Shown here one piece after another: positions 1-64,000 of a stretch of DNA of 64,000 nt. The notes under the pieces were generated by a model that had not been told where the DNA came from, did no database searches, and saw nothing but the letters and a program-made list of their open reading frames with translations. This DNA comes from an uncultured Parachlamydiaceae bacterium (GTDB taxonomy: Bacteria; Chlamydiota; Chlamydiia; Chlamydiales; Parachlamydiaceae). The position numbers were made by a program, and so were the translations under genes. The stretch covers positions 480,001 to 544,000 of the forward strand of contig CAVULX010000003.1 of NCBI GenBank assembly GCA_963742415.1. Direction: 5' to 3'. Each line of letters begins with the position of its first letter. The first letter of the stretch is position 1.

Positions 1-53
1 GCAATGCCTATTTTATGACAAACAGGAGTGGCCACTGAAGAGGTTATGCCCAT
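1..53 (-). CDS. 5' fragment of the next gene in the purM operon (runs off the window)
   Basis: ATG at 53..51 overlaps the end of purM; open frame MGITSSVATPVCHKIGIA to the window edge; too short to identify. Confidence 0.4.
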   Translation of the reverse strand, partial: MGITSSVATPVCHKIGI

Positions 54-1009
54 TTCATCTGCTCTCCAGAAATAATTCTTCCAATAACAAAGCATTCATG
101 GTCGCGTTGACAAAGGGTTTCGGCCTCTTTAGGACTCAGAGCTAGGACCATTCCTATCCCCATATTAAAAGTCCGGTACATCTCAGGCTCTTCAATATTT
201 CCAATTTCCTGGAGCCATCGAAAAATAGGGGGAATGGGCCAACTTTTCTTGGTGATCATCACAGACTTACCTGGAGGACACATTCGGGGAATGTTGTCGA
301 TAAATCCACCCCCTGTGATATGGGCCATCCCTTTGATTTTAAAATGTTTCAAAATATTAAATATCTTTTTCACATAAATCCGGGTAGGGATAAGCAACGT
401 TTCCCCTAATGTAAAAGGGGTATTTTTGAAAGATTGGTTTAAAGAGAGATTTGAGTCGCGGATGATTTTCCGAACTAAAGAATATCCATTGCTATGGAGA
501 CCGCTCGAGGCAATACCGACTAAAAGGTCGCCGTTTTCAATTTTGCTGCCATCGATGAGTTCATTTTTTTTAACGATCCCCACTGTGAAACCTGCAAGAT
601 CATATTCCCCTTCTTGATAGAAATCGGGCATTTCGGCAGTTTCTCCACCGAGCAATGGACACTCTGCCTGGTCGCACCCTTCCTTTATCCCTTTGAGGAT
701 GCTTTCGGCTTTATCTATGTCTAATTTTGATGTTGAGAGGTAATCGAGAAAAAACAACGGCTTAGCCCCCGTTGTCAAAACGTCATTGACATTCATCGCT
801 ACCAGGTCGATGCCGACGGTGTGGTGACGGTTCAGGGCAAAGGCAAGTTTGAGCTTGGTTCCTACTCCATCTGTGCTTGCTACGAGGTAGTTTTCCCCTA
901 GTTCATAAAGGCCCCCAAACCCCCCGATTTCAGGGCAAAGGGATTTTAACCTCTTTACAAAAGCATTGCCGGCTTCAATGTCAACACCCGCTTCTTTATA
1001 AGTAGTCAT
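44..1009 (-). CDS. purM: phosphoribosylformylglycinamidine cyclo-ligase (AIR synthetase)
   Basis: YKEAGVDI, STDGVGTKL, GGETAEMP, GLHSNGYSL, HITGGG and TFNMGIG motifs. Confidence 0.97.
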   Translation of the reverse strand: MTTYKEAGVDIEAGNAFVKRLKSLCPEIGGFGGLYELGENYLVASTDGVGTKLKLAFALNRHHTVGIDLVAMNVNDVLTTGAKPLFFLDYLSTSKLDIDKAESILKGIKEGCDQAECPLLGGETAEMPDFYQEGEYDLAGFTVGIVKKNELIDGSKIENGDLLVGIASSGLHSNGYSLVRKIIRDSNLSLNQSFKNTPFTLGETLLIPTRIYVKKIFNILKHFKIKGMAHITGGGFIDNIPRMCPPGKSVMITKKSWPIPPIFRWLQEIGNIEEPEMYRTFNMGIGMVLALSPKEAETLCQRDHECFVIGRIISGEQMKWA

Positions 1010-1014
1010 AGAAC

Positions 1015-2214
1015 TTAATCTTTCATTTCATTAGTTAAAGTCGAACACAACTGTTGTAAATTTTGAGAGCAGCTGTAATCTTCCCAATCTTTTCCAAAAC
1101 CTTGGTGCACGTTTCCCTCTCTTTTTGCGGCTTCGGAACGTTGTTCAAGCTGGATTTTATTTTGGACGGCATGCTGGTGCAAAGAGGCAATGCCGGAAAC
1201 TCCCAGCTTATGGAGCCCTTGCCGCAATGCTTGCAAAATGACAGGGAACAATTCTGCTGCCGAACCTTGCTCTGGTATTAATCCTGAAACACCTTCTGGA
1301 ACACGAAAATTGGAATTTTGGACAGCATAGCGAAAAGAACTTCCCTGCTGCATGGCTTTTAAAGATCCCATCCCCCGAAATTCTTTAAATATGATCCCGT
1401 TCCTCTCTTCTTTTTTGCCTGGAGTTTCGGCAGTACCGGCCAGCAATGATCCCAGCATGACTGTACTGGCGCCTAAAGCCAGAGCTTTGACGATGTCAGA
1501 TCCTTTTTTGATTCCTCCATCAGCGATGACTGGCACTCCATACTTCCTGCATACATTCGAGCACTCATACACGGCAGTCGCTTGCCCTCTTCCGACACCG
1601 GCAACCTCTTGCGTGGTGCAAGTGGATCCTGATCCCATTCCGACCCGAATCGCATCAACTCCGGCCTGAATCAGGTCTTCGCAGGCAGAAGCGGTCACCA
1701 CATTGCCTCCAACGACTTGTAGATGAGGATATGTTTTTTTAATCCAAAGGATCAGATTTTTTTCAAATTCCGTGTGCCCTTGAGACGTATCAAAAACAAT
1801 TACATCGGCCAAACCTTGGATGACATGGATCCGCTCTTCAGCCTTGGCTGGCCATGTTTCTACGGCAGCCCCTACTAATAATCTGTTTGATTTGTCGAAC
1901 GCCGCAGAAGAGGAGGATCCAGCCGCAGCATAGGATTTCACTTTATGTAATTCTTCAAGCTGTTTCTGAGGAGTCAGATTAAAATGGATGAAGCCGATTC
2001 CCCCTTTTAAAGCCAACGCGATTGCCATCTCGGCTTCGGTGACTGTGTCCATAGGGGAACTAGTTAAAGGGATGTTCAACTGAATTTCGCGTGTCAGCTG
2101 TGCTTTAAGGTCGATTTGCTCTAACTGGAAGTCTACATACCCAGGCAACAAGATCAGGTCGTCATACGTGAGGCTATATCCTGCAAATTTATTAAAAAAG
2201 CTGTTGATTTCCAT
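1015..2214 (-). CDS. guaB: IMP dehydrogenase lacking the CBS subdomain
   Basis: SSPMDTVTE, catalytic loop GMGSGSTCTTQ, ADGGI, FRGMGS, VPEGVSG; short linker where the CBS pair normally sits. Confidence 0.93.
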   Translation of the reverse strand: MEINSFFNKFAGYSLTYDDLILLPGYVDFQLEQIDLKAQLTREIQLNIPLTSSPMDTVTEAEMAIALALKGGIGFIHFNLTPQKQLEELHKVKSYAAAGSSSSAAFDKSNRLLVGAAVETWPAKAEERIHVIQGLADVIVFDTSQGHTEFEKNLILWIKKTYPHLQVVGGNVVTASACEDLIQAGVDAIRVGMGSGSTCTTQEVAGVGRGQATAVYECSNVCRKYGVPVIADGGIKKGSDIVKALALGASTVMLGSLLAGTAETPGKKEERNGIIFKEFRGMGSLKAMQQGSSFRYAVQNSNFRVPEGVSGLIPEQGSAAELFPVILQALRQGLHKLGVSGIASLHQHAVQNKIQLEQRSEAAKREGNVHQGFGKDWEDYSCSQNLQQLCSTLTNEMKD

Positions 2215-2300
2215 AATCGCAGCCGTCAGATAAAATTAACTTATACCTCATAATCATTCGGAGCTTTTATCGGCAATATTTTTTTACACTTTAGAGTCAA

Positions 2301-2338
2301 TTTGGAGTGCGTCGGCTTGACGCATACGCATCAAGCTG
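2301..2338. repeat. degenerate REP-like palindrome, same family as 32570-32631
   Basis: tttggagtgcgtcggcttga...tcaagc matches tttggagtgcggcggcttga...tcaagccgcc at 32571. Confidence 0.7.
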
Positions 2339-2351
2339 AGCAAAGATGCTC

Positions 2352-2636
2352 TTAGATTAGGCCGATTTTAATTTTGTTGTATCTAACCATAAACGCAAAA
2401 GCAATTGAAGGATCTACTTGAACCTCTACAACGTTTCTAGTAAGAGAAATGGAATCGTCCGGAAGCGACGCTAGTTTCTTTGAATCTTTCTGTTCTTCAA
2501 TATAAAGATTTAAAGCTTCCTGCATATTTTCGCGCATTTCTTCCATTGAATCGGCTTGCGTAAAGCATCCTGACAATTCAATACATTCAGCCCAAAAACC
2601 ATCTTTCTCTTTATGTATTCTGAAATGGTATTTCAT
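2352..2636 (-). CDS. HicB-family antitoxin, orphan, probably C-terminally truncated
   Basis: HicB RNase H-like N-terminus (FWAECIELSGCFTQADSMEEMRENMQEAL); stops where an HTH would begin; no adjacent hicA. Confidence 0.75.
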   Translation of the reverse strand: MKYHFRIHKEKDGFWAECIELSGCFTQADSMEEMRENMQEALNLYIEEQKDSKKLASLPDDSISLTRNVVEVQVDPSIAFAFMVRYNKIKIGLI

Positions 2637-2647
2637 AACTAATCCCT

Positions 2648-4297
2648 TTAAACAAAGCCTTGGACAATAGGAAAGCGGCGCCCTATAGAGAAAGCTCTTT
2701 CAGACACACGCAATCCCGGCGGACTTTGCCGCCGCTTATATTCGTTGCGGTGGATGCGTAGAATAAGATCGTGGACCAACGATGGGTCAAGGTTGAATTT
2801 TTCACAAATTTTATCGGGGGAAAGATGATCCTCCACATAAGCTTGTAAAACACTATCGACAATGGCGTAATCGGGAAGGGAATCGGTGTCTTTTTGATTT
2901 GGCCGCAATTCCGCCGACGGACTCTTTTGAATTGTATTCAAGGGGATAATTTCATGAGTCCGATTGATCCACTTGGCGAGTTCGTAAACTTGTTGTTTAG
3001 ACACATCGTTGATGACTCCTAAACCGCCGCACATGTCACCATAAAGGGTAGCATACCCCATAGCGAGCTCGCTCTTATTCCCCGTGCTGAGGACAATGTA
3101 GCCGAATTTATTGGAAATAGCCATGAGGATCATCCCCCTGATTCTAGCTTGAATGTTTTCTTCAGTGACATCTTGTTTTTTTCCCGCAAAGGAGGGCGCA
3201 AGCAGCTCCAAATAAGAGGAAAAAGGGGATTCTATGGAAATTTCTTTTAAATCTATTCCTAAATTATCGGCCAATTGCCGAGCATCGGTAAAGCTGCTTT
3301 CGGAGGAAAAGCGGGAAGGCATATAAATTCCCAAAACATTTTCCTTCCCTAAGGCTTCGGCGGCAAGACAGGCAACTAATGCGGAATCTATTCCTCCAGA
3401 TAGTCCAAGGCACGCTTTTTTAAAGCCGGACTTTTGAAAATAATCCCGCAAGCCCATCACCAGAGCTTTATACAAGTCTTCAGTTTTATTTCTGTGAAAA
3501 GGGGGAATAGAAGAGTTTTTATCGAGATCGATTAAAAGGAGATCCTCCTCAAATCCTTTGGCAATCCCGGCTAAACCTCCCAAAACGTCCACATAGTAGC
3601 TATAACCATCGAATATCAAACTGTCATTCCCGCCTACTAAATTGCAAAGGAGAACAGGACAATGCAAAGATGCCGCTGCTTTAGCGCCCACTTTTATTCT
3701 TGATTCAATTTTGCCATAACTATAAGGAGAGGCTGAAAGATTTAGAACGAGATCGGGACTCAGGGGAATTAAATCTTCCACCGGATCACGCCGGTAGGTT
3801 GTAAATTTCAAAAATTCACTGTGTTGCCAAAGATCTTCACAAATTGTGATCCCCACATAGTATCCATATAAATTCCAAACTCTCGTCCCATAACCCGGCT
3901 CAAAATAGCGCCTTTCAGAAAAAACATCGTAAGTAGGCAGCAAGAGCTTATCTTGAAAGCCAACCAAAGCCCTATCTTGGATGACAGCTGCACTATTGAA
4001 TAAAGATTTTTCTGCGACGTCGGGGTTGGATCGAAGGGTGCCGACAATAGCGGTAATTCCTGCACTTGCGTGAATAATTTGCTCCAAAGACTTCATTGTA
4101 GCATCGATAAAGTGGGGAAGCAGCATCATGTCTTCGGGTGTATATCCTGTTAAAGCAAGTTCCGGAAACAAGATGATGTTGGCCTGCCGCTGCCGCCCTT
4201 GGTGCATGCAGGAAATAATCTTTTCCGTGTTCCCTTTAAGATCCCCTACTTTAGTGTTTATTTGTGCCATTAAGATGCGCATGTCTTTCCTTTCCAA
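2648..4297 (-). CDS. nadE: glutamine-dependent NAD+ synthetase
   Basis: nitrilase-type N-domain (FPELALTGY, KLLLPTY, TICEDLW) plus GLSGGIDS, ENIQARIRG, STGNKSE, PSAELRP. Confidence 0.96.
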   Translation of the reverse strand: MERKDMRILMAQINTKVGDLKGNTEKIISCMHQGRQRQANIILFPELALTGYTPEDMMLLPHFIDATMKSLEQIIHASAGITAIVGTLRSNPDVAEKSLFNSAAVIQDRALVGFQDKLLLPTYDVFSERRYFEPGYGTRVWNLYGYYVGITICEDLWQHSEFLKFTTYRRDPVEDLIPLSPDLVLNLSASPYSYGKIESRIKVGAKAAASLHCPVLLCNLVGGNDSLIFDGYSYYVDVLGGLAGIAKGFEEDLLLIDLDKNSSIPPFHRNKTEDLYKALVMGLRDYFQKSGFKKACLGLSGGIDSALVACLAAEALGKENVLGIYMPSRFSSESSFTDARQLADNLGIDLKEISIESPFSSYLELLAPSFAGKKQDVTEENIQARIRGMILMAISNKFGYIVLSTGNKSELAMGYATLYGDMCGGLGVINDVSKQQVYELAKWINRTHEIIPLNTIQKSPSAELRPNQKDTDSLPDYAIVDSVLQAYVEDHLSPDKICEKFNLDPSLVHDLILRIHRNEYKRRQSPPGLRVSERAFSIGRRFPIVQGFV

Positions 4298-4307
4298 TCG
4301 CTAAGGC

Positions 4308-5639
4308 TTAGTTACCGAAGTCGTCAAGTACAATGTTTTCACGTGGAACACCGTAATCATCCAAAAGATTTAAGACACTCTTGTTGTGCATAGGGGGGCC
4401 GCAAACATAGTATAAACATTCTTCCGGACTCTCCATATCTTTAAGCTGACCCTTTTCAAAAGAACGGAATAGGAAATTTGTTTTTAAAGGATCTTTTGCT
4501 GGCCAACCAGCCTCGATGTCCTCTGGCAAAGGCTCTGACAAAACTAACCGATAGGAGAGATTATTGAATTCTTTTTGTAGTTTTTCGTATTCTTCTTGAT
4601 AAATGTTTTCCCTTAGCGACCGGGCTCCGTACCAGAAGGTGACTTTGCGTTTTGTTTTTTCTGTCTTAAAGAGATGCATGACATGCGCACGGCCAAAAGA
4701 GGAACCCGCACCCCCGATGAGGAAGATCAATTCCCGATCGTCATTGATCATATAAGATTCCCCATAGGGGCCTGATAAACGGACTTTGTCTCCGGCTTTT
4801 AAGCCAAAGGTATAGGAGGAGCATATTCCCCATGGAATATTCTCGGCTAGTTTTCCTTCGAAGAAGGGGGGGGTGGCAATGCGGATATTAAACTTTAATG
4901 TTCTACCTTCGGCAGGATAGGAAGCCATTGAATAAGCACGCACAACTTCATCAGTTCCGGTAGGCAGACCGGAGAAATCGATCTCTCTCCCGAACATATG
5001 GTATTTCTCCCAATCGGGCCAGTATTTCTCTTTCATGGTCTGCTTCCAGTCACCCGTCTTTGTTTTAAATGGGGGGACATGGAATTGAAGGTAGCCTCCA
5101 GCCTTATATGGAACCTCTTCACCTTCAGGGATTTCCACAATAAGCTCTTTGATAAAGGTGGCCACATTTTCATTGCTGATGACAGTTGCAATCCATTCCT
5201 TTACATTATGCAACTCAATATGGAGCTTCATGTTGCCTTTAACTTTGGCTTGACATGACAAACGCCATCCCTCTTTCAATTGTTTTTTTGTAAAAGTTCC
5301 TTTATCTGTTTCTAGAGCGACGCCCGCGCCTTCTAAAATTTGCACGCGGCATTGTTTGCAGGTGGCTTTTCCGCCGCATGGACTGGGAACAGGGATGCCG
5401 TTGGCTGATAAAGCAACCAACAATGTTCCCCCTCCCTCAACTGTTTTTGTCAAGGAAGGGTCATCGTTGATTGTAATTTTGCATAGTTCATTACTGACAA
5501 ATTTCGCTTTTGTAAATAGAATGAGGCAGGCTAATCCAACTCCAATGAGAATAAAAGCAATGATGGCATAAAGGCTGAGAATAGGGTCTATCCCAAAAAA
5601 GCTTGCAATAACGGAAATGTTATTCAAATTATAATGCAT
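4308..5639 (-). CDS. nqrF: Na+-translocating NADH:quinone reductase subunit F
   Basis: N-terminal TM; 2Fe-2S CGGKATCKQC...RLSCQ; RAYSMAS; RIATPP; SGPYG; YVCGPP; LDDFG end. Confidence 0.96.
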   Translation of the reverse strand: MHYNLNNISVIASFFGIDPILSLYAIIAFILIGVGLACLILFTKAKFVSNELCKITINDDPSLTKTVEGGGTLLVALSANGIPVPSPCGGKATCKQCRVQILEGAGVALETDKGTFTKKQLKEGWRLSCQAKVKGNMKLHIELHNVKEWIATVISNENVATFIKELIVEIPEGEEVPYKAGGYLQFHVPPFKTKTGDWKQTMKEKYWPDWEKYHMFGREIDFSGLPTGTDEVVRAYSMASYPAEGRTLKFNIRIATPPFFEGKLAENIPWGICSSYTFGLKAGDKVRLSGPYGESYMINDDRELIFLIGGAGSSFGRAHVMHLFKTEKTKRKVTFWYGARSLRENIYQEEYEKLQKEFNNLSYRLVLSEPLPEDIEAGWPAKDPLKTNFLFRSFEKGQLKDMESPEECLYYVCGPPMHNKSVLNLLDDYGVPRENIVLDDFGN

Positions 5640-5798
5640 TTCAATAACACCAAAGAACTAAAAAATAACAGGATATGGAGGCTTCTCCTCTTTATAGATG
5701 TTAAATAATTTCAAAACAATGGAAAACAACAGAAGCAATATTCGGTATAGACCAAAATATTGTGCGATAGCTAAAATTCTATAATAGTAAAGAACCTA

Positions 5799-7055
5799 AT
5801 GGGAACAATGATGATAATATTTCGCTGTAGATCTTTTTATTTTGTTTTTATGTTCTGCTTAATTTTTATATACACATTAGCGCTTGACGCAGAAACCTAT
5901 GATCCGTTGACCGTGTATTTGACATGGAAGCATGATCCCGATAAAACAGTGGTGGTGCATTGGATTACCCCAGTCAATCGGAAAGACGATGTAGTTGAAT
6001 ATCAAAGAGATGGAGAGAAGGAGTGGAAATCTGTAAAAGGCTTTAATGTTCCGATGCCTGAGAAGTATCCCTATTTGATCCATTCAGTTGAAATCAAAGA
6101 CCTCTTACCCAATACCTCCTATCGCTTTCGGACAGGCTCCGACGCTGCCATTTATAAGTTTCGAACCATGCCTTCAAAACAAATCGTCCCCATCCGCTTT
6201 ATTGTCGGCGGAGATATTTATCACGATGGGTTGGATATTTTGGAAAAAATGAACCGGCAAGCGGCCCGCCTGGATCCAATGTTTGCTATTTGTGGAGGGG
6301 ATTTAGCGTACAATGATGAAAAGCCAGGAGCCTTTCCGAAATTAATGCCGCGGTGGATGGATTGGCTGATCGCCTGGAAGAAGCAAATGGTCACATCAAC
6401 GGGTCATCTTATACCGATTGTTCCTGTCATTGGAAATCATGAAGTTAAAGTCAAATATGGGGGAACTCCCGCAGATGCGCTATTCTACTATTCCCTTTTT
6501 GACCTTTCGGGCGATCAAGGATATTACGCTTTAGATTTTGGTGATTACATGAGCCTGATTCTGCTGGATTCTGGCCATACACATCCTGTTCAAGGTTTAC
6601 AGACACAATGGCTGTATCAGACATTGCAAGGGCGTAAACAAATTTCTAATAAATTTGTCGCCTACCATGTTGCTGCTTTTCCGTCTGTCAGAAAATATAA
6701 TAATGACATCAATGGAAAAATACGGAAGTATTGGGTTCCACTCTTCGAACAGTTTGGCATTAGGTATGTTTTTGAGCATCATGACCATGCATACAAAAGG
6801 ACATGGCCAATACGTGCTGAAAAAGTGGACCTGCAGAATGGGGTTGTCTATCTTGGAGATGGGGGGTGGGCCGTCGAGCAACCGAGGAAACCGAAAGATC
6901 CCGCTAAAACATGGTATTTGGCCAAAACGGCTTCTTCGAGAAATGTCATTTTCGTCAATATGCATGACCATTTAATTCAATTCATGGCGATTAACGATGA
7001 GGGGCAAATTATCGATGAATTGGTTGGCCGAGAGCAAACTCAAGCTAGGAACTAA
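5799..7055 (+). CDS. exported purple-acid-phosphatase-like metallophosphoesterase with N-terminal FN3-like domain
   Basis: signal peptide; GGD, GGDLAY, GNHE, YH and EHHDH metal motifs. Confidence 0.85.
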   Translation: MGTMMIIFRCRSFYFVFMFCLIFIYTLALDAETYDPLTVYLTWKHDPDKTVVVHWITPVNRKDDVVEYQRDGEKEWKSVKGFNVPMPEKYPYLIHSVEIKDLLPNTSYRFRTGSDAAIYKFRTMPSKQIVPIRFIVGGDIYHDGLDILEKMNRQAARLDPMFAICGGDLAYNDEKPGAFPKLMPRWMDWLIAWKKQMVTSTGHLIPIVPVIGNHEVKVKYGGTPADALFYYSLFDLSGDQGYYALDFGDYMSLILLDSGHTHPVQGLQTQWLYQTLQGRKQISNKFVAYHVAAFPSVRKYNNDINGKIRKYWVPLFEQFGIRYVFEHHDHAYKRTWPIRAEKVDLQNGVVYLGDGGWAVEQPRKPKDPAKTWYLAKTASSRNVIFVNMHDHLIQFMAINDEGQIIDELVGREQTQARN

Positions 7056-7163
7056 AATTCTCTTCCATTTTAAATTTTTTTGTATCACCCTTGGTTTTTA
7101 AGAACCACGTTGATTTTTTTCTTGTGTTAAGAGTCCACAACTCAGGCGGGGAGGTGTGGGATT

Positions 7164-8753
7164 ATGAGAAGCAAGAGTTTAGTCTTTTGGATAGCAGGCA
7201 TCTTTCTTATCCCTTTCTTTTTATTGCCTCTACATGCTGAAGAAACGGGCATGCTCATCGTGACCTATCAAACAGGTCCGAAAGCAGAAAGGTTGGATCG
7301 GATCAGATTCCTGCTGAAAGATCAGAATAATCATGTTGAGATGTATCCTAAAGGGGATGCCTACGTTGACGATGTATCTTGCATGAGCCGGATGGTTGTG
7401 ATTGAAAGCTTGCCACCGGCCATTTACACTTTGCAGTTTATTATTCCAAATACAGATAAATTGTTTGATGAGATCCCTATAAGGAAAGTGCAAATCACTG
7501 AAGGGCGGGTGGCTAAAGTCGATCAAGTCATGAAACCCCGCTATGCTTCCATCAAAGCTTCAGCGATCTTGATGCCCGAATCCCCACACACAATTCCAAC
7601 ATTGACATTACGAGATTTCCATGGCCATATACGTGCACAGTCGACCGTAGGGAAATTTTCTGTTAGACATCTCCTTCCAGGGCATTATCAATTGATTTTT
7701 GAAGCCGTTGATGGGTATGGAACCCCCGCTGCGATGTCCATGCAATTGGGCCCAAATGAAATTTTAGGACCTATTGAAGTCGTTTACAATAAATCTCCAA
7801 AAGGTTCTGAAGAATTAAAAACAATTAAAAGCCCAGATCAAGAAAGCTTTAAAGACCTTTACCAAAAAACCGTTCTCGTACCAGACGGTAAAGTGATTAT
7901 CGGTGAATCATTTCGAGGAAATGAGGAGAATGAGCTCCCCCCCAAAGTGGCGAAAGTTTCTGCCTTCTACATAGGTGTTTATGAAGTCACAAATTCTCAA
8001 TATGCCCAGTGGCTTAATAGAGCTTTAAACGAAAATAACATTGTTTATCATTCGGAAGGGCAATCTAAAGGGTATGTGACAAATCCTCAAGGTTGGCTTT
8101 TGTTTAAAACTCAAGAAGCAGATCCATTGAGCCAAATATTAACCCATCAAGACGGAAAAAAAATCATTTTTTTACCCATGTTAGGGAAGCATAATTTTCC
8201 GGTGATTGATGTGACTTGGCACGGAGCGCAGGCCTATTGCCAAGACAACCAGTTCCGTTTGCCCACAGAAGCCGAATGGGAAAAAGCGGCCGGAATGGCC
8301 ATTGTACACCCTGGTGAACCTTTAAAGAAATACCGGTACGGATTTCAAAGAGATGCTATTGACAAAAGTTGGGCAAATTATAAAGAGGAATATCAAAATG
8401 ACAAAGCCGTTGAAGTGATGACAACACGAGTGGGCTTTTATAATGGGATAAATAAAGCGCCGATAGCCTCAGAGGACGAGGAAGAGGTGTCCACACAATT
8501 GGCTATAAGTCCTGTAGGTGCTTACGACATGAGTGGAAATGTGTGGGAATGGGTTTCCGATTGGTATGACGATACTTATTATGCCAATATGCCGGAAGAT
8601 AATCCGACAGGGCCAAAACAGGGAAAGAAGAAAGTGGCAAAAGGGGGGTGTTACGACAGTTTAGCAAATGGCGTTAGAGTTGCTGAACGGATGGGCCTCC
8701 CTCCCGACCATGCCGATACATATACCGGTTTCCGTGTAGCTGCTAGCAAATAA
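7164..8753 (+). CDS. exported formylglycine-generating-enzyme (SUMF1/PvdO) family protein
   Basis: YEVTNSQY, PVIDVTW, RLPTEAEWEKAA, YDMSGNVWEW, TGFRVA; signal peptide and a ~220-aa N-terminal extension. Confidence 0.9.
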   Translation: MRSKSLVFWIAGIFLIPFFLLPLHAEETGMLIVTYQTGPKAERLDRIRFLLKDQNNHVEMYPKGDAYVDDVSCMSRMVVIESLPPAIYTLQFIIPNTDKLFDEIPIRKVQITEGRVAKVDQVMKPRYASIKASAILMPESPHTIPTLTLRDFHGHIRAQSTVGKFSVRHLLPGHYQLIFEAVDGYGTPAAMSMQLGPNEILGPIEVVYNKSPKGSEELKTIKSPDQESFKDLYQKTVLVPDGKVIIGESFRGNEENELPPKVAKVSAFYIGVYEVTNSQYAQWLNRALNENNIVYHSEGQSKGYVTNPQGWLLFKTQEADPLSQILTHQDGKKIIFLPMLGKHNFPVIDVTWHGAQAYCQDNQFRLPTEAEWEKAAGMAIVHPGEPLKKYRYGFQRDAIDKSWANYKEEYQNDKAVEVMTTRVGFYNGINKAPIASEDEEEVSTQLAISPVGAYDMSGNVWEWVSDWYDDTYYANMPEDNPTGPKQGKKKVAKGGCYDSLANGVRVAERMGLPPDHADTYTGFRVAASK

Positions 8754-8783
8754 GATTCAACGCAAAGTGTAAGGCGTCCATAC

Positions 8784-9021
8784 AGAAGCGCAAAGGGTGT
8801 CAGGATTAAACGCAAAGGCGCAAAGAAAAAAAGAAGGTAAAGAAATGTTATGGCCAAATAGACGCCTATATTAATAAAAAATAAAATAAGAAATGGATCG
8901 TCAAAAAAATTGTAGAAATTTACACAGTTTTTACATCCCTACAGATCCACCATCTCAAACCCTTCTTTTTTTCTTTGTGCCTTTGCGTCTTTGCGTTTAA
9001 TCTGACTCCCTGTTCGCTTCT
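8784..9021. repeat. long imperfect inverted-repeat element with cgcaaag heptamers
   Basis: arm 8784-8837 (agaagcg...gattaaacgcaaaggcgcaaagaaaaaaagaagg) is the approximate reverse complement of 8961-9021. Confidence 0.75.
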
Positions 9022-10073
9022 CGGTGGTTTTTTATGCAAAATTCTTGCTTGATAATCTTTTGCCACCTTTCAGGGGGGATCTCAGCTCCATAAAATTCGC
9101 AGACAGCCCCTCCGGTACGATTGCCTAGGGTAGCGCAATCTTCAAAAGAATATCCCTTTAAGTATCCATGAAGAAAGCCGCTAATAAAAACATCTCCTGC
9201 CCCTGTGGTATCGACGACATTAACAGGGTAGGCAGGACTATGAATCAAATTATTTTCAATACCGACTAAACAACCATCTTTGCCAATCATCACGACAGAT
9301 ATAGGGCACATTTCCATTAAAGCTCGACACCCTTTCCATGGATCCAATCCAAGGAGAGCAAAGACCTCATCGCTATTGGCGAAAACGATATCTACATAAT
9401 TCTTGATCAAATCGATAATTTTTTCCCGTTTCATTTTTACAAGTTCAAAGCTGCTTAGGTCAAAGGAAACCTTTGCGCCTGCTTCTTTGGCAAGCCGCAT
9501 TGCGGTGGAAACAAACTCAGGATCTTCCGAATAAAGCATGTAGCCTTCAATGTGAACCATTTTAACACCTTGAAATAGTTCAGAAGCTAAATCTGCTTTC
9601 GATACAGTGTTGGCGGCTCCGGGAAAGCATCGCATGGTGCGCTCCCCGTCTGGCGTCACCAAGCAAAGAACAAGTTGGGTGGGTTGATTCGAACAGAGGC
9701 AAAATGACGTAATTCCTAAGGATTTTACAATGCTTTGATATTGTTTACCAATGGGATCGCGCCCTATTTTCCCAAAAAAAGCACAGGAGTGGCCAAAGCA
9801 CTTCAAACCTTTAATCGTGTTGGAAGCGCTTCCTCCAGTCGCAATTTTTGAACCTTTATTAATCGCTTGATTGAAGATAAGATCAAATTGATCTTTATCG
9901 ATTTGTTGCGATCCCCCTTTATTACCGATGAATTCAACAAAGTTGTGGTCCACATTAACGAGAACATCCATGCAGGGGCCGCCAATGCCCAAGATTTCGT
10001 AGGGCTGTGCTCCACACATAAATGAAAAAAGGACAAAAACATAAAAAAAAATGACACGATAAAGATGTTCCAT
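8997..10073 (-). CDS. PfkB-family carbohydrate/adenosine kinase
   Basis: GGSASNT, DGERTMR, FANSDE, VDTTGAGDVFISGFL. Confidence 0.9.
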   Translation of the reverse strand: MEHLYRVIFFYVFVLFSFMCGAQPYEILGIGGPCMDVLVNVDHNFVEFIGNKGGSQQIDKDQFDLIFNQAINKGSKIATGGSASNTIKGLKCFGHSCAFFGKIGRDPIGKQYQSIVKSLGITSFCLCSNQPTQLVLCLVTPDGERTMRCFPGAANTVSKADLASELFQGVKMVHIEGYMLYSEDPEFVSTAMRLAKEAGAKVSFDLSSFELVKMKREKIIDLIKNYVDIVFANSDEVFALLGLDPWKGCRALMEMCPISVVMIGKDGCLVGIENNLIHSPAYPVNVVDTTGAGDVFISGFLHGYLKGYSFEDCATLGNRTGGAVCEFYGAEIPPERWQKIIKQEFCIKNHREANRESD

Positions 10074-10152
10074 ATATTGAATGCCTTTGTTTGAAAGAAA
10101 ACATTTTTACAGATCGTGCGATTTTTTTTCCACATTTGTTTGAAAGGCCGTC

Positions 10153-10392
10153 CTAAAGCTTTTTGAGAAGCCTTTTATTAAAAGAGCGGCATTGAGGGCA
10201 TTGGGTGATCTCTTTTTCTAAATCTATGAGGTAAACAAAATGGCAATACTCACAAACCTGAAGTTCTTGAGCTGCCAAAATGATTTTCTTTTTTCGCGTC
10301 GAGTAGTGATGGAAAATCCACATTCCTAATACAGCGCTTAAAGTCACCACAAGGTAAAGCATCACAGCAGTATTTGTGGATAATTCGATCAT
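10153..10392 (-). CDS. small membrane-anchored zinc-ribbon protein
   Basis: one TM followed by CEYC...CPQC; overlaps the upstream gene stop. Confidence 0.7.
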   Translation of the reverse strand: MIELSTNTAVMLYLVVTLSAVLGMWIFHHYSTRKKKIILAAQELQVCEYCHFVYLIDLEKEITQCPQCRSFNKRLLKKL

Positions 10393-11144
10393 TTTAACCG
10401 CTCTGGATAAAAATGGATTTCCAAGTCGCCTGCCGAAACAAAAGAATCGGCATAGGGAGTAAAGTGGATAGATTTTAACACTTGTTCAGCCAATAGTTCC
10501 ATTTCTTGGCTTTTTTCCTGGTGTTTAGATTCATACCAAAAGATCGATCCTGTTTGATCGTCGACTTTAACAGCAAAAGAAGCTCTGAAAGATAGAGGAT
10601 GACCCACTTTTTTTAAATCGTTTAAAGCATTATCGATTAAAGAGTTTTCTAGGGATATTCGGTGAGCCAAGAGTCCAAATGCATAAACTTGAATGGGCTC
10701 TTTTACAGAGTTTGGGGAGGAAAAAGTGAGAAAGTCGATGGGGTAGAGGTCGGCGCTCTTGATTTCTTCAAAGGGCTTTCTGAACACAGCTTTCTCAGTA
10801 AGTACCGGCGCGGGTAAGGGGGAATGAATGATAACACTTGGTATTGCGGGAGAAGAACTGCGGGGCTCTTTAACAAACTTGTAATGGGTTTCATCTTGAG
10901 CAATTTGAGCCGTGACAATCGGATCCGAATTAATAAAAATATCTGTCTCAACGTTGACTGGAGGGATATGCACATGACTGCCCAGCACTTTGAATGCGCT
11001 AACATGAAAAAGGAAAAAAGCCAAGAGGTGCAATCCAATGGCAAGCGCCAACGCTTGGATCAATGTCCGGTTGAAAAACCTTGCTTGTTTCCGAAATGTG
11101 ATCGAGAGCTCTAACGATTTTGAAACTTTTTCTAGTTTTAGCAT
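10389..11144 (-). CDS. putative TonB/TolA-like energy transducer
   Basis: single TM with conserved His (AIGLHLL), Pro-rich linker, downstream of exbB/exbD. Confidence 0.55.
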   Translation of the reverse strand: MLKLEKVSKSLELSITFRKQARFFNRTLIQALALAIGLHLLAFFLFHVSAFKVLGSHVHIPPVNVETDIFINSDPIVTAQIAQDETHYKFVKEPRSSSPAIPSVIIHSPLPAPVLTEKAVFRKPFEEIKSADLYPIDFLTFSSPNSVKEPIQVYAFGLLAHRISLENSLIDNALNDLKKVGHPLSFRASFAVKVDDQTGSIFWYESKHQEKSQEMELLAEQVLKSIHFTPYADSFVSAGDLEIHFYPERLK

Positions 11145-11156
11145 AAAAAAAACCTG

Positions 11157-11603
11157 CTAAAAATATTCACTTTCAAGGTTTTCATCAGGACGAAAGACCA
11201 AACGGATACGGTGGCCAGTTTCTTGAGCAATGGAAAATAACCGAAGGAATGAACCATATTCAACTCTTCGATCCACGCTAAGGACAATTGAAGGAATTCC
11301 TCCTGGATGCTGCTTCTTCAATAAGGCTATTTCTTCATTTAAATTTTTACTTAACGAACCCAAGTCGACGATCGCCTTTTTGGAACCGACATAGATCACA
11401 TTTTGAGCATCCATGACAACGAGGATTTGTGTTGTCAAAGGAGCTGAATCTTTGTGGAGTTTAGGGTTTTCAATATGAAGGGATTTCAAAGGCAAAATAT
11501 CGGAAGTGATAATGAAAAAAATCAACATTAAAAAAACAACATCCACAAGGGGAGTAAGATCTATCAAATTAAAAGAGGTTTTAAGATTCGTTTTGAATTG
11601 CAT
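11157..11603 (-). CDS. exbD: biopolymer transporter ExbD/TolR
   Basis: DLTPLVDVVFLMLIFFII signature. Confidence 0.9.
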   Translation of the reverse strand: MQFKTNLKTSFNLIDLTPLVDVVFLMLIFFIITSDILPLKSLHIENPKLHKDSAPLTTQILVVMDAQNVIYVGSKKAIVDLGSLSKNLNEEIALLKKQHPGGIPSIVLSVDRRVEYGSFLRLFSIAQETGHRIRLVFRPDENLESEYF

Positions 11604-11606
11604 CTT

Positions 11607-12269
11607 TTAATAAAAATCCTCTTGTTCCTTGTGGATCAGGAGATCGATGATCTCAGAAGAGGTGGTTTGTATTTCTAAGACAAATCCCTCTATACGGCTC
11701 ACAATGTAATTATAAGCAAGGACAGAGGGGATCGCCACAACTAACCCTGCAGCCGTTGTCACCAATGCATATTCCATCGCTTCTCCAATCCGCGTTGCCG
11801 AGATATCGACAAGCCCGCTTGTCCTCATTTCAGCAAAGGCTTGAATAAATCCGAGGACTGTCCCTAGCAATCCAATTAAAGGTGCTATGTGAGCAATAAT
11901 AGATAAAATTTTGGCATTTTTTTCCAACTGCGCGATCTCAATCAACCCTGAGATTTCCATGGCATTTTCAATTTGTTCTTTTTTTCGATTGTGTTTGAGA
12001 AGCCCTGTTTTGAGGATATTTGCAATCGTCCCGCCGGTTGTTTCACAAATTTGAATCGCTTCGACGAGGTTTCCCTCTTTGATCGATTTTCGTAAACTGA
12101 GAATAAGTTTGTTCGTATCGATTTCGGATTTGCGCAAATGCATGAAACGTTCGATAAAAATAGCAAAACTAAAGATGGAACAGACAATTAGAACAATTAA
12201 AATGATATTCCAATTGGTATTATATTGAAATAAGTTGACTAAAGATCCTAAAAATTGATTAATTTCCAT
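11607..12269 (-). CDS. exbB: MotA/TolQ/ExbB proton channel protein
   Basis: APLIGLLGTVLG and ALVTTAAGLVVAIP. Confidence 0.92.
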   Translation of the reverse strand: MEINQFLGSLVNLFQYNTNWNIILIVLIVCSIFSFAIFIERFMHLRKSEIDTNKLILSLRKSIKEGNLVEAIQICETTGGTIANILKTGLLKHNRKKEQIENAMEISGLIEIAQLEKNAKILSIIAHIAPLIGLLGTVLGFIQAFAEMRTSGLVDISATRIGEAMEYALVTTAAGLVVAIPSVLAYNYIVSRIEGFVLEIQTTSSEIIDLLIHKEQEDFY

Positions 12270-15063
12270 TGGATTTACTTGTTTGTAATTTTTGTTTTGC
12301 CTTCATGGCCCATTCTCCCCCTTTTTTAGAGGTCGCCTCCAATTGCTTTCGAGCCAACTCTTGCCTCCCTTGCATTTCGTAAATTTCGGCACGCAAGTAC
12401 ATGGCTTTAACGCGGAGGCTCGAAATTGCATCATCGTTAATAACTTTTGATAAAATCAGCATCGCTTTGTCCATCTCCTTCAAAGCTTTATAACATAAAC
12501 TTTGTTGAATCAAAAGATCGATTTTTTGATCTGTATTTAAAATTTTTCCTTTTCCGGCATCTTCCGAATGGACAAAATATTGCAGAGCCTCTGAATATTG
12601 ATCATGCCGCATCGCCATTATCCCTACTTCATATAGGACCCTGGATAAAAAATACCCTCGCGTAATTTTTGCTGTCTTGTACCTTTCTAGCATCTCTGTG
12701 AAAATCTTTGCTGCTTTGTCATCTTCTTCCGATTTGATGCAAGCCTGCGCTAACCAAAAGGTCCCTTCTTCTAAAAATTGAGGGTACGCCTCAAGAAAAC
12801 GGAGATGTTTTAGATACGCGTGGTCGGGAGTATTGAAATCTTTGACAATTTGATTTAAAACTTCTGCAGCATATTCCAAAAAAATTTTTCTTTTCGCACC
12901 TTGCGATTCATCAGCGATGGCCATATTGGACAAAGCCCGTTCCAAAGTGGCGTGGTAACGAACTTTAATAAAGTAATTTAAATCCTCTAAGGGAATTTCG
13001 TTCTTTTCATACAATGTATCAAAAGCCGCTTCAGCATTATGCAAAGCTTCGATAGCATCATTCATATTTTTTTTACGGATCCACCTACCTTCTAGAGACT
13101 TACGATCCCTTTTAAAATCCATTCCCATAAGATAGTAAGCATTGACAATATAAGGAGATTGGGAAAATTTTTCCGCCATCCCTTGCAAATGTTTGATAGC
13201 TGCACGATCCCCTTGCAAGTATTCTTTGTAGGGGTAATAAAAAAAATAAGCTTCAGCCGCATATTTTGATTGGGGGTATTGATCGAAGATTTGTTGCCTA
13301 AGCTGCTTGCTTTTTTGACTGCCCAGTTCGTGAGCATCACAACTTTTAGCTGCCCAAAATAAGGCTTCTGCTGTCGTTTCTGGACTAAATTGTTTGTTGG
13401 CTAATTCGCTGAAAATCATCTCGGCTTGTGGATAGTGTTTATTTTGATAAGCGGCAAGTCCCAAAAGGTGGAGCATTTTATCTGCGGCTTGATGTTGCGG
13501 ATATTCTTTTAACCCCTTTGATAGAATTTCTTCAGCAAGATGTATATAATTTTCTTTCTCTCCAAATTGAGCTAATTGAAACGCAATAAGACCATGTAAA
13601 TAATAAAACTGTCCAGGTTCTGAAGCATCCTTAATGATCCCCGCGTTATCTTGAGAAATCCGATTAAAGACACGAAGGGCATATTGTAGAGTTTCCTCTT
13701 CCGGTTTTTGCAAACAAGCTTCAGCCAAATGGAGAACTGATAACTCAGCCAGTTTTTTATCTTTCTTTTTTAACTGCTCAAACGCTTTTTCAAACGATAA
13801 AGCGGCTTTGAAAAAACCCTTTTTGACCTCCCCTTCCTTTTGAGCTTTGAAAACATTCAACGCAATTTGATATTCGTTTAATCCCCGGTAATACCAACCG
13901 ATGGAATAAAACGGGGTCGATTTGTATTCATCCTGCGTCAATTGCCTATATATATCCTCACGGTCTTGGAGATTGGAAGCTAACTCGGCCCTCAAAAATA
14001 AAGCTTGTGCTTGCGCATCCAAACTGGAAAATAAAATTTGATTTTCTAATATTTGCACCGCTTTCCTTGCGGCTTCGCTGCTACCGGTTTTTTTCGCTTT
14101 AGTTAAATACAATTGCCCTAGAGCCAAATGGAGGTTCTCGTCGGAATGTTCGTTAACTAACTGAAGGAAAGAAGCTTCGGCACGGTCCATGCAATGGTTT
14201 TCTTCAATTGGACTCCCCCCTTTCTCAGCTTGATGTAAATAACACCATCCCGTTTGATATAGGGCCTCCGTTTGCCACGGTTTTTCCCCTTTGCCCTGTT
14301 TCAAAGACCGTTCAAACATGAGAGCTGCGCGTGGATAATCTTGCAACGAATAGAGAAGATTTCCATAACTGTATAAAATTTGATCATACAAAGGAAATTC
14401 AACTGTTGAATCCTTTTCAAGGGCTGCTAAAATTTTTTCAGCTTCTTTCAAGTTCCCTTGTGCTTGAGCGATTGAAACCAAAAGCAAGCGGGAATGGACA
14501 TAGAGTTCTCGATTCTCTGTTTGCTGGAGATTTTCGAAATGTTTTTTTGCCGAATCTAATTGTCCAAGAGAGTGGTAAGCTGAACCCAATTCAAAAAGGG
14601 CTAAATCATAGAAAGGCAACTCTTTTTTTTCTCCTAACTTTAGATAGGCATTGAAAACTTGAACCGCTTTATCGTATTGTTTTAAGTTTTTGTAAGCCAA
14701 TCCTAGCAGATGGAGACCCATTTGATGCAGATTTTTATCGAATTCATTCTCATTTAAATTTGAAATTTGTGAACTTTCTCCTACGCCCTGGAGTAATGAG
14801 ATGATTGTATAATAATCTTTTTTGCCATAACAAGTTTGAGCCAATTTTAAACGTATATATTGTTCGTCTGCAAACGTAAGATTTAATTCCCCTTTTTCTG
14901 AAGCATCTAATAAATCTTGATATAAAATAGCTGCCTCATCAAAAAGAGTCGCTTGCAGCAATTCGTCTGCTCTTTCCCATTTTTCATGCAGGTTTTCATC
15001 CCCAAAGACACACCCGAAAGCAAAAAAACAAATAAAATGTAAAACCCTAAAAAAATAAATCAT
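12259..15063 (-). CDS. exported tetratricopeptide-repeat protein
   Basis: signal peptide; many TPR-like helical pairs (LALFELGSAY, ILYSYGNLLY, EALFWAA). Confidence 0.85.
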   Translation of the reverse strand: MIYFFRVLHFICFFAFGCVFGDENLHEKWERADELLQATLFDEAAILYQDLLDASEKGELNLTFADEQYIRLKLAQTCYGKKDYYTIISLLQGVGESSQISNLNENEFDKNLHQMGLHLLGLAYKNLKQYDKAVQVFNAYLKLGEKKELPFYDLALFELGSAYHSLGQLDSAKKHFENLQQTENRELYVHSRLLLVSIAQAQGNLKEAEKILAALEKDSTVEFPLYDQILYSYGNLLYSLQDYPRAALMFERSLKQGKGEKPWQTEALYQTGWCYLHQAEKGGSPIEENHCMDRAEASFLQLVNEHSDENLHLALGQLYLTKAKKTGSSEAARKAVQILENQILFSSLDAQAQALFLRAELASNLQDREDIYRQLTQDEYKSTPFYSIGWYYRGLNEYQIALNVFKAQKEGEVKKGFFKAALSFEKAFEQLKKKDKKLAELSVLHLAEACLQKPEEETLQYALRVFNRISQDNAGIIKDASEPGQFYYLHGLIAFQLAQFGEKENYIHLAEEILSKGLKEYPQHQAADKMLHLLGLAAYQNKHYPQAEMIFSELANKQFSPETTAEALFWAAKSCDAHELGSQKSKQLRQQIFDQYPQSKYAAEAYFFYYPYKEYLQGDRAAIKHLQGMAEKFSQSPYIVNAYYLMGMDFKRDRKSLEGRWIRKKNMNDAIEALHNAEAAFDTLYEKNEIPLEDLNYFIKVRYHATLERALSNMAIADESQGAKRKIFLEYAAEVLNQIVKDFNTPDHAYLKHLRFLEAYPQFLEEGTFWLAQACIKSEEDDKAAKIFTEMLERYKTAKITRGYFLSRVLYEVGIMAMRHDQYSEALQYFVHSEDAGKGKILNTDQKIDLLIQQSLCYKALKEMDKAMLILSKVINDDAISSLRVKAMYLRAEIYEMQGRQELARKQLEATSKKGGEWAMKAKQKLQTSKSNGN

Positions 15064-15101
15064 TCTAAATCCATTTAAATAACGGCAACGTGATGCAAAC
15101 C

Positions 15102-15195
15102 TGTCGTCCTTACAGGACTCCTTAATTTGTAATTCATACCCAGGCCTGGCGGCCTGGGTATGAATTACAAATTAAGGAGTCCTGTAAGGACGACA
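15102..15195. repeat. perfect 45-bp inverted repeat with 4-nt loop (REP-like)
   Basis: 15102-15146 is the exact reverse complement of 15151-15195; loop tggc. Confidence 0.97.
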
Positions 15196-15691
15196 TAAAA
15201 TTTCAACATCGCGTAAGACAAGAATAGAAGAGGTTCGAGAAAGATAAAAGAGGAAAAATGGGTCTTTCTAAAAAATTGCAGTCGAATTCCTCTTTGATAA
15301 AATCTCTTATTTTGAGTCCTTTTTTCCCTTTCTACAGTTTGATTTAAAACTGCAAAAGGCCCTCCTTTGTTTGGCAATTTATGCTAGAAGGGATAAAAAT
15401 AGTTTCCAGATTTTGCCCATCTTCTTGGCCCCGATTTTTTTTTTTTAGATTTTAGGCATGGATTAAAACCAATCTTTTTTTTAAAAAATTTATTTATATA
15501 TTTCTTGTAATGTTGCTTTTGGCCATATTCTAAAGGCACAGTTGTTTATTAAAAATGGATAAAAAAATGAAGGCAATCAATGAAGAAAAATAAGAAATTT
15601 TAACGTTATAAAAGAAAAGTGTTGCACAATGTATCCAAAAATTGATATTCAATGAATTGTCATGAAACACTAAATTTAGGAGGTTATAAAC

Positions 15692-16021
15692 ATGGCATTG
15701 AACGTAACTTGCAAACATATGTGCGATCTTTTATGCCACATTTCAAATGATTTGGGCAAAGCAGAAAAAGGAAACAAAGCTGCTGCGCAAAGAGTTCGAA
15801 CAGGAACTGTCAAACTTGAAAAAATAGCAAAAATGTATCGCAAAGAATCGATCAAATCAGAAAAAGCGAACAAAGGTCAAAAGAAAGCGAAAAAAGCGAA
15901 GCCAAAAGCAAAAGCTAAATCTGCAAAAGTAAAAGCACACCCAAAAGCAAAAGCTCACAAAGCAAAGCCTCGCGCTCTGAGCCTTAGAAGACCAACAGCT
16001 AAACTTCCAAGAAGAAGATAA
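15692..16021 (+). CDS. hctA: histone H1-like protein Hc1
   Basis: KAEKGNKAAAQRVRT...KLEKIAKMYRKESIK core, Lys/Ala-rich tail, RBS AGGAGG. Confidence 0.95.
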   Translation: MALNVTCKHMCDLLCHISNDLGKAEKGNKAAAQRVRTGTVKLEKIAKMYRKESIKSEKANKGQKKAKKAKPKAKAKSAKVKAHPKAKAHKAKPRALSLRRPTAKLPRRR

Positions 16022-16048
16022 GCAGTTCTTGTTTTTTTATCCGAAATG

Positions 16049-16078
16049 AAATGCAGCCTACAAGGCTGCATTTTTTTT
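16049..16078 (+). terminator. Rho-independent terminator of hctA
   Basis: aaatgcagcct-aca-aggctgcattt stem followed by a T run. Confidence 0.9.
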
Positions 16079-16136
16079 GTTCTTTTCTTTTTCATTTTTT
16101 TCTTTTATATTTTTACCTTTAACTTTGCAGAAACAG

Positions 16137-17581
16137 ATGAACAAAAAGAAAGAACGGCCTCTCGTCGAGGTTGACATTACAAAGTTATCCTTAAAAGGAA
16201 ATGGACTCGGCACTTTTCATGGAGGCGATGGAACTCCCCGTGAAATCGAAATCCCTTTTGCTATCCCTGGAGATAAAGTCCACGCTCGAGTAGTTCATAA
16301 AAGAAGAAAAAAATGGAAAGGAATATTAGAAGAAGTGCTCACCCCTTCCGAAGAAAGGGTTTTGCACCGTTGCATCCATTTTGGTTCTTGCGGCGGCTGC
16401 CGCTGGCAGCAAATGGATTATCATAAACAACTAGACTACAAGCAAAATTTTGTGAGACACTGCTTTGCTTCTTTGCTCACACATCAAGTTGAAATTTTTC
16501 CTATACTCCCATGCCTTCCCCCTTGGAACTACCGCAATAAGATGGAATTCAGTTTTTCCAGCAATGCTGCCCAAGAACACTTTTTAGGGCTTGTTCTCGA
16601 TTCAAGCAAAGGGAAGGTTTTCAACTTGACGGAATGCCATTTGGTCAACAGTTGGTTTGAACAAGGGGTGAAAGCCATCCGAAAGTGGTGGAAAGAATCT
16701 AAACTAGACGCTTTTCACCCTTTTCGCAATACAGGTTCGCTGCGCACAATCACTTTTCGGGAAGGGATGCAAACAGGCGATCGGATGGTTATTTTGACTG
16801 TATCAGGCAATCCCGATTTTGCCTTGAAAAAGCATCATCTGGAAAGCTTTATTGCTTACCTTCGGGATGCCATTGAACCACTGGAACCGGCAAGTTATCT
16901 GAGCCTTTTTCTCCGCATTCAACAAACAGCAAAAGGGATGGCGACCAATTTTTACGAAATGCAGCTTTATGGACCTGATCATATTCGTGAAATTTTACAC
17001 GTCACACCTGATCTAACACAAAATCCTTTGTCCCTCTTATTTAAGATTAGCCCTTCAGCATTCTTTCAACCAAATACAAAACAAGCCGAGCAACTTTATT
17101 CAAAAGCTCTTCAGCTTTTGACAATACCCAAGGGGGCTATCATCTATGATCTGTACTGTGGAACAGGGAGTTTAGGGATTTGCGCGGCTAAGCTAGCAAA
17201 ACAAGTGATTGGAATTGAACTTTCACCCGAATCTTCTTTAGATGCCAAAAATAATATCGCTAATAACGGTTTTGACAACATAGAGATTCTGTGTGGATCG
17301 GTTTGTGAAACATTAGTTCAAATCCGCAATGAGAATCGCCTCCCCCTCCTGACATCGTCATGATAGACCCTCCAAGGGCTGGGTTAGAACCCAAAGCGAT
17401 GGAAGAAATTCTTCATCTAAATCCTGCTCAAATCCTCTACATCTCTTGTAATCCGCTCACGCAAGCTGAAAACATATCTACCTTGACAGCCCATGGATAC
17501 CGCTTACGTTGCTTGCAACCTGTAGACCAATTTCCTCAAACGCCCCATGTCGAAAATATTGCCATATTGGAACGGCTATAA
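16137..17581 (+). CDS. rlmD: 23S rRNA (uracil-C5)-methyltransferase, split by a 1-nt frameshift near 17342-17348
   Basis: TRAM domain, CxHFGSCGGC, YRNKMEFSF, AFFQPN and DLYCGTG in ORF1; DPPRAG, YISCNP and DQFPQTPHVE in ORF2; one added C in the C-run joins them (RLPPPDIVMIDPPRAG). Confidence 0.9.
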
Positions 17582-18685
17582 ATGATGCGATTCAATATTC
17601 AAAAAAAAGATCCCCATTCTAAAGCCAGATTGGGAACGATCGAGACCGCCCACGGTTTAATAGAAACGCCTGTTTTTATGCCTGTCGGAACCCGCGGCGC
17701 TGTCAAAACAGTGACAAACGAACAGTTAGAAGACTTAGACGCCCAGATTATCTTAGGCAACACCTATCATCTCATGCTTCGCCCCGGTGTGGATATCTTA
17801 AAAAAGGCGGGGGGTTTGCACCTTTTTATGAAATGGCCCCGTCCTATACTTACAGATTCGGGAGGATACCAAGTTTTTTCTCTCGCAAGTTTAAATAAAG
17901 TGACTGCTGAAGGGGTTTATTTTCAATCCCACATCGATGGCTCTAGCCATTTTTTGGGACCTGAAGAAAGCATGATGATTCAAAAAACGATCGGATCCGA
18001 TATTGTCATGGCTTTTGACGAATGCACACCATTTCCATGTGAAAAGCATGAAGTTGAACAAGCCTTATTTAGAACCCATCGTTGGGCCAAGCAATGCCGA
18101 GATTACGCTTTGCAACCCCATCAAAATTTATTCGGTATTGTCCAAGGGGGAATTTATTCAGACTTGAGGCAGCAATCTGCCCAGGCTCTGACGCAATTGG
18201 ATTTTGATGGCTATGCCATTGGAGGTCTTTCCGTAGGGGAACCCATTCCGATGATGTATGAAATGATCGATGTGGTCGAGCCGTTGCTTCCCCAAGAAAA
18301 ACCCCGGTATTTAATGGGAGTTGGAACTCCCCGCAATATCATTGAAGCTGTCATGCGGGGCGTGGATATGTTCGATTGCGTCATGCCCACGCGCAATGCG
18401 CGCAACGGAACAGCCTTTACATGGGCGGGCAAGCTTGTGATCAAAGCAGGACGTTACGCGGAAGATTTCTCCCCACTTGATCCGATCCTTAACGCTTATC
18501 CTTCCCAATTTAGCAAAGCCTATATCCGCCATTTGTTAAATGTTCAGGAGATCACAGGCTTGACTTTGATGACCTTGCAAAATCTAGCCTTTTATCTTGA
18601 TTTCATGCGCCAGTTGAGGCAATCTATAGCTAGCGGAACGTTGTCAACATTTTACCAACAGATCTGCTCAATCTATCCAAATTAA
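17582..18685 (+). CDS. tgt: tRNA-guanine transglycosylase
   Basis: TPVFMPVGT, LGNTYHL, TDSGGYQVFSL, FDCVMPTRNARNG. Confidence 0.97.
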   Translation: MMRFNIQKKDPHSKARLGTIETAHGLIETPVFMPVGTRGAVKTVTNEQLEDLDAQIILGNTYHLMLRPGVDILKKAGGLHLFMKWPRPILTDSGGYQVFSLASLNKVTAEGVYFQSHIDGSSHFLGPEESMMIQKTIGSDIVMAFDECTPFPCEKHEVEQALFRTHRWAKQCRDYALQPHQNLFGIVQGGIYSDLRQQSAQALTQLDFDGYAIGGLSVGEPIPMMYEMIDVVEPLLPQEKPRYLMGVGTPRNIIEAVMRGVDMFDCVMPTRNARNGTAFTWAGKLVIKAGRYAEDFSPLDPILNAYPSQFSKAYIRHLLNVQEITGLTLMTLQNLAFYLDFMRQLRQSIASGTLSTFYQQICSIYPN

Positions 18686-18702
18686 AACTTGGGAAGTTTA
18701 CA

Positions 18703-19116
18703 ATGAAAAAAATGACTTATATTTTGATTTGCATCCAAACTTTTTGCTTTTCTCACGGACTGTTTGCTCAAAATGATAATGGAGATGTCCCCCCTCCTCG
18801 GGATCAGGGGCTTTGGCAAACGCTCTTCATGGTAGCTATTGCGCTGTTTTTCTTCTATTTTATCTTGTGGAGACCTGAGCAAAAGCGGCGCAGAGCGATG
18901 GAAGATCAACGGAGTTCCCTTAAAAAGGGGGATAAAGTGACCGCGATGGGGATCATCGGCACGGTCATCCGGATTCAAGAACAAACAGTTATCTTAAAGA
19001 TGTATGATGGGTCCAAAATCGAATTTCTAAAAGGTGCTATTAATGAGATCATCCCCGGCAGCGAAGAGGATGCAAAAAAAGCGGAAAAAGAGGATAAGAA
19101 TCTTCAAGCACCCTAA
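18703..19116 (+). CDS. yajC: preprotein translocase subunit YajC
   Basis: FFYFILWRPEQKRR, LKKGDKVTAMGIIGTV; follows tgt. Confidence 0.93.
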   Translation: MKKMTYILICIQTFCFSHGLFAQNDNGDVPPPRDQGLWQTLFMVAIALFFFYFILWRPEQKRRRAMEDQRSSLKKGDKVTAMGIIGTVIRIQEQTVILKMYDGSKIEFLKGAINEIIPGSEEDAKKAEKEDKNLQAP

Positions 19117-19136
19117 AGAAGTCGAAAAGGAGCTTA

Positions 19137-19805
19137 ATGGATATAGATGACGCCGTCAAAAGAAAGGCGATGGTAGAAGAGCAGCTGCGCCGAAGAAGCA
19201 TCAAAGATGAAGCTGTTTTAAAAGCCATGCTCGAGGTTCCCCGCCACGCTTTTGTTCCTGAAAAAATGCGTCATTATGCCTATGAAGACGGCCCTCTCCC
19301 TGTGGGGTTTGGACAAACGATCAGCCAGCCCTACATTGTTGCTTTGATGACCCAAGCCGCCGAAGTGAATCCCCAATCGACTGTATTAGAAATTGGAACC
19401 GGTTCCGGCTATCAAGCTGCGATTTTGTCCCGCATCGCCAAAGAAGTTTATACGATTGAACGGATAAAACCTTTGGCCGATCATGCCGAAGCGGTTATCC
19501 GGGAATTGAAATATGATAATGTGCATATTAAATTTGGGGATGGAACACTTGGGTGGCCGGAAAAAGGTCCTTATGACGCTATTGTTGTGACCGCAGGAGC
19601 TCCTATTATTCCGGAATCTTTTATGTCCCAGTTGAAACCTGGCGGCCGCGTCATCATTCCCGTCGGCGATGCCATCAGCCAAGAGCTTTGGCGCCTCCGA
19701 AAGCAGACGGCTACGAATACTTATTCTCGAGAATTGTTGGAATTTGTGCGCTTTGTTCCTCTCATCGGCAAAGAAGGCTGGAAAGAAGAAGAGGAAATTT
19801 GGTAG
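19137..19805 (+). CDS. pcm: protein-L-isoaspartate O-methyltransferase
   Basis: VPRHAFVP, GQTISQPYIVA, LEIGTGSGYQAA, VRFVPL. Confidence 0.97.
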   Translation: MDIDDAVKRKAMVEEQLRRRSIKDEAVLKAMLEVPRHAFVPEKMRHYAYEDGPLPVGFGQTISQPYIVALMTQAAEVNPQSTVLEIGTGSGYQAAILSRIAKEVYTIERIKPLADHAEAVIRELKYDNVHIKFGDGTLGWPEKGPYDAIVVTAGAPIIPESFMSQLKPGGRVIIPVGDAISQELWRLRKQTATNTYSRELLEFVRFVPLIGKEGWKEEEEIW

Positions 19806-19823
19806 CCAATTCTTCAGGCAAAA

Positions 19824-20000
19824 GAGTCCTGTAAGGTCGCTGGAGTTTGGACATTTTGTGAAATTTTTTTTACATTATGATATCTCTTTCGCCGCTACCG
19901 CGGCTCCCTATTTATTGTACAGTTTCCCCACGTTTCAGCCTGCGCTTCGCGCATGGCTTTCACGCGGGGGCTCCCCACTTACCTCCCTTCCGGGAGGTTT
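19824..20000. repeat. GC-rich cluster of hairpins (degenerate REP-like); the last hairpin may terminate the operon
   Basis: gagtcctgtaagg shared with the 15102 palindrome; gccgctaccgcggc; ccccacg...cgcgggg; acctccc-ttc-gggaggt-ttt at 19981-20000. Confidence 0.55.
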
Positions 20001-20141
20001 TGCCACTTCTCATAGAATTGCAAAACACTCTTAGTAATAAAAACTAATTTAATATTATTACAAATCTTAATAATTTCTTAATAATTTTTGTATATAATTC
20101 CGGCAATAACATAACTTAAATAACACAAATGAGGTAATTAC

Positions 20142-20762
20142 ATGATTCATATAACTCATCATATAAACAATATAAGTAATTCGGTTCCACTTAGCAAATT
20201 AGTGACAACTGCAGGGCTCTTAGGAGGAATTGCAGCCACATTTAATATAATGGGTGTTGAGGCTTTAAAAAATAACATTAATACAATGAGTGATTATGAT
20301 TTTAATGATCTTAAAAGTAAAAGAATTTATAATATAGGAAGAACTTTTGTTACTTGGATTGATTATCCTCAATCGATACTAGCTGGAATTATTGCGACTA
20401 AAATTTTGCCAAAAAAATATGGGATAATTTGTTTGGCGGGATTTGTTGGGGTTCCCTTAGCATTAAAATCAATTATTCAAATCTCTGAAGTAAATGGACG
20501 CGTTTACCGTATTGCTCAATCATGTGACAATGTTATGCGCATTCTAGCTAAAATGATGAACTGCACTGGGGCTATAGGGGAATTGCATTCGAAAGTAAAA
20601 GCCAAGATTCCCTATAATTTCTGGTATGCCTGGAGTGTTTTAGATGCGGTTTCACAAACGCTTTCATTATTTCAAGAGGTAAAGGATACTTATGACTTTT
20701 TTTCGTCGAATTCTAGTGATCGCTTTTCCTGGTTAGCATTGAGGAGAGGCATACAGGATTAA
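20142..20762 (+). CDS. AT-rich hypothetical membrane protein
   Basis: 206-aa ORF with RBS GAGGT, hydrophobic segments and a very AT-rich upstream region. Confidence 0.7.
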   Translation: MIHITHHINNISNSVPLSKLVTTAGLLGGIAATFNIMGVEALKNNINTMSDYDFNDLKSKRIYNIGRTFVTWIDYPQSILAGIIATKILPKKYGIICLAGFVGVPLALKSIIQISEVNGRVYRIAQSCDNVMRILAKMMNCTGAIGELHSKVKAKIPYNFWYAWSVLDAVSQTLSLFQEVKDTYDFFSSNSSDRFSWLALRRGIQD

Positions 20763-20814
20763 AATGGAGGCAATAAAGCCCTATTTTCTTATTGATTCGG
20801 GGCAGTTTAGCGTG

Positions 20815-22515
20815 CTAACTTGCTCCAAACTTTTTGGCTTGGATTAAGGCTGCATCGAGGCTTGAAAAAATCCGTTCGGGGCCGATCAACTTGATCACCC
20901 CAAATTTTGTTAAATCCGTTAAAAAATTTTTATTCACTTCGGAAAGAAGCAACATGGTTCCTTCCCGCTTGCATTGATCATAAAACTCGATCAAAGAGTG
21001 CATTCCGCTGGCATCTAAAAGCTGAAGCCTCCTCATCCTTAAAATGAAAACTTTAGGCGGGGATTCAAAATTAGATAGAATTCCTTTGAGGCTGTTGGCC
21101 ACACCGAAGAAAAAGGGGCCGTTAATTTCGTAGATTTCAATCTCTGGAGAAACCCCTTTTTTATTTAAAGTTTCAATTTCTTCGGTTTCTTTATCCTCCT
21201 CCGATCCATTTTCTTGATCTAAGAATGAATAAACACCTGATATTTCTCCCATTCTTTTAATAAATATGAAAGCTGCCAAGATGACACCCACACTTACGGC
21301 CACGGTAAGGTCGACGAAAACTGTTAAAAGAAAGGTAACTAGCAGGATGGCAATATCTCCACTTGGCGCTTTGAAAATATGGAAAAAATGCTTTGCCTCG
21401 CTCATATTCCATGAAACCATGACTAATACGGCAGATAAAGCGGCTAGGGGAATTTGACTGACGACAGGGGCCAAGACAAGCAGAATAGCAAGGAGCGTAA
21501 GAGAATGGATCATCCCTGCAAGAGGTGTTTTTGCTCCGCTTTTGACATTGGTCGCTGTCCTTGCAATGGCTCCCGTTGCAGGGATCCCTCCAAAAATGAC
21601 AGAGCTTGTATTCGCTATCCCTTGTGCCATCAATTCGCAGTTAGCTTTATGAGTTGTTCCTGTCATCCCATCGGCAACGACAGCCGAGAGCAAAGATTCT
21701 ATCCCCGCCAAAAATGCCACGGTCAAAGCGTCCGGGATAAAGTCTCGAATATTTGTGATGAGGAGAGAAAAATCGGGGAAACTGGGCACCGGAAACGACC
21801 TTTGAATTTCCCCAAAACGGGTGGCAATGGTTTCCACGGGCAAATGGAAACCCCATGTGATCACTGTGGATATGGCTACAGCGGTAATTCCCCAAGGCAT
21901 GACTGGTAGAAAGCGGCGGATTAACAAAATGAGCAACAAAGTACCTAAGGCCACCAGGAATGTGCTAGGATCAAATGTTGGCAAAGCAGAAAAAAGGACT
22001 TTCCACTTTTGGATAAAGTCTGCGGGAAGATTTTGGATTTTGAGTCCGAGAAAGTCTTTCACTTGAGACGAAAAAATAATCACAGCAATTCCCGTAGTGA
22101 AACCTGTGATTAACGGATAAGGAACATATTTAATTAAATTGCCAAGCCTGGCTAAAGCCGAAATCACCAGGATAATCCCCGCCAAGATAGTGACGATAAC
22201 AAGACCGTCATAGCCCGATCGTTGGACAATATCGTAGATGATGACAACAAAGGCTCCGGTGGGGCCCCCAATTTGAAATCGGCTTCCACCTAAAAGGGAG
22301 ATCAAAAATCCTGCAATAATCGCCGTATACAATCCCCTTTCTGGGGTCAACCCGGCTGCAATGGAAAAGGCCATTGCCAAGGGCAAGGCCACGACACCAA
22401 CTGTAATGCCTGCAATTAAATCCCCTTTAAAGTAGTCTAACGAGTAATTTTTGCTTAGCAAAAGCCAAGATTTAGGGATAAAATTGGACCAGAACGACGT
22501 TTTTTCCTGATGCAT
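20815..22515 (-). CDS. SulP-family anion transporter with STAS domain
   Basis: DLIAGITVGVVALPLAMAF, QIGGPTGAF, ESLLSAVVAD, ATGAIARTA, GPFFFG and LDASG. Confidence 0.95.
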   Translation of the reverse strand: MHQEKTSFWSNFIPKSWLLLSKNYSLDYFKGDLIAGITVGVVALPLAMAFSIAAGLTPERGLYTAIIAGFLISLLGGSRFQIGGPTGAFVVIIYDIVQRSGYDGLVIVTILAGIILVISALARLGNLIKYVPYPLITGFTTGIAVIIFSSQVKDFLGLKIQNLPADFIQKWKVLFSALPTFDPSTFLVALGTLLLILLIRRFLPVMPWGITAVAISTVITWGFHLPVETIATRFGEIQRSFPVPSFPDFSLLITNIRDFIPDALTVAFLAGIESLLSAVVADGMTGTTHKANCELMAQGIANTSSVIFGGIPATGAIARTATNVKSGAKTPLAGMIHSLTLLAILLVLAPVVSQIPLAALSAVLVMVSWNMSEAKHFFHIFKAPSGDIAILLVTFLLTVFVDLTVAVSVGVILAAFIFIKRMGEISGVYSFLDQENGSEEDKETEEIETLNKKGVSPEIEIYEINGPFFFGVANSLKGILSNFESPPKVFILRMRRLQLLDASGMHSLIEFYDQCKREGTMLLLSEVNKNFLTDLTKFGVIKLIGPERIFSSLDAALIQAKKFGAS

Positions 22516-22590
22516 GATTCCATTTCCATTTCTTATGTTGTTTCATGATTTACTACAGAGCCAGTGAGATCACTCCTAAGTAACTAGGCA

Positions 22591-22725
22591 CAGAGAAGAA
22601 ACAGGATAAGCAGGATAAAAGAAAAAACGATGTCAACAGTCTTATCCGCATATTCTTACTCTTTATTCAATATCCTGCTTATCCTGCCGTTTACGATCCT
22701 GCTTATCCTATTTTTTCCTTCTCTG
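22591..22725. repeat. inverted-repeat element built on caggataag 9-mers
   Basis: acaggataagcaggata at 22601 faces atcctgcttatcct copies at ~22672 and ~22696; outer cagagaag/cttctctg. Confidence 0.65.
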
Positions 22726-22821
22726 ACTATTTTGACAGTCTAAAATCAAGTTATTTAGGGTTGTTAGAAGTGAAGAAGAAAATAAGAAAATGAACCGGCT
22801 ATCCCCCCTCTCTGTGGTAAA

Positions 22822-24663
22822 TCATTCCTGTGGCTCGTGGTTTTTCTTAGACAAGGCGATCATCAAAACGGAAATATCGGCAGGGGATACGCCGGAAATG
22901 CGGGAAGCTTGCCCCAAATTTTGAGGATTGTGTTTGCTTAATTTTTGTTTGGCTTCGGTCCTTAATCCGATGATTGAATTAAAATCAAAGTTTTCCGGGA
23001 TCTTGATTTTCTCGACATAAGACAACTTATTAATCTCGCTTTTCTGCCTTTCGATATATCCTGCGTATTTCAAATTAAGCTCGATTTGGCAATTGGTCTC
23101 CTCCCCATGGTTGAAAACCGCATCGGGAAAATCACGTAAAAGGGTTTCATAAGTAACTTCAGGGCGACATAGGAGCTGGGCTAATGAAAAACCTTTGCCA
23201 TTTTGCTGATGATAGATTTTGCTCAACCTTTCTATTTCCTTTTCGATCAACCTTTCTTTTTGCTGTAAACGTGTATACCGTTCATGGTCTATAAGCCCCA
23301 CTTGGTAGCCATGACGGCGCAATCTCAAATCGGCATTGTCTTGACGCAAAAGCAGCCGATGTTCTGCGCGGCTTGTAAACATCCGGTAAGGCTCATCCAA
23401 CCCTTTTGTCACAAGGTCATCGATCATGACACCGATATAGGCTTCAGACCGTTGTAAAATCAAGGGAGGCGACCCTTTGGCTTTGTTGGCGGCATTTATT
23501 CCCGCTATGATCCCTTGTCCGGCAGCTTCTTCGTAGCCCGAAGTGCCGTTGATTTGCCCCGCCAGGAAGAGCCCTTCAATTGTTTTTGATTCCAACGAAG
23601 GGAAAAGCTGGCCGCACAAAACGTAATCATACTCGATCGCATACGCGGGCCGCATGATTTCAGCATGGCGCAAAGCTGGGATGCTGTGAATGAACTCCAA
23701 CTGAACATCAAAAGGCAAGGAGGAGGACATCCCATTGACATAGACTTCTTGCGTATTGAGTCCTTCCGGCTCGAGGAAAATCTGATGCCGCTCTTTGTCG
23801 GCAAAGCGTACCACCTTGTCTTCAATCGAAGGGCAGTAGCGGGGGCCAATCCCTTGAATTTTTCCCGAATACATCGGGGAACGGTGAAGGTTGGCAAGGA
23901 TGATCTCTTTGGTTTTTTCGGTCGTATAAGTGATATGGCAAGAGACTTGTGGAAGACGGGGGATCCCTTCATCATCGAAGGAAAATTTTACATTTGGATC
24001 CCCAGGCTGCTCCTCCGTTAAGCTATAATCGATCGACCGTTTGTTGATCCTTGGGGGAGTCCCAGTTTTCAAGCGGCCCAAGTGAATCCCCAGTTTTTCC
24101 AAGCTCGCCGAAAGCCCAACGGCAGGCTGATCGCCAGCGCGCCCTCCTGAATAATTGGTTTCTCCAATATGGAGGAGGCCCCTCATAAATGTGCCTGAAG
24201 AGATTACCAAGGTTTTAGTGTGATAAATGATCCCTTCTTTCGTGATCACACCCGCTATGCGATCCTCTTTGATTAGAAGATCTTCGATGGTTCCTTGCTT
24301 GATTTCGAGATTGGGTGTTTTTTCAAGACGATGTTTCATTTCAAATTGATAGGCGATCTTGTCGGCTTGCGCTCTGGGAGCCCACACAGCAGGACCTTTG
24401 GTGGCGTTGAGCATGCGGAACTGGATGCCGGTCGCATCGGTCACTTTGCCCATTTCACCGCCGAGGGCATCGATTTCTCGGACGATATGCCCTTTTGCAA
24501 TCCCCCCGACCGCCGGATTGCAGCTCATTTTCCCGATGGTGTCCAATGTCATTGTGAGCAAGAGTGTGCGTGCGCCCATCCGTGCTGAAGCAAAAGCCGC
24601 TTCACAGCCGGCATGGCCCCCGCCTATGACGATGACATCGTATTCTACAGGATATTTCCACAT
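22822..24663 (-). CDS. mnmG: tRNA uridine-5-carboxymethylaminomethyl synthesis enzyme MnmG (GidA)
   Basis: [53 protein letters not shown]. Confidence 0.98.
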
Positions 24664-24917
24664 GATAGCGAACCAACAATATTATTATTTTTGTCTAAAG
24701 AAATCAGAATAGAGGTGTTGGATTTCGAAAGAAGACATATGCTGGGGAAATACTCCCCAGCAAAATTTTCCCTATTTGCCTTTGTGACGATCACGTCGGC
24801 TACGTTTTTTCCGTTTGTGCTTAGCGATTTTGTATTTTCGCTTCTTTTTTACAGAAGACATGTTTACTCCAAAATAAGATACACATAAATCAATAGCAAT
24901 GATGATAAGAAAAAGGA

Positions 24918-26492
24918 TTATTTTTTTCCAGTCATTTCGCCGATTAATCTTTTGATCTGATTTTTTACCGCAGTTCGTTCATGCGAATTGCAAAAAGCGT
25001 AATATGTCAAAGAAGCTGAGATCATCACGTAAACCAAGCCCCCCAAAAGCAATAATCCGAAGGTTTCCCATCGATTTTGCATCACGGATAGGAACCAGGG
25101 TTGCATCAATTTATGGATGCAAAAGCCAATGAAATAGGGGCAAACTCCGGGAAAAAATACTTGGGAGATGAAGGTTTTCTGCGGGAGTTCAAAATATCGA
25201 TTGCAAAAATAAATATAGACGAACGCCGAGAGAACCATCATCGATGCCACAGTGTAATTAATGACCATAATGGTATAGCCAAACAAAGGAAAGGCGACAA
25301 CAGCCGCAGCGAGGACAAAAACCAATTGTAATAAGGAGTAAACCAATTCCCTTGCAGGGCGGTTAATGCTTCTGTAGATGGCAGAGCCTGCTCCGGTCAT
25401 GACATCCATTTGATAAGCAAAAGAGAAAAACACCAAGATCACGGCCGCTATTTCATACTTGGGATCTGGACCTAACCAACAGGTAATCAGGGGTAATGAG
25501 AAAGAAGCAAGAAATCCCATGATCAGGCCGGTCAGCAAGTTAACCCAACGGGTTCCATGCAAATAAATTTGTTTAATGGTTTCATGTTCTTCTTTTGCAT
25601 GAAGCTGGGCCGTTGCCGGCAAAAAGACGTTGATAACTGAACCCGGAAGAATCAAGGCTGTAGTAGGAAATTTTTCACCTACATCATAAAGTGCGGTCGC
25701 TGCAGGCCCCATAAATAACCCTGCAAAGACTTTTTCGATGGATCTATTGATGACGCTGAGGATCCCTGTCAGTTGGACAATCCCGCCAAAATGAAAAAAC
25801 AGGTTAAACAAAGAAGAGTCGAAAAATTTGAGCTTTAATGACAAACCCGGAACAATTTTAAAACAAGCAACGGCGCAAAGGAGGCCGCTGAACAAGATGC
25901 GTGCCATGTAGGCCCACAATAGGGCATAAATGCCAAAATGGAACACCAACAAGACCACAATAATGGTTGTTTCTAGAAAAAATGATATCATCCAGATCGT
26001 CCTTTCTATAACAAATAACTGCAGACTTTGCAGCATGAGGGCGAAAGCATTAAAAAAAAGATCTACAAGAAAAATGGCAATGGTCCAAAAAATCAGGTTG
26101 AAAGCTGTGGATTGCAATTCAGCTGAAACATGCAAGAGGTGCAGAAACCAAGGAAGAAGACCCCAAATAAATGGGAGTAAAATCAAGCAAATTGAACCGA
26201 CAAGAATCAATCCTGTCGTCGCTAGCTTGTTGATGTTACGGGTTTCTTTATTTGCCGCATAAACAGCAAAGTACCGAACGTAGACATTGGAAATGCCGAA
26301 AGCGCTCAAGCTGATGTAGCCAATAAAAATAAAGCAATAGGACCAAAGGCCATATTCAGCAAGAGTCACGTAATGCAAGATAAAAGGGGGAATAAATAAT
26401 CGGGTAACAAGGTAAACAATATTTGCTAGAAACGAAAAGGAGGCATTGCGTGAAAGGGTCGCTTGGATCTCTTGTTTTTCTAAAGGTTCCAT
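24918..26492 (-). CDS. MOP-superfamily (Wzx-like) oligosaccharide flippase
   Basis: polytopic membrane protein; RNASFSFLANIVY...EYGLW start typical of polysaccharide exporters. Confidence 0.8.
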   Translation of the reverse strand: MEPLEKQEIQATLSRNASFSFLANIVYLVTRLFIPPFILHYVTLAEYGLWSYCFIFIGYISLSAFGISNVYVRYFAVYAANKETRNINKLATTGLILVGSICLILLPFIWGLLPWFLHLLHVSAELQSTAFNLIFWTIAIFLVDLFFNAFALMLQSLQLFVIERTIWMISFFLETTIIVVLLVFHFGIYALLWAYMARILFSGLLCAVACFKIVPGLSLKLKFFDSSLFNLFFHFGGIVQLTGILSVINRSIEKVFAGLFMGPAATALYDVGEKFPTTALILPGSVINVFLPATAQLHAKEEHETIKQIYLHGTRWVNLLTGLIMGFLASFSLPLITCWLGPDPKYEIAAVILVFFSFAYQMDVMTGAGSAIYRSINRPARELVYSLLQLVFVLAAAVVAFPLFGYTIMVINYTVASMMVLSAFVYIYFCNRYFELPQKTFISQVFFPGVCPYFIGFCIHKLMQPWFLSVMQNRWETFGLLLLGGLVYVMISASLTYYAFCNSHERTAVKNQIKRLIGEMTGKK

Positions 26493-26498
26493 AAGCCT

Positions 26499-27080
26499 TT
26501 ATTTTGGAGCGACAGGCTTGCAGGGGTCTAACGTATAATAAGTCCTGGTAGCAGGGTCTTGAGCTATAACTTTACGGGCAAAATCTAGAGGCTCTTCTTG
26601 AAGCTTCTCTAAGTCTCCGCATCCGTTTACACCATAATAGGTTATCACACCCTCGGAAAAACTCAAGTATTTGAGCTGCCCGGCAGAAAAATAGGAGAAT
26701 TTACAGTTACCCACAAAGTTGACACTGATCTCAAGGCGGTTCAAAGTAAATGGGGGGCAATAAAGATAAGGTTTAAGGCAATCTGATGAGTTTATGAGTT
26801 GGAGGAAACCGTCGATCAATTGCAGTATCATTTTCCGTCCATTCACGATGTCATACTGAACGGGAGATTGAAACTGCAAGCCCAGCTTGCAAATTTTTTC
26901 GTCCATTGATCCAGTTTGATTGATTAAGCGGATATTGTTATGCTCCTCTAATTTTTCGATCCAATCTGTCACTGTCACATTCAATTTATTTGCATAGCTT
27001 TCTTGAGCTCCACTAGAGCGAAAGTCGACAGTATTGTGGACAAGCAGCATCACAGGAATGAAAAGTGATAAAAAATTCAT
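26499..27080 (-). CDS. exported chlamydial hypothetical protein
   Basis: signal peptide; FLQLINS..LKPYL..PFTL.RLEISVNF motif recalled from an environmental-chlamydia paralog family. Confidence 0.7.
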   Translation of the reverse strand: MNFLSLFIPVMLLVHNTVDFRSSGAQESYANKLNVTVTDWIEKLEEHNNIRLINQTGSMDEKICKLGLQFQSPVQYDIVNGRKMILQLIDGFLQLINSSDCLKPYLYCPPFTLNRLEISVNFVGNCKFSYFSAGQLKYLSFSEGVITYYGVNGCGDLEKLQEEPLDFARKVIAQDPATRTYYTLDPCKPVAPK

Positions 27081-27229
27081 AACATTGATCCTCTAAATTT
27101 ATCAGTGTATCGACTCTATGTTTTTTTTCAATGAACGTTTTTACTTTTTGATCCTATTATATTGTTTTTTTTGTTATTGTCCGTTTCTATGAGAGGGGTA
27201 AACACACCAAGATAAAAAAAGCAGATGGG

Positions 27230-27595
27230 ATGAAGATCATGAAAATGAAAAATTACTTTCTTTTTTTTCTTCTTATGGTTCTTCCTACAATGGGATTTTC
27301 CCAGGCGTGTAAGCTTTCTGGCCGTTGTCAACGTCCCATAGAACCAGCCTTTGAAAAACTCTACGTCTGTCAGAGCCAGCTTGTCTATCTTCCCGATGGC
27401 TTATATTATTGCAATCAAGAGGGGAAGCTCAATAAAGTTCGAACTCTGCTTCATGACTGTGATGGGATGTATATTATTATTATCCGCCATCAATGCCCCC
27501 TGTGCGGCCGGAGTTGGGAGTTTCCTCCGGATGAAAATGAATTCGGTTGCCCAATCTATCAAAAAGAAGTTCTGCCAGATATCTGGAGCAAGTGA
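27230..27595 (+). CDS. small exported Cys-rich hypothetical protein
   Basis: signal peptide; CPLC...CP motif. Confidence 0.65.
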   Translation: MKIMKMKNYFLFFLLMVLPTMGFSQACKLSGRCQRPIEPAFEKLYVCQSQLVYLPDGLYYCNQEGKLNKVRTLLHDCDGMYIIIIRHQCPLCGRSWEFPPDENEFGCPIYQKEVLPDIWSK

Positions 27596-27617
27596 TTTTC
27601 AATAAAATATTGAGTGA

Positions 27618-28529
27618 TTAGAGTTGGTTTGTTAAGGCAAGGAGCTCTGGAGTGGCTATTTGGAGCTTTTGGAGGGTTTCATTGTAGCCGGCGATCTCCT
27701 CTTTGACTTTGGTATGTGCTGTCTCTAAGCCAAACCTTGAGGCGATGTTGACAAGCCTGTTATTTTTTGCATCTTGCTTGATGTCGCCGATATCGTCGGC
27801 TATCTGAAAAGCTAAGCCAAAATGAGCTGCCGCTTTTTTCACAAGGGGCAACTGATCTGGATTTCCTCCTCCAAATAACCACCCATACACAAAAGAGACT
27901 TCAAACAAAGAAACAGTTTTTTTATGAATGATCTCTTGCAACGCAGAAAAAGATAAGTCGGGAGGAAAAATGTCAAAAAATTGCCCTCCGGTAGCACCTT
28001 GGATGCCTGTATTGTAGGCGGCATTCTCCAAAGCCAAAATGCCAATATGATCCGCCTTATGGGAAAAAGGAAGTTGGGTTCCTTTTAATGATTTTACATT
28101 TTTTTCGAGGCAGCCATACCCCATCGCAATCAAAGCATAGCTAACTAAGAGTGCTACAGATTCCCCATAGACTTTATGAACTGTGGGCTTGGAGCGTCTT
28201 TCCTCATCATCATCCATGCAAGGCAAATCATCGGCCACCAAAGAAGCTGTATGAAAATATTCGATGGACAAAGCTGCCTGGGAAACATCGGTATTAAATC
28301 CAAGCGCTTCGGCCACCAAAAATACTATGGCTGGCCTCATCCGCTTTCCCCCATTTGTCAATGCGTACTCGCATGCTTCGCTGAGTTTTGTCTTAAAGCC
28401 AAAAGCCGCTATATTTTCAATAATTTTCGCTTCGATAAACTGTTGATAATGATGAATGGATTTGACCATGCAAATATAGTACTCCAAAAAAGGTCTATTA
28501 TACTGTTTTTCGTTGTTTTTGAGAAACAT
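27618..28529 (-). CDS. ispA: polyprenyl diphosphate synthase (geranyltranstransferase-type)
   Basis: GGKRMRP, HTASLVADDLPCMDDD..RR, GGQFFD, KT, FQIADDI.D; true start may be MVKS. Confidence 0.85.
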   Translation of the reverse strand: MFLKNNEKQYNRPFLEYYICMVKSIHHYQQFIEAKIIENIAAFGFKTKLSEACEYALTNGGKRMRPAIVFLVAEALGFNTDVSQAALSIEYFHTASLVADDLPCMDDDEERRSKPTVHKVYGESVALLVSYALIAMGYGCLEKNVKSLKGTQLPFSHKADHIGILALENAAYNTGIQGATGGQFFDIFPPDLSFSALQEIIHKKTVSLFEVSFVYGWLFGGGNPDQLPLVKKAAAHFGLAFQIADDIGDIKQDAKNNRLVNIASRFGLETAHTKVKEEIAGYNETLQKLQIATPELLALTNQL

Positions 28530-28623
28530 AATGGCATAATGAACTCACGAATGGGTATGCAATCTCAATGAAGATTAAAAGTCTTGTTTAAAAATTGTGA
28601 TGCAACACAGAAGAAAGTAAAGT

Positions 28624-28673
28624 TATACCGAACGCGGCTCAAAAATTGGAATTTGGAGCTGCGGCAAAAACCC
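28624..28673 (+). repeat. repeat family A, left (partial) copy
   Basis: tataccgaacgcggctcaaaaattggaatttggagctgcggcaaaaaccc, nearly identical to 29961-30010. Confidence 0.9.
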
Positions 28674-28690
28674 GCTTAAGATTGCTAATA

Positions 28691-29848
28691 TTATTGTTTA
28701 CACTCACTAGTACCGCCTTTTGAACTTCCCTCTTCCCCTTCTCTAGATGAAATTTTCTCATAGAGATCTTGTAATGACATTTGGCTCTCGATAGTTTTTT
28801 GAAAAATAAAAGGCCTAGGATCTTGGCCTAGTGTCCAAAGATCTTCTCGCATATGTTCAATACTATGAAATACACGAACACCCATCTCAACAGAATCTGT
28901 AAGATTATTAAATACACGAGCATTCGTCTGAGCAGTCTGATTTGCCAATGCTTTGTTCATTTCCTCTATACCTAAGTAATTGTCTGCATGTTGTACCAAT
29001 CTGTCGCCAACCTTTTTTTCTTGGCATGCAGTCCTCAAAAATTTGAGTATGTCATCAGCTGCATAATTGGCATTATTTTTGATCGTTAAAAGATCGTGAA
29101 GAACGCCGAGCTTTTCAGCTCTTTCCATAATGGCTATAGCTGATCTTATTTGTCCTGTCATAATTGCAAAATGCAAGGCAGAATTGCCTCTAGAATTAAC
29201 GTATAATAAATCTTCTACTCCATATGCAATGAGAATATTTTTGATTCCTTCGTAATTGCCCATTTTAACTAACAAAACAAGGGGATTATTTTGTGACTTA
29301 CCTATCTCGCCACTTTTTTCCGTAACTTGTTCTCCGAAATTGTTGGGTCTGGTTAATGCATTTTTAGCATTCTCATCTTGGCCAACGCGGTCAGCTAAAA
29401 ATTTGAGAAAAGAGTCGAGCACCTCTTTATTATTTTTATAATTCTCCAGCTTTCCAAATGCAAAACTAGCTAGTAGCTTAGTCAGGCCAGTATTTTTAAT
29501 TCCAGAATCTTCAGAATGGAATTCAGCCAACTCGGACATCAAATCTGGGTTTTTCTGATATTCATCAAATGTATGAAGAACTTTCACCTTTGGCGTTGGT
29601 CTTCGAACCGTAACAGGGGGATTTACAGGGAGATTTTCCGTAGGTTTTGGATCAGAGGGATTTCCCGTAGGTTGATGATTAACTTTTCTTTGGCCAAGGC
29701 CCAAAGAACTAGAATTCGTGTTTCCTCGAAAAATACTTCTGAGAGCCACTATAACAACCAAAGAGAATGCAGCAACCCCAACAACTTTCCCAAGGGAGGA
29801 ATTAAAAGCCGAATTTATAAAATTAGTTATATTATTTATTAATGACAT
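28691..29848 (-). CDS. ankyrin-repeat protein with N-terminal TM (candidate effector)
   Basis: TM VVGVAAFSLVVIVAL, Pro-rich linker, ankyrin-like NNPLVLLVKMGN and RGNSALHFAIMTGQ. Confidence 0.75.
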   Translation of the reverse strand: MSLINNITNFINSAFNSSLGKVVGVAAFSLVVIVALRSIFRGNTNSSSLGLGQRKVNHQPTGNPSDPKPTENLPVNPPVTVRRPTPKVKVLHTFDEYQKNPDLMSELAEFHSEDSGIKNTGLTKLLASFAFGKLENYKNNKEVLDSFLKFLADRVGQDENAKNALTRPNNFGEQVTEKSGEIGKSQNNPLVLLVKMGNYEGIKNILIAYGVEDLLYVNSRGNSALHFAIMTGQIRSAIAIMERAEKLGVLHDLLTIKNNANYAADDILKFLRTACQEKKVGDRLVQHADNYLGIEEMNKALANQTAQTNARVFNNLTDSVEMGVRVFHSIEHMREDLWTLGQDPRPFIFQKTIESQMSLQDLYEKISSREGEEGSSKGGTSECKQ

Positions 29849-29960
29849 CGTTATTACCTTTTAAATTAAAAAAACTATAACATATTTTTATAATAATTAT
29901 CAATAAAAATAGCTTCGTTATAATAAAAAAATAGTTTCATTCAAAAATTCCAAAAGTAGC

Positions 29961-30033
29961 TATACCGAACGTGATTCAAAAATTGGAATTTGGAGCTGCG
30001 GCAAAAACCCAGTTTTTGAGTCACGTCGGTATA
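29961..30033 (+). repeat. repeat family A, right copy with terminal inverted repeats (MITE-like)
   Basis: tataccgaacgtgattcaaaaa ... tttttgagtcacgtcggtata. Confidence 0.9.
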
Positions 30034-30121
30034 AGTTAATGAGCAGGACGAAATTCGAGTTCCAACCCATAAGCTCTCTTCTAACTAACTAGATTTTAGT
30101 CGATCGGCTATAAAATTTATT

Positions 30122-31282
30122 TTAAGTTATCAATGAAGCTTGATCTATTGGCTTTAGGTTGATTAAGAACTGCTCAATTGGGAGGCAGAGAATTTCATTT
30201 TGGATGAGGCGTCGTTGGCCTCTATATAGAAAAAGGGGGGTAGATTCCGGGTATTCCTCCTTAAAAGCTTTAAGACCGGAAAAATCTCGTGGAGAGATTT
30301 TATCTGTATTTTTTACTTCGATAGCCCAAAATTCATTTTTGCCATAAACAATAAAATCAACTTCGGTTCCCCCACGAGTTCGCCAAAAGAAAAGATCGTA
30401 GCGTTCCTCCTGGGCATCTATCCAAGCCTTCAAATGTTGTGCAACAAGCCCTTCAAGAGCTGCTCCTTGGATTTCTTCAGGCTTGTCCAAAGGACCTGCA
30501 GGACGTAAAGCGCGAAAAACGCCGGCGTCGAATAAATAAAATTTCGGATGGGAAACAACAGAACGTTGAGCCCTTTTAGTAAAGACATCTAAGGTATACC
30601 CTAAAAGCATATCTAAAAGAATCTGCAAATAATTTGAAACGCTTGCCCGGCTTACAGCGCATTCCGTGGTTATATTATTTAAATTCAATGAAGATCCATG
30701 CGAAAAACTCATCACTTCAAGAAAGCGGGCAAAATTTCCCACATTTCTCACTAATGCCTCAGCTTGAACCTCTTCTTTAAGGTACAAGGATGCATAACTT
30801 TTAAGAACTCTTTCTGGGTTTGGATTATCCCAAACGATGGGTAGCATCCCTATTTCTAATGCTTTTTCAAGAGTGAATAGTTTTTCAACTTCATAAGCTG
30901 TAAATGGGTCCATGAATTTGAGTAAAGCTCTGCCCGCAAGAAGATCTACGCCCGCTCGTTTGAGTTTGCGAGCCGAAGATCCTGTAAGAATAAATTGATA
31001 TCCTTTTTTTTCTTCAATGATTAAATGCACCAAAGAAAGAAGCTCGGGGAGTTTTTGAATTTCATCAATAACGACCGTTTTTTTTAACGGCATTGAATGA
31101 AGAACCTCTAGCAAACGCTCCGGCTTCGCTCCGTAAAATTGAACCTCTTCGGGCAAAAGCAAATCAATCCAGATGGCATCTTTAAAATGCTCTCGAATCC
31201 AGGTTGTTTTCCCTGTCCCGCGGGGTCCGAGAAGAAAGAAACTTTGTTTTGGAGGGACGAGAAACCTTTTAACATGATGCAT
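30122..31282 (-). CDS. AAA_14 ATPase with DUF4143 and a PD-(D/E)xK-like C-terminus
   Basis: GPRGTGKTT, IDEIQK, LTGSSARKL, LLAGRA, KFYLFDAG, EVDFIV...AIEVK. Confidence 0.9.
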   Translation of the reverse strand: MHHVKRFLVPPKQSFFLLGPRGTGKTTWIREHFKDAIWIDLLLPEEVQFYGAKPERLLEVLHSMPLKKTVVIDEIQKLPELLSLVHLIIEEKKGYQFILTGSSARKLKRAGVDLLAGRALLKFMDPFTAYEVEKLFTLEKALEIGMLPIVWDNPNPERVLKSYASLYLKEEVQAEALVRNVGNFARFLEVMSFSHGSSLNLNNITTECAVSRASVSNYLQILLDMLLGYTLDVFTKRAQRSVVSHPKFYLFDAGVFRALRPAGPLDKPEEIQGAALEGLVAQHLKAWIDAQEERYDLFFWRTRGGTEVDFIVYGKNEFWAIEVKNTDKISPRDFSGLKAFKEEYPESTPLFLYRGQRRLIQNEILCLPIEQFLINLKPIDQASLIT

Positions 31283-31284
31283 TT

Positions 31285-31333
31285 TTACAACTCAATTGTA
31301 ACTTTGAGTCTCATTTTTACATTTGAGTTGTAA
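31285..31333. promoter_or_regulatory. 17-bp inverted-repeat pair directly upstream of the AAA ATPase (candidate operator)
   Basis: ttacaactcaattgtaa (31285-31301) vs ttacatttgagttgtaa (31317-31333), one mismatch. Confidence 0.6.
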
Positions 31334-31344
31334 TTTTGCAAGGT

Positions 31345-32037
31345 CTATCTACTTTCTGCAGGGACTACCTTTGGCGCCGCGGAGTTTTTGATAAAGGAAT
31401 TGCTCTGGATCACTCCCCCAACATTGATGCAGGGATAGCAAAACACGTTTTTCCCAAGGATGGTTCCTGGATTTGTCACAGAATTGCATCCTATTTGGGT
31501 ATGATCCCCTAAAATCGCTCCCAATTTACGAAGGTTTGTGTTTATTGTTTTCCCTTCATGATGAATGACAATAGCTGATTGATCGAATTTTAGATTGGCG
31601 CATTTCGCTCCCGCCCCTAAATTAACATGATTGCCCAAGATCGAATCCCCCACATAAGCAAAGTGAGATGCATGTGCATGATCTAAAAAAATTGCATTTT
31701 TGACTTCTGTGTCATGCCCCACGACGCAATGGTCTCCGCATAGAAGATTACCCCGAATATAAGCGCCGTGCCTCACCACACAGTTTTTTCCTATTATGCA
31801 AGGGCCTTTAATGTAGCATCCCGGCTCAATGACTGTTCCAGAGCCTATTGATATCTGTTCAGGGTTGATAACAAAAGCTCCGGCAGGAATCGATGTTTCT
31901 ATGCTGCCCAAAGTTTGAGATAAAAGGTATTGTGAAATTTTCGCTAAAACTTCCCAGACGGCAGAAATGTGATCGAATATCCGGGCGTGTTTATAGGAAG
32001 ATAAGTCAAAAAATTCTTCGGGCGTCAATTTGGACAT
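31345..32037 (-). CDS. glmU: GlmU-like left-handed beta-helix acetyltransferase (short chlamydial type)
   Basis: hexapeptide repeats; RHGAYIRG, EVKNAIF, HFAYVGDSILG, NLGAG. Confidence 0.75.
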   Translation of the reverse strand: MSKLTPEEFFDLSSYKHARIFDHISAVWEVLAKISQYLLSQTLGSIETSIPAGAFVINPEQISIGSGTVIEPGCYIKGPCIIGKNCVVRHGAYIRGNLLCGDHCVVGHDTEVKNAIFLDHAHASHFAYVGDSILGNHVNLGAGAKCANLKFDQSAIVIHHEGKTINTNLRKLGAILGDHTQIGCNSVTNPGTILGKNVFCYPCINVGGVIQSNSFIKNSAAPKVVPAESR

Positions 32038-32039
32038 AG

Positions 32040-32570
32040 TGAAGTCCTTTTCTTCGCATTACTTTAAGCGGGGTTGGGTTTTTTTTCAACAAAACTCCAA
32101 GAAGAATAAAGTATATATATATTTTATCCTCTTCTTCTGGAGCTGTGGATTTGTCGATAGTTTCCCCATTTTCCTCAGGTTTTATCAAAAATGTTCGTTT
32201 AAAAGCGGAGTTCATAAGCCTGGGTTTATAAACAGAAGAGATGTTTAGGGGGTTTTCTTTCGGATTTGTAAACAAAAAAAGAGGGGTTTTTGTGAACTTA
32301 TCAACGTTGCTGATGAATGGAAATATAAAACGCAAAGAGTTTTTTTTACACAGAGACTATAAAGAAGACTCTCTTAATATTGATTTCCTCTTCATCTTCA
32401 GTTTGTGTGGAAATGTTTATAAGACCCCCATTTTCTCTCGAGCTCTCTTTGTTGACAAGCTGTTTAAAGTTGAGTGATAACCCAGGAGTTATGAAAACAA
32501 GGGCCCTTTATACACAGTTATGCGACGGTAATTTACAATGAATTCAACAAGAATAGACAATAGAATTAAT
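32040..32570. other. candidate chromosomal replication origin (oriC)
   Basis: TTWTNCACA matches at 32344-32352 and 32508-32516; 1-mismatch boxes at 32226, 32406 and 32414; AT tract ~32105-32126; no credible gene. Confidence 0.7.
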
Positions 32571-32631
32571 TTTGGAGTGCGGCGGCTTGAAGATGCCTGT
32601 CAAAGCGGCATCAAGCCGCCGCGTTCCAAAA
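32570..32631. repeat. REP-like palindrome overlapping the 3' end of the FAD-binding gene
   Basis: ttttggagtgcggcggcttga ... tcaagccgccgcgttccaaaa. Confidence 0.85.
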
Positions 32632-34054
32632 TTTGGTTGGTACAGATAATATTTGCGATGGAGGATGCTTGTTCTCGGATTTCAGGAACTGAGGTGGTTT
32701 CAAACTTTTCACCAAAGAGCAATGAACCTAATGCAAAAAGCTGCCCTTGATTTGAGCTAGCTAGGATCTCATTGCGATCTAATTTCAATCCCAGTCCAAG
32801 GTCATCGGGGAAAATGAGCCCTTTCGATAGGATCGATTGAAAAAAGGGGTCTTGCCGTTTGGAAAGATCGTATTCGGGGCCGGAGCAATTAAGAATATAA
32901 TCGGCTGAAATAATTTTTTGTCGTTGTTCAGGATTTTTTGATTCTTTGAAGGAAACCTGAACACAGAATTTTTTATCGGGGCTTTCCTCAATATTCTGAA
33001 TAATTCCTTGAGCTATCTTCAATTGATTTTTCAATATCATCTCATTGATGACCCCTACACTTTCGGGAGACATCCTGTGGCGGTGTTGATTCCACAGAGA
33101 GAACAGATGCCTTAAGAATTGTTTTTTTGAAGTGAGATTCAAATTTGTCCACAGCTTGGAGGCCTGAGGGCGGTAGGCATCGATAATTTGCCTCCAGTCG
33201 CAGCCGGAAAGCTGAAAACGGTCTAGATCTTCTTTAAATTGTTTGTAAAGGGAAAGGCAGCTGCTTGGGAGGCTCTCAATGAGACTTTTTTTTGCTAACG
33301 GTTTTTGTTCTTCCATATGGCTTTGAGGAAAGCGGCCGCTTTTTGAAACCACGAGAATATTTCCCTGAAATCCGGTCGATTTTAATGACAATAGGGCATC
33401 TACCGCTGTTAAGCCGGACCCGATGATCAATACGGTTTTATTTTTGAATGGGAGATTTTGAGAAGATAAATTCCAAATGTTGCGAATATAATGGGGATTA
33501 GCCAAAAGGGAGGGGGATTCAAAAGGAAATTTTTTCATGGATGGAACTCCGGTCGCCAAAACGATCTGGCTGCCTGTGACCGATTTTCCCCTTTTTAATA
33601 CAACAGCTAGCCCACTTTCAGAGGATGGATCAATATCAATAACTTCGTCTTCGTAGAGAGTGAGAGCAACATTTTTTTGTTTCCCCTTTTCGATAGCTTG
33701 GGACAATAAAGAATCGAGATATAGGGCATAAAGCTTTCTTGGATAAAATTGAGAAGGGGACAAAGGGATCGATTCGAAGAAAGGACAAAAGTTCCGCCAT
33801 GTTTTTTCATTGTCGGTCAACCAGTGGTAAAAATGGTCGGGCTTGTGTGCAAAAGCTCCCATTTGGTTCGCGCGGACATTTAAGGGATGCCATTCAGATG
33901 AAGTTCCAAAGGCAATCCCATGTCCAACGCCAGGCGATTTTTCTATGAGGGAAATTTGCAAAGGGGACGTTGTTTTATCCAAGAGGTGGATAAGAACGGC
34001 AAGGCCGGAAAATCCACCTCCGATGATCAGAACATGTTTTTTTTGGTTTTCCAT
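32600..34054 (-). CDS. FAD/NAD(P)-binding oxidoreductase (YdhS-like)
   Basis: IIGGGFSG, LNVRANQM, VLATG, IGSGLTAVD, HRHRM, ETTSVPEIREQA. Confidence 0.85.
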   Translation of the reverse strand: MENQKKHVLIIGGGFSGLAVLIHLLDKTTSPLQISLIEKSPGVGHGIAFGTSSEWHPLNVRANQMGAFAHKPDHFYHWLTDNEKTWRNFCPFFESIPLSPSQFYPRKLYALYLDSLLSQAIEKGKQKNVALTLYEDEVIDIDPSSESGLAVVLKRGKSVTGSQIVLATGVPSMKKFPFESPSLLANPHYIRNIWNLSSQNLPFKNKTVLIIGSGLTAVDALLSLKSTGFQGNILVVSKSGRFPQSHMEEQKPLAKKSLIESLPSSCLSLYKQFKEDLDRFQLSGCDWRQIIDAYRPQASKLWTNLNLTSKKQFLRHLFSLWNQHRHRMSPESVGVINEMILKNQLKIAQGIIQNIEESPDKKFCVQVSFKESKNPEQRQKIISADYILNCSGPEYDLSKRQDPFFQSILSKGLIFPDDLGLGLKLDRNEILASSNQGQLFALGSLLFGEKFETTSVPEIREQASSIANIICTNQILERGGLMPL

Positions 34055-34100
34055 TTTTCAAACCGACAAAGCTGAGGATAACAGTAAAAAAAAGTTATCT

Positions 34101-35486
34101 CTAGGCTTGTTCGTATTTTGCATGTTCAATCCCCTCTTGTCTAGGGGTTGTTTCTATAAACTCAGGTTGCTGGACCTTCTCTTCAAAGACGATTTCGCGG
34201 CGGAGTTTAAAGATTCCCGTGAGGTTGGTAATCAAAAGCAAAGCACCGGAAATGGACATCACCAATAAGGCTTGTGTTTGATCTACAAAAGAGAATAAAA
34301 ACCAAGCGAGGATACTATATCCAATGTAGATTGGAAATCCGTATCTAGGAGAAATAAACCGGGCACACTTAATTCCTACGCAGAAATAAGCGATTATGGT
34401 TGTATACCCTACAATCAAAAAGAATGTAGGCATGAAAATGTGCATATACGGAAAATAACGACTTAAAGAAGTTTGCACCAATTTGGAACCTTCTATCGGT
34501 TCAATAGAGGCCCATACGCCTGAAATGAGGACAATCAAGATGCTCATCGTGCAAATGAGATTATCGATGCAAACCCCAAGAACAGCCAAACGGGCTTGAC
34601 GTTCAGGAAAAACTGTGTTGGATTCGCTTTGGATGATCGAGTCATATCCAATTCCTATATCCGCCGAATAAGCGGCCCTTGCAACCCCATGTTGAATAGC
34701 TAGTAAGGCGCTGCTGCCTGCAAAGCCTCCTACAGCCGCATGTCCGGTAAAAGCTGAGGTCATCACGACTTTTAGTATCCCCGGGATAACAGAGATCTCC
34801 TGGAGGATAATCCAAAGGCCCATCCCCAAATATAGGATGACAAAAAAGGGCATCAAGCAGGAACAGATTTTTCCAAGGCGAGGGATTCCCCCGATCCCCG
34901 CGTATAAAACCAGCGAGAGCAAAGCAAAAATCACAAAATATCTATTCAAGTTAAAGTTTGAAGAGACGGTATCAGTGACGACGACAAATTGATAGATCTC
35001 AACGCCATATACGCACAGGAGAAGGGCAATACAGACGGGGATCCACCGGTTGTTAAAAGCCTTTTGTAAAAAGTACATGGGACCTCCGTCATACCCTCCA
35101 TGGTTGTTAGCCACCCGATGTTTGAGGCCAAGATAGATTTCTGAGTATTTGATGATGGTTCCGATCAGGGCGGCAATCCATACCCAGACAAGAGCTCCAG
35201 GACCCCCTATTTGTATGGCAGTCACAATGCCGACCACATTTCCTATGCCAATCATACCCCCTACTGAAGCAAAAAAGGCCTTAAGGGGATGGATTCCACG
35301 GGCATCTTGGGAAGATTTAACAAGACATTGGGAAAAAGTTTTAAGGATGGAAGGAAAAGCTCGAATTTGGAAAAAACGTGCTTGAAACGTAAGCCAACAG
35401 CCTAAGCACATGATAAGGACGAAGGCGATATAGCTCCAAAAAAAGGTATCCAGATGGGTCAAAATTTCAAAAAAATGATCTAACAT
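34101..35486 (-). CDS. alanine/glycine:cation symporter family amino-acid carrier
   Basis: GGMIGIGNVVG, GGPGALVWVW, GGPMYFL, GVARAAYS. Confidence 0.92.
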   Translation of the reverse strand: MLDHFFEILTHLDTFFWSYIAFVLIMCLGCWLTFQARFFQIRAFPSILKTFSQCLVKSSQDARGIHPLKAFFASVGGMIGIGNVVGIVTAIQIGGPGALVWVWIAALIGTIIKYSEIYLGLKHRVANNHGGYDGGPMYFLQKAFNNRWIPVCIALLLCVYGVEIYQFVVVTDTVSSNFNLNRYFVIFALLSLVLYAGIGGIPRLGKICSCLMPFFVILYLGMGLWIILQEISVIPGILKVVMTSAFTGHAAVGGFAGSSALLAIQHGVARAAYSADIGIGYDSIIQSESNTVFPERQARLAVLGVCIDNLICTMSILIVLISGVWASIEPIEGSKLVQTSLSRYFPYMHIFMPTFFLIVGYTTIIAYFCVGIKCARFISPRYGFPIYIGYSILAWFLFSFVDQTQALLVMSISGALLLITNLTGIFKLRREIVFEEKVQQPEFIETTPRQEGIEHAKYEQA

Positions 35487-35497
35487 TTTATCTCCTA

Positions 35498-36679
35498 TTA
35501 ATAACGATTATTTAATAAACGGTTTCTTACTTCTAAAATATGTTCACGATATGCATAGGAAGAAAAACGGATAAATCCCTCTCCCAAAGGTCCAAAGCCC
35601 GCACCAGGGGTCGTGACAACATGGTATTTTTCTAATAAGTGTTGGAAGGCATCCCACGATTTATGCCCTTTGAAACGCACCCATAAGTAAGGAGCATCGG
35701 TTCCGCCAAAGACTTCATAACCAAGGGATTCCAAAGTGGATTTTAGAAGAGATGCGTTTTCGAGATAAAAGGCGATGAGTGAAGAAACACCGTTCATCCC
35801 GGCTTCTTCTAAAACAGCGCACCCCCCAGCTTGGGCTATGTTTGAGGCGCCATTGAAGATCGTAGAGGTCAGCCTTTTCCAATCAGGTTTGACAAAAGTG
35901 CCGTCTTCATAACGGAGCTCTTCAGGCACGACAGTCCAGCCAAGGCGCACCCCTGTAAAACCAGCGATTTTGGAAAAGGAACCTATTTCGATAGCGACGT
36001 TTCGGGCTCCTTCTATCTCAAATATCGATTTTGGAAATGAGGGGTCCCGAATATAGGCGGCATAAGCTGAATCGAAAAGGATGATGGAGCGGTTAGCTTG
36101 AGCAAAGGCGACTAAATTCTCTAATTGTTGCCGGGAGGCTACCGTCCCTGTAGGGTTATTTGGGGAACAAAAATAAATAAGGTCTGTCCTTTTAAGTCGA
36201 TTCAGATCGGGAAAAAAGTGGTTTTCTGGGCTGCAACCCATATATGTGATCTGATCGACCCCATGGATGACGCTTCCATCGATATAGACAGGATAAGCGG
36301 GATCTTGGACGGCAATGGAAGCGTGGGGGCCGAAGAGGGCTTGGAGGCGCCCTAAATCACATTTTGCGCCATCGGAAATGAAAATTTCATCGCTATGAAC
36401 TAAGTTTTGATAGACTTTGGAGGCAATTTTTTCTCGCAACTCCTGTAAGCCTTGTTCAGGGCCGTAACCGGTGTATCCTTCGGCTGTCCCTAAATTGGAG
36501 GCAGCTTGTTTTAACAGATGTGTAATCGGTTCCGGAATAGGCTGCGTTGTGTCGCCGATCCCTAAGTTGATGATTTTGGCTTCAGGATTTTGTTTAAGGA
36601 ACTGTTTTTTGCGCAGGCTAATTTCAGGGAAAAGATAATTAGTATGCAATTTTGTCATATTTTTGTTTCGTTGGACCAT
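35498..36679 (-). CDS. dapL: LL-diaminopimelate aminotransferase
   Basis: YLFPEI, LGIGDTT, GYGPEQG, SDGAKCD, CSPNNPTG, SFSKIAGFTGVRLGW. Confidence 0.96.
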   Translation of the reverse strand: MVQRNKNMTKLHTNYLFPEISLRKKQFLKQNPEAKIINLGIGDTTQPIPEPITHLLKQAASNLGTAEGYTGYGPEQGLQELREKIASKVYQNLVHSDEIFISDGAKCDLGRLQALFGPHASIAVQDPAYPVYIDGSVIHGVDQITYMGCSPENHFFPDLNRLKRTDLIYFCSPNNPTGTVASRQQLENLVAFAQANRSIILFDSAYAAYIRDPSFPKSIFEIEGARNVAIEIGSFSKIAGFTGVRLGWTVVPEELRYEDGTFVKPDWKRLTSTIFNGASNIAQAGGCAVLEEAGMNGVSSLIAFYLENASLLKSTLESLGYEVFGGTDAPYLWVRFKGHKSWDAFQHLLEKYHVVTTPGAGFGPLGEGFIRFSSYAYREHILEVRNRLLNNRY

Positions 36680-36824
36680 AGTTGAACCTTTTTGCCTTTG
36701 GCTTTATGCTATTTAAGTTGTAAATAATAAAAATAATCTTAGAAAAATTCCTCTTAAAACAGCAGAAAAGTGACTTTAAAAAGTGCAGTTTAAGAAAAAG
36801 TTGGATTCTAAGAAATGGATAGGG

Positions 36825-36986
36825 TTACTTTCGTTTAGACTTAACGAAAGATTTAGATTTGCGTTTCAAACACGCAAGGGGGGAAAGAGAAGAGATAAAA
36901 GATGCGTTGGACAATGTTAGCTCGATGCTAGATTGTGCGGGATTGTCGAGCTGTTCGCCGAACATCCCTTCTTGATGATGGTACAT
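36825..36986 (-). CDS. 53-aa ORF absent from the track, or structured RNA, upstream of dapL
   Basis: RBS AAGGAG; MYHHQEGMFGEQLDNPAQSSIELTLSNASFISSLSPLACLKRKSKSFVKSKRK*; coincides with several stems. Confidence 0.4.
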   Translation of the reverse strand: MYHHQEGMFGEQLDNPAQSSIELTLSNASFISSLSPLACLKRKSKSFVKSKRK

Positions 36987-37092
36987 ACAAAACTCCTTAA
37001 GCAACTACACCGCGTAGTTATATTCTTAAATAAAACAATAGGTTGAATTTATTCAATAATTAATTTTTTGTCAAATTAAATAAGATTATAAG

Positions 37093-37230
37093 ATGTAAGT
37101 TGAAAATTACTGAGTATAATCAAGTTTAAAAAAACTCTGTGAGCTCTGTGAGCTCTGTGGTTTATTAAAATTCAACCACAGAGCTCACAGAGATCACAGA
37201 GGGACAATAAATTTAATTATTTGCAACTTA
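37093..37230 (+). repeat. repeat family B (MITE-like), left copy
   Basis: termini taagttg...caactta; internal ctctgtgag/cacagag 9-mer inverted arrays; nearly identical to 40885-41011. Confidence 0.93.
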
Positions 37231-37301
37231 CGTTATAAATTAGGAAGATATCAAGGATATCAATTTCTCAAGAACCGATGCAATTTAAGTTCTTGAATTT
37301 T

Positions 37302-37680
37302 TCATTTAGAGAAGGAGAAATTAAGGGCAAATTCCCTCTTTTTGTAAAGTGACGGATGCATAATTGCAATAACGAAGAGCCATTGTGTTTCATCTGGAAT
37401 TTTGCCTGAATATTGAGCATGGATTTCATCTTTGCATTTCGGATTTAAGTTGCCTTTATAGCCTGTTTCGCTAAACCCCCTTAAAATCCCCTTCATGACC
37501 CTTAGTTGGATGTCGGTTAGGTCGATTCCAAAACGGTTGATGGTGTTGGTGAGTTCAATTTGAAATTCCTGAGCAAAATGCTTGTCATGCTCTAAAGAGT
37601 GAAACTTGACTTTTATTACCAAGTAAATTTTTTAACGAGTGAAGCGAAATTTTTGTTGATTGGCTAGGATTGTCTTTCAT
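37302..37680 (-). pseudogene. frameshifted, truncated gene remnant of unknown family
   Basis: ATG at 37680 with RBS reads MKDNPSQSTKISLHSLKNLLGNKSQVSLF and then stops; a protein-like frame continues as EHDKHFAQEFQIEL...RFGIDLTDIQLRVMKGILRGF. Confidence 0.5.
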
Positions 37681-37807
37681 ATTACCCTTTTATTCCGAAT
37701 CAATTTTTTCAGGTAACTATTGCCGTCGACTAGTATAGATCTAAAGCGCCTCTGAAACTAATGTCCAATATTGTTTGGGTATAATGATTTAATTTGCGAA
37801 TTTTCGC

Positions 37808-38992
37808 TTACGATAATTTCACATGATATCCCTGCCGAACTGCCATTAAAGCAAGATCTGTGATTCCTTTCAGACGATAGTCATTATTCATCCATGATAC
37901 TTTATCCGAAAATGTCCATTCCAAAGATTCATGAGAAGATGCAATAGTAATGCATATTTCCGCAGGTGGTAAAGTCTTCTTAGAATCTTCTTCCATCTCT
38001 TCAGCGATAGTATTGGAATCTGAATCCTCCTCTCTAATTTTTTTAAGCTGACTTAAAATTATGGGAATATCGCTAGATCCTACAGGAAAATTATCATTTT
38101 TTTTTATCATTTCACGAAATTTCTCGGCATGTTCTGTGATATTATTTTCTAGAAAAGAGGCAAACACTTTCAAATTAGGAGACTGCGCAGGATCAAGGGA
38201 AGTTGTTTGTGATATACGCCTTTTATTTATTGTATCTAAGATTTTATTGGATAAAGTATTTGAGACTTCAGCCGGTGGTATTTTTTGTATTGTTCTTTTC
38301 AAACCCTCGGTGTTTACTTCTCTTTCAACAAGACTCTGAGAAAATTCAAATGTAGAAATAATAGAAGAAATGTAAATTATTATTTTTATTTTGGATTTTC
38401 TTCCACAACAATCACATGTAATTTCTTCCGCTTTTTGATCAATATATAAACGATCCCGACGAAGCTCTGCAAGATCATCCAGAACTTTTTCTTCAATGTC
38501 ACGAGGTGCTTCCTCCCATCTTATTCCAAATTCATTTTTTCCAATAGGTCTTCGAAGGGCAGCAGTCGGATACCACAAATGAGTTTCATAATCCAAACGA
38601 TCAGGTTTACGGATAATTCTATTTTTAACACACTCGGCAACTGTTTCACATACCTTCCAACGAATATCCTGCTTAAAATATAATGGGAATCTAACTGCAA
38701 AGCGCCCCCAAAGAATGCTCATATTAGGATAGTTTTCTTCCATACAAGAACAGTATTTTGTTAGATATCCAGAATATTCATTCAGTTTTTTCCAAATTCT
38801 TGTTGTTATCATTTGAATTTTTTCCAAATCAAAATTGTCGATCGATCTAGCATCATAGAAAGCTCTTTCAAATTCGCGTATGACTGTAAGAGGGTGACCG
38901 TTTGGCAGAAAACTCAAAATGTGATCGAAAACCTCTATAGGCAATGCAAACAAATTATTTCTTAGTGTCTCATTTGAAAGATTATTAATCAT
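37808..38992 (-). CDS. F-box-like protein (candidate effector)
   Basis: N-terminal LFALPIEVFDHILSFLP F-box pattern; low GC; AT-rich upstream region. Confidence 0.65.
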   Translation of the reverse strand: MINNLSNETLRNNLFALPIEVFDHILSFLPNGHPLTVIREFERAFYDARSIDNFDLEKIQMITTRIWKKLNEYSGYLTKYCSCMEENYPNMSILWGRFAVRFPLYFKQDIRWKVCETVAECVKNRIIRKPDRLDYETHLWYPTAALRRPIGKNEFGIRWEEAPRDIEEKVLDDLAELRRDRLYIDQKAEEITCDCCGRKSKIKIIIYISSIISTFEFSQSLVEREVNTEGLKRTIQKIPPAEVSNTLSNKILDTINKRRISQTTSLDPAQSPNLKVFASFLENNITEHAEKFREMIKKNDNFPVGSSDIPIILSQLKKIREEDSDSNTIAEEMEEDSKKTLPPAEICITIASSHESLEWTFSDKVSWMNNDYRLKGITDLALMAVRQGYHVKLS

Positions 38993-39290
38993 ATAAATTC
39001 ATGTTGTTATATTGATGATATTAATAAAACATCATTTATTGTAAAAAAATAAAAATAAATGCACACAAAAACTTAAGCAATTCACAGAAATTGTAATTGT
39101 TCAATAGTTTCATTTTGCATTGAATCAGTTGTACGCCTTGTGTGGATCAAAAATAATAATTATAATTAGATATTTATTAATTAGCATCTAAAATGTTTAA
39201 TGTTATAATGGCAATTTAGTTATGCTAAGTTTAGGGAGAATTAAAGACAAAAAGGACAAACCTCTGATTTTATGAAGTTATATATTACAT

Positions 39291-39318
39291 TTGCTTATAT
39301 ACGACAATGTCGTAGTCT
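39291..39318 (+). promoter_or_regulatory. candidate toxin-antitoxin promoter with palindromic operator
   Basis: TTGCTT-16 nt-TAGTCT overlapping the palindrome tacgaca-a-tgtcgta (39300-39314). Confidence 0.55.
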
Positions 39319-39376
39319 TCAGAAGAAAAAAGGATTATACAAAGATTAGTAGAAAGAATTAATGAAGGGGTTAAAA

Positions 39377-39691
39377 ATGGGTAAAATGTTTGAAATGTTA
39401 AAAGAAGGCCTTGATGATATTCTTGAACATCAAAAAGGCAAAAAAAAGTTAAAAACTAAGATAATAGACATTCCCGAGCCGGCTATTTCTTATACGCCAA
39501 AAGATGTGAAAAGAATTCGAGAATCTTTAAATTATCCTCAAAGCATTTTTGCTCGATTTCTTAATGTCAGTATTAGAACTGTAGAATCGTGGGAATCTGG
39601 AAGAAGAAAACCAAACCATGCAGCTTTACGGTTACTTGAAATCATTGATAAAGGTTATTATCCATCAAAGAAATGTAGAAAAACAATTTAA
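39377..39691 (+). CDS. XRE/HigA-like HTH antitoxin (YiaG-like), orphan
   Basis: MFEMLKEGL, VKRIRESLNYPQSIFARFLNVSIRTVESWESGRRKP..AALRLL. Confidence 0.85.
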   Translation: MGKMFEMLKEGLDDILEHQKGKKKLKTKIIDIPEPAISYTPKDVKRIRESLNYPQSIFARFLNVSIRTVESWESGRRKPNHAALRLLEIIDKGYYPSKKCRKTI

Positions 39692-39760
39692 TTTAAATTA
39701 GTAATTTTCTACTTCAGCCCTAACTATATACACTTCTTTATTTGCTTTTTGAAGCGAGTC

Positions 39761-40249
39761 TCAATCTATTCTTGTTTCTTCTAATATTTCTTCTTTAGAC
39801 CAGGGACATCGTTTTGGAAATGTTTTTTCATCTAAGTCGGTTTCCTGGGCAGCATCTAAGCGTGCGGATTCGTAAGATTTTTTTATTATATCTGGAAGTT
39901 TAGGTTTTAGGCTGGGATTTTCCTCTAAAACCTGCTTAATTTTTAGACGACTATTTTTGATCGATAGAGCCCAAGATTTGCTCCGTTTTTCTGATTGAAA
40001 TTTTGTTTTGAGCATGTGCATTAAAAGGACTTCCATATAACTTTGCAATGTGCGTTTTTCAGACCTTCCCAAAGATTCGATCTCCTCTATCAAATTTTCA
40101 ATGTCCAATTTTGAAAACTCCTTTTTTCTTAAAAAATGTGCTTGTGTATTAACCCATTTGAAAAAGTCTTTTTCGTATTCCATTTCTTTTGTTGGGGAAA
40201 AAGATAACTTTTTAGGCTTTATTTTTACTGTATTTTTTTTTGTTTTCAT
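39761..40249 (-). CDS. DUF29-family protein
   Basis: YEKDFFKW..Q, LDIENLIEEIESLGRSEKR, LLMHMLK, SW..SI, NPSLK, FP..CPW. Confidence 0.9.
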   Translation of the reverse strand: MKTKKNTVKIKPKKLSFSPTKEMEYEKDFFKWVNTQAHFLRKKEFSKLDIENLIEEIESLGRSEKRTLQSYMEVLLMHMLKTKFQSEKRSKSWALSIKNSRLKIKQVLEENPSLKPKLPDIIKKSYESARLDAAQETDLDEKTFPKRCPWSKEEILEETRID

Positions 40250-40410
40250 ATGAATCGTCACTGTTGAATTAAGGGTCACCGTTTGGTGGTGATAATATCA
40301 CCATCAAATGGAGACTCTTTGTTTGGAACATTTTCATTTTTAGATTTTCCATTTTTCTTGTTATTCTGTCTCAAAAATAGTCTTTTCTTTTAAGAAGCAG
40401 CATTCGTATA

Positions 40411-40881
40411 TTGAAGTTAAATATCAAAAAAGTCATGGGTTATTTTTTTTTAGATATAACGGGATTTGGGGGAAGCTACCATTCTACTCTTGTCCATTTT
40501 CCAATCATGTTTTTTACATTGACGCTGGTGTGCGACCTCTTCACCTATTTTGGTAAAACCCGTTTTATGATTCTTGGAAATGGTTTGTTGTGGCTTGGAA
40601 CCCTTATGTGTATTCCTGTCGGAATAACCGGCTGGTGGGAATCGGATGGATTTTCCTTACAGAACAGCGATTTTTTTTGGCATGTATTAACGTCTATTTT
40701 CTTATTTATCTATGCTCTCTTATATTCTTGTCTTCGCATCCTCATTGCCTACAAAATGTGGCGAATCCTTCCTATTTACTTAGTGGCACTCAGCTGCGGG
40801 ATTGTTGCACTAACCTCTTGGACGAGTATGCAAGGGGATCTCCTTCGCCAGTCTAATGTTTCTAAAAGTGAAAAGAAATAA
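40411..40881 (+). CDS. DUF2231-like membrane protein
   Basis: H..LVHFPI, ITGW, His in helix 3, G.L at the end; 4 TMs. Confidence 0.75.
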   Translation: MKLNIKKVMGYFFLDITGFGGSYHSTLVHFPIMFFTLTLVCDLFTYFGKTRFMILGNGLLWLGTLMCIPVGITGWWESDGFSLQNSDFFWHVLTSIFLFIYALLYSCLRILIAYKMWRILPIYLVALSCGIVALTSWTSMQGDLLRQSNVSKSEKK

Positions 40882-40884
40882 TTA

Positions 40885-41011
40885 ATGTAAGTTGAAAATT
40901 ACTGAGTGTAATCAAGTTTAAAAAACCTCTGTGATCTCTGTGGTTTATTAAAATTCAACCACAGAGTTCACAGAGATCACAGAGAGACAATAAATTTAAT
41001 TATGCAACTTA
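40885..41011 (+). repeat. repeat family B (MITE-like), right copy
   Basis: direct copy of 37093-37230 with one 9-mer fewer. Confidence 0.93.
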
Positions 41012-41075
41012 TTTTTAGTGAAATTAAATATAAATTATGATATTTTTTTGTTTTCATCACTAAAAACATGGTTTT

Positions 41076-42290
41076 ATGAATAATAATATTAATCTGTATT
41101 TATCAAGCGAAGGGAATTCGTTTATTTTTTCAAAAAAAGATAAAAACTCTTCACAAGGAGAATTGCAACAACAAGCCCAGCAATGTAAAACACATCGAGC
41201 TGTGCTCGAATTTCTGAACAGTATTCGTGAAAAACAAGGTTTGTTTGAATTTAGACATGAACATAATTCCAACTATGATGGGCATAACTTAGATCTAGGT
41301 TTTGGATTGTACAAAGGCCAATCTCATGAATGCGAATACGACCAAATGGTTGAATTTGTAAAACAAAAGGTGACGGAAAACTACCAAAAAGTGACCCTTT
41401 ATTTAGGAAAAGATGGAAATTCTATTGAAGCTCAATTTAATAGGAGTAGGAGTACAGGTGTCTTTAGTAGAGCTGAATATATCACAGATAAAGATGGTTT
41501 GAGTGAAATTCATCCCCTTTTAGGCAAAGCTGCAGATTGCAAAACCCATTACGCGGCATTTCAATACTTTAAAGAGCTTCAAAATGAAACAGAATTGTTA
41601 AAACATATTAGTATCTATCACGATCATAATCGTCATTATTCAGATCATTATTTAGGTTTTTGTGGTATTAACATAGGTAAAGCTCATGAATGTGCCCATG
41701 ACAAATCCCTTGAATTTATTAAACAAAGAATAAGGATCAAAGATTTAGAAAGTGTAAAAGATATTTTTGATTACTTGGAAGAGATTCAACCAGAAGTCGA
41801 AGTTTCATTGTTGGGATCCAGAAGGCTAAAGTTTAAAGAATATTCGATTAGTTTAGAAAGATTGATGGATCTTATCCGAGAAGTGGCGGACAAAACGTTG
41901 TTTGGTAAAACTCAATTTTTAACTCGCAAGGATAGACCTAAAGAAGATTTAAATAATGATGAAGAGTATCAGGAGCGCAATCAATTAGCACTTAATCTAA
42001 CCGAAAAGGTTCGTGGCTATTTTACCGCTTCTGAACGAAAGTTACGACAACGCAATAAATTCACAAAAATTTTAGCTAGTTTGAGAAATTTTAACAGGCC
42101 ATTGCAGCATAATGGAGACACAAGTATTGAATCAGTTTTTGGTATCATGCAAAGAAGATTAGGCCTTCAAGAATATGAGCAATGTATCAAGGTGGATCCT
42201 AAGAAGCCTATTCAACAAGAACTTGAAAAACTAGAAAAAATCCTAAAACTCTCAGAGAAAGAATTTATTATTTCTTTTTTTAACGTTTAA
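41076..42290 (+). CDS. hypothetical protein with a tandemly duplicated His/Cys-rich domain
   Basis: two copies of LYLxxxGNS...CKTH...HxHNxxYxxH...HEC...EFxKQ. Confidence 0.8.
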   Translation: MNNNINLYLSSEGNSFIFSKKDKNSSQGELQQQAQQCKTHRAVLEFLNSIREKQGLFEFRHEHNSNYDGHNLDLGFGLYKGQSHECEYDQMVEFVKQKVTENYQKVTLYLGKDGNSIEAQFNRSRSTGVFSRAEYITDKDGLSEIHPLLGKAADCKTHYAAFQYFKELQNETELLKHISIYHDHNRHYSDHYLGFCGINIGKAHECAHDKSLEFIKQRIRIKDLESVKDIFDYLEEIQPEVEVSLLGSRRLKFKEYSISLERLMDLIREVADKTLFGKTQFLTRKDRPKEDLNNDEEYQERNQLALNLTEKVRGYFTASERKLRQRNKFTKILASLRNFNRPLQHNGDTSIESVFGIMQRRLGLQEYEQCIKVDPKKPIQQELEKLEKILKLSEKEFIISFFNV

Positions 42291-42335
42291 CGCCTACTTA
42301 AACTCGAATGATAATTACATTTTTGATTATTCGTT

Positions 42336-43160
42336 ATGAATGCGGCTTCTATTTTGATAAATTCGGTCAGACCTTATTACGATGAAATAAAGACATTTGG
42401 TTCCAATAAAAAGGTATCCAAAGTTGTTTCCATCGCCTTGGAAGTGATGTTAAGGTTGGGGCATGCCTTCGCCGTTAATATGGCTTTTCGTTGGGCTTTT
42501 ACGATTTTTTTTGTGCCCAAACGGACCGTCTTTTCTTCTTTATTGCTTACTTCCGCCACTTTATACCTGGTTTCAAGAATTGCCGAATGTTATTTCAAGC
42601 CAAGTAAAATAAAGGCAATGGAACAAGCCTCCACCCAAGCAATCCTCGTTAATACTATCGCATTGCCCTTTAACACCTATGTCCATGAATGGGGTCATAA
42701 AGCAGCGGCTTTATCGACTTTTATCAATTCCGCACCAAAAATTCTCTTTAAATGGGGAGAAGGGAAGACGACGTATGCGATTTCCTATGGGTTAACACCT
42801 TTTGGAACTTTTTTGGGGAAACAGAATGCACTTCTTTTTATTACTGCTGCAGGGCTTTATGCTCCTACCATCGGAACCATTTCTTCGTTTGCCTTGAGTC
42901 ACATCTTGGTCAACTCCCATCCCCTTTTCAGCAATATTTTGACAGACATAGGTTTTAGCCAACTGGGCCAAATATTGGCCTATGGCCTCCCTACCTTAAT
43001 GCAAAAAGGAGTCTCTTGGGATTTGGAGAACGATTTTATTAAATTATGGCATGTGGGAGGAGTTCATCCCCTCGTGATGATGGCTTGTTTGCTGGCAATC
43101 CCTGTCACAGAGTACTGCATCCTGAAATGGACTAATAATTCCAGGGATAGCGGTAATTGA
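42336..43160 (+). CDS. membrane zinc metallopeptidase (M50-like)
   Basis: HEWGH inside a TM region, ITAAG, ND; multiple TMs. Confidence 0.7.
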   Translation: MNAASILINSVRPYYDEIKTFGSNKKVSKVVSIALEVMLRLGHAFAVNMAFRWAFTIFFVPKRTVFSSLLLTSATLYLVSRIAECYFKPSKIKAMEQASTQAILVNTIALPFNTYVHEWGHKAAALSTFINSAPKILFKWGEGKTTYAISYGLTPFGTFLGKQNALLFITAAGLYAPTIGTISSFALSHILVNSHPLFSNILTDIGFSQLGQILAYGLPTLMQKGVSWDLENDFIKLWHVGGVHPLVMMACLLAIPVTEYCILKWTNNSRDSGN

Positions 43161-43303
43161 TCGCTAATAAGAGTATTAAGGCGATAATAATGAGGAAAAT
43201 GAAGGCAGCAGAAAGTTGTCCCGATGATAAAGGCCTTTGCCTTCTAAATCTCCTTCTCATATGATCGTCCCACAATTCGCTTAAGCCATTGACAAAAAGT
43301 CTC

Positions 43304-43726
43304 TTAAGGCTGCGATATAAAAAACTCGCGGATCCCTACGGCGACGGCGGTACCGATGAAGAGGAAGGGGGTCGCAATAAATAGAGCGAGCACAGTTCCA
43401 CCTAAGATGAGGCTTTTGACAATTCCATATTTCTCGAGATATCTCGGATAGTTTTTAAGTCTATTTGAGATCTCGGGAGCAAAATAAAGTCCAAAGATCA
43501 CGCCGATGAGGGTTGCTCCGTACCAAGGGGGTTCGAGGAATAATAACAATAGGCCGACAACTATGAGAACATAGGCGATCGTATCTCGCACATTGTTGGT
43601 GGCATAATTGTAGATTTCTTCCACCTTTTCATGTTTTTTGAAATTTTCAATGGAATCGCTCAGTTTATCTTTGAAAGATTTCTTGTCATCTTTATTCTGA
43701 GGATCTCCTGAAGGGGTATTTGTCAT
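43304..43726 (-). CDS. hypothetical membrane protein
   Basis: RBS AAGGAG; charged N-terminus plus hydrophobic hairpins. Confidence 0.75.
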   Translation of the reverse strand: MTNTPSGDPQNKDDKKSFKDKLSDSIENFKKHEKVEEIYNYATNNVRDTIAYVLIVVGLLLLFLEPPWYGATLIGVIFGLYFAPEISNRLKNYPRYLEKYGIVKSLILGGTVLALFIATPFLFIGTAVAVGIREFFISQP

Positions 43727-43742
43727 TCTTTTCTCCTTAAAA

Positions 43743-43994
43743 TCATTGATTCAAATTTGGGTCATCTTGATTGATGATGGGAAAGGTTGTATTGGCCGCA
43801 CGCTGCAACTGGTTCCAGTAGCCTCGGTCGAGCCAACCATAGCTCCCATTCCAGAAATAGCAAAACCAAATTACTCCCCAGATCGGAAGCAATATATAGG
43901 TTAAAATAAGCCAGCGGGGGACAGAATTTTCATAGCTGGAAATCCTTTCATCTCCATACTCTTCGATAGAGGTTTTCTCATTCTTCACCGTCAT
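43743..43994 (-). CDS. CcoP/FixP N-terminal-like membrane peptide without heme domains
   Basis: EYGDERISSYENSVPRWL..TYILL.IWG resembles the CcoP N-terminal motif (GIxEYDNPLPRWW); no CxxCH. Confidence 0.6.
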   Translation of the reverse strand: MTVKNEKTSIEEYGDERISSYENSVPRWLILTYILLPIWGVIWFCYFWNGSYGWLDRGYWNQLQRAANTTFPIINQDDPNLNQ

Positions 43995-44244
43995 CTCCCT
44001 TATTTTCTGGCGGAAGCTTGTCCAGGTCGCCCTGATCTTCTTCCATCATTCTTATTTTAGGTTCTTCATCCATGTCAAGCTTTCCTTTTTTCCATAGGTA
44101 TAAAAAAGCTAAAAAAGCGCTGCCGACAAAAGCAAGTATGAAAGCGTAATGGACTAAGCTGCCGCATTCTCCGCTCGCATCTAATCCTTCCGATGCTGCA
44201 ATGTACTGCAAAGCTCTTATCTTCATATGCATACCCAAACTCAT
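43978..44244 (-). CDS. CcoS/CcoQ-like small membrane protein
   Basis: TM followed by FLYLWKKGKLDMDEEPKIRMM, similar to CcoS (W..GQFDD.E.P..R). Confidence 0.55.
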   Translation of the reverse strand: MSLGMHMKIRALQYIAASEGLDASGECGSLVHYAFILAFVGSAFLAFLYLWKKGKLDMDEEPKIRMMEEDQGDLDKLPPENKGDDGEE

Positions 44245-45530
44245 TTTATTTTCCTTTTTCCTTCAATGATGGCTTTTGTGTCTATGGGATCTTTTCCTAG
44301 CCACCAAGCTTCTGTTGGAGGGGTAATCCGGGTCCCTTTGGTCATCAAATATTGGTAGAGGGCTTCAAATTGGTGGTTAGGGACACCGATAAGCGAGCGG
44401 GATGAACCCCGAGGGTCGTTATCAAAAAAATGTTTAAAAGAAGGCATGATAGAACCTGCGCTCGCCGTTTTGGGGGACCAGAAGTGCCCTTTATGCCAAT
44501 CGCGGCTAGGGCGTTTGATCCCGGTCCTTGAAAGGTCGGGCCCGATCCGGCGGGTACCTGGGAAGGTGATCTTCTGAAAAATATATTCATTTGCTGAGGA
44601 GGGGGGAGCGGGGTAAGCAGCCGAGCCGTTTAGAACGACATCTTGCACGAGCGTCCTCGTTTGATCTGTATGGCAATACCAGCACCCTTCAATAGCGAAT
44701 AGGTGCTCCCCCATGCTAATGAGGTCTGCCCTTGAGAGAAATCCGAGGGGGTGCTCGCGCAATTGCTGTAAGTTTGTGATCTTTTGCCCGTTAGGATCAT
44801 AGCGCCATCCCTCTTCTTTGCCGAAAGTGAAATGGGAAACGCGGTATTCTTTAGGATTATTAATGTAGATTAAACCTGGGCTGTTATGATAAGGCTGTTG
44901 GAGTGTTCCATCCAAGATTTTATATTCGGAATCGACCCAGTTTTCGATGATCCCGTCGACGGGGGCGTTGGCAAATGCCTCTGTACCTCCCGGTTCGTAG
45001 AGTTCTAGGATTTCGAAATCAGGCTTGAGAAGACCCTGCTCCTTCCATTGGGGATTTTCTTTTTCCCATTTTTCCCTGTTGGCGCGTTGGATTTTTTCAG
45101 CTTTTTGCATGGGATCAAAGGGAGCCCCTGGAGCGGCTTGAGACGGAGAGCGCAGCATGAGGAGATGGGAGGTGAGTTTTAATTGGGGATCCTCCTCGCG
45201 TGTGACAAATTTTTCGAGTTCGGGGGGTGCGATAATTTTAAAAACATCGCTTTCATGAAAAGCTAAAAGGGTAAAACCCTCTTTAAGGTGATAGACGAAT
45301 TGCAATTCGGAACCCCCGCTTAAAGCGCTTCCGATGTAAAGGTTTGGATCGGAGACCTCATACATTTGCACTTGATAAGAGCTTGTGGGTTGTGTCCAGG
45401 TGGGGTCTATATAACTTGGCGCCACCAAAACAACCCCTATAGAAGCTGAAAAAAGCAAAATAATTCCGATCACAGTGAAGATTGCCGATTTATCAAGCGT
45501 GTGGATGAAGCTGTGGTTGTGTTCTGCCAT
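44241..45530 (-). CDS. ccoO: cbb3-type oxidase subunit II, enlarged (429 aa from MAEHNHS)
   Basis: EGCWYCHTDQTR, GTRRIGPDLSR, WH..H, GSIMPSF; long insertion between TM and heme domain. Confidence 0.88.
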   Translation of the reverse strand: MAEHNHSFIHTLDKSAIFTVIGIILLFSASIGVVLVAPSYIDPTWTQPTSSYQVQMYEVSDPNLYIGSALSGGSELQFVYHLKEGFTLLAFHESDVFKIIAPPELEKFVTREEDPQLKLTSHLLMLRSPSQAAPGAPFDPMQKAEKIQRANREKWEKENPQWKEQGLLKPDFEILELYEPGGTEAFANAPVDGIIENWVDSEYKILDGTLQQPYHNSPGLIYINNPKEYRVSHFTFGKEEGWRYDPNGQKITNLQQLREHPLGFLSRADLISMGEHLFAIEGCWYCHTDQTRTLVQDVVLNGSAAYPAPPSSANEYIFQKITFPGTRRIGPDLSRTGIKRPSRDWHKGHFWSPKTASAGSIMPSFKHFFDNDPRGSSRSLIGVPNHQFEALYQYLMTKGTRITPPTEAWWLGKDPIDTKAIIEGKRKIK

Positions 45531-45532
45531 AG

Positions 45533-46993
45533 TTATGCTTTTACCTGTATTAATCGATCTTCCTCTTTTGCTGGCTTCAATACAATGGTGTTGAAGACAT
45601 TCACGACGAAGAGGATGTTTGCAAATAAGATGATAAGGCCTCCGACGCCCCGTAAAATCCACCAAGTGCGCATGTCAGCGACAGTCTGCAAGAAGGGGAG
45701 AACCGTTAAGTTGCGATGAAATTGTTCATAAGTATATCCATCTGCCCAGGTGGCCCATTGCATCCCTTGAAAAAATCCCCCGACCCATAAAGCAAACAGG
45801 AAAGGGACGCTTCCCAATAGGTTTAGGCCGAAATGCCAATCTGCCAAGCTTTGGGACCAGAGGGGCTTTTTGGTGATCACCGGGATGGCTTGGTAAATGC
45901 CGGCGATAGCAAAAAAGGTGAAAGTGGCGTACAGGGAGATGTGGGAATGGCCGATCACCCAATCGGTCTTGGATGTGATTTCATTGATATTTCGCATGGC
46001 CATTAAAGGACCTTGTATGCAGGTCAACAAATAGAAAATATTTCCCATCATCAGGAAGCGGATAGGGGCGCTTTGGGTATATTCCGCCCACTGCGGCTTG
46101 AGGGTATAAAAGAGGTTGCTGACGACAGTCCAAACAGGGATAAACAGCCAGATTGAAAAGACGATCGCAGTAGTTTGGAGCCATTGTGAAATCGGGCCAT
46201 GGATCATATGGTGGGCGCCGATCCAGGCATATACGAAGGCAATTGACCAGAAGCCGATCATCGAAAGTTTATGGCTGTATATGGGAGTGTTGGCCAACTT
46301 GGGGAGAAAATAGTACGCTTGGGCTAGTCCCATTGGAGTAAAGATCAAACCCACGAGATTATGCACATAAAACCAGCTCACATTCACTCTAGAAATTCCA
46401 CCCGGAACTAAATTGATGACGTAGTAGCCGACAATTACAGTGAATGTTGTCCAGATCATTGTCCCCATGGTGTACCATAAAGAGACATACATTTTTTCAT
46501 ATTTGCGGGTGGCAATCGTCATGAATAAGTTTACGGCAACCAAAATCCAAGCCGCTGTAAATATGAGTTTGATGGGAAAGAACCCGACGAAAACGGGCAG
46601 TTCTGCATATTCCCATCCGAAGTTGGTTCCCCAGGGGTAGGAGTAATTGCCAACGGTGAGGGAAAACCACCATAAGGCTGCTGAGACATAGGCCATGCGG
46701 GAGCTCCAGAGGGGAACTCCGCAGAGGCGGGGAACAAAGTAATAAAAGAGCGCGATATCAGCCGAGAGGAGCCAATTGAGGGTTACGTTGGCTACGTGGA
46801 CCGGGCGGACCCTTCCAAAGTGGACATATTCCCCTGAAAAATAATCGGGCCAGACAAAGGTGTTGAAGGCGATATAGACCCCCACAGACATGCCTAAAAT
46901 CATAAAAATGATAGCTGGGTAGAGCATGACTTTAACAGGTGTGTCGTCATATATTGTTGGAGGAGGTGATACTGCGGCCGTGCTTGTTGTCAT
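45533..46993 (-). CDS. ccoN: cbb3-type heme-copper oxidase subunit I
   Basis: GRVRPVH, EYAELP, WFYVHNLVG, YAWIGAHH, DWVIGHSH: all six His ligands and the helix VII Tyr present. Confidence 0.93.
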   Translation of the reverse strand: MTTSTAAVSPPPTIYDDTPVKVMLYPAIIFMILGMSVGVYIAFNTFVWPDYFSGEYVHFGRVRPVHVANVTLNWLLSADIALFYYFVPRLCGVPLWSSRMAYVSAALWWFSLTVGNYSYPWGTNFGWEYAELPVFVGFFPIKLIFTAAWILVAVNLFMTIATRKYEKMYVSLWYTMGTMIWTTFTVIVGYYVINLVPGGISRVNVSWFYVHNLVGLIFTPMGLAQAYYFLPKLANTPIYSHKLSMIGFWSIAFVYAWIGAHHMIHGPISQWLQTTAIVFSIWLFIPVWTVVSNLFYTLKPQWAEYTQSAPIRFLMMGNIFYLLTCIQGPLMAMRNINEITSKTDWVIGHSHISLYATFTFFAIAGIYQAIPVITKKPLWSQSLADWHFGLNLLGSVPFLFALWVGGFFQGMQWATWADGYTYEQFHRNLTVLPFLQTVADMRTWWILRGVGGLIILFANILFVVNVFNTIVLKPAKEEDRLIQVKA

Positions 46994-49900
46994 GGGGTTC
47001 CTTTCTCTTTGTTAAATTCTGCTAATAACTGGTTTTGCTTTTGCCTGGAACGAACAGCGTCTTCAAAACCGGTGACCACCCTTTTTTTTATTTTTAAATA
47101 GGAGGAGATTTGGTTGTTGAGAGCTGTAAGTTCGTTTATTTTGTCTTGTGAAGCGAGTTTACCTTCGACAATTAATTTTCTAGCTTCTAATTCTGTTATT
47201 TTTCCATTTAAGTCATCGATAATTTGTTTTTCTAACTCAGTTAAAGTTTTTTCCTTTTCAGGATCTAGCGAAGCATTCAATTTACCATCGTTGAATGTAT
47301 AAACCATTGTTTTTAATTTTACTAACTTTAGTAGATCGTTAAAGTCTTTCTTATCATCCAGTTTGAGCAAAGCTAGTCCAATTCCTTGATAAATTTCCTG
47401 TTCGGAAGCAATTTCGGTTTTTAAATTTGTGAGCAATGAATCTAATTTCTGCTGTTTTTTCAGTTCTGAGAGGTTATTAAGCTCTTGTTGATAAATTTCT
47501 AAAGATTCATGGGACAACCCTTGTTGGGAGTTGATTTCGTCGTAAAGCCGCTCCCTTTTGGCTTGCAGGTTTTTGTGCATCTCTTGAGCTTTTGCGAGAG
47601 TAGGGTAGAGCTGGATTCGGGCATTTTCTACTGTCAAAATCCCGTTTTCGTAGCTTGCATATAAAGCGCTAAAAAGCTCTTCCCGAAGGTGTAGCTCTTG
47701 AGTTAGAGAACGGATGTAGATGACGAGTTGAAGCCGTTGAAGGGAGTTTGTTAAATCCCCCCACGGGGTCATTGCTGTGCCTGGAACCCCATATTTAATC
47801 GAACGGAGCAGCCTTAAATCGTCGCGGGTTAAGCTCCAATCCAGATTAGTTAGCATGCGGGGTTTAGCGTCTTTCATGGCGCTTGCACGGAGGCCTGTTC
47901 CATCGGCATCATGCCCATGGCAGATGGAGCAATTGAGTTGAAAGAAGGCATCTCCTTGGTCGATGTTTTCTTGGGTAAAGTATTTTTTCTTGATGTAATA
48001 AGCATATTTTTCTGGGCCGTTCGGATTAGGGACGACATCAAAGACGTCACTTACTTTAAGATTTTCCTCCTCCTCATTGCTTGGAGAGGGAACAGGCTTT
48101 AAAGAAGCGTAATACCCTTTTCCTGAGGGGACGAGACTTCGCAGTAGATCCAGAGATTCCGAATTCAGGCTTGAATGGGGGTTGAGGTCTTCCTCTTTCC
48201 CACTTTTGAGTTTGTTCCCCTCCTCTTCGAGTTCCTTTAGCACATCTTCAGGGGTGTAGTTCCATTTGGGGACATCTTGCGCACCCCTAATGACGTTTCC
48301 TCCTGGAAGCGAAGAAAACATCCAATCCACTAACCGTTTGATTTCAGATTGGTTTAGGACAGGGATATTGTCCATCATCGGCTTATGGGCAGCCACCTCT
48401 CCCCAGGGGGGCATTGGAGTCCCTTTGACCCCGTGTGTGATTGAGTTAATGACCCTTTCTTTTGTCAGATTTCTAAGAAAATCGGTATTTCTCAAATTTT
48501 TAGGTATAGGATAAATCCATTCCGCAACCGGGCCATTCCCTTGCATGAACTCCCCGTGGCATTGGGAACAATGGATTTGGAAAGCTTGGGCTGGATTGAA
48601 GCCCCGATGTTCCCAGATGGCCTTGATCTCATCCCGGTTGTGCTTCCCAAGGACATCCAGCATGTTGGTCAGAGCATAAAATTTTGTGTCATCGAAAGGC
48701 ATGACGGGCATAATCGAGCGGGGGACATGGCTTGCGGGATTGTGAAAGTGTTCCATGAGCCATTCGTCGGTGCGGTAAACTCCCGACCAATTAGGTCTGG
48801 GACCAATCACTCTTCCCAGTCCGTACTCCTGAATGAACATCATTAACACGTTGTGGACCCGCTCTTTCCATTGTTGAAGGTCGGCCTCGATTTGGGCCTT
48901 TTCTTGCGGATCTTTTGCCGCTGCGGCTTTCAATTGAGATGCGTGGTTCTTGGCTCTGGCCGCATATTTAAAGCTTGTGTAGAGCGATTCAACTTGCCCT
49001 GGAACAATTTGATCGATCTCTTCAATGATCGAGCCTTGGCGTACATCAGGGGTAATATGTTGGTCTATTTCAGCAGCATGGGCGTCAAGAGTTTTGACAA
49101 GCTCGCTTCCGATAATGGTCTCTGGGAATAGGTTTTTAAACCACTCATGCTCTTGGTATAGATCATCGAAATTCAGGTTCCCCTTTTTTTCTTTTTCGAT
49201 GTTAAAGCCGACATTAGACTCAAACCCTTTTAACCGATGGCAAGCCGAGCATCCCTCTGTGGCAAAGACCAGCATGGCATAGCGGAGATCTTTGATTTTT
49301 CCGGCGGGAATAGCCTTTTCCCAAGGAAGTTTTTTTCCTGCTTCCCATTCTTGGATGGTTGTCTTGTAAGCGGTTTCTGAAATAGCCTTTCGATCTCCTG
49401 TTTGAGCGAGAAGAAATGTGACGAGATCTTCTAGGTCTTCGTGATCCATTTTATAGTTGGGCATGGTTGAAGTAGGGAGGTCGGCTTGAGGCCAAACGAT
49501 TGATTCTTTGATGAACCAGGGGTAGCTTTTCCCCTCCCTCGTTAATTCCGGGCCGACGCCTCCCCGGGCAAAACCTGCAATCCGGTGGCAGGCTCCGCAA
49601 GCTTGGGAAATGTAAAGCTGCTCCCCTCGATGATAGTTTTTTGTTAACAGATCTACTTCAGAGGCCATTTCTGAAACGACTTTTTGATCATTTACGACTT
49701 TTTGAAAGGATGTTTCGGTGTCTCTGAGATGCTGCATGATCTCTTTTTCTAGCTGCAGCTTTTCCATTTTTACAAAGATAGAGCCTTTTCCGGGGTCGCT
49801 TTGATGTTCCTTAAGGAACATATTGATGGTTTGATCAGCGGCGCCTTTCTCTTTTGCTTGATTGACAAGCGCTTGCGTCAGCTGTGGGGAACCCAAGATG

Positions 49901-51063
49901 TTTGTTATCGCTTGTTCGATCTGCCTTTTAGCTCCTTCTGAGCTAGAGCTGGTTTTACTCAGATATTGCGATTGTGCATTAAATTGGTCTTGCTCTTTTT
50001 GCGGGAGGGTGAAATCTTGCGATTTGCTTTGAACCTCATTAAGAGACTGTTCGTAGCCGATTTGTTCTATGCGGATGAGAAGATTTAATAATGCCGCCAA
50101 CGCATTTTTTTCGTCGTCAAAAGCCACCTGCACCGCATTTGAAATTTTTCCCCGTTTTTCCACCACGTTTCCGGCGAAGTTCGCTGCTCCAAAGAGTGTG
50201 GATGCGCTGTCTTGGTGGCAATTCATACATTTTGCTTGAATCAGGGCGTTAACTAAGATAGGGGTCGTCTGAAAAAGAAGCTCATGGCCAGGTTTGTTAT
50301 TGAATACTCTGGCAAAGAGGGGATCATTGTCAGGATCTTGTTCGGTAAAAATGGGTTTCGGTCCCATGAATTCCGGTTCATAATCTCCATCGAAAATAGG
50401 ACCATGAGCTTTTTCTGTGGTTAAACCGCGGCCGTTTCCGCTGTGGCATGAAGTGCACCCAAATTCCGATATAGGGTGATATTCAAAAGGGCGAGTTTCC
50501 ATCCCCATCAAGGGGTGCATCTGCAAGACTTTTGTGACGTCGTAAACGTGATCCCCTACATGGGCTGTTTTGAGATCTTTATAAGCTTTGGCTTGAGCCA
50601 ATCGAGCTGAGACCTGGTCCCCTTTTCCACTCTCTTCCAATTCTTGATTCTTTTTTTGATCGGTGAGTTTTTCTATTTCTTCATCCAAACGCAGCCATAC
50701 ATAATTTTCGTTGGGGATTTGAATGGGCTTCCCTTCGGCATCCCGTTCAATGTTGCCATTGACATTCATAGCAATTTTTGTAGGGGAAAAATGGGGAAAC
50801 TGCAAGGCCACGTGGCAAGAGGTGCATCGATCAATGATGGGGGGCCCTTTATCTTCACGCTCTAAGACAATTTGTTTCACCTCTGTCTTGAAATCGGGGG
50901 GAGATTCCCCCGTGTAGGAGGAGCGAAATCTTTCTAAAGAGATGTAGTCCTCTTGATAAATTTTGTATTCAGGGAAAATTTCCCGGCTCAAAAAAGCTCC
51001 AAACAGGACCGTAGCTACGATGCCAGCAGCGATAAGAGAGTATTGATAGATTTCTGCGCGCAT
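46990..51063 (-). CDS. membrane-anchored multiheme cytochrome c (7 CxxCH motifs)
   Basis: CTSCH, CTSCH, CMNCH, CGACH, CSACH, CSQCH, CSICH; N-terminal TM; coiled-coil C-terminus. Confidence 0.92.
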   Translation of the reverse strand: MRAEIYQYSLIAAGIVATVLFGAFLSREIFPEYKIYQEDYISLERFRSSYTGESPPDFKTEVKQIVLEREDKGPPIIDRCTSCHVALQFPHFSPTKIAMNVNGNIERDAEGKPIQIPNENYVWLRLDEEIEKLTDQKKNQELEESGKGDQVSARLAQAKAYKDLKTAHVGDHVYDVTKVLQMHPLMGMETRPFEYHPISEFGCTSCHSGNGRGLTTEKAHGPIFDGDYEPEFMGPKPIFTEQDPDNDPLFARVFNNKPGHELLFQTTPILVNALIQAKCMNCHQDSASTLFGAANFAGNVVEKRGKISNAVQVAFDDEKNALAALLNLLIRIEQIGYEQSLNEVQSKSQDFTLPQKEQDQFNAQSQYLSKTSSSSEGAKRQIEQAITNILGSPQLTQALVNQAKEKGAADQTINMFLKEHQSDPGKGSIFVKMEKLQLEKEIMQHLRDTETSFQKVVNDQKVVSEMASEVDLLTKNYHRGEQLYISQACGACHRIAGFARGGVGPELTREGKSYPWFIKESIVWPQADLPTSTMPNYKMDHEDLEDLVTFLLAQTGDRKAISETAYKTTIQEWEAGKKLPWEKAIPAGKIKDLRYAMLVFATEGCSACHRLKGFESNVGFNIEKEKKGNLNFDDLYQEHEWFKNLFPETIIGSELVKTLDAHAAEIDQHITPDVRQGSIIEEIDQIVPGQVESLYTSFKYAARAKNHASQLKAAAAKDPQEKAQIEADLQQWKERVHNVLMMFIQEYGLGRVIGPRPNWSGVYRTDEWLMEHFHNPASHVPRSIMPVMPFDDTKFYALTNMLDVLGKHNRDEIKAIWEHRGFNPAQAFQIHCSQCHGEFMQGNGPVAEWIYPIPKNLRNTDFLRNLTKERVINSITHGVKGTPMPPWGEVAAHKPMMDNIPVLNQSEIKRLVDWMFSSLPGGNVIRGAQDVPKWNYTPEDVLKELEEEGNKLKSGKEEDLNPHSSLNSESLDLLRSLVPSGKGYYASLKPVPSPSNEEEENLKVSDVFDVVPNPNGPEKYAYYIKKKYFTQENIDQGDAFFQLNCSICHGHDADGTGLRASAMKDAKPRMLTNLDWSLTRDDLRLLRSIKYGVPGTAMTPWGDLTNSLQRLQLVIYIRSLTQELHLREELFSALYASYENGILTVENARIQLYPTLAKAQEMHKNLQAKRERLYDEINSQQGLSHESLEIYQQELNNLSELKKQQKLDSLLTNLKTEIASEQEIYQGIGLALLKLDDKKDFNDLLKLVKLKTMVYTFNDGKLNASLDPEKEKTLTELEKQIIDDLNGKITELEARKLIVEGKLASQDKINELTALNNQISSYLKIKKRVVTGFEDAVRSRQKQNQLLAEFNKEKGTP

Positions 51064-51082
51064 CTATGATCCTTGTCGTGTG

Positions 51083-52408
51083 CTAATGCCTTGCATAGGT
51101 TTCGGTCCAAGGCCAGATCCATCCCCAATTGGCCCCTCTGAAAAAGGTGCCGATGACGATCAATATTCCCTGCCATGTCATAAAGGCTGTATAGAGGAAG
51201 ATCGCCACATAGCGGCTGCGGTGGAACCAGTACCCTTCCCCGTGGGGATTACGGTCCAGATAGGGGATGGACATCAACCCTAAAACGATGCCGATGGGAA
51301 TAGCAACCCCTCCCCAAAATGCATTATAGGCGACCATTTCTTGCAAGCCAAGAAAGTACCAAGGTGCTTTTGAGGGATTGGTGGGCTTGCTTGGATTCGC
51401 AGGTTCTTCTAAAGGGGCATCGATAAAGGACAATCCTAAAATTAAGACTAATGTCAACAGAAAAGCGACGAGTTCGGCTCGCAGCAGATGGGGCCATGTA
51501 AACACAAAGTTATAAGGCCCTTTATCGACAGTAGGACAGGTTCCTCGCACAAGCTCCATCAGGCCATAGGTTCGCTTAACACCCGGAGCAAAAGATTCTT
51601 TCGTATCGGACCGCTGCACCACGCGGTAAGGATCGGGGCGGATTTTATCTGGCGGGCGTGAAAGCCCTCCATCTTTCCGGATGCGCCAAAAGTGCACGCC
51701 GATCAGGGTTCCTGCAATAAGGGGCAAGAAAGCCACATGCAGGACATAAAAGCGGATCAAGGCATCTTGCCCCACTTTCGTCGAAGCCAGCAGCATCACG
51801 CGGTTGACATTGTATTCAAAACCCGGAAGATTGGGGACATAGCCTGCGATGTTCGTTCCGACGGTGATCGCCCAAAAGGCAAGCTGATCCCAGGGGAGCA
51901 GATAACCGGTAAAGGAAAGCAGCAGCGTCAAAAACATCAGCATGACCCCGATGACCCAATTGAAGCGGCGCGTTCCTTTGTAAGATCCTGTATAAAAGAC
52001 GCGCGACATATGCAGAAAGACAAAGAGCACCATCATGTGGGCGCTCCAGCGGTGCATGTTGCGGTACATCATGGCAAAGGGGGTCGTGTCTTGCCAATCT
52101 TTCATGATGTCGTAGGCGCGATCTTCCGCGGGAATGTAATAAAACATCAAAACGACGCCAGTGAACACGAGGATTAAAAAAAGGCTCATCGTAATCGAGC
52201 CCAGGCCCAAAGTGTAAAAAGGATCGAGGGAATGTTTGTGGCATTTGACAGGATGAAAATGGAGAAAAAAGTTTTTAAAGACAATTTCAGATCGGTCGAC
52301 ATCATTGTTGGGATAGTTATGTCGAAAAATCGAGCGCACAAATAAGGAAGGCAGGTTGGCTAAGTATTCTGCCCAAGATTCTCTTCTTTTTCCCTTAAAA
52401 ACAGCCAT
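51083..52408 (-). CDS. cytochrome b of a Rieske/cyt b complex (b6 plus subunit IV in one chain)
   Basis: MHRWSAH...LHMSRVF, GYLLPWDQ, RFYVLH-x14-H, NPSKAPWYFLG. Confidence 0.93.
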   Translation of the reverse strand: MAVFKGKRRESWAEYLANLPSLFVRSIFRHNYPNNDVDRSEIVFKNFFLHFHPVKCHKHSLDPFYTLGLGSITMSLFLILVFTGVVLMFYYIPAEDRAYDIMKDWQDTTPFAMMYRNMHRWSAHMMVLFVFLHMSRVFYTGSYKGTRRFNWVIGVMLMFLTLLLSFTGYLLPWDQLAFWAITVGTNIAGYVPNLPGFEYNVNRVMLLASTKVGQDALIRFYVLHVAFLPLIAGTLIGVHFWRIRKDGGLSRPPDKIRPDPYRVVQRSDTKESFAPGVKRTYGLMELVRGTCPTVDKGPYNFVFTWPHLLRAELVAFLLTLVLILGLSFIDAPLEEPANPSKPTNPSKAPWYFLGLQEMVAYNAFWGGVAIPIGIVLGLMSIPYLDRNPHGEGYWFHRSRYVAIFLYTAFMTWQGILIVIGTFFRGANWGWIWPWTETYARH

Positions 52409-52427
52409 AATATCTCCTTAACGCTTT

Positions 52428-52940
52428 CTAACCTGTTGGCGAATACCAAGCTTCATCCCAATCCAGTGTTGTTTTTGATTTATCCACCAAAATGTCTCCC
52501 GAAGCCCCTTTGAAGACAAAGAAATAGACCAGAGGCAAAGGAGCCGGCCCCCCTGTGTTTTTGCCATGGCGGTCATACGTCGATCCATGGCAGGGGCAAG
52601 CATATCCTGTTTCCACCATATTGACTGTGCATCCTAGATGAGTGCAGACCGCAGTTTGTACGCGCACTTTTCCCGATAGGGTTTCAATAAACACTTTTTG
52701 CTTGGGATTAAAGACTTTCCCGTCGCGGGATAAAACTTCTTCAGGCCTTCCGATGGAAAATACGCTCGGAGGAATTTTCATCGCATTGGGATAAAGAAAG
52801 CCTAAAAGGGAGACATTCGCCATGCCTGCAACACCGACTAGACAGGCCCCTACGCCCATCAGAGCCAGAAAGGAGCGGCGGGAGATCATCGGATCCTTAT
52901 CATCAGGATCGACATTCAATGAATTGCGGTATTTGGGCAT
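52428..52940 (-). CDS. Rieske 2Fe-2S subunit
   Basis: Tat motif SRRSFL; CTHLGC and [15 protein letters not shown]. Confidence 0.95.
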
Positions 52941-52943
52941 GGT

Positions 52944-53075
52944 CTACTCCTCCTCTCGAAACATTTGATATTTCACATCTTCAGGGTCTTCAAATTGCCC
53001 TTTGCGCAGGTAATAAATATAAACCAACATTCCAGATCCTCCAAAAGCGATCGAACTGACAATCAGCCAGAGCAT
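52944..53075 (-). CDS. CcoS-like cbb3 maturation peptide (43 aa, absent from the ORF track)
   Basis: MLWLIVSSIAFGGSGMLVYIYYLRKGQFEDPEDVKYQMFREEE*; TM plus GQFED motif; fills the gap between its neighbours. Confidence 0.8.
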   Translation of the reverse strand: MLWLIVSSIAFGGSGMLVYIYYLRKGQFEDPEDVKYQMFREEE

Positions 53076-53079
53076 GTTT

Positions 53080-54919
53080 TTAACCTATCCAGCGGAAAGA
53101 ATAATTCATCACATCCATCGTCACGGCCTGCGTCGGACATTTTTCTGCACATAGTCCGCAGCGGATGCATAGATCTTCATCTTTTAGCATGGCCGTTCCC
53201 ATCAATGCTAATTCCTCATCTTCCATACTGACAGAATCGACTCCATAAAAATTATCGACAGCCCTTGCGCAGGTTGCCTTCGCCAAGATCCAAGTTTAAT
53301 TTGCTAATAGGAACCTGCTTCAAGCAATTGCATGGGCAGACATCGACGCATCCATTGCATTTGATGCAGAACGTCCCATCAAACACAGGACTGACATGGC
53401 ATTGAAGGCAGCGGTTGGCTTGCTGATGCGGCTTCTTCTTCGGTATAGTTATTTTCCACCATGTTCTGATTATGGATTCGAACATCAGGCGGCTGCATGG
53501 TCGGGAGCGCCCACTTGGTCCTTAAATAGGTCTTATCGCGCATCGGGGAGATTTCGGTAAATTCCCCTACAAATTCCTGATAGGGTGCGGTCCCCCGCAA
53601 ATCGCTGTCGATAGCTCGGGCGGCATCCTGCCCATGCCGTATGGCTGTAATGAATAAGGCGGGGCCAAAGGCGGCATCGCCGCCTGCATAGATCCCTTTG
53701 ACGGAGGTGCGGCCAGTTCCCCTTTCCGTTTTGATGATGCCGCGGTCCAAAACGAGCTGCTCTTTTTTATCCCATCCATTAAAGAGGCTCATATCCATCG
53801 ATTGCCCAATGGCCAACGCCATAGTGTCGCAAGGAATGACACGCTGTTTGTCGGGAATGAGTTTAGGGGCAAATCGTCCGGTATAATCAAAAAGGGAATA
53901 GATCTCTTGTACGCGCAATCCCGTAATTGCTCCATCACTATTCCGTTCCACCGCAATGGGCGCTAACCGGTTGATGATGGTGATCCCCTCTTCGAGGCCA
54001 TCTTCGATTTCAAATTCATCCGCTGTCTGCTCATCGCGTGTTTCTAGGCAAACCATAGTCACTTTTTTGGCCCCATTGCGGACAGAGGTTCGAGCGACAT
54101 CAAAGGCGACGTTTCCTCCTCCGACCACGATCATATTTTCGCCGATTTTCCATTCCTCTTCCATGCAGCGCACCCGCAAATACTCGATCCCGCGGATCAC
54201 ATCTGGCTCATCAGCTCCTGGAATAGGCAGATCGCGCGATTTCCATAGGCCGACTCCAATAAAGACGGCATCATACTTTTTTTGCAGTTCGGTCAGGGTG
54301 ATATCGCGCCCCACCTTCATGTTGTAATATATTTTGGCGCCCAGATATTCGATGGCATAGATTTCATTGAAGGCAATCTCATTTTTTAAGCGATAGGTAG
54401 GGACTCCATAGGTTAGCATCCCCCCGGGAATGCGCATCATTTCGTAGACATCGACCGCATACCCGAGGCGAAGAAGATCGTGCGCGCAAGTCAGGGAAGC
54501 GACCCCCGCGCCGATGCAGGCCACTTTGAGTCCATTGGGAGTTGGACTGGGTAGAGCCTCGGGCATAGCTCATTTCTAGGGATTTGACATGGGCTTCTTT
54601 ATCAAGGCCAAACCACTCATCCAGATACCGTTTTTGCGCCCGGATAGTCAATGTTTTATCGACCCGGTCGCGCCGGCAGGTGAGTTCGCAAGGGGCTCCG
54701 CAGATCATGCCGCAGATCGAAGCAAAAGGATTTGGTCCACGCGCAATTTTATACCCTTCGAGATAGATTGCCTGCATGCAGGGCAATCATATATCCGCGG
54801 GGATCGGTATTGACCGGACAGCCGTCGCGGCAATCGATCTGCCGGATATAATAATCGAGATCGGGAATGACGACATCGTAGATATCTCTATAGGCTGCAA
54901 TGACATCATCGTCAGACAC
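53080..54919 (-). CDS. GltD/NfnB/DsrL-like FAD/NAD(P)H oxidoreductase with N- and C-terminal 4Fe-4S domains, interrupted by four +1 frameshifts
   Basis: GGAGGT RBS plus GTG at 54919; CRDGCP, CGMICGAPCELTCRR, IGAGVA, VVGGGNVAFDVAR, RCLQC, CIKCNGCVDVCP, CIRCGLCAEKCP; removing 4 bases gives 612 codons. Confidence 0.85.
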
Positions 54920-55039
54920 GTACACCTCCGCAACAAGGGGGAATGTATCAAACCAAGGAGATTTTTTAAATTGTTTATTTTTATTCTATAAGCTAATTTT
55001 TACCCCAACACTTGTTAGGATAGAGGAGGCAAGGTTGAA

Positions 55040-55654
55040 ATGAAAAAAGAGATAAAAAATTGTGTCCATTTGCTCCATGAGGCGGGATTATTAGCCAAAC
55101 TTCCCCGTTCAGGCTTTGCTTTCTTGGGAACAGGTCAGCAATCGGTGGCTGAGCATAGCCATCGGATGACTTTGACGGCTTATCTTTTGGCTTCTCTAAT
55201 GAAAAAGCCGGTAAACCTTCAAAAGCTTCTTTTAATGTGTTTAATTCACGATCTTCCGGAAGCTCGCATGGGAGATCTCAATTATGTCAACAAACTGTAT
55301 GTCGAGGCGAATGAAGACAAAGTGCTCGATGAATATGAGAAATTCTATCCGTGCGGCCAGGAATTTAGAGCTTTAATTCAAGAATACAACGAATCCCAGA
55401 CATTAGAAGCCCAATTGGCCCATGATGCCGATCAACTCGAAATGCTTTTAGTTTTAAAACAATTGAGCGAAGCAGGGAATTCCCATGCCATGAAATGGTT
55501 TGATAAAACAGAGGAGAGGTTGCAAATAAAAGAGGCTAAAGAGGTTGCCGCTGAAATAAGAACACAGTCATCGGACGCTTGGTGGCTTTATAATCCTGAA
55601 GATCCCCATTGGATTCATGGAGGTAAAAGAAAAAAAGAAAAAAAAGCAAACTAA
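55040..55654 (+). CDS. HD-domain hydrolase (YfbR-like)
   Basis: PRSG, SVAEHSHR, LIHDLPEARMGD, DADQLE. Confidence 0.9.
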   Translation: MKKEIKNCVHLLHEAGLLAKLPRSGFAFLGTGQQSVAEHSHRMTLTAYLLASLMKKPVNLQKLLLMCLIHDLPEARMGDLNYVNKLYVEANEDKVLDEYEKFYPCGQEFRALIQEYNESQTLEAQLAHDADQLEMLLVLKQLSEAGNSHAMKWFDKTEERLQIKEAKEVAAEIRTQSSDAWWLYNPEDPHWIHGGKRKKEKKAN

Positions 55655-55662
55655 TTTTTAAA

Positions 55663-55700
55663 AAAAGTTACACAAAATTCTAAAAGTTACACAAAATTCT
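55663..55700 (+). repeat. perfect 19-bp tandem duplication in a promoter region
   Basis: aaaagttacacaaaattct x2. Confidence 0.9.
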
Positions 55701-55775
55701 ATATTATTAAAAATAATAATATAAGGTATAATATAAAATGTAATTAGAGTTTTTGTTAGACATGGAGGTCGAACA

Positions 55776-58088
55776 ATGACAGGAGGAATTCATTTACCTA
55801 AATTAGGATTATCCGAAGCCAAAGAAGCTGTCACATCAAATATAACCCGAATAAGAGATCAACTCAAAGGTATCCCCGAAAAAATTGAGGCAAACCAGGC
55901 TGGCCGTTCTTTTCTTCAAGCGCTCCCTACTGTGAAAGAAAGCGTCGAAAAAAAGATAAATGAGGTGAGAACAAAAATAAAAGATGAATTAAAAGAAGCG
56001 AAACCTGGATCCTCTGTAAAAGCGACTCGTCCCCCTGAGCAAATGCGGCAGCCGGCAAAAACAGAAAATAAACCCCAGTCCCCGCAATCTACCACTGCTA
56101 CAACTCCAAAAGAGGCCAAACCTCTTCCCCCTGTTCCGCCTTCAACAAGCAGGGTGGGGACTCCTCAAACAGAGAATCGAGCTCCAGCTTCCGAGCAACG
56201 CGCTTTTGATAGGGGGAGGACACAAACAAAACCTCTACCTCCGACTCCGCAAACTAAGACTTCCCCAACTAATCCAGTTCAGACACAAAGTGCATCTACA
56301 CCTATTCAGCAAGCAAGATCCCGAGAAACAAGAGCTCGAGGACCTTTGCCCATTCCGGTTCCGAAAGCGCCACCCCCAGGGGCAGGTGCAACCCCACAAC
56401 AAGCGGCGGTGTCTTCAGCTGCTGTGACTAGGCGGGCGCCCCCTCCGGTTCCCCCAGTGTCTGGCAGGCCCACCCTAATGCAAACAGCTGCACCGAAAAC
56501 CCAAACACCTTCAATGCCAAAACCGTTCAATTCCATGAACACTACAAATCAAGTGGCGAATGCCGTGCTTACTGCTCCTCCTCCTCCAAAAAGCGGCTTA
56601 GAGATTTTGGCAAATGGGCCAAAACCTCTCATTCTCGAACCAGGCAAAACAGTAATCACTGAGAGCGAAGCTCAAAAACTCATTAAAGATACAGCAAATA
56701 CTATCACACGAATAGAACAACTTCCGGATGAAATTAACAAAACAAAAGCGCAGCTTCAGGCAGCGGGTGATTTGGTAGCCGGAGGAGCAAAAATCGCAGA
56801 AAATAGGGAAGAAATTGGCATCAAGTATTCAAATCTAAATAGTGAACTTTTCAAGAAAAGAAATGAACTTTCAAAATTAAAGGATCAATTGGAATCTTCT
56901 ACTTCAGCAAACCCTAAAACCAACTTAGAATTGGCGAAGGCACTGGATAGTCTTAAACAACTTGAGGACAAAAAGAAGGCGTTTCAAAGAGAACAAGCAA
57001 TTCAGGAATTCCTTGAAGAGGACAAGCGATTGGAAAATTATTTAACAAAAATGACAGATTTTTATCCAGCATTGCAAAAATTTTATGAGAATAAATTAAA
57101 TGTTAAAAATTTAAAAAATCGAAAAGAGGTCGAAGAAAAGCTCGCAATACTAAAACAATTTAATAAAGACCTTACCCCAATGGCGAAATTGCAAAGTTCA
57201 TTTGCGGAGGCTTTATCAAAGATGCCTCAATCTAATAAAGAGACCCATTTGGCACGGGAATTTTTAAACAGCGGAGTTCCTTATAGGGTAGCGCTGGCAG
57301 ACGCTTCTGTGAGTAGCGGCAAAATGGCAGAAGTTATGGCGGGGATTACAAAAGACATTAATGAGGGTTGGAACGAACTTTCTAAATTATTGCCTGATAA
57401 ACAAGTAAAAGACCAATTAATAGGCGAATTGACAAACGGCTCATTAACACCAGCCAAGTTAGTGCAAAAAGCGACTAAATATCATGTGCAGTTTGGACCG
57501 ATTTTGAGTGAAACACCTTCGGATGCAACTTTTCGAAAAGTGTTAGAAGCTGCTCAAAAGCATGCAGGCGATATTGCGGATCATTCTAATATTGCAAAAT
57601 CGTTTCAAGAATATCAGGATGTCAAGGAAATAAAAGGTAAGTTATCGACAGACAAATTAGACAACGCAGCCGCTTATTTACTTAAATTATGTGATAATGG
57701 TATTCCCCCAAGCTTAATCAAAGAAAAAAGAGATAAGTTTTCTTCCGACGAAAAATATAAGGAAGTTACCGATTTTTATGTTAAGCAAATGGAAGTTGCA
57801 TTTCGTCGTAAAGATGCCTCGGTTTTGATGAAAAATCTGGCACCTTTAGCGATGCTTTACAAAGAAAACAGTAAGGACGGAAATTTGAAAACGCTCATGG
57901 TTCAGTCGCGAGATATGGTTTTGAGAGACTTAAAATCCCAGATCGAGAAAGACCAGAGAAAGACAAAATCTACAGAGAGAAGCCCGGTTTTATCAGCCAA
58001 GTTTGCCCAAGTATTGCTTAACTGCCAAGGGGTTGCTACTTCAGATCCACTTCCCGCGGATCTTGATAAGTTTTTTAAACCAAAATAA
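55776..58088 (+). CDS. Pro-rich/coiled-coil candidate effector with a degenerate RhoGEF (DH)-like region
   Basis: RBS GGAGG; PxxP motifs; REQAIQEFLEEDKRLENYL and LVQKATKYHVQFGPILSETPSD...LEAA...IADHSN. Confidence 0.7.
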   Translation: MTGGIHLPKLGLSEAKEAVTSNITRIRDQLKGIPEKIEANQAGRSFLQALPTVKESVEKKINEVRTKIKDELKEAKPGSSVKATRPPEQMRQPAKTENKPQSPQSTTATTPKEAKPLPPVPPSTSRVGTPQTENRAPASEQRAFDRGRTQTKPLPPTPQTKTSPTNPVQTQSASTPIQQARSRETRARGPLPIPVPKAPPPGAGATPQQAAVSSAAVTRRAPPPVPPVSGRPTLMQTAAPKTQTPSMPKPFNSMNTTNQVANAVLTAPPPPKSGLEILANGPKPLILEPGKTVITESEAQKLIKDTANTITRIEQLPDEINKTKAQLQAAGDLVAGGAKIAENREEIGIKYSNLNSELFKKRNELSKLKDQLESSTSANPKTNLELAKALDSLKQLEDKKKAFQREQAIQEFLEEDKRLENYLTKMTDFYPALQKFYENKLNVKNLKNRKEVEEKLAILKQFNKDLTPMAKLQSSFAEALSKMPQSNKETHLAREFLNSGVPYRVALADASVSSGKMAEVMAGITKDINEGWNELSKLLPDKQVKDQLIGELTNGSLTPAKLVQKATKYHVQFGPILSETPSDATFRKVLEAAQKHAGDIADHSNIAKSFQEYQDVKEIKGKLSTDKLDNAAAYLLKLCDNGIPPSLIKEKRDKFSSDEKYKEVTDFYVKQMEVAFRRKDASVLMKNLAPLAMLYKENSKDGNLKTLMVQSRDMVLRDLKSQIEKDQRKTKSTERSPVLSAKFAQVLLNCQGVATSDPLPADLDKFFKPK

Positions 58089-58089
58089 C

Positions 58090-58368
58090 TCAAATAATTT
58101 TAAACGTATCGTGTTTGCAAGCAGAAGCTGAATAATGAACATCGATTGCAGAGATGTAAGTGTCCGGAAATTCTTGTTTGATTTTTTCCAGCAACTTTTC
58201 CAAAATCTCTTTTTGCCCATAAGCATAAATTTCGACAGATCCGTCATATTTATTTTGGACGGTACCTGCTAAGTCCAGCTGCTGTGCCAAATGTTTGACG
58301 GTGGCTCTAAAACCTACGCCCTGCACAAACCCATGAAAAACCGCATGCAATTCTAAAATTTCGCTCAT
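58090..58368 (-). CDS. acyP: acylphosphatase
   Basis: GFVQGVGFR and GTVQNKYDGSVE; likely start MSEIL. Confidence 0.9.
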   Translation of the reverse strand: MSEILELHAVFHGFVQGVGFRATVKHLAQQLDLAGTVQNKYDGSVEIYAYGQKEILEKLLEKIKQEFPDTYISAIDVHYSASACKHDTFKII

Positions 58369-58384
58369 ACAATCCCAGTGTAAA

Positions 58385-58497
58385 ATGGACAAAGTGGACA
58401 TGAGGGTAGGGGCAATGGTGTCCATTCATGACCATTTTGTCCACTTCTGTCCATTTTGTCCATATCGTCCATATCGTCCACCTTGTCCATTTAGTCC
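58385..58497. repeat. degenerate 9-10-bp tandem array (gtccatNNN) with an inverted tggac arm
   Basis: about 9 units in 58420-58497; atggacaaagtggaca at 58385. Confidence 0.85.
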
Positions 58498-58503
58498 TCT
58501 TCA

Positions 58504-59535
58504 TTAACACTCATCACCGTTTTCTTCAACATCATCTCCACTGCCTGCCGACTCAGTCAATGGAAACCGCAAGATGAGCTCTTCGACAAGATCTATCGAC
58601 TCCGCTTTGCTGATCAATTCCCGAAATTGGCGTGTTCCGGCTGCTTTTTTGAGATACCAGCACCCCACGCGCCGCATGTCGATTGCGACGCGTCGTGGAG
58701 GATGATAGTCTTTTGTCACTAGGAAATGGTCATATAAGATTCTACGGCAATCTTCTAATGTGTATTTAGCTCTGGGTTTTCCCTCAAGGAAAGCGCGGAT
58801 ATCTTCCGCAATCCAAGGCTGCCCCATGGTGCCGCGCGCCACTAAAACTGCATCGCAGCCCGTATGCTCGAAAGCTGCTAAGGCCGATGGGCCATCGATG
58901 ACATCTCCATTCGCTATGACTTTGATTGAGCGGGCGGCTTCTTTGCAAGCTTTGATGTAATCCCAGTTGGCAGGCCCCTTGTAGGCTTGCTTTCTAGTCC
59001 GTCCATGAATGCAGATGGCTTTGGCACCCGCTTTTTCGACGATTTGGGTGATTTCGGGAGCATTGATGACCGATTCGTCCCATCCTGCGCGGATTTTGAC
59101 TGTTACAGGAATTTTAACGGCGGCTGTCATGTTGGCGATGACGTCGCCGATCAATTGAGGTGTTTTTAGCATCCCTGAGCCGCTCCCATCTTTTGTCACT
59201 TTGTCTACCGGGCAGCCGCAATTGAGATCGATGACGTCGAAGCCCAGCTCTTCGATGATCTTTGCTGCTTTTCCGGCGATCTCTGGCTTGCTGCCGCAAA
59301 TTTGTCCGCCGATAGGGTGCATGGAGGGGGCATAATCGAGCATGTGAAAGGTCCCTTGGTCGTGCCGGATCAAGGCATCCATCTTGACCATTTCGCAGTA
59401 CATTAATCCCGGCTTATAACGGGCTGACATACTTCGGAAAGGGTAATCGGAACATCCTGCGAGGGGAGCATAAAGGACGTTGCTCGGAAGAAGCAAATTT
59501 CCTATTTGCAGGGGTTGTGAATATTTCTTTTTCAT
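58504..59535 (-). CDS. dusB: tRNA-dihydrouridine synthase
   Basis: APLAGCSD, IDLNCGCP, TVKIRAGWD, IHGRTR, ANGDV; ATGA overlap with the yggT stop. Confidence 0.92.
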   Translation of the reverse strand: MKKKYSQPLQIGNLLLPSNVLYAPLAGCSDYPFRSMSARYKPGLMYCEMVKMDALIRHDQGTFHMLDYAPSMHPIGGQICGSKPEIAGKAAKIIEELGFDVIDLNCGCPVDKVTKDGSGSGMLKTPQLIGDVIANMTAAVKIPVTVKIRAGWDESVINAPEITQIVEKAGAKAICIHGRTRKQAYKGPANWDYIKACKEAARSIKVIANGDVIDGPSALAAFEHTGCDAVLVARGTMGQPWIAEDIRAFLEGKPRAKYTLEDCRRILYDHFLVTKDYHPPRRVAIDMRRVGCWYLKKAAGTRQFRELISKAESIDLVEELILRFPLTESAGSGDDVEENGDEC

Positions 59536-59792
59536 CTGAGTAACGTGACGATCAACAATTTGACCCCTTGTTCGATAAATCCGAGGCAAAGAAAGGCGAA
59601 AATGGGGCTAATGTCCATCATCCCCAAAGGGGGGATAAAGCGGCGGAAGATGTTGAGGTAAGGGTCGGTATAAAAAGCGATGAATTGCATGATCTTGGTT
59701 CTTTGAAATTCGGGAAACCAAGAGCCAAGAATTCGGATAAACAGCATGACCATGTAGACTTGAAATAAGATATCGACGATCCGGATTAACAT
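59532..59792 (-). CDS. yggT: YggT-family membrane protein
   Basis: RILGSWFP, TDPYLNIFRRFIPPLGMMDISPI. Confidence 0.93.
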   Translation of the reverse strand: MLIRIVDILFQVYMVMLFIRILGSWFPEFQRTKIMQFIAFYTDPYLNIFRRFIPPLGMMDISPIFAFLCLGFIEQGVKLLIVTLLR

Positions 59793-59881
59793 TTCTTTCT
59801 GCTAGTTGTAAAATATTTAAAAGAACAATGTTAACCCATCTCTTCATTTTTGTCTTTTTTTATTAGAGAATTAGAAAAAAA

Positions 59882-59917
59882 ATAAGTCCTATTTTTCCAT
59901 GGAAAAATAGGACTTAT
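59882..59917. repeat. perfect 36-bp palindrome (repeat family C)
   Basis: ataagtcctatttttcca|tggaaaaataggacttat. Confidence 0.95.
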
Positions 59918-59936
59918 CGGGATTTTTAAAGCGGCT

Positions 59937-60260
59937 TTACTTAATCCATTTCCAAGCTTTCTTGGCGGCTTCTCGTCCCACACCAAAGACCGCGCCGGCA
60001 GCTCCACCTACCGCAGCTCCGAAAATAGTCGAACCCACTATCGAAACAGCTGCAGATCTTTTAAAAGAGGTACCACCCAAAGAGGCACCCCTTATGGCAT
60101 CTGCTTGTCCGTTTATAGAATAAGAGAGTGTAATTTTAGCCAATCCAGCCATTATATACACTACAGGAGCAGCTCCTGTACCAAACGCAGCTCCTGCGGT
60201 TGCACCTATACCAGCACCATACGCCATACAGGTTCCAATACGTTTCATTCCTTCTAACAT
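59937..60260 (-). CDS. small glycine-zipper membrane protein
   Basis: RBS AAGGAG; GAGIGATAGAAFG and GAAVGGAAGAVFG GxxxG arrays. Confidence 0.75.
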   Translation of the reverse strand: MLEGMKRIGTCMAYGAGIGATAGAAFGTGAAPVVYIMAGLAKITLSYSINGQADAIRGASLGGTSFKRSAAVSIVGSTIFGAAVGGAAGAVFGVGREAAKKAWKWIK

Positions 60261-60452
60261 ATAAAACTCCTTTTTATAGTTATTATTAGTTAATTAAAAA
60301 TAATTCAAACGTTTATTTGAATTAAAGGTAACAGTAATAAAAAGGTTTAAAGACTTTATTAAGATAAAATGTTTTTTTTAATAATTTATAATAGAAATAC
60401 AATCAATTTTTCCGCATGTGCTCCTTATTGGGCACGATAAGAGAGTTGGTGA

Positions 60453-60609
60453 ATGGAAAAATAGGACACTGGAGCTTGGACGTTTCTTAAATATAAATAA
60501 ATTCCCGAAGGGAATTTATTTAAGAACATCCAAACTTCAGAACCAGGCACATGGCCTGGAAATGTCTAAACTTTAGAAGTCCTATTTTCCATGGGAAAAA
60601 TAGGACTTA
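60453..60609. repeat. repeat family C composite element
   Basis: tggaaaaataggac at 60454; internal palindrome aaataaattccc-gaa-gggaatttattt; second palindrome copy aagtcctattttccatgggaaaaataggactt at 60577-60608. Confidence 0.85.
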
Positions 60610-60689
60610 GCGGAATTGTCGTTAGTTAAATTGTCTTTTGGCTCAAAAAACAAGATTCTGCAATTATGATAATAATTTTCTTTTAAAAA

Positions 60690-61046
60690 TTATTTTTTCC
60701 GGGTGAAAAACGCATTTATTTCTTCTCTAAAGTCTTGGCACCCTTTTTTGGCAGCCAGTTTTTGCATCCATCTCTCATTATTGGACTCGGCAACGAGTTT
60801 AGCCAGCTGGTCGATATGGGAGGTTTTAGAGGATCTAATCTGATCTTTGATTTTTTCTTTTAGCACTTCTTCCCAGGCTTGATCGGCCAATTCTAAGAGT
60901 CTATCCGCATAAGATTCATGTTCATGACAAGATTGGTGATCGTGGTGGATTTCGCAAACTCCCGCTTCACAACAACAACAGTGATCGTGGTGATGAGAGC
61001 AACACTGATCATGTTGATGTTCGTGGCCATGATGATGGTGTGCCAT
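60690..61046 (-). CDS. His/Cys-rich putative metal-binding protein
   Basis: RBS AGGAGG; MAHHHHGHEHQHDQCCSHHHDHCCCCE...; helical C-terminal domain. Confidence 0.8.
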   Translation of the reverse strand: MAHHHHGHEHQHDQCCSHHHDHCCCCEAGVCEIHHDHQSCHEHESYADRLLELADQAWEEVLKEKIKDQIRSSKTSHIDQLAKLVAESNNERWMQKLAAKKGCQDFREEINAFFTRKK

Positions 61047-61217
61047 AGTCTCCTCCTTTACACTTAAAATTTTGTTATAACATTGTTCTTTAACCTATGG
61101 CATTCTTTTCAGAAAGAATCAATAAAAACCGTTAAAAAATAATAATTCTTGAATCGTTGAGACCGAATCGATTAAAATTGTTTTTTCTGTAATATCGAGG
61201 GTTCAAAAAAGTCACAC

Positions 61218-62933
61218 ATGGCCGATAAACCAAGTGCATTACATACGTTGGCATTGGAAATCAATAGCCATACGATCAAAGGAGCGCAACTGACCTTACG
61301 AAAAGGGAAGCCTTCCCTCGTGCGTCTTTTTGAAATCCCTTTTCCATCAAAGGGGGAAGGGGGTTCTGAAAGTCTCCCATCGATTTTTTCAGGGGAAGCT
61401 GGGCAAGCCTTATTAAAAGCTACCCACAAAACCCTTGTTGTCTCTTTGCTTAACACAAATGAAGTGCTGGTGCGCCAACTCGAAGTCAAACTCAAAAAAG
61501 AGAGCGACATCGATGCGGTGCTCGAATTTCAAGCGGAACCCCTGCTCCCTTATTCTGTTGAAAATGCGATTGTCGATCGGCAGGTCCTGGTCAGCACGTC
61601 CGATGGCACCTTGCTGACTATTTTGGCTGCAAGGAAAGACCATCTTCAGCAGCACCTTGAATTTTATAAAGCCCTCGGTATTGATCCTGAAGTCATTTCT
61701 TGCACGCCGGTGGCGCTTGCCTATTTTTCACACGTTTTTGCTCAATCCGCCACCCCTCAATTTCTCGTCCATATCAGCCATGCCTCCACCTCATGCCTCT
61801 TAGTCAAAGAGGGGAAACTCATCGCAGCTCAAGGGATTCCGCAAGGCATTGAACAGATCCTTGCAGCCTATAAGAAGGATGTCGAAAAAACAGGCGTTGA
61901 GCTGCCATTGGATACAGTTGATTTTTCTGCTGTCAAAAAAGAGGCCAACCCCTTTTTAGCTGAAGCCATCGAAGGGCTCCATCTTGAAATTACCCGCACC
62001 CTTTATGCTCTTTCTAAGCAAGCAAAAGGGCAGGAGGTGGGTCAGATTTTAGTGACAGGGGAAGCAGGAAAATACAAAAACTTATCGGCGGTTCTTTGCC
62101 AGCAGTTGAATAAAATCCTTGTGGCTCCCTCCCCTATACCTGAATTCAACCTGACTGCAGAGCAATTAGAACGGTTTGCCATTCCTATTGGAGGAGCGAT
62201 GTCGGTTCTTTCGGGAACTCAAAATGAGATCGATTTTAGGCAAAAAGAATTTGCTTACCCCAATCCATGGAAACGGTATAAAACACCTGTTTTTACCTAT
62301 ATCGGACTCTGCTTTATCCTAGCTATTGCCATCTATTTTTTTGGCAATGCTTATCTCAAAAATGAAGAAGATGGGATGCGCCTTCAATTTTCTGAACTCC
62401 TTCAATCGATGAACAAACCCTATAATGAATTTGACCATGAATACACCTCGAAAATGGGTGGAAAGCTTCCCTTAGAAGAAAAAGAAGCCACCCCTATTCA
62501 AACCTTGAGTGAAGATGACGTATTAGGGCGGCTCCGTTTTATTGAAAAAGAGCTGAAAACCATTCCGGAAAGCTACCCCTTGCTGCCCAATACTCCTACT
62601 GTCAGTGATGTTTTTGCCTGGTTGGCCACACAACCTTTTGTGGTGGGAAAAGACGCAAAGACAGGTGCAAAAATTCCCCTTCTGCAGATCGAAAGCTTTT
62701 CTTATACCCTTGTCAAGCGGCCAGAAGTGACGAAAAAACAAGAAAAATACCAAGTGAAAGTCGAGCTTGAATTCAGCAGTCCGACGCCGAAACTCGCCCG
62801 GGAATTCCATGATGCGTTGATAGCTCCAAACAATTTCGTGGATCCGAAAGGGGATGTTAAATGGAGCACAAATCGGGGCCTCTATCGGGCTTCGTTTTTT
62901 TTAAAAGATAAAACTTCATACCCTTCACCTTAG
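61218..62933 (+). CDS. PilM/GspL-like type II secretion / type IV pilus assembly protein
   Basis: actin-like N-terminus (LALEINSHTIK, FQAEPLLPY, ILVTGEAG), then TM and periplasmic domain. Confidence 0.65.
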   Translation: MADKPSALHTLALEINSHTIKGAQLTLRKGKPSLVRLFEIPFPSKGEGGSESLPSIFSGEAGQALLKATHKTLVVSLLNTNEVLVRQLEVKLKKESDIDAVLEFQAEPLLPYSVENAIVDRQVLVSTSDGTLLTILAARKDHLQQHLEFYKALGIDPEVISCTPVALAYFSHVFAQSATPQFLVHISHASTSCLLVKEGKLIAAQGIPQGIEQILAAYKKDVEKTGVELPLDTVDFSAVKKEANPFLAEAIEGLHLEITRTLYALSKQAKGQEVGQILVTGEAGKYKNLSAVLCQQLNKILVAPSPIPEFNLTAEQLERFAIPIGGAMSVLSGTQNEIDFRQKEFAYPNPWKRYKTPVFTYIGLCFILAIAIYFFGNAYLKNEEDGMRLQFSELLQSMNKPYNEFDHEYTSKMGGKLPLEEKEATPIQTLSEDDVLGRLRFIEKELKTIPESYPLLPNTPTVSDVFAWLATQPFVVGKDAKTGAKIPLLQIESFSYTLVKRPEVTKKQEKYQVKVELEFSSPTPKLAREFHDALIAPNNFVDPKGDVKWSTNRGLYRASFFLKDKTSYPSP

Positions 62934-62944
62934 GTAGATAGGCT

Positions 62945-63568
62945 ATGTTCTCTAATATTCCTCAATCCCGGCTTCTTCTGTACGTGATGCTGTTAGGATT
63001 GCTTCCGATAGGCCTTGCTATTTTCAATTTTATGACTCAGCAAAATAAATTAAATTTAGTTGAAATGACGATTCTCATGCTGGGGGATCAAGCGGCTACC
63101 CAGAAAAAGAAACAAGCAGTCAACATTGCTGTACGGAATAACTTTCGTGATGCAGACCATTTTTATATCGATAAACATTTAGAAACTATCGAGTTTTTAG
63201 AACCTGAAGTCGAGAGCCTTCAAAAAGTTCTCAAGAATAAAAATTTCGCCGATGATGAAAACATCAAAAAGCGGCTTGATTTTCTCACCGGCACCCAAAA
63301 TAAGCTGATCTTTACCGAAGGCGTTGTGCAATCCACACCCCTTTTTCAGGAAACCACAGAGACTCTCGTTCACCCGGTTGAAGTCGATGTCAATGACATC
63401 AAAGTTTTATTGGCGAAAATAGAAGGCACTGAAATCGGCAAGGAGGGCCCAAGTCCAAACCGTCCTCAGTTAATCATCCTCGACTTCAAAATCGAAAAAA
63501 AGCATGTGACTGAAAAAAATGAAGTTTTCCTGCTCAACTTAAAACTTCTCAAGCGAGAATTTCTGTAA
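62945..63568 (+). CDS. membrane-anchored hypothetical protein (PilO/GspM-like position)
   Basis: single N-terminal TM; 11 bp after the PilM/GspL-like gene. Confidence 0.6.
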   Translation: MFSNIPQSRLLLYVMLLGLLPIGLAIFNFMTQQNKLNLVEMTILMLGDQAATQKKKQAVNIAVRNNFRDADHFYIDKHLETIEFLEPEVESLQKVLKNKNFADDENIKKRLDFLTGTQNKLIFTEGVVQSTPLFQETTETLVHPVEVDVNDIKVLLAKIEGTEIGKEGPSPNRPQLIILDFKIEKKHVTEKNEVFLLNLKLLKREFL

Positions 63569-64000
63569 TGGCTTCTTCGAAATTTTATTTACTATTTATT
63601 TGTGGTTTGATGCTGCTTTTTTCCAGCTGCGCATCCCACCGATTTTATGAATCTTGTTCCCAACTGACTAATATCAATATCATCGATCGGGATGGAATTT
63701 CCGAGACCATTAGCAATCCTGAAAGGGTAAAGCGTTATCGAGATATCAATTTTCTTTGCAATCAACCCTACCAAAAGGTTCTTCGTGTTTACAGCATGAA
63801 TAGGGAGGGGAACATTTTAGCCTATGTGACCTGTTACCATCCCAACGGGCAAATTAAACAGTATCTTGAAGTTGTTAATGGACGGGCGTTTGGTGTTTTT
63901 AGAGAATGGTATTCCGATGGGATCATGAAGGTCGAAGCTTGTGTGGTCGGCGGGGATGCCGACATCACAACAGCTTCTGAAAAGACATGGCTTTTCGATG
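63568..64000 (+). CDS. lipoprotein with MORN-variant (YwqK-like) repeats, runs off the window
   Basis: TAATG overlap; MASSKFYLLFICGLMLLFSSC lipobox; YHPNGQIK, EWYSDG; open to the window end. Confidence 0.8.
   Translation, partial: MASSKFYLLFICGLMLLFSSCASHRFYESCSQLTNINIIDRDGISETISNPERVKRYRDINFLCNQPYQKVLRVYSMNREGNILAYVTCYHPNGQIKQYLEVVNGRAFGVFREWYSDGIMKVEACVVGGDADITTASEKTWLFD

Follow-up and report, generated by a model that had tools for sequence, protein, structure and literature searches.

A nine-gene locus of an uncultured Parachlamydiaceae bacterium raises the question of whether a Rieske/cytochrome b complex, an NAD-type flavoprotein and an oxygen reductase form one electron-transfer system, and in which direction electrons would then pass between quinone and NAD. 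All nine genes lie on the minus strand, running from 54919 to 43743 of the window (the whole 64-kb stretch of DNA analysed). An ORF and junction check gives spacings, in operon order from the flavoprotein, of +4, +3, +19, +19, -4, +2, -4 and -17 bp, in agreement with the first-pass annotation, which had described nine co-oriented genes with overlaps or gaps of at most about 20 bp (here -17 to +19 bp). The gene identities given there also hold, with matches to FixS, Rieske, cytochrome b, COX1, FixO and FixP_N and seven CxxCH motifs. The features, including a candidate promoter, are:

54942..54970, minus strand: candidate extended -10 promoter of sigma70/sigma66 type; -35 TTTAAA, 17-nt spacer with TG, -10 TACATT
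53080..54919, minus strand: GltD/DsrL-like FAD and Fe-S flavoprotein; NF009410 403.8 bits against a cut-off of 516; best PDB match 9bov_A
52944..53075, minus strand: CcoS/FixS-like peptide, 43 aa, one TM helix; PF03597 28.4 bits against 23.1, TIGR00847 23.2 against 28.35
52428..52940, minus strand: Tat-type Rieske protein, 170 aa, twin Arg; Ser120/Tyr122; best PDB match 9rk3_A
51083..52408, minus strand: fused cytochrome b6 and subunit IV-like protein, 441 aa; haem ligands H119, H133, H224 and H239
46990..51063, minus strand: seven-haem cytochrome c with N-terminal anchor, 1357 aa; CxxCH at 80, 203, 279, 489, 605, 832 and 1045
45533..46993, minus strand: divergent CcoN, C-family haem-copper oxidase subunit I, 486 aa; COX1 match; TIGR00780 264 against 583
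44241..45530, minus strand: enlarged CcoO, 429 aa, one CxxCH; FixO match; TIGR00781 59 against a cut-off of 201
43978..44244, minus strand: CcoS/CcoQ-like one-TM peptide, 88-aa ORF; BLAST cross-matches with homologues of the 43-aa peptide
43743..43994, minus strand: haem-less peptide resembling the CcoP membrane anchor, 83 aa; PF14715 (FixP_N) 25.8 bits against a cut-off of 24.9

The gene order is conserved far beyond chance: among 35 loci of relatives, picked by a flavoprotein or cytochrome b match, 32 carry the seven tested genes in the same order as separate ORFs. A tenth co-oriented ORF (43304-43726, 140 aa) lies 16 bp past the last gene, and among the chlamydial loci searched it recurs behind the operon just once (L065), so it is not a core member. 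The candidate promoter, a consensus match, sits just upstream of the flavoprotein gene. Its pattern was drawn post hoc after inspection of the same upstream sequences; among 44 such regions from chlamydiae, 12 fit it (mean 0.12 and maximum 2 in 1000 shuffles), and it has no minus-strand match inside the operon. Generic scans give 13 promoter-like sites within the operon (shuffle mean 17.3) and 17 terminator-like sites (shuffle mean 15.2), both at chance level, and consensus patterns for FNR and Rex boxes match none of 26 upstream regions.

The flavoprotein of relatives is about 610 aa long, with an N-terminal Fe-S domain, an FAD/NAD domain and a C-terminal 2x[4Fe-4S] ferredoxin. This domain order, with a linker before the ferredoxin, is that of DsrL, GltD and NfnB (PMC7596348), and NF009410 is the best profile, yet the score is under the family cut-off. 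The partner also differs, being a cytochrome b here; DsrL is normally encoded with dsrAB, and no dsr genes are adjacent within the window. The YRR motif, a marker of NADP use in DsrL and NfnB (PMC7596348), is absent, and Glu291 occupies its position in 43/43 chlamydial copies and 26/31 others, the local sequence here being CLE. Because Glu291 stands in place of YRR, the cofactor is probably NAD(H); the NAD-type link of the 'NAD(P)H' first proposed is kept, and the NADP option becomes improbable.

In this assembly the flavoprotein gene has no intact ORF, a defect that the first-pass annotation missed. It is broken into five frame segments by four single-base insertions near 54764, 54547, 53431 and 53266. 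Since the gene is intact in 20/20 relatives, and rpsB (ribosomal protein S2), polA, nqrB, nuoD and cyoB (bo3 subunit I) are also frame-broken in this genome, these are very probably assembly errors from sequencing or polishing. A true, very recent pseudogene, leaving the operon to run without its NAD module or to decay, would fit the density of the breaks (four over 1.84 kb, where the background rate is close to 0.06 per kb) and the real deletions of the NAD module seen in relatives (L077), yet it is highly improbable: all four shifts are +1 with zero nonsense codons, of 323 residues that do not vary among 12 relatives, 322 are retained, without excess amino-acid change, and like +1 shifts break the five other genes just named. 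A survey of frame breaks found 4 of 86 genes broken, with +1 in nine of ten shifts, and a second count gave 6 of 121. Programmed frameshifting or a four-base code was rejected, as the four sites have no common motif and the relatives are in frame.

The Rieske protein carries the high-potential signature, with Ser in 45/45 and Tyr in 44/45 chlamydial copies, and TatC is encoded in the genome. Ser/Tyr Rieske proteins fall in the 300-350 mV class (PMC3509893). In cytochrome b, the Qo motif APWY (348-351) and the four haem-b His are conserved. His50 is invariant (115/115 homologues), while the position of the haem-cn Cys is Gly68 of the sequence GLGS (68-71), again Gly in 115/115 homologues. The end of helix D is of the b6 type, Arg-Lys; the bc1 Qi site carries a His in that region. 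A monomer model (pLDDT 70.6, linker 256-298 unresolved) confirms the fold and nothing further. A quick tree of 93 rows trimmed to the b6 part (chlamydial rows 13; rows lacking anchor motifs dropped; no named Waddlia or Kuenenia row) has an unresolved backbone, and no donor or transfer direction is claimed.

Since matches labelled Waddliaceae and Simkania are 79-83% identical to this cytochrome b, it very likely belongs to subfamily G (Dibrova 2017, PMC5600118), which corresponds to the APWY clade (Kao and Hunte 2014, PMC4122944) and to group A2 (Baymann 2012, PMC3509893). The APWY motif, the S-Y Rieske protein and the NAD(P)-oxidoreductase neighbour are common to that group and to the present locus, and its long members have GLGx in place of CxGG, like the GLGS here, a feature listed for chlamydial members. 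Cytochromes b of Parachlamydia, Waddlia, Estrella and Rubidus are already listed in the three papers; a Fig. S1 legend in these sources gives neighbourhood domains that include PF07992, PF14691, PF00115, PF02433 and PF13442. Already in print, then, are the clade, the chlamydiae among its members and the neighbouring oxidoreductase; for the cbb3 coupling, no descriptive text was found in the literature. The consulted portions of the same papers contain no description of the nine-gene order, the CcoP-less oxidase or the mechanism, although the Fig. S1 drawings may show the architecture; the APWY clade was called uncharacterised in 2014.

The likeness to anammox complexes, pointed out in the first-pass annotation, is real, an oxidoreductase and a multihaem cytochrome c being co-encoded in both. 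[quoted passage not shown] In the Kuenenia models this extra haem is bound by His43/Arg247 and His62/Arg266 (PMC12954380), pairs whose spacing equals the His50-to-Arg244 spacing of 204 residues in five split, CxGG-type homologues; by this spacing proxy, His50 may be the counterpart of the anammox ligand. In contrast to Kuenenia, where cytochrome b and subunit IV are split and the motif is CMGG, the two are fused here in one chain without the haem-cn Cys, and the operon has no HAO-like octahaem but supplies an O2 reductase as the downhill acceptor. Kuenenia is not among the listed matches of two protein homologue searches, which were saturated by chlamydial sequences. The Rieske match 9rk3_A is presumably one of the structures described in PMC12954380.

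Cytochrome c1 was not found in the genome (84% complete), as the first-pass annotation had it for the operon. In the heptahaem cytochrome, the three N-terminal haems have an extra conserved His and are probably bis-His, while four class-I-type domains, one of them FixO-like, have a conserved Met. The core of about 600 aa is padded by chlamydial helical inserts, and the best fold match of the last four domains is Kustc0457/0458 (6h5l_B). Strong PF13442 matches occur only inside this protein; apart from it, the ORFs of at least 90 aa include, in our reading, a single clear c-type cytochrome, a dihaem peroxidase-like protein, and a CcsA-type haem lyase is encoded. In this genome, nothing but the heptahaem would thus plausibly connect to the oxidase. 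Relocation of the CcoP haem domains into it is unsupported (TIGR00782 61 against a cut-off of 180), and no CcoP chain is among the listed fold matches of residues 470-1130, so that the likeness to CcoP is functional only.

The oxidase has the CcoN metal ligands (six His), the cross-link Tyr and most K-channel residues of the cbb3 enzyme CcoNOQP (PDB 3mk7), together with a monohaem CcoO and FixS-like and FixP_N-like peptides, but every NCBIfam score is under its cut-off, and CcoG was not found in the genome (84% complete). In 44/44 copies, Gln327 and Gly247 of CcoN replace a Glu and a channel His of the P. stutzeri protein; the Glu, beside the haem b3 proximal His, has a role in cbb3 oxidases. 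CcoO is about twice the usual size and has an insert at about residues 60-240 that is absent from the four non-chlamydial copies (189-270 aa) and has zero Atlas matches. The 43-aa peptide remains with the oxidase where the bc genes are deleted (L077, L078, L079). The 88-aa ORF, whose true start is probably later, has no Pfam or NCBIfam match but resembles the 43-aa peptide, of which it is a paralogue. There is no canonical dihaem CcoP, as first noted; the sole CcoP-like piece is the haem-less 83-aa stub, which aligns weakly with 3mk7_C residues 45-82 (E 0.45) and lacks the conserved Glu at the CcoP Glu49 position (Ser in 28/38 homologues). The partner is also not a bc1 complex, unlike that in the bc1-cbb3 supercomplexes (PMC10556555 and PMC7876108, as far as their available text goes).

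In a sample of Chlamydiota, the flavoprotein occurs in 35 of 160 scored genomes, always beside this cytochrome b. Cytochrome b matches are found in 36 of 161 genomes, namely these 35 and G096, whose protein is of another type (29% identical); CcoN is present in 39 of 161, including all 35, and on the same contig in 32. In G180 the flavoprotein, Rieske protein and cytochrome b are lost jointly, while the heptahaem and oxidase are retained. Co-occurrence and joint loss thus tie the flavoprotein to the Rieske/cytochrome b module, and its conservation (70-85% identity) equals that of a core subunit. It is absent from the family whose genomes measure 1.0-1.2 Mb, which we take to be Chlamydiaceae (0/28). 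The operon is split in G021, G022, G185 and G186 and interrupted in L027 and L082, and in L034 an opposite-strand gene separates the flavoprotein from the rest. Two genomes, G089 (98% complete) and G124 (96%), retain ccoN-ccoO plus the small genes but have no bc module, and the heptahaem was not found in either; the oxidase is therefore not strictly tied to the heptahaem wire. With split operons and oxidase-only genomes, the 'hard-wired' complex first envisaged is not supported as an obligate supercomplex: of the suggested link from NAD(P)H and quinol to a microaerobic oxidase, the tie between flavoprotein and module and the heptahaem link are supported, obligate hard-wiring is not, and NADP is improbable. 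The architecture is also not special to chlamydiae. Flavoprotein matches occur at 48 of 79 related metagenome loci outside the phylum (three being short ferredoxin-like matches only), at the far end of the operon in L107 and L116. Where 4.5 kb or more of downstream sequence is present (30 loci), ccoN occurs in only 4.

A complex prediction with the flavoprotein and cytochrome b of a relative that has both intact (L023) scores 0.40, against 0.00 for the best of three controls, and gives weak support for contact between the two. Of 157 solved complexes, 116 reach the mark used, as do 2 of 215 mismatches, but only 18 of the solved complexes and both mismatches do so at 0.60 or below; contacts agree in at least 59% between runs, with partner pLDDT of at least 67.

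The reading that we prefer is a subfamily-G (APWY) Rieske/cytochrome b complex with the cytoplasmic NAD(H) flavoprotein docked, with weak support from the prediction, under the cytochrome b dimer, and with its outer side wired to the trimmed cbb3-type oxidase. Menaquinol would be oxidised at the Qo site, and the first electron would run downhill through the high-potential Rieske centre, the heptahaem, CcoO and CcoN to O2, the heptahaem filling the jobs of cytochrome c1/f and of the CcoP haems. The second electron would pass through haems bP and bN to the His50-held haem of both monomers, and on through the ferredoxin clusters and FAD to NAD+, rather than returning to quinone. The genome encodes both Nuo and Nqr, either of which could re-oxidise the NADH, and more ions would then be pumped per quinol than in the classical Q cycle. 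We infer the His50 haem, NAD specificity, heptahaem wire and flow direction from the features described above; the wiring by itself is likely, and wiring together with bifurcation towards NAD+ has a probability of about 0.45. For Kuenenia, the mismatch between a high-potential Rieske protein and menaquinone has served as an argument that NAD(P)+ is reduced (PMC12954380), and it recurs here, with a Ser/Tyr Rieske protein in a genome that encodes MenB. MqnA/D and PntB were not found in this genome (84% complete). Against bifurcation, an NADH shortage is not obvious in a heterotrophic endosymbiont, and by our estimate the energy balance is tight when the membrane potential is full: the drop between menaquinol and the Rieske centre provides about 370 mV, against a requirement of about 250 mV plus the membrane potential.

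The main rival to bifurcation is flow in reverse: NADH would deliver electrons to the flavoprotein, from which they would reach haem bN and quinone by way of the His50 haem, much as has been proposed for FNR on b6f, giving a self-contained low-O2 NADH-to-O2 chain that bypasses Nuo and Nqr. Such flow is downhill and would come naturally to a heterotroph, the signature for NAD instead of NADP fits a catabolic pool, and the co-occurrence, joint loss and complex prediction fit it equally; it is nevertheless somewhat unlikely, as it needs an N-side quinone site, yet the haem-cn Cys is gone and the b6-type end of helix D is without the bc1 Qi His. It would also waste the span that Nuo or Nqr would conserve, an argument made for Kuenenia (PMC12954380). 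The minority of cbb3 links outside chlamydiae, the split operons, the oxidase-only derivatives and the weak complex prediction would suit co-regulated but loosely connected enzymes, a Q-cycle complex of the usual kind and an independent oxidase encoded in one operon, with the flavoprotein a soluble partner in redox balancing, ferredoxin reduction or assembly instead of an electron-transfer subunit. This is quite improbable for a flavoprotein that never occurs without this cytochrome b (35/35), is conserved like a core subunit and has an anammox homologue that co-migrates with its complex (PMC12954380, citing other work).

The strongest form of the preferred reading, one membrane supercomplex in which O2 reduction by a distinct, CcoP-less cbb3 subclass is coupled by quinol bifurcation to uphill NAD+ reduction through a new dimer-interface haem, is unlikely. 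The obligate bcc-aa3 complexes of Actinobacteria join a menaquinol-oxidising bc complex to an oxidase with no soluble cytochrome c. The likeness is by analogy only, since those have an A-type oxidase, a dihaem QcrC, a PDWY-type cytochrome b and no NAD module, whereas a CcoN-type subunit I and a heptahaem stand here in place of the III2-IV2 counterparts.

Judged from its sequence, the operon appears to encode a version, coupled to oxygen, of a respiratory complex whose type is known but poorly understood. Work on the function of Rieske/cytochrome b complexes that bear an NAD(P)-oxidoreductase has centred on anammox bacteria, which grow slowly, and one of the anammox complexes is without a proposed downhill acceptor (PMC12954380). 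Here the acceptor, an O2 reductase, is encoded in the same operon, and the direction of flow is therefore testable by simple NADH, quinol and O2 assays on organisms that can be grown in amoebae or in culture. PMC9816063 handles 'PetBD' and 'CcoO/N' as separate complexes; in chlamydiae these entries are mostly one conserved unit with an NAD module. If the proposed mechanism is true, aerobic menaquinone users would regain energy wasted by the classical Q cycle, chlamydiae and Acidobacteriota-like bacteria would have a new mode of energy conservation in common, and the chlamydial operon would be a tractable model for the unexplained anammox complexes.

The minus strand of the window carries nine genes running from 54919 to 43743, as the first-pass annotation had described: they are co-oriented, with only short gaps or overlaps between them.

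Genes of the operon in 5' to 3' order, with the basis of each label
start at 54919, minus strand: flavoprotein, the 5'-most operon gene (Pfam)
second gene, minus strand: 43-aa peptide, called peptide 1 (Pfam)
third gene, minus strand: Rieske protein, 170 aa (Pfam)
fourth gene, minus strand: cytochrome b, 441 aa (Pfam)
fifth gene, minus strand: cytochrome c of 1357 aa with seven CxxCH, the heptahaem protein (Pfam)
sixth gene, minus strand: CcoN, 486 aa (Pfam)
seventh gene, minus strand: CcoO, 429 aa (Pfam)
eighth gene, minus strand: 88-aa peptide (without Pfam support)
ninth gene, ending at 43743, minus strand: 83-aa peptide (Pfam)

The junctions, in order, are +4, +3, +19, +19, -4, +2, -4 and -17 bp. 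Pfam backs the labels of eight genes, the 88-aa peptide being the exception, and each gene has a single copy in the genome. Directly 5' of the flavoprotein start is a candidate extended -10 promoter, whose pattern, picked after the sequences had been viewed, is present in 12 of 44 upstream regions from chlamydiae (shuffle mean 0.12) and absent from the minus strand within the operon. The named cytochrome b matches are from Chlamydiales, Waddliaceae and Simkania, and the source organism is an environmental chlamydia. A two-helix membrane ORF of 140 aa (43304-43726, minus strand) lies 16 bp 3' of the last operon gene; it has a weak DUF2207_C match, under the cut-off, and recurs in one other locus only (L065). 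The stretch 38001-42000 is low in GC (0.32-0.33), with ORFs for a putative small HTH-like protein (39362-39691), a 172-aa protein (39761-40279) and a DUF2231 protein (40411-40881).

The flavoprotein gene, whose breaks were missed at first pass, is split in the window over five frame segments; in an alignment with 12 relatives, its only indels are four insertions of one base each. In all 20 relatives fetched, the gene is one ORF of 610-644 aa. Comparison of the sequences makes assembly error the very probable cause of the four breaks. A true pseudogene in this organism would have an interrupted frame too, but it is quite improbable for a copy that retains 322 of 323 invariant residues and has no excess of amino-acid change, in a comparison that omits codons close to the breaks. 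The same assembly has frameshifts in 4 of 86 testable genes (nine of ten shifts being +1) and in 6 of 121 genes of a wider set; ribosomal protein S2, polA and nqrB are among those affected, and nuoD and bo3 subunit I are likewise broken. In the assemblies at two other loci, L075 and L076, the same genes are damaged worse than in the window. Frameshifts there cluster in flavoprotein, Rieske and cytochrome b, the genes with the highest conservation, and leave the long heptahaem gene and the flanking genes unbroken, a pattern that suggests a polishing artefact striking conserved genes. Protein-level analyses of the flavoprotein were done on the intact copy from locus L023. Other irregularities, each a single case, are one TAG within a flavoprotein match (G143:C54:65126-66946), a ccoN in two ORFs (L031) and six CxxCH, not seven, in one heptahaem copy (L094).

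Since related genomes are not independent, the following counts are descriptions and not statistics. Among 161 genomes sampled across the phylum, profile matches occur for cytochrome b in 36, for CcoN in 39 and for the flavoprotein in 35 of the 160 scored (G045 was omitted). All 35 genomes with the flavoprotein are among the 36 with cytochrome b, and by our reading of the coordinates the two genes lie less than 2 kb apart. CcoN is present in all 35, on the same contig in 32. The operon is absent from all 28 members of one family with genomes of 1.0-1.2 Mb. The 36th cytochrome b genome, G096, has a cytochrome b of a different type; its locus (L081:1033-6915) holds a distinct cluster of Rieske, cytochrome b and cytochrome c genes in divergent orientation, and its family is otherwise without the operon. 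In 35 loci excised by a flavoprotein or cytochrome b match, the seven genes tested for order are separate ORFs in identical order in 32; in a 33rd, the last two peptides share one ORF, and the remaining two loci are split. At L021:4398-4829 (minus strand), the last two small peptides form one 143-aa two-helix ORF, which is either a genuine fusion, similar to a CcoP-type anchor, or a product of faulty assembly.

A metagenome scan confirmed 596 stretches, and of the best 80, which were kept, 79 lie far from the chlamydial group. A flavoprotein match is found in 48 of the 79 (three short only), and ccoN in only four of the 30 having at least 4.5 kb downstream. The gene set recurs in L107 and L116, where the heptahaem protein has 595-639 aa, CcoO is short and the flavoprotein comes last, 5' of putative DsbD-like and CcoG-like genes. 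Their cytochromes b group in a quick tree (SH-aLRT 99) with proteins mostly labelled Acidobacteriota, one row being labelled Firmicutes; a putative Rrf2-like regulator (L107:2777-3235) lies 5' of this Acidobacteriota-like version. Acidobacteriota and Planctomycetota are among the sources of similar multihaem clusters listed in the Atlas. Together with the metagenome loci, these clusters identify flavoprotein, Rieske/cytochrome b and multihaem protein as a widespread core, to which a cbb3 oxidase is regularly attached in chlamydiae but only in a minority of cases elsewhere.

Cytochrome b is a fused b6 and subunit IV protein with four haem His residues and an APWY Qo motif. In all 115 homologues of at least 380 aa, the haem-cn Cys is replaced by Gly and His50 is invariant. 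Five split homologues of the CxGG type have 204 residues between His50 and Arg244. This spacing, which serves as a proxy for an alignment, is that of both Kuenenia proteins of PMC12954380 for which AlphaFold3 put an additional haem on the dimer axis, beside the oxidoreductase. The Rieske protein has Ser120 in 45/45 and Tyr122 in 44/45 copies, a pair belonging to the 300-350 mV class of PMC3509893. MenB is encoded in the genome. In the flavoprotein the cluster cysteines are retained, and all 43 chlamydial copies have Glu291 at the YRR position of NADP enzymes. The multimer prediction proposed at first pass, run with two cytochrome b chains (1-402) and the flavoprotein (425-610), all from L023, weakly favours contact between them, with a score of 0.40 vs 0.00 for the best control; agreement of contacts between runs is 59% or more, and the partner has a pLDDT of at least 67. 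In the calibration, 116 of 157 solved complexes attained the mark, against 2 of 215 mismatches; with scores of 0.60 or below, only 18 of the 157 and both mismatches did so. This calibration fits the present job only roughly. The odds of docking rise only slightly because the guess was likely beforehand.

The heptahaem protein has an extra conserved His at three haems and a conserved Met in four class-I-type domains. The last four domains give a confident model (pLDDT 85), which in a fold search resembles Kustc0457/0458, not CcoP. In CcoN, the metal ligands are complete and the cross-link Tyr is present. Gln327 and Gly247 occur in all 44 copies, chlamydial or not, where the cbb3 oxidase structure 3mk7 has Glu and His; these residues mark CcoN as part of a separate subgroup of the C family, which may differ in O2 affinity or in NO chemistry. 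The CcoP-like stub is without haem and without a conserved equivalent of Glu49, and cytochrome c1 was not found in the genome (84% complete). The genome encodes a CcsA-type lyase, TatC, bd and bo3 oxidases, Nuo and Nqr. A putative dihaem cytochrome c peroxidase-like ORF (G000:C4:900858-901919) is the only other clear c-type cytochrome found.

Natural deletions divide the operon. In G180, the flavoprotein, Rieske and cytochrome b genes are lost jointly, while peptide 1, the heptahaem gene and the oxidase are kept. G089 and G124 keep peptide 1 and the oxidase genes (ccoN-ccoO and small genes); the bc genes were not found in either, nor was the heptahaem gene genome-wide, and remnants of lost genes persist in G089. 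These deletions place the flavoprotein with the bc module and peptide 1 with the oxidase. The operon is split in G021, G022, G185 and G186, with ccoN elsewhere in each; an opposite-strand gene sets the flavoprotein apart in L034, and extra genes are inserted 5' of ccoN in L027 and L082. A lone, more divergent ccoN lies beside an efflux operon (L080:8569-10191), and a shortened heptahaem-like gene (688-aa frame) is on another contig of that genome (G137:C11). The splits and the oxidase-only relatives count against an obligate unit, and the hard-wired complex first suggested is no more than a hypothesis. They would also suit members that are co-regulated only and loosely connected, an unlikely reading.

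Since neither cytochrome c1 nor a soluble carrier is seen, electrons would probably travel through the heptahaem protein on their way from Rieske to CcoO. Delivery of the low-potential electron to NAD+ is the leading reading, at a probability of about 0.45. Three points favour it: the N-side quinone site is without haem cn, a conserved His could act as a bridge towards the ferredoxin domain and, by the argument of PMC12954380, a high-potential Rieske with menaquinone would imply a very low bP. The opposite direction, with NADH feeding a self-contained chain, is unlikely though a serious rival. With menaquinone at -70 mV, NAD at -320 mV and O2 at +820 mV, our own bookkeeping gives about 1780 meV per pair from menaquinol to O2. 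At 180 mV per charge, a classical Q cycle with cbb3 would move about 5 charges (900 meV), and looping the second electron via NADH and Nuo about 9 charges (1620 meV). The bifurcation route to NAD+ is thus energetically allowed overall, though its bifurcation step is marginal.

Part of this architecture is already published. Group A2 of PMC3509893 holds chlamydial members with Kuenenia, the APWY clade with S-Y Rieske of PMC4122944 includes chlamydial members, and subfamily G of PMC5600118 includes them too, with NAD(P) oxidoreductase co-occurrence stated. The Fig. S1 legend of PMC5600118 includes flavoprotein and cbb3 domains, and the operon may already be depicted there. PetBD and CcoO/N are entered as separate complexes in PMC9816063. 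A literature search reaching few subscription papers found no publication that describes or tests the operon. The operon would work like the anammox complexes, yet without their split cytochrome b and haem cN. On the sequence evidence, it is a real, conserved variant of the subfamily-G NAD-linked Rieske/cytochrome b complexes, its predicted complex being joined to a distinct CcoP-less cbb3 oxidase.
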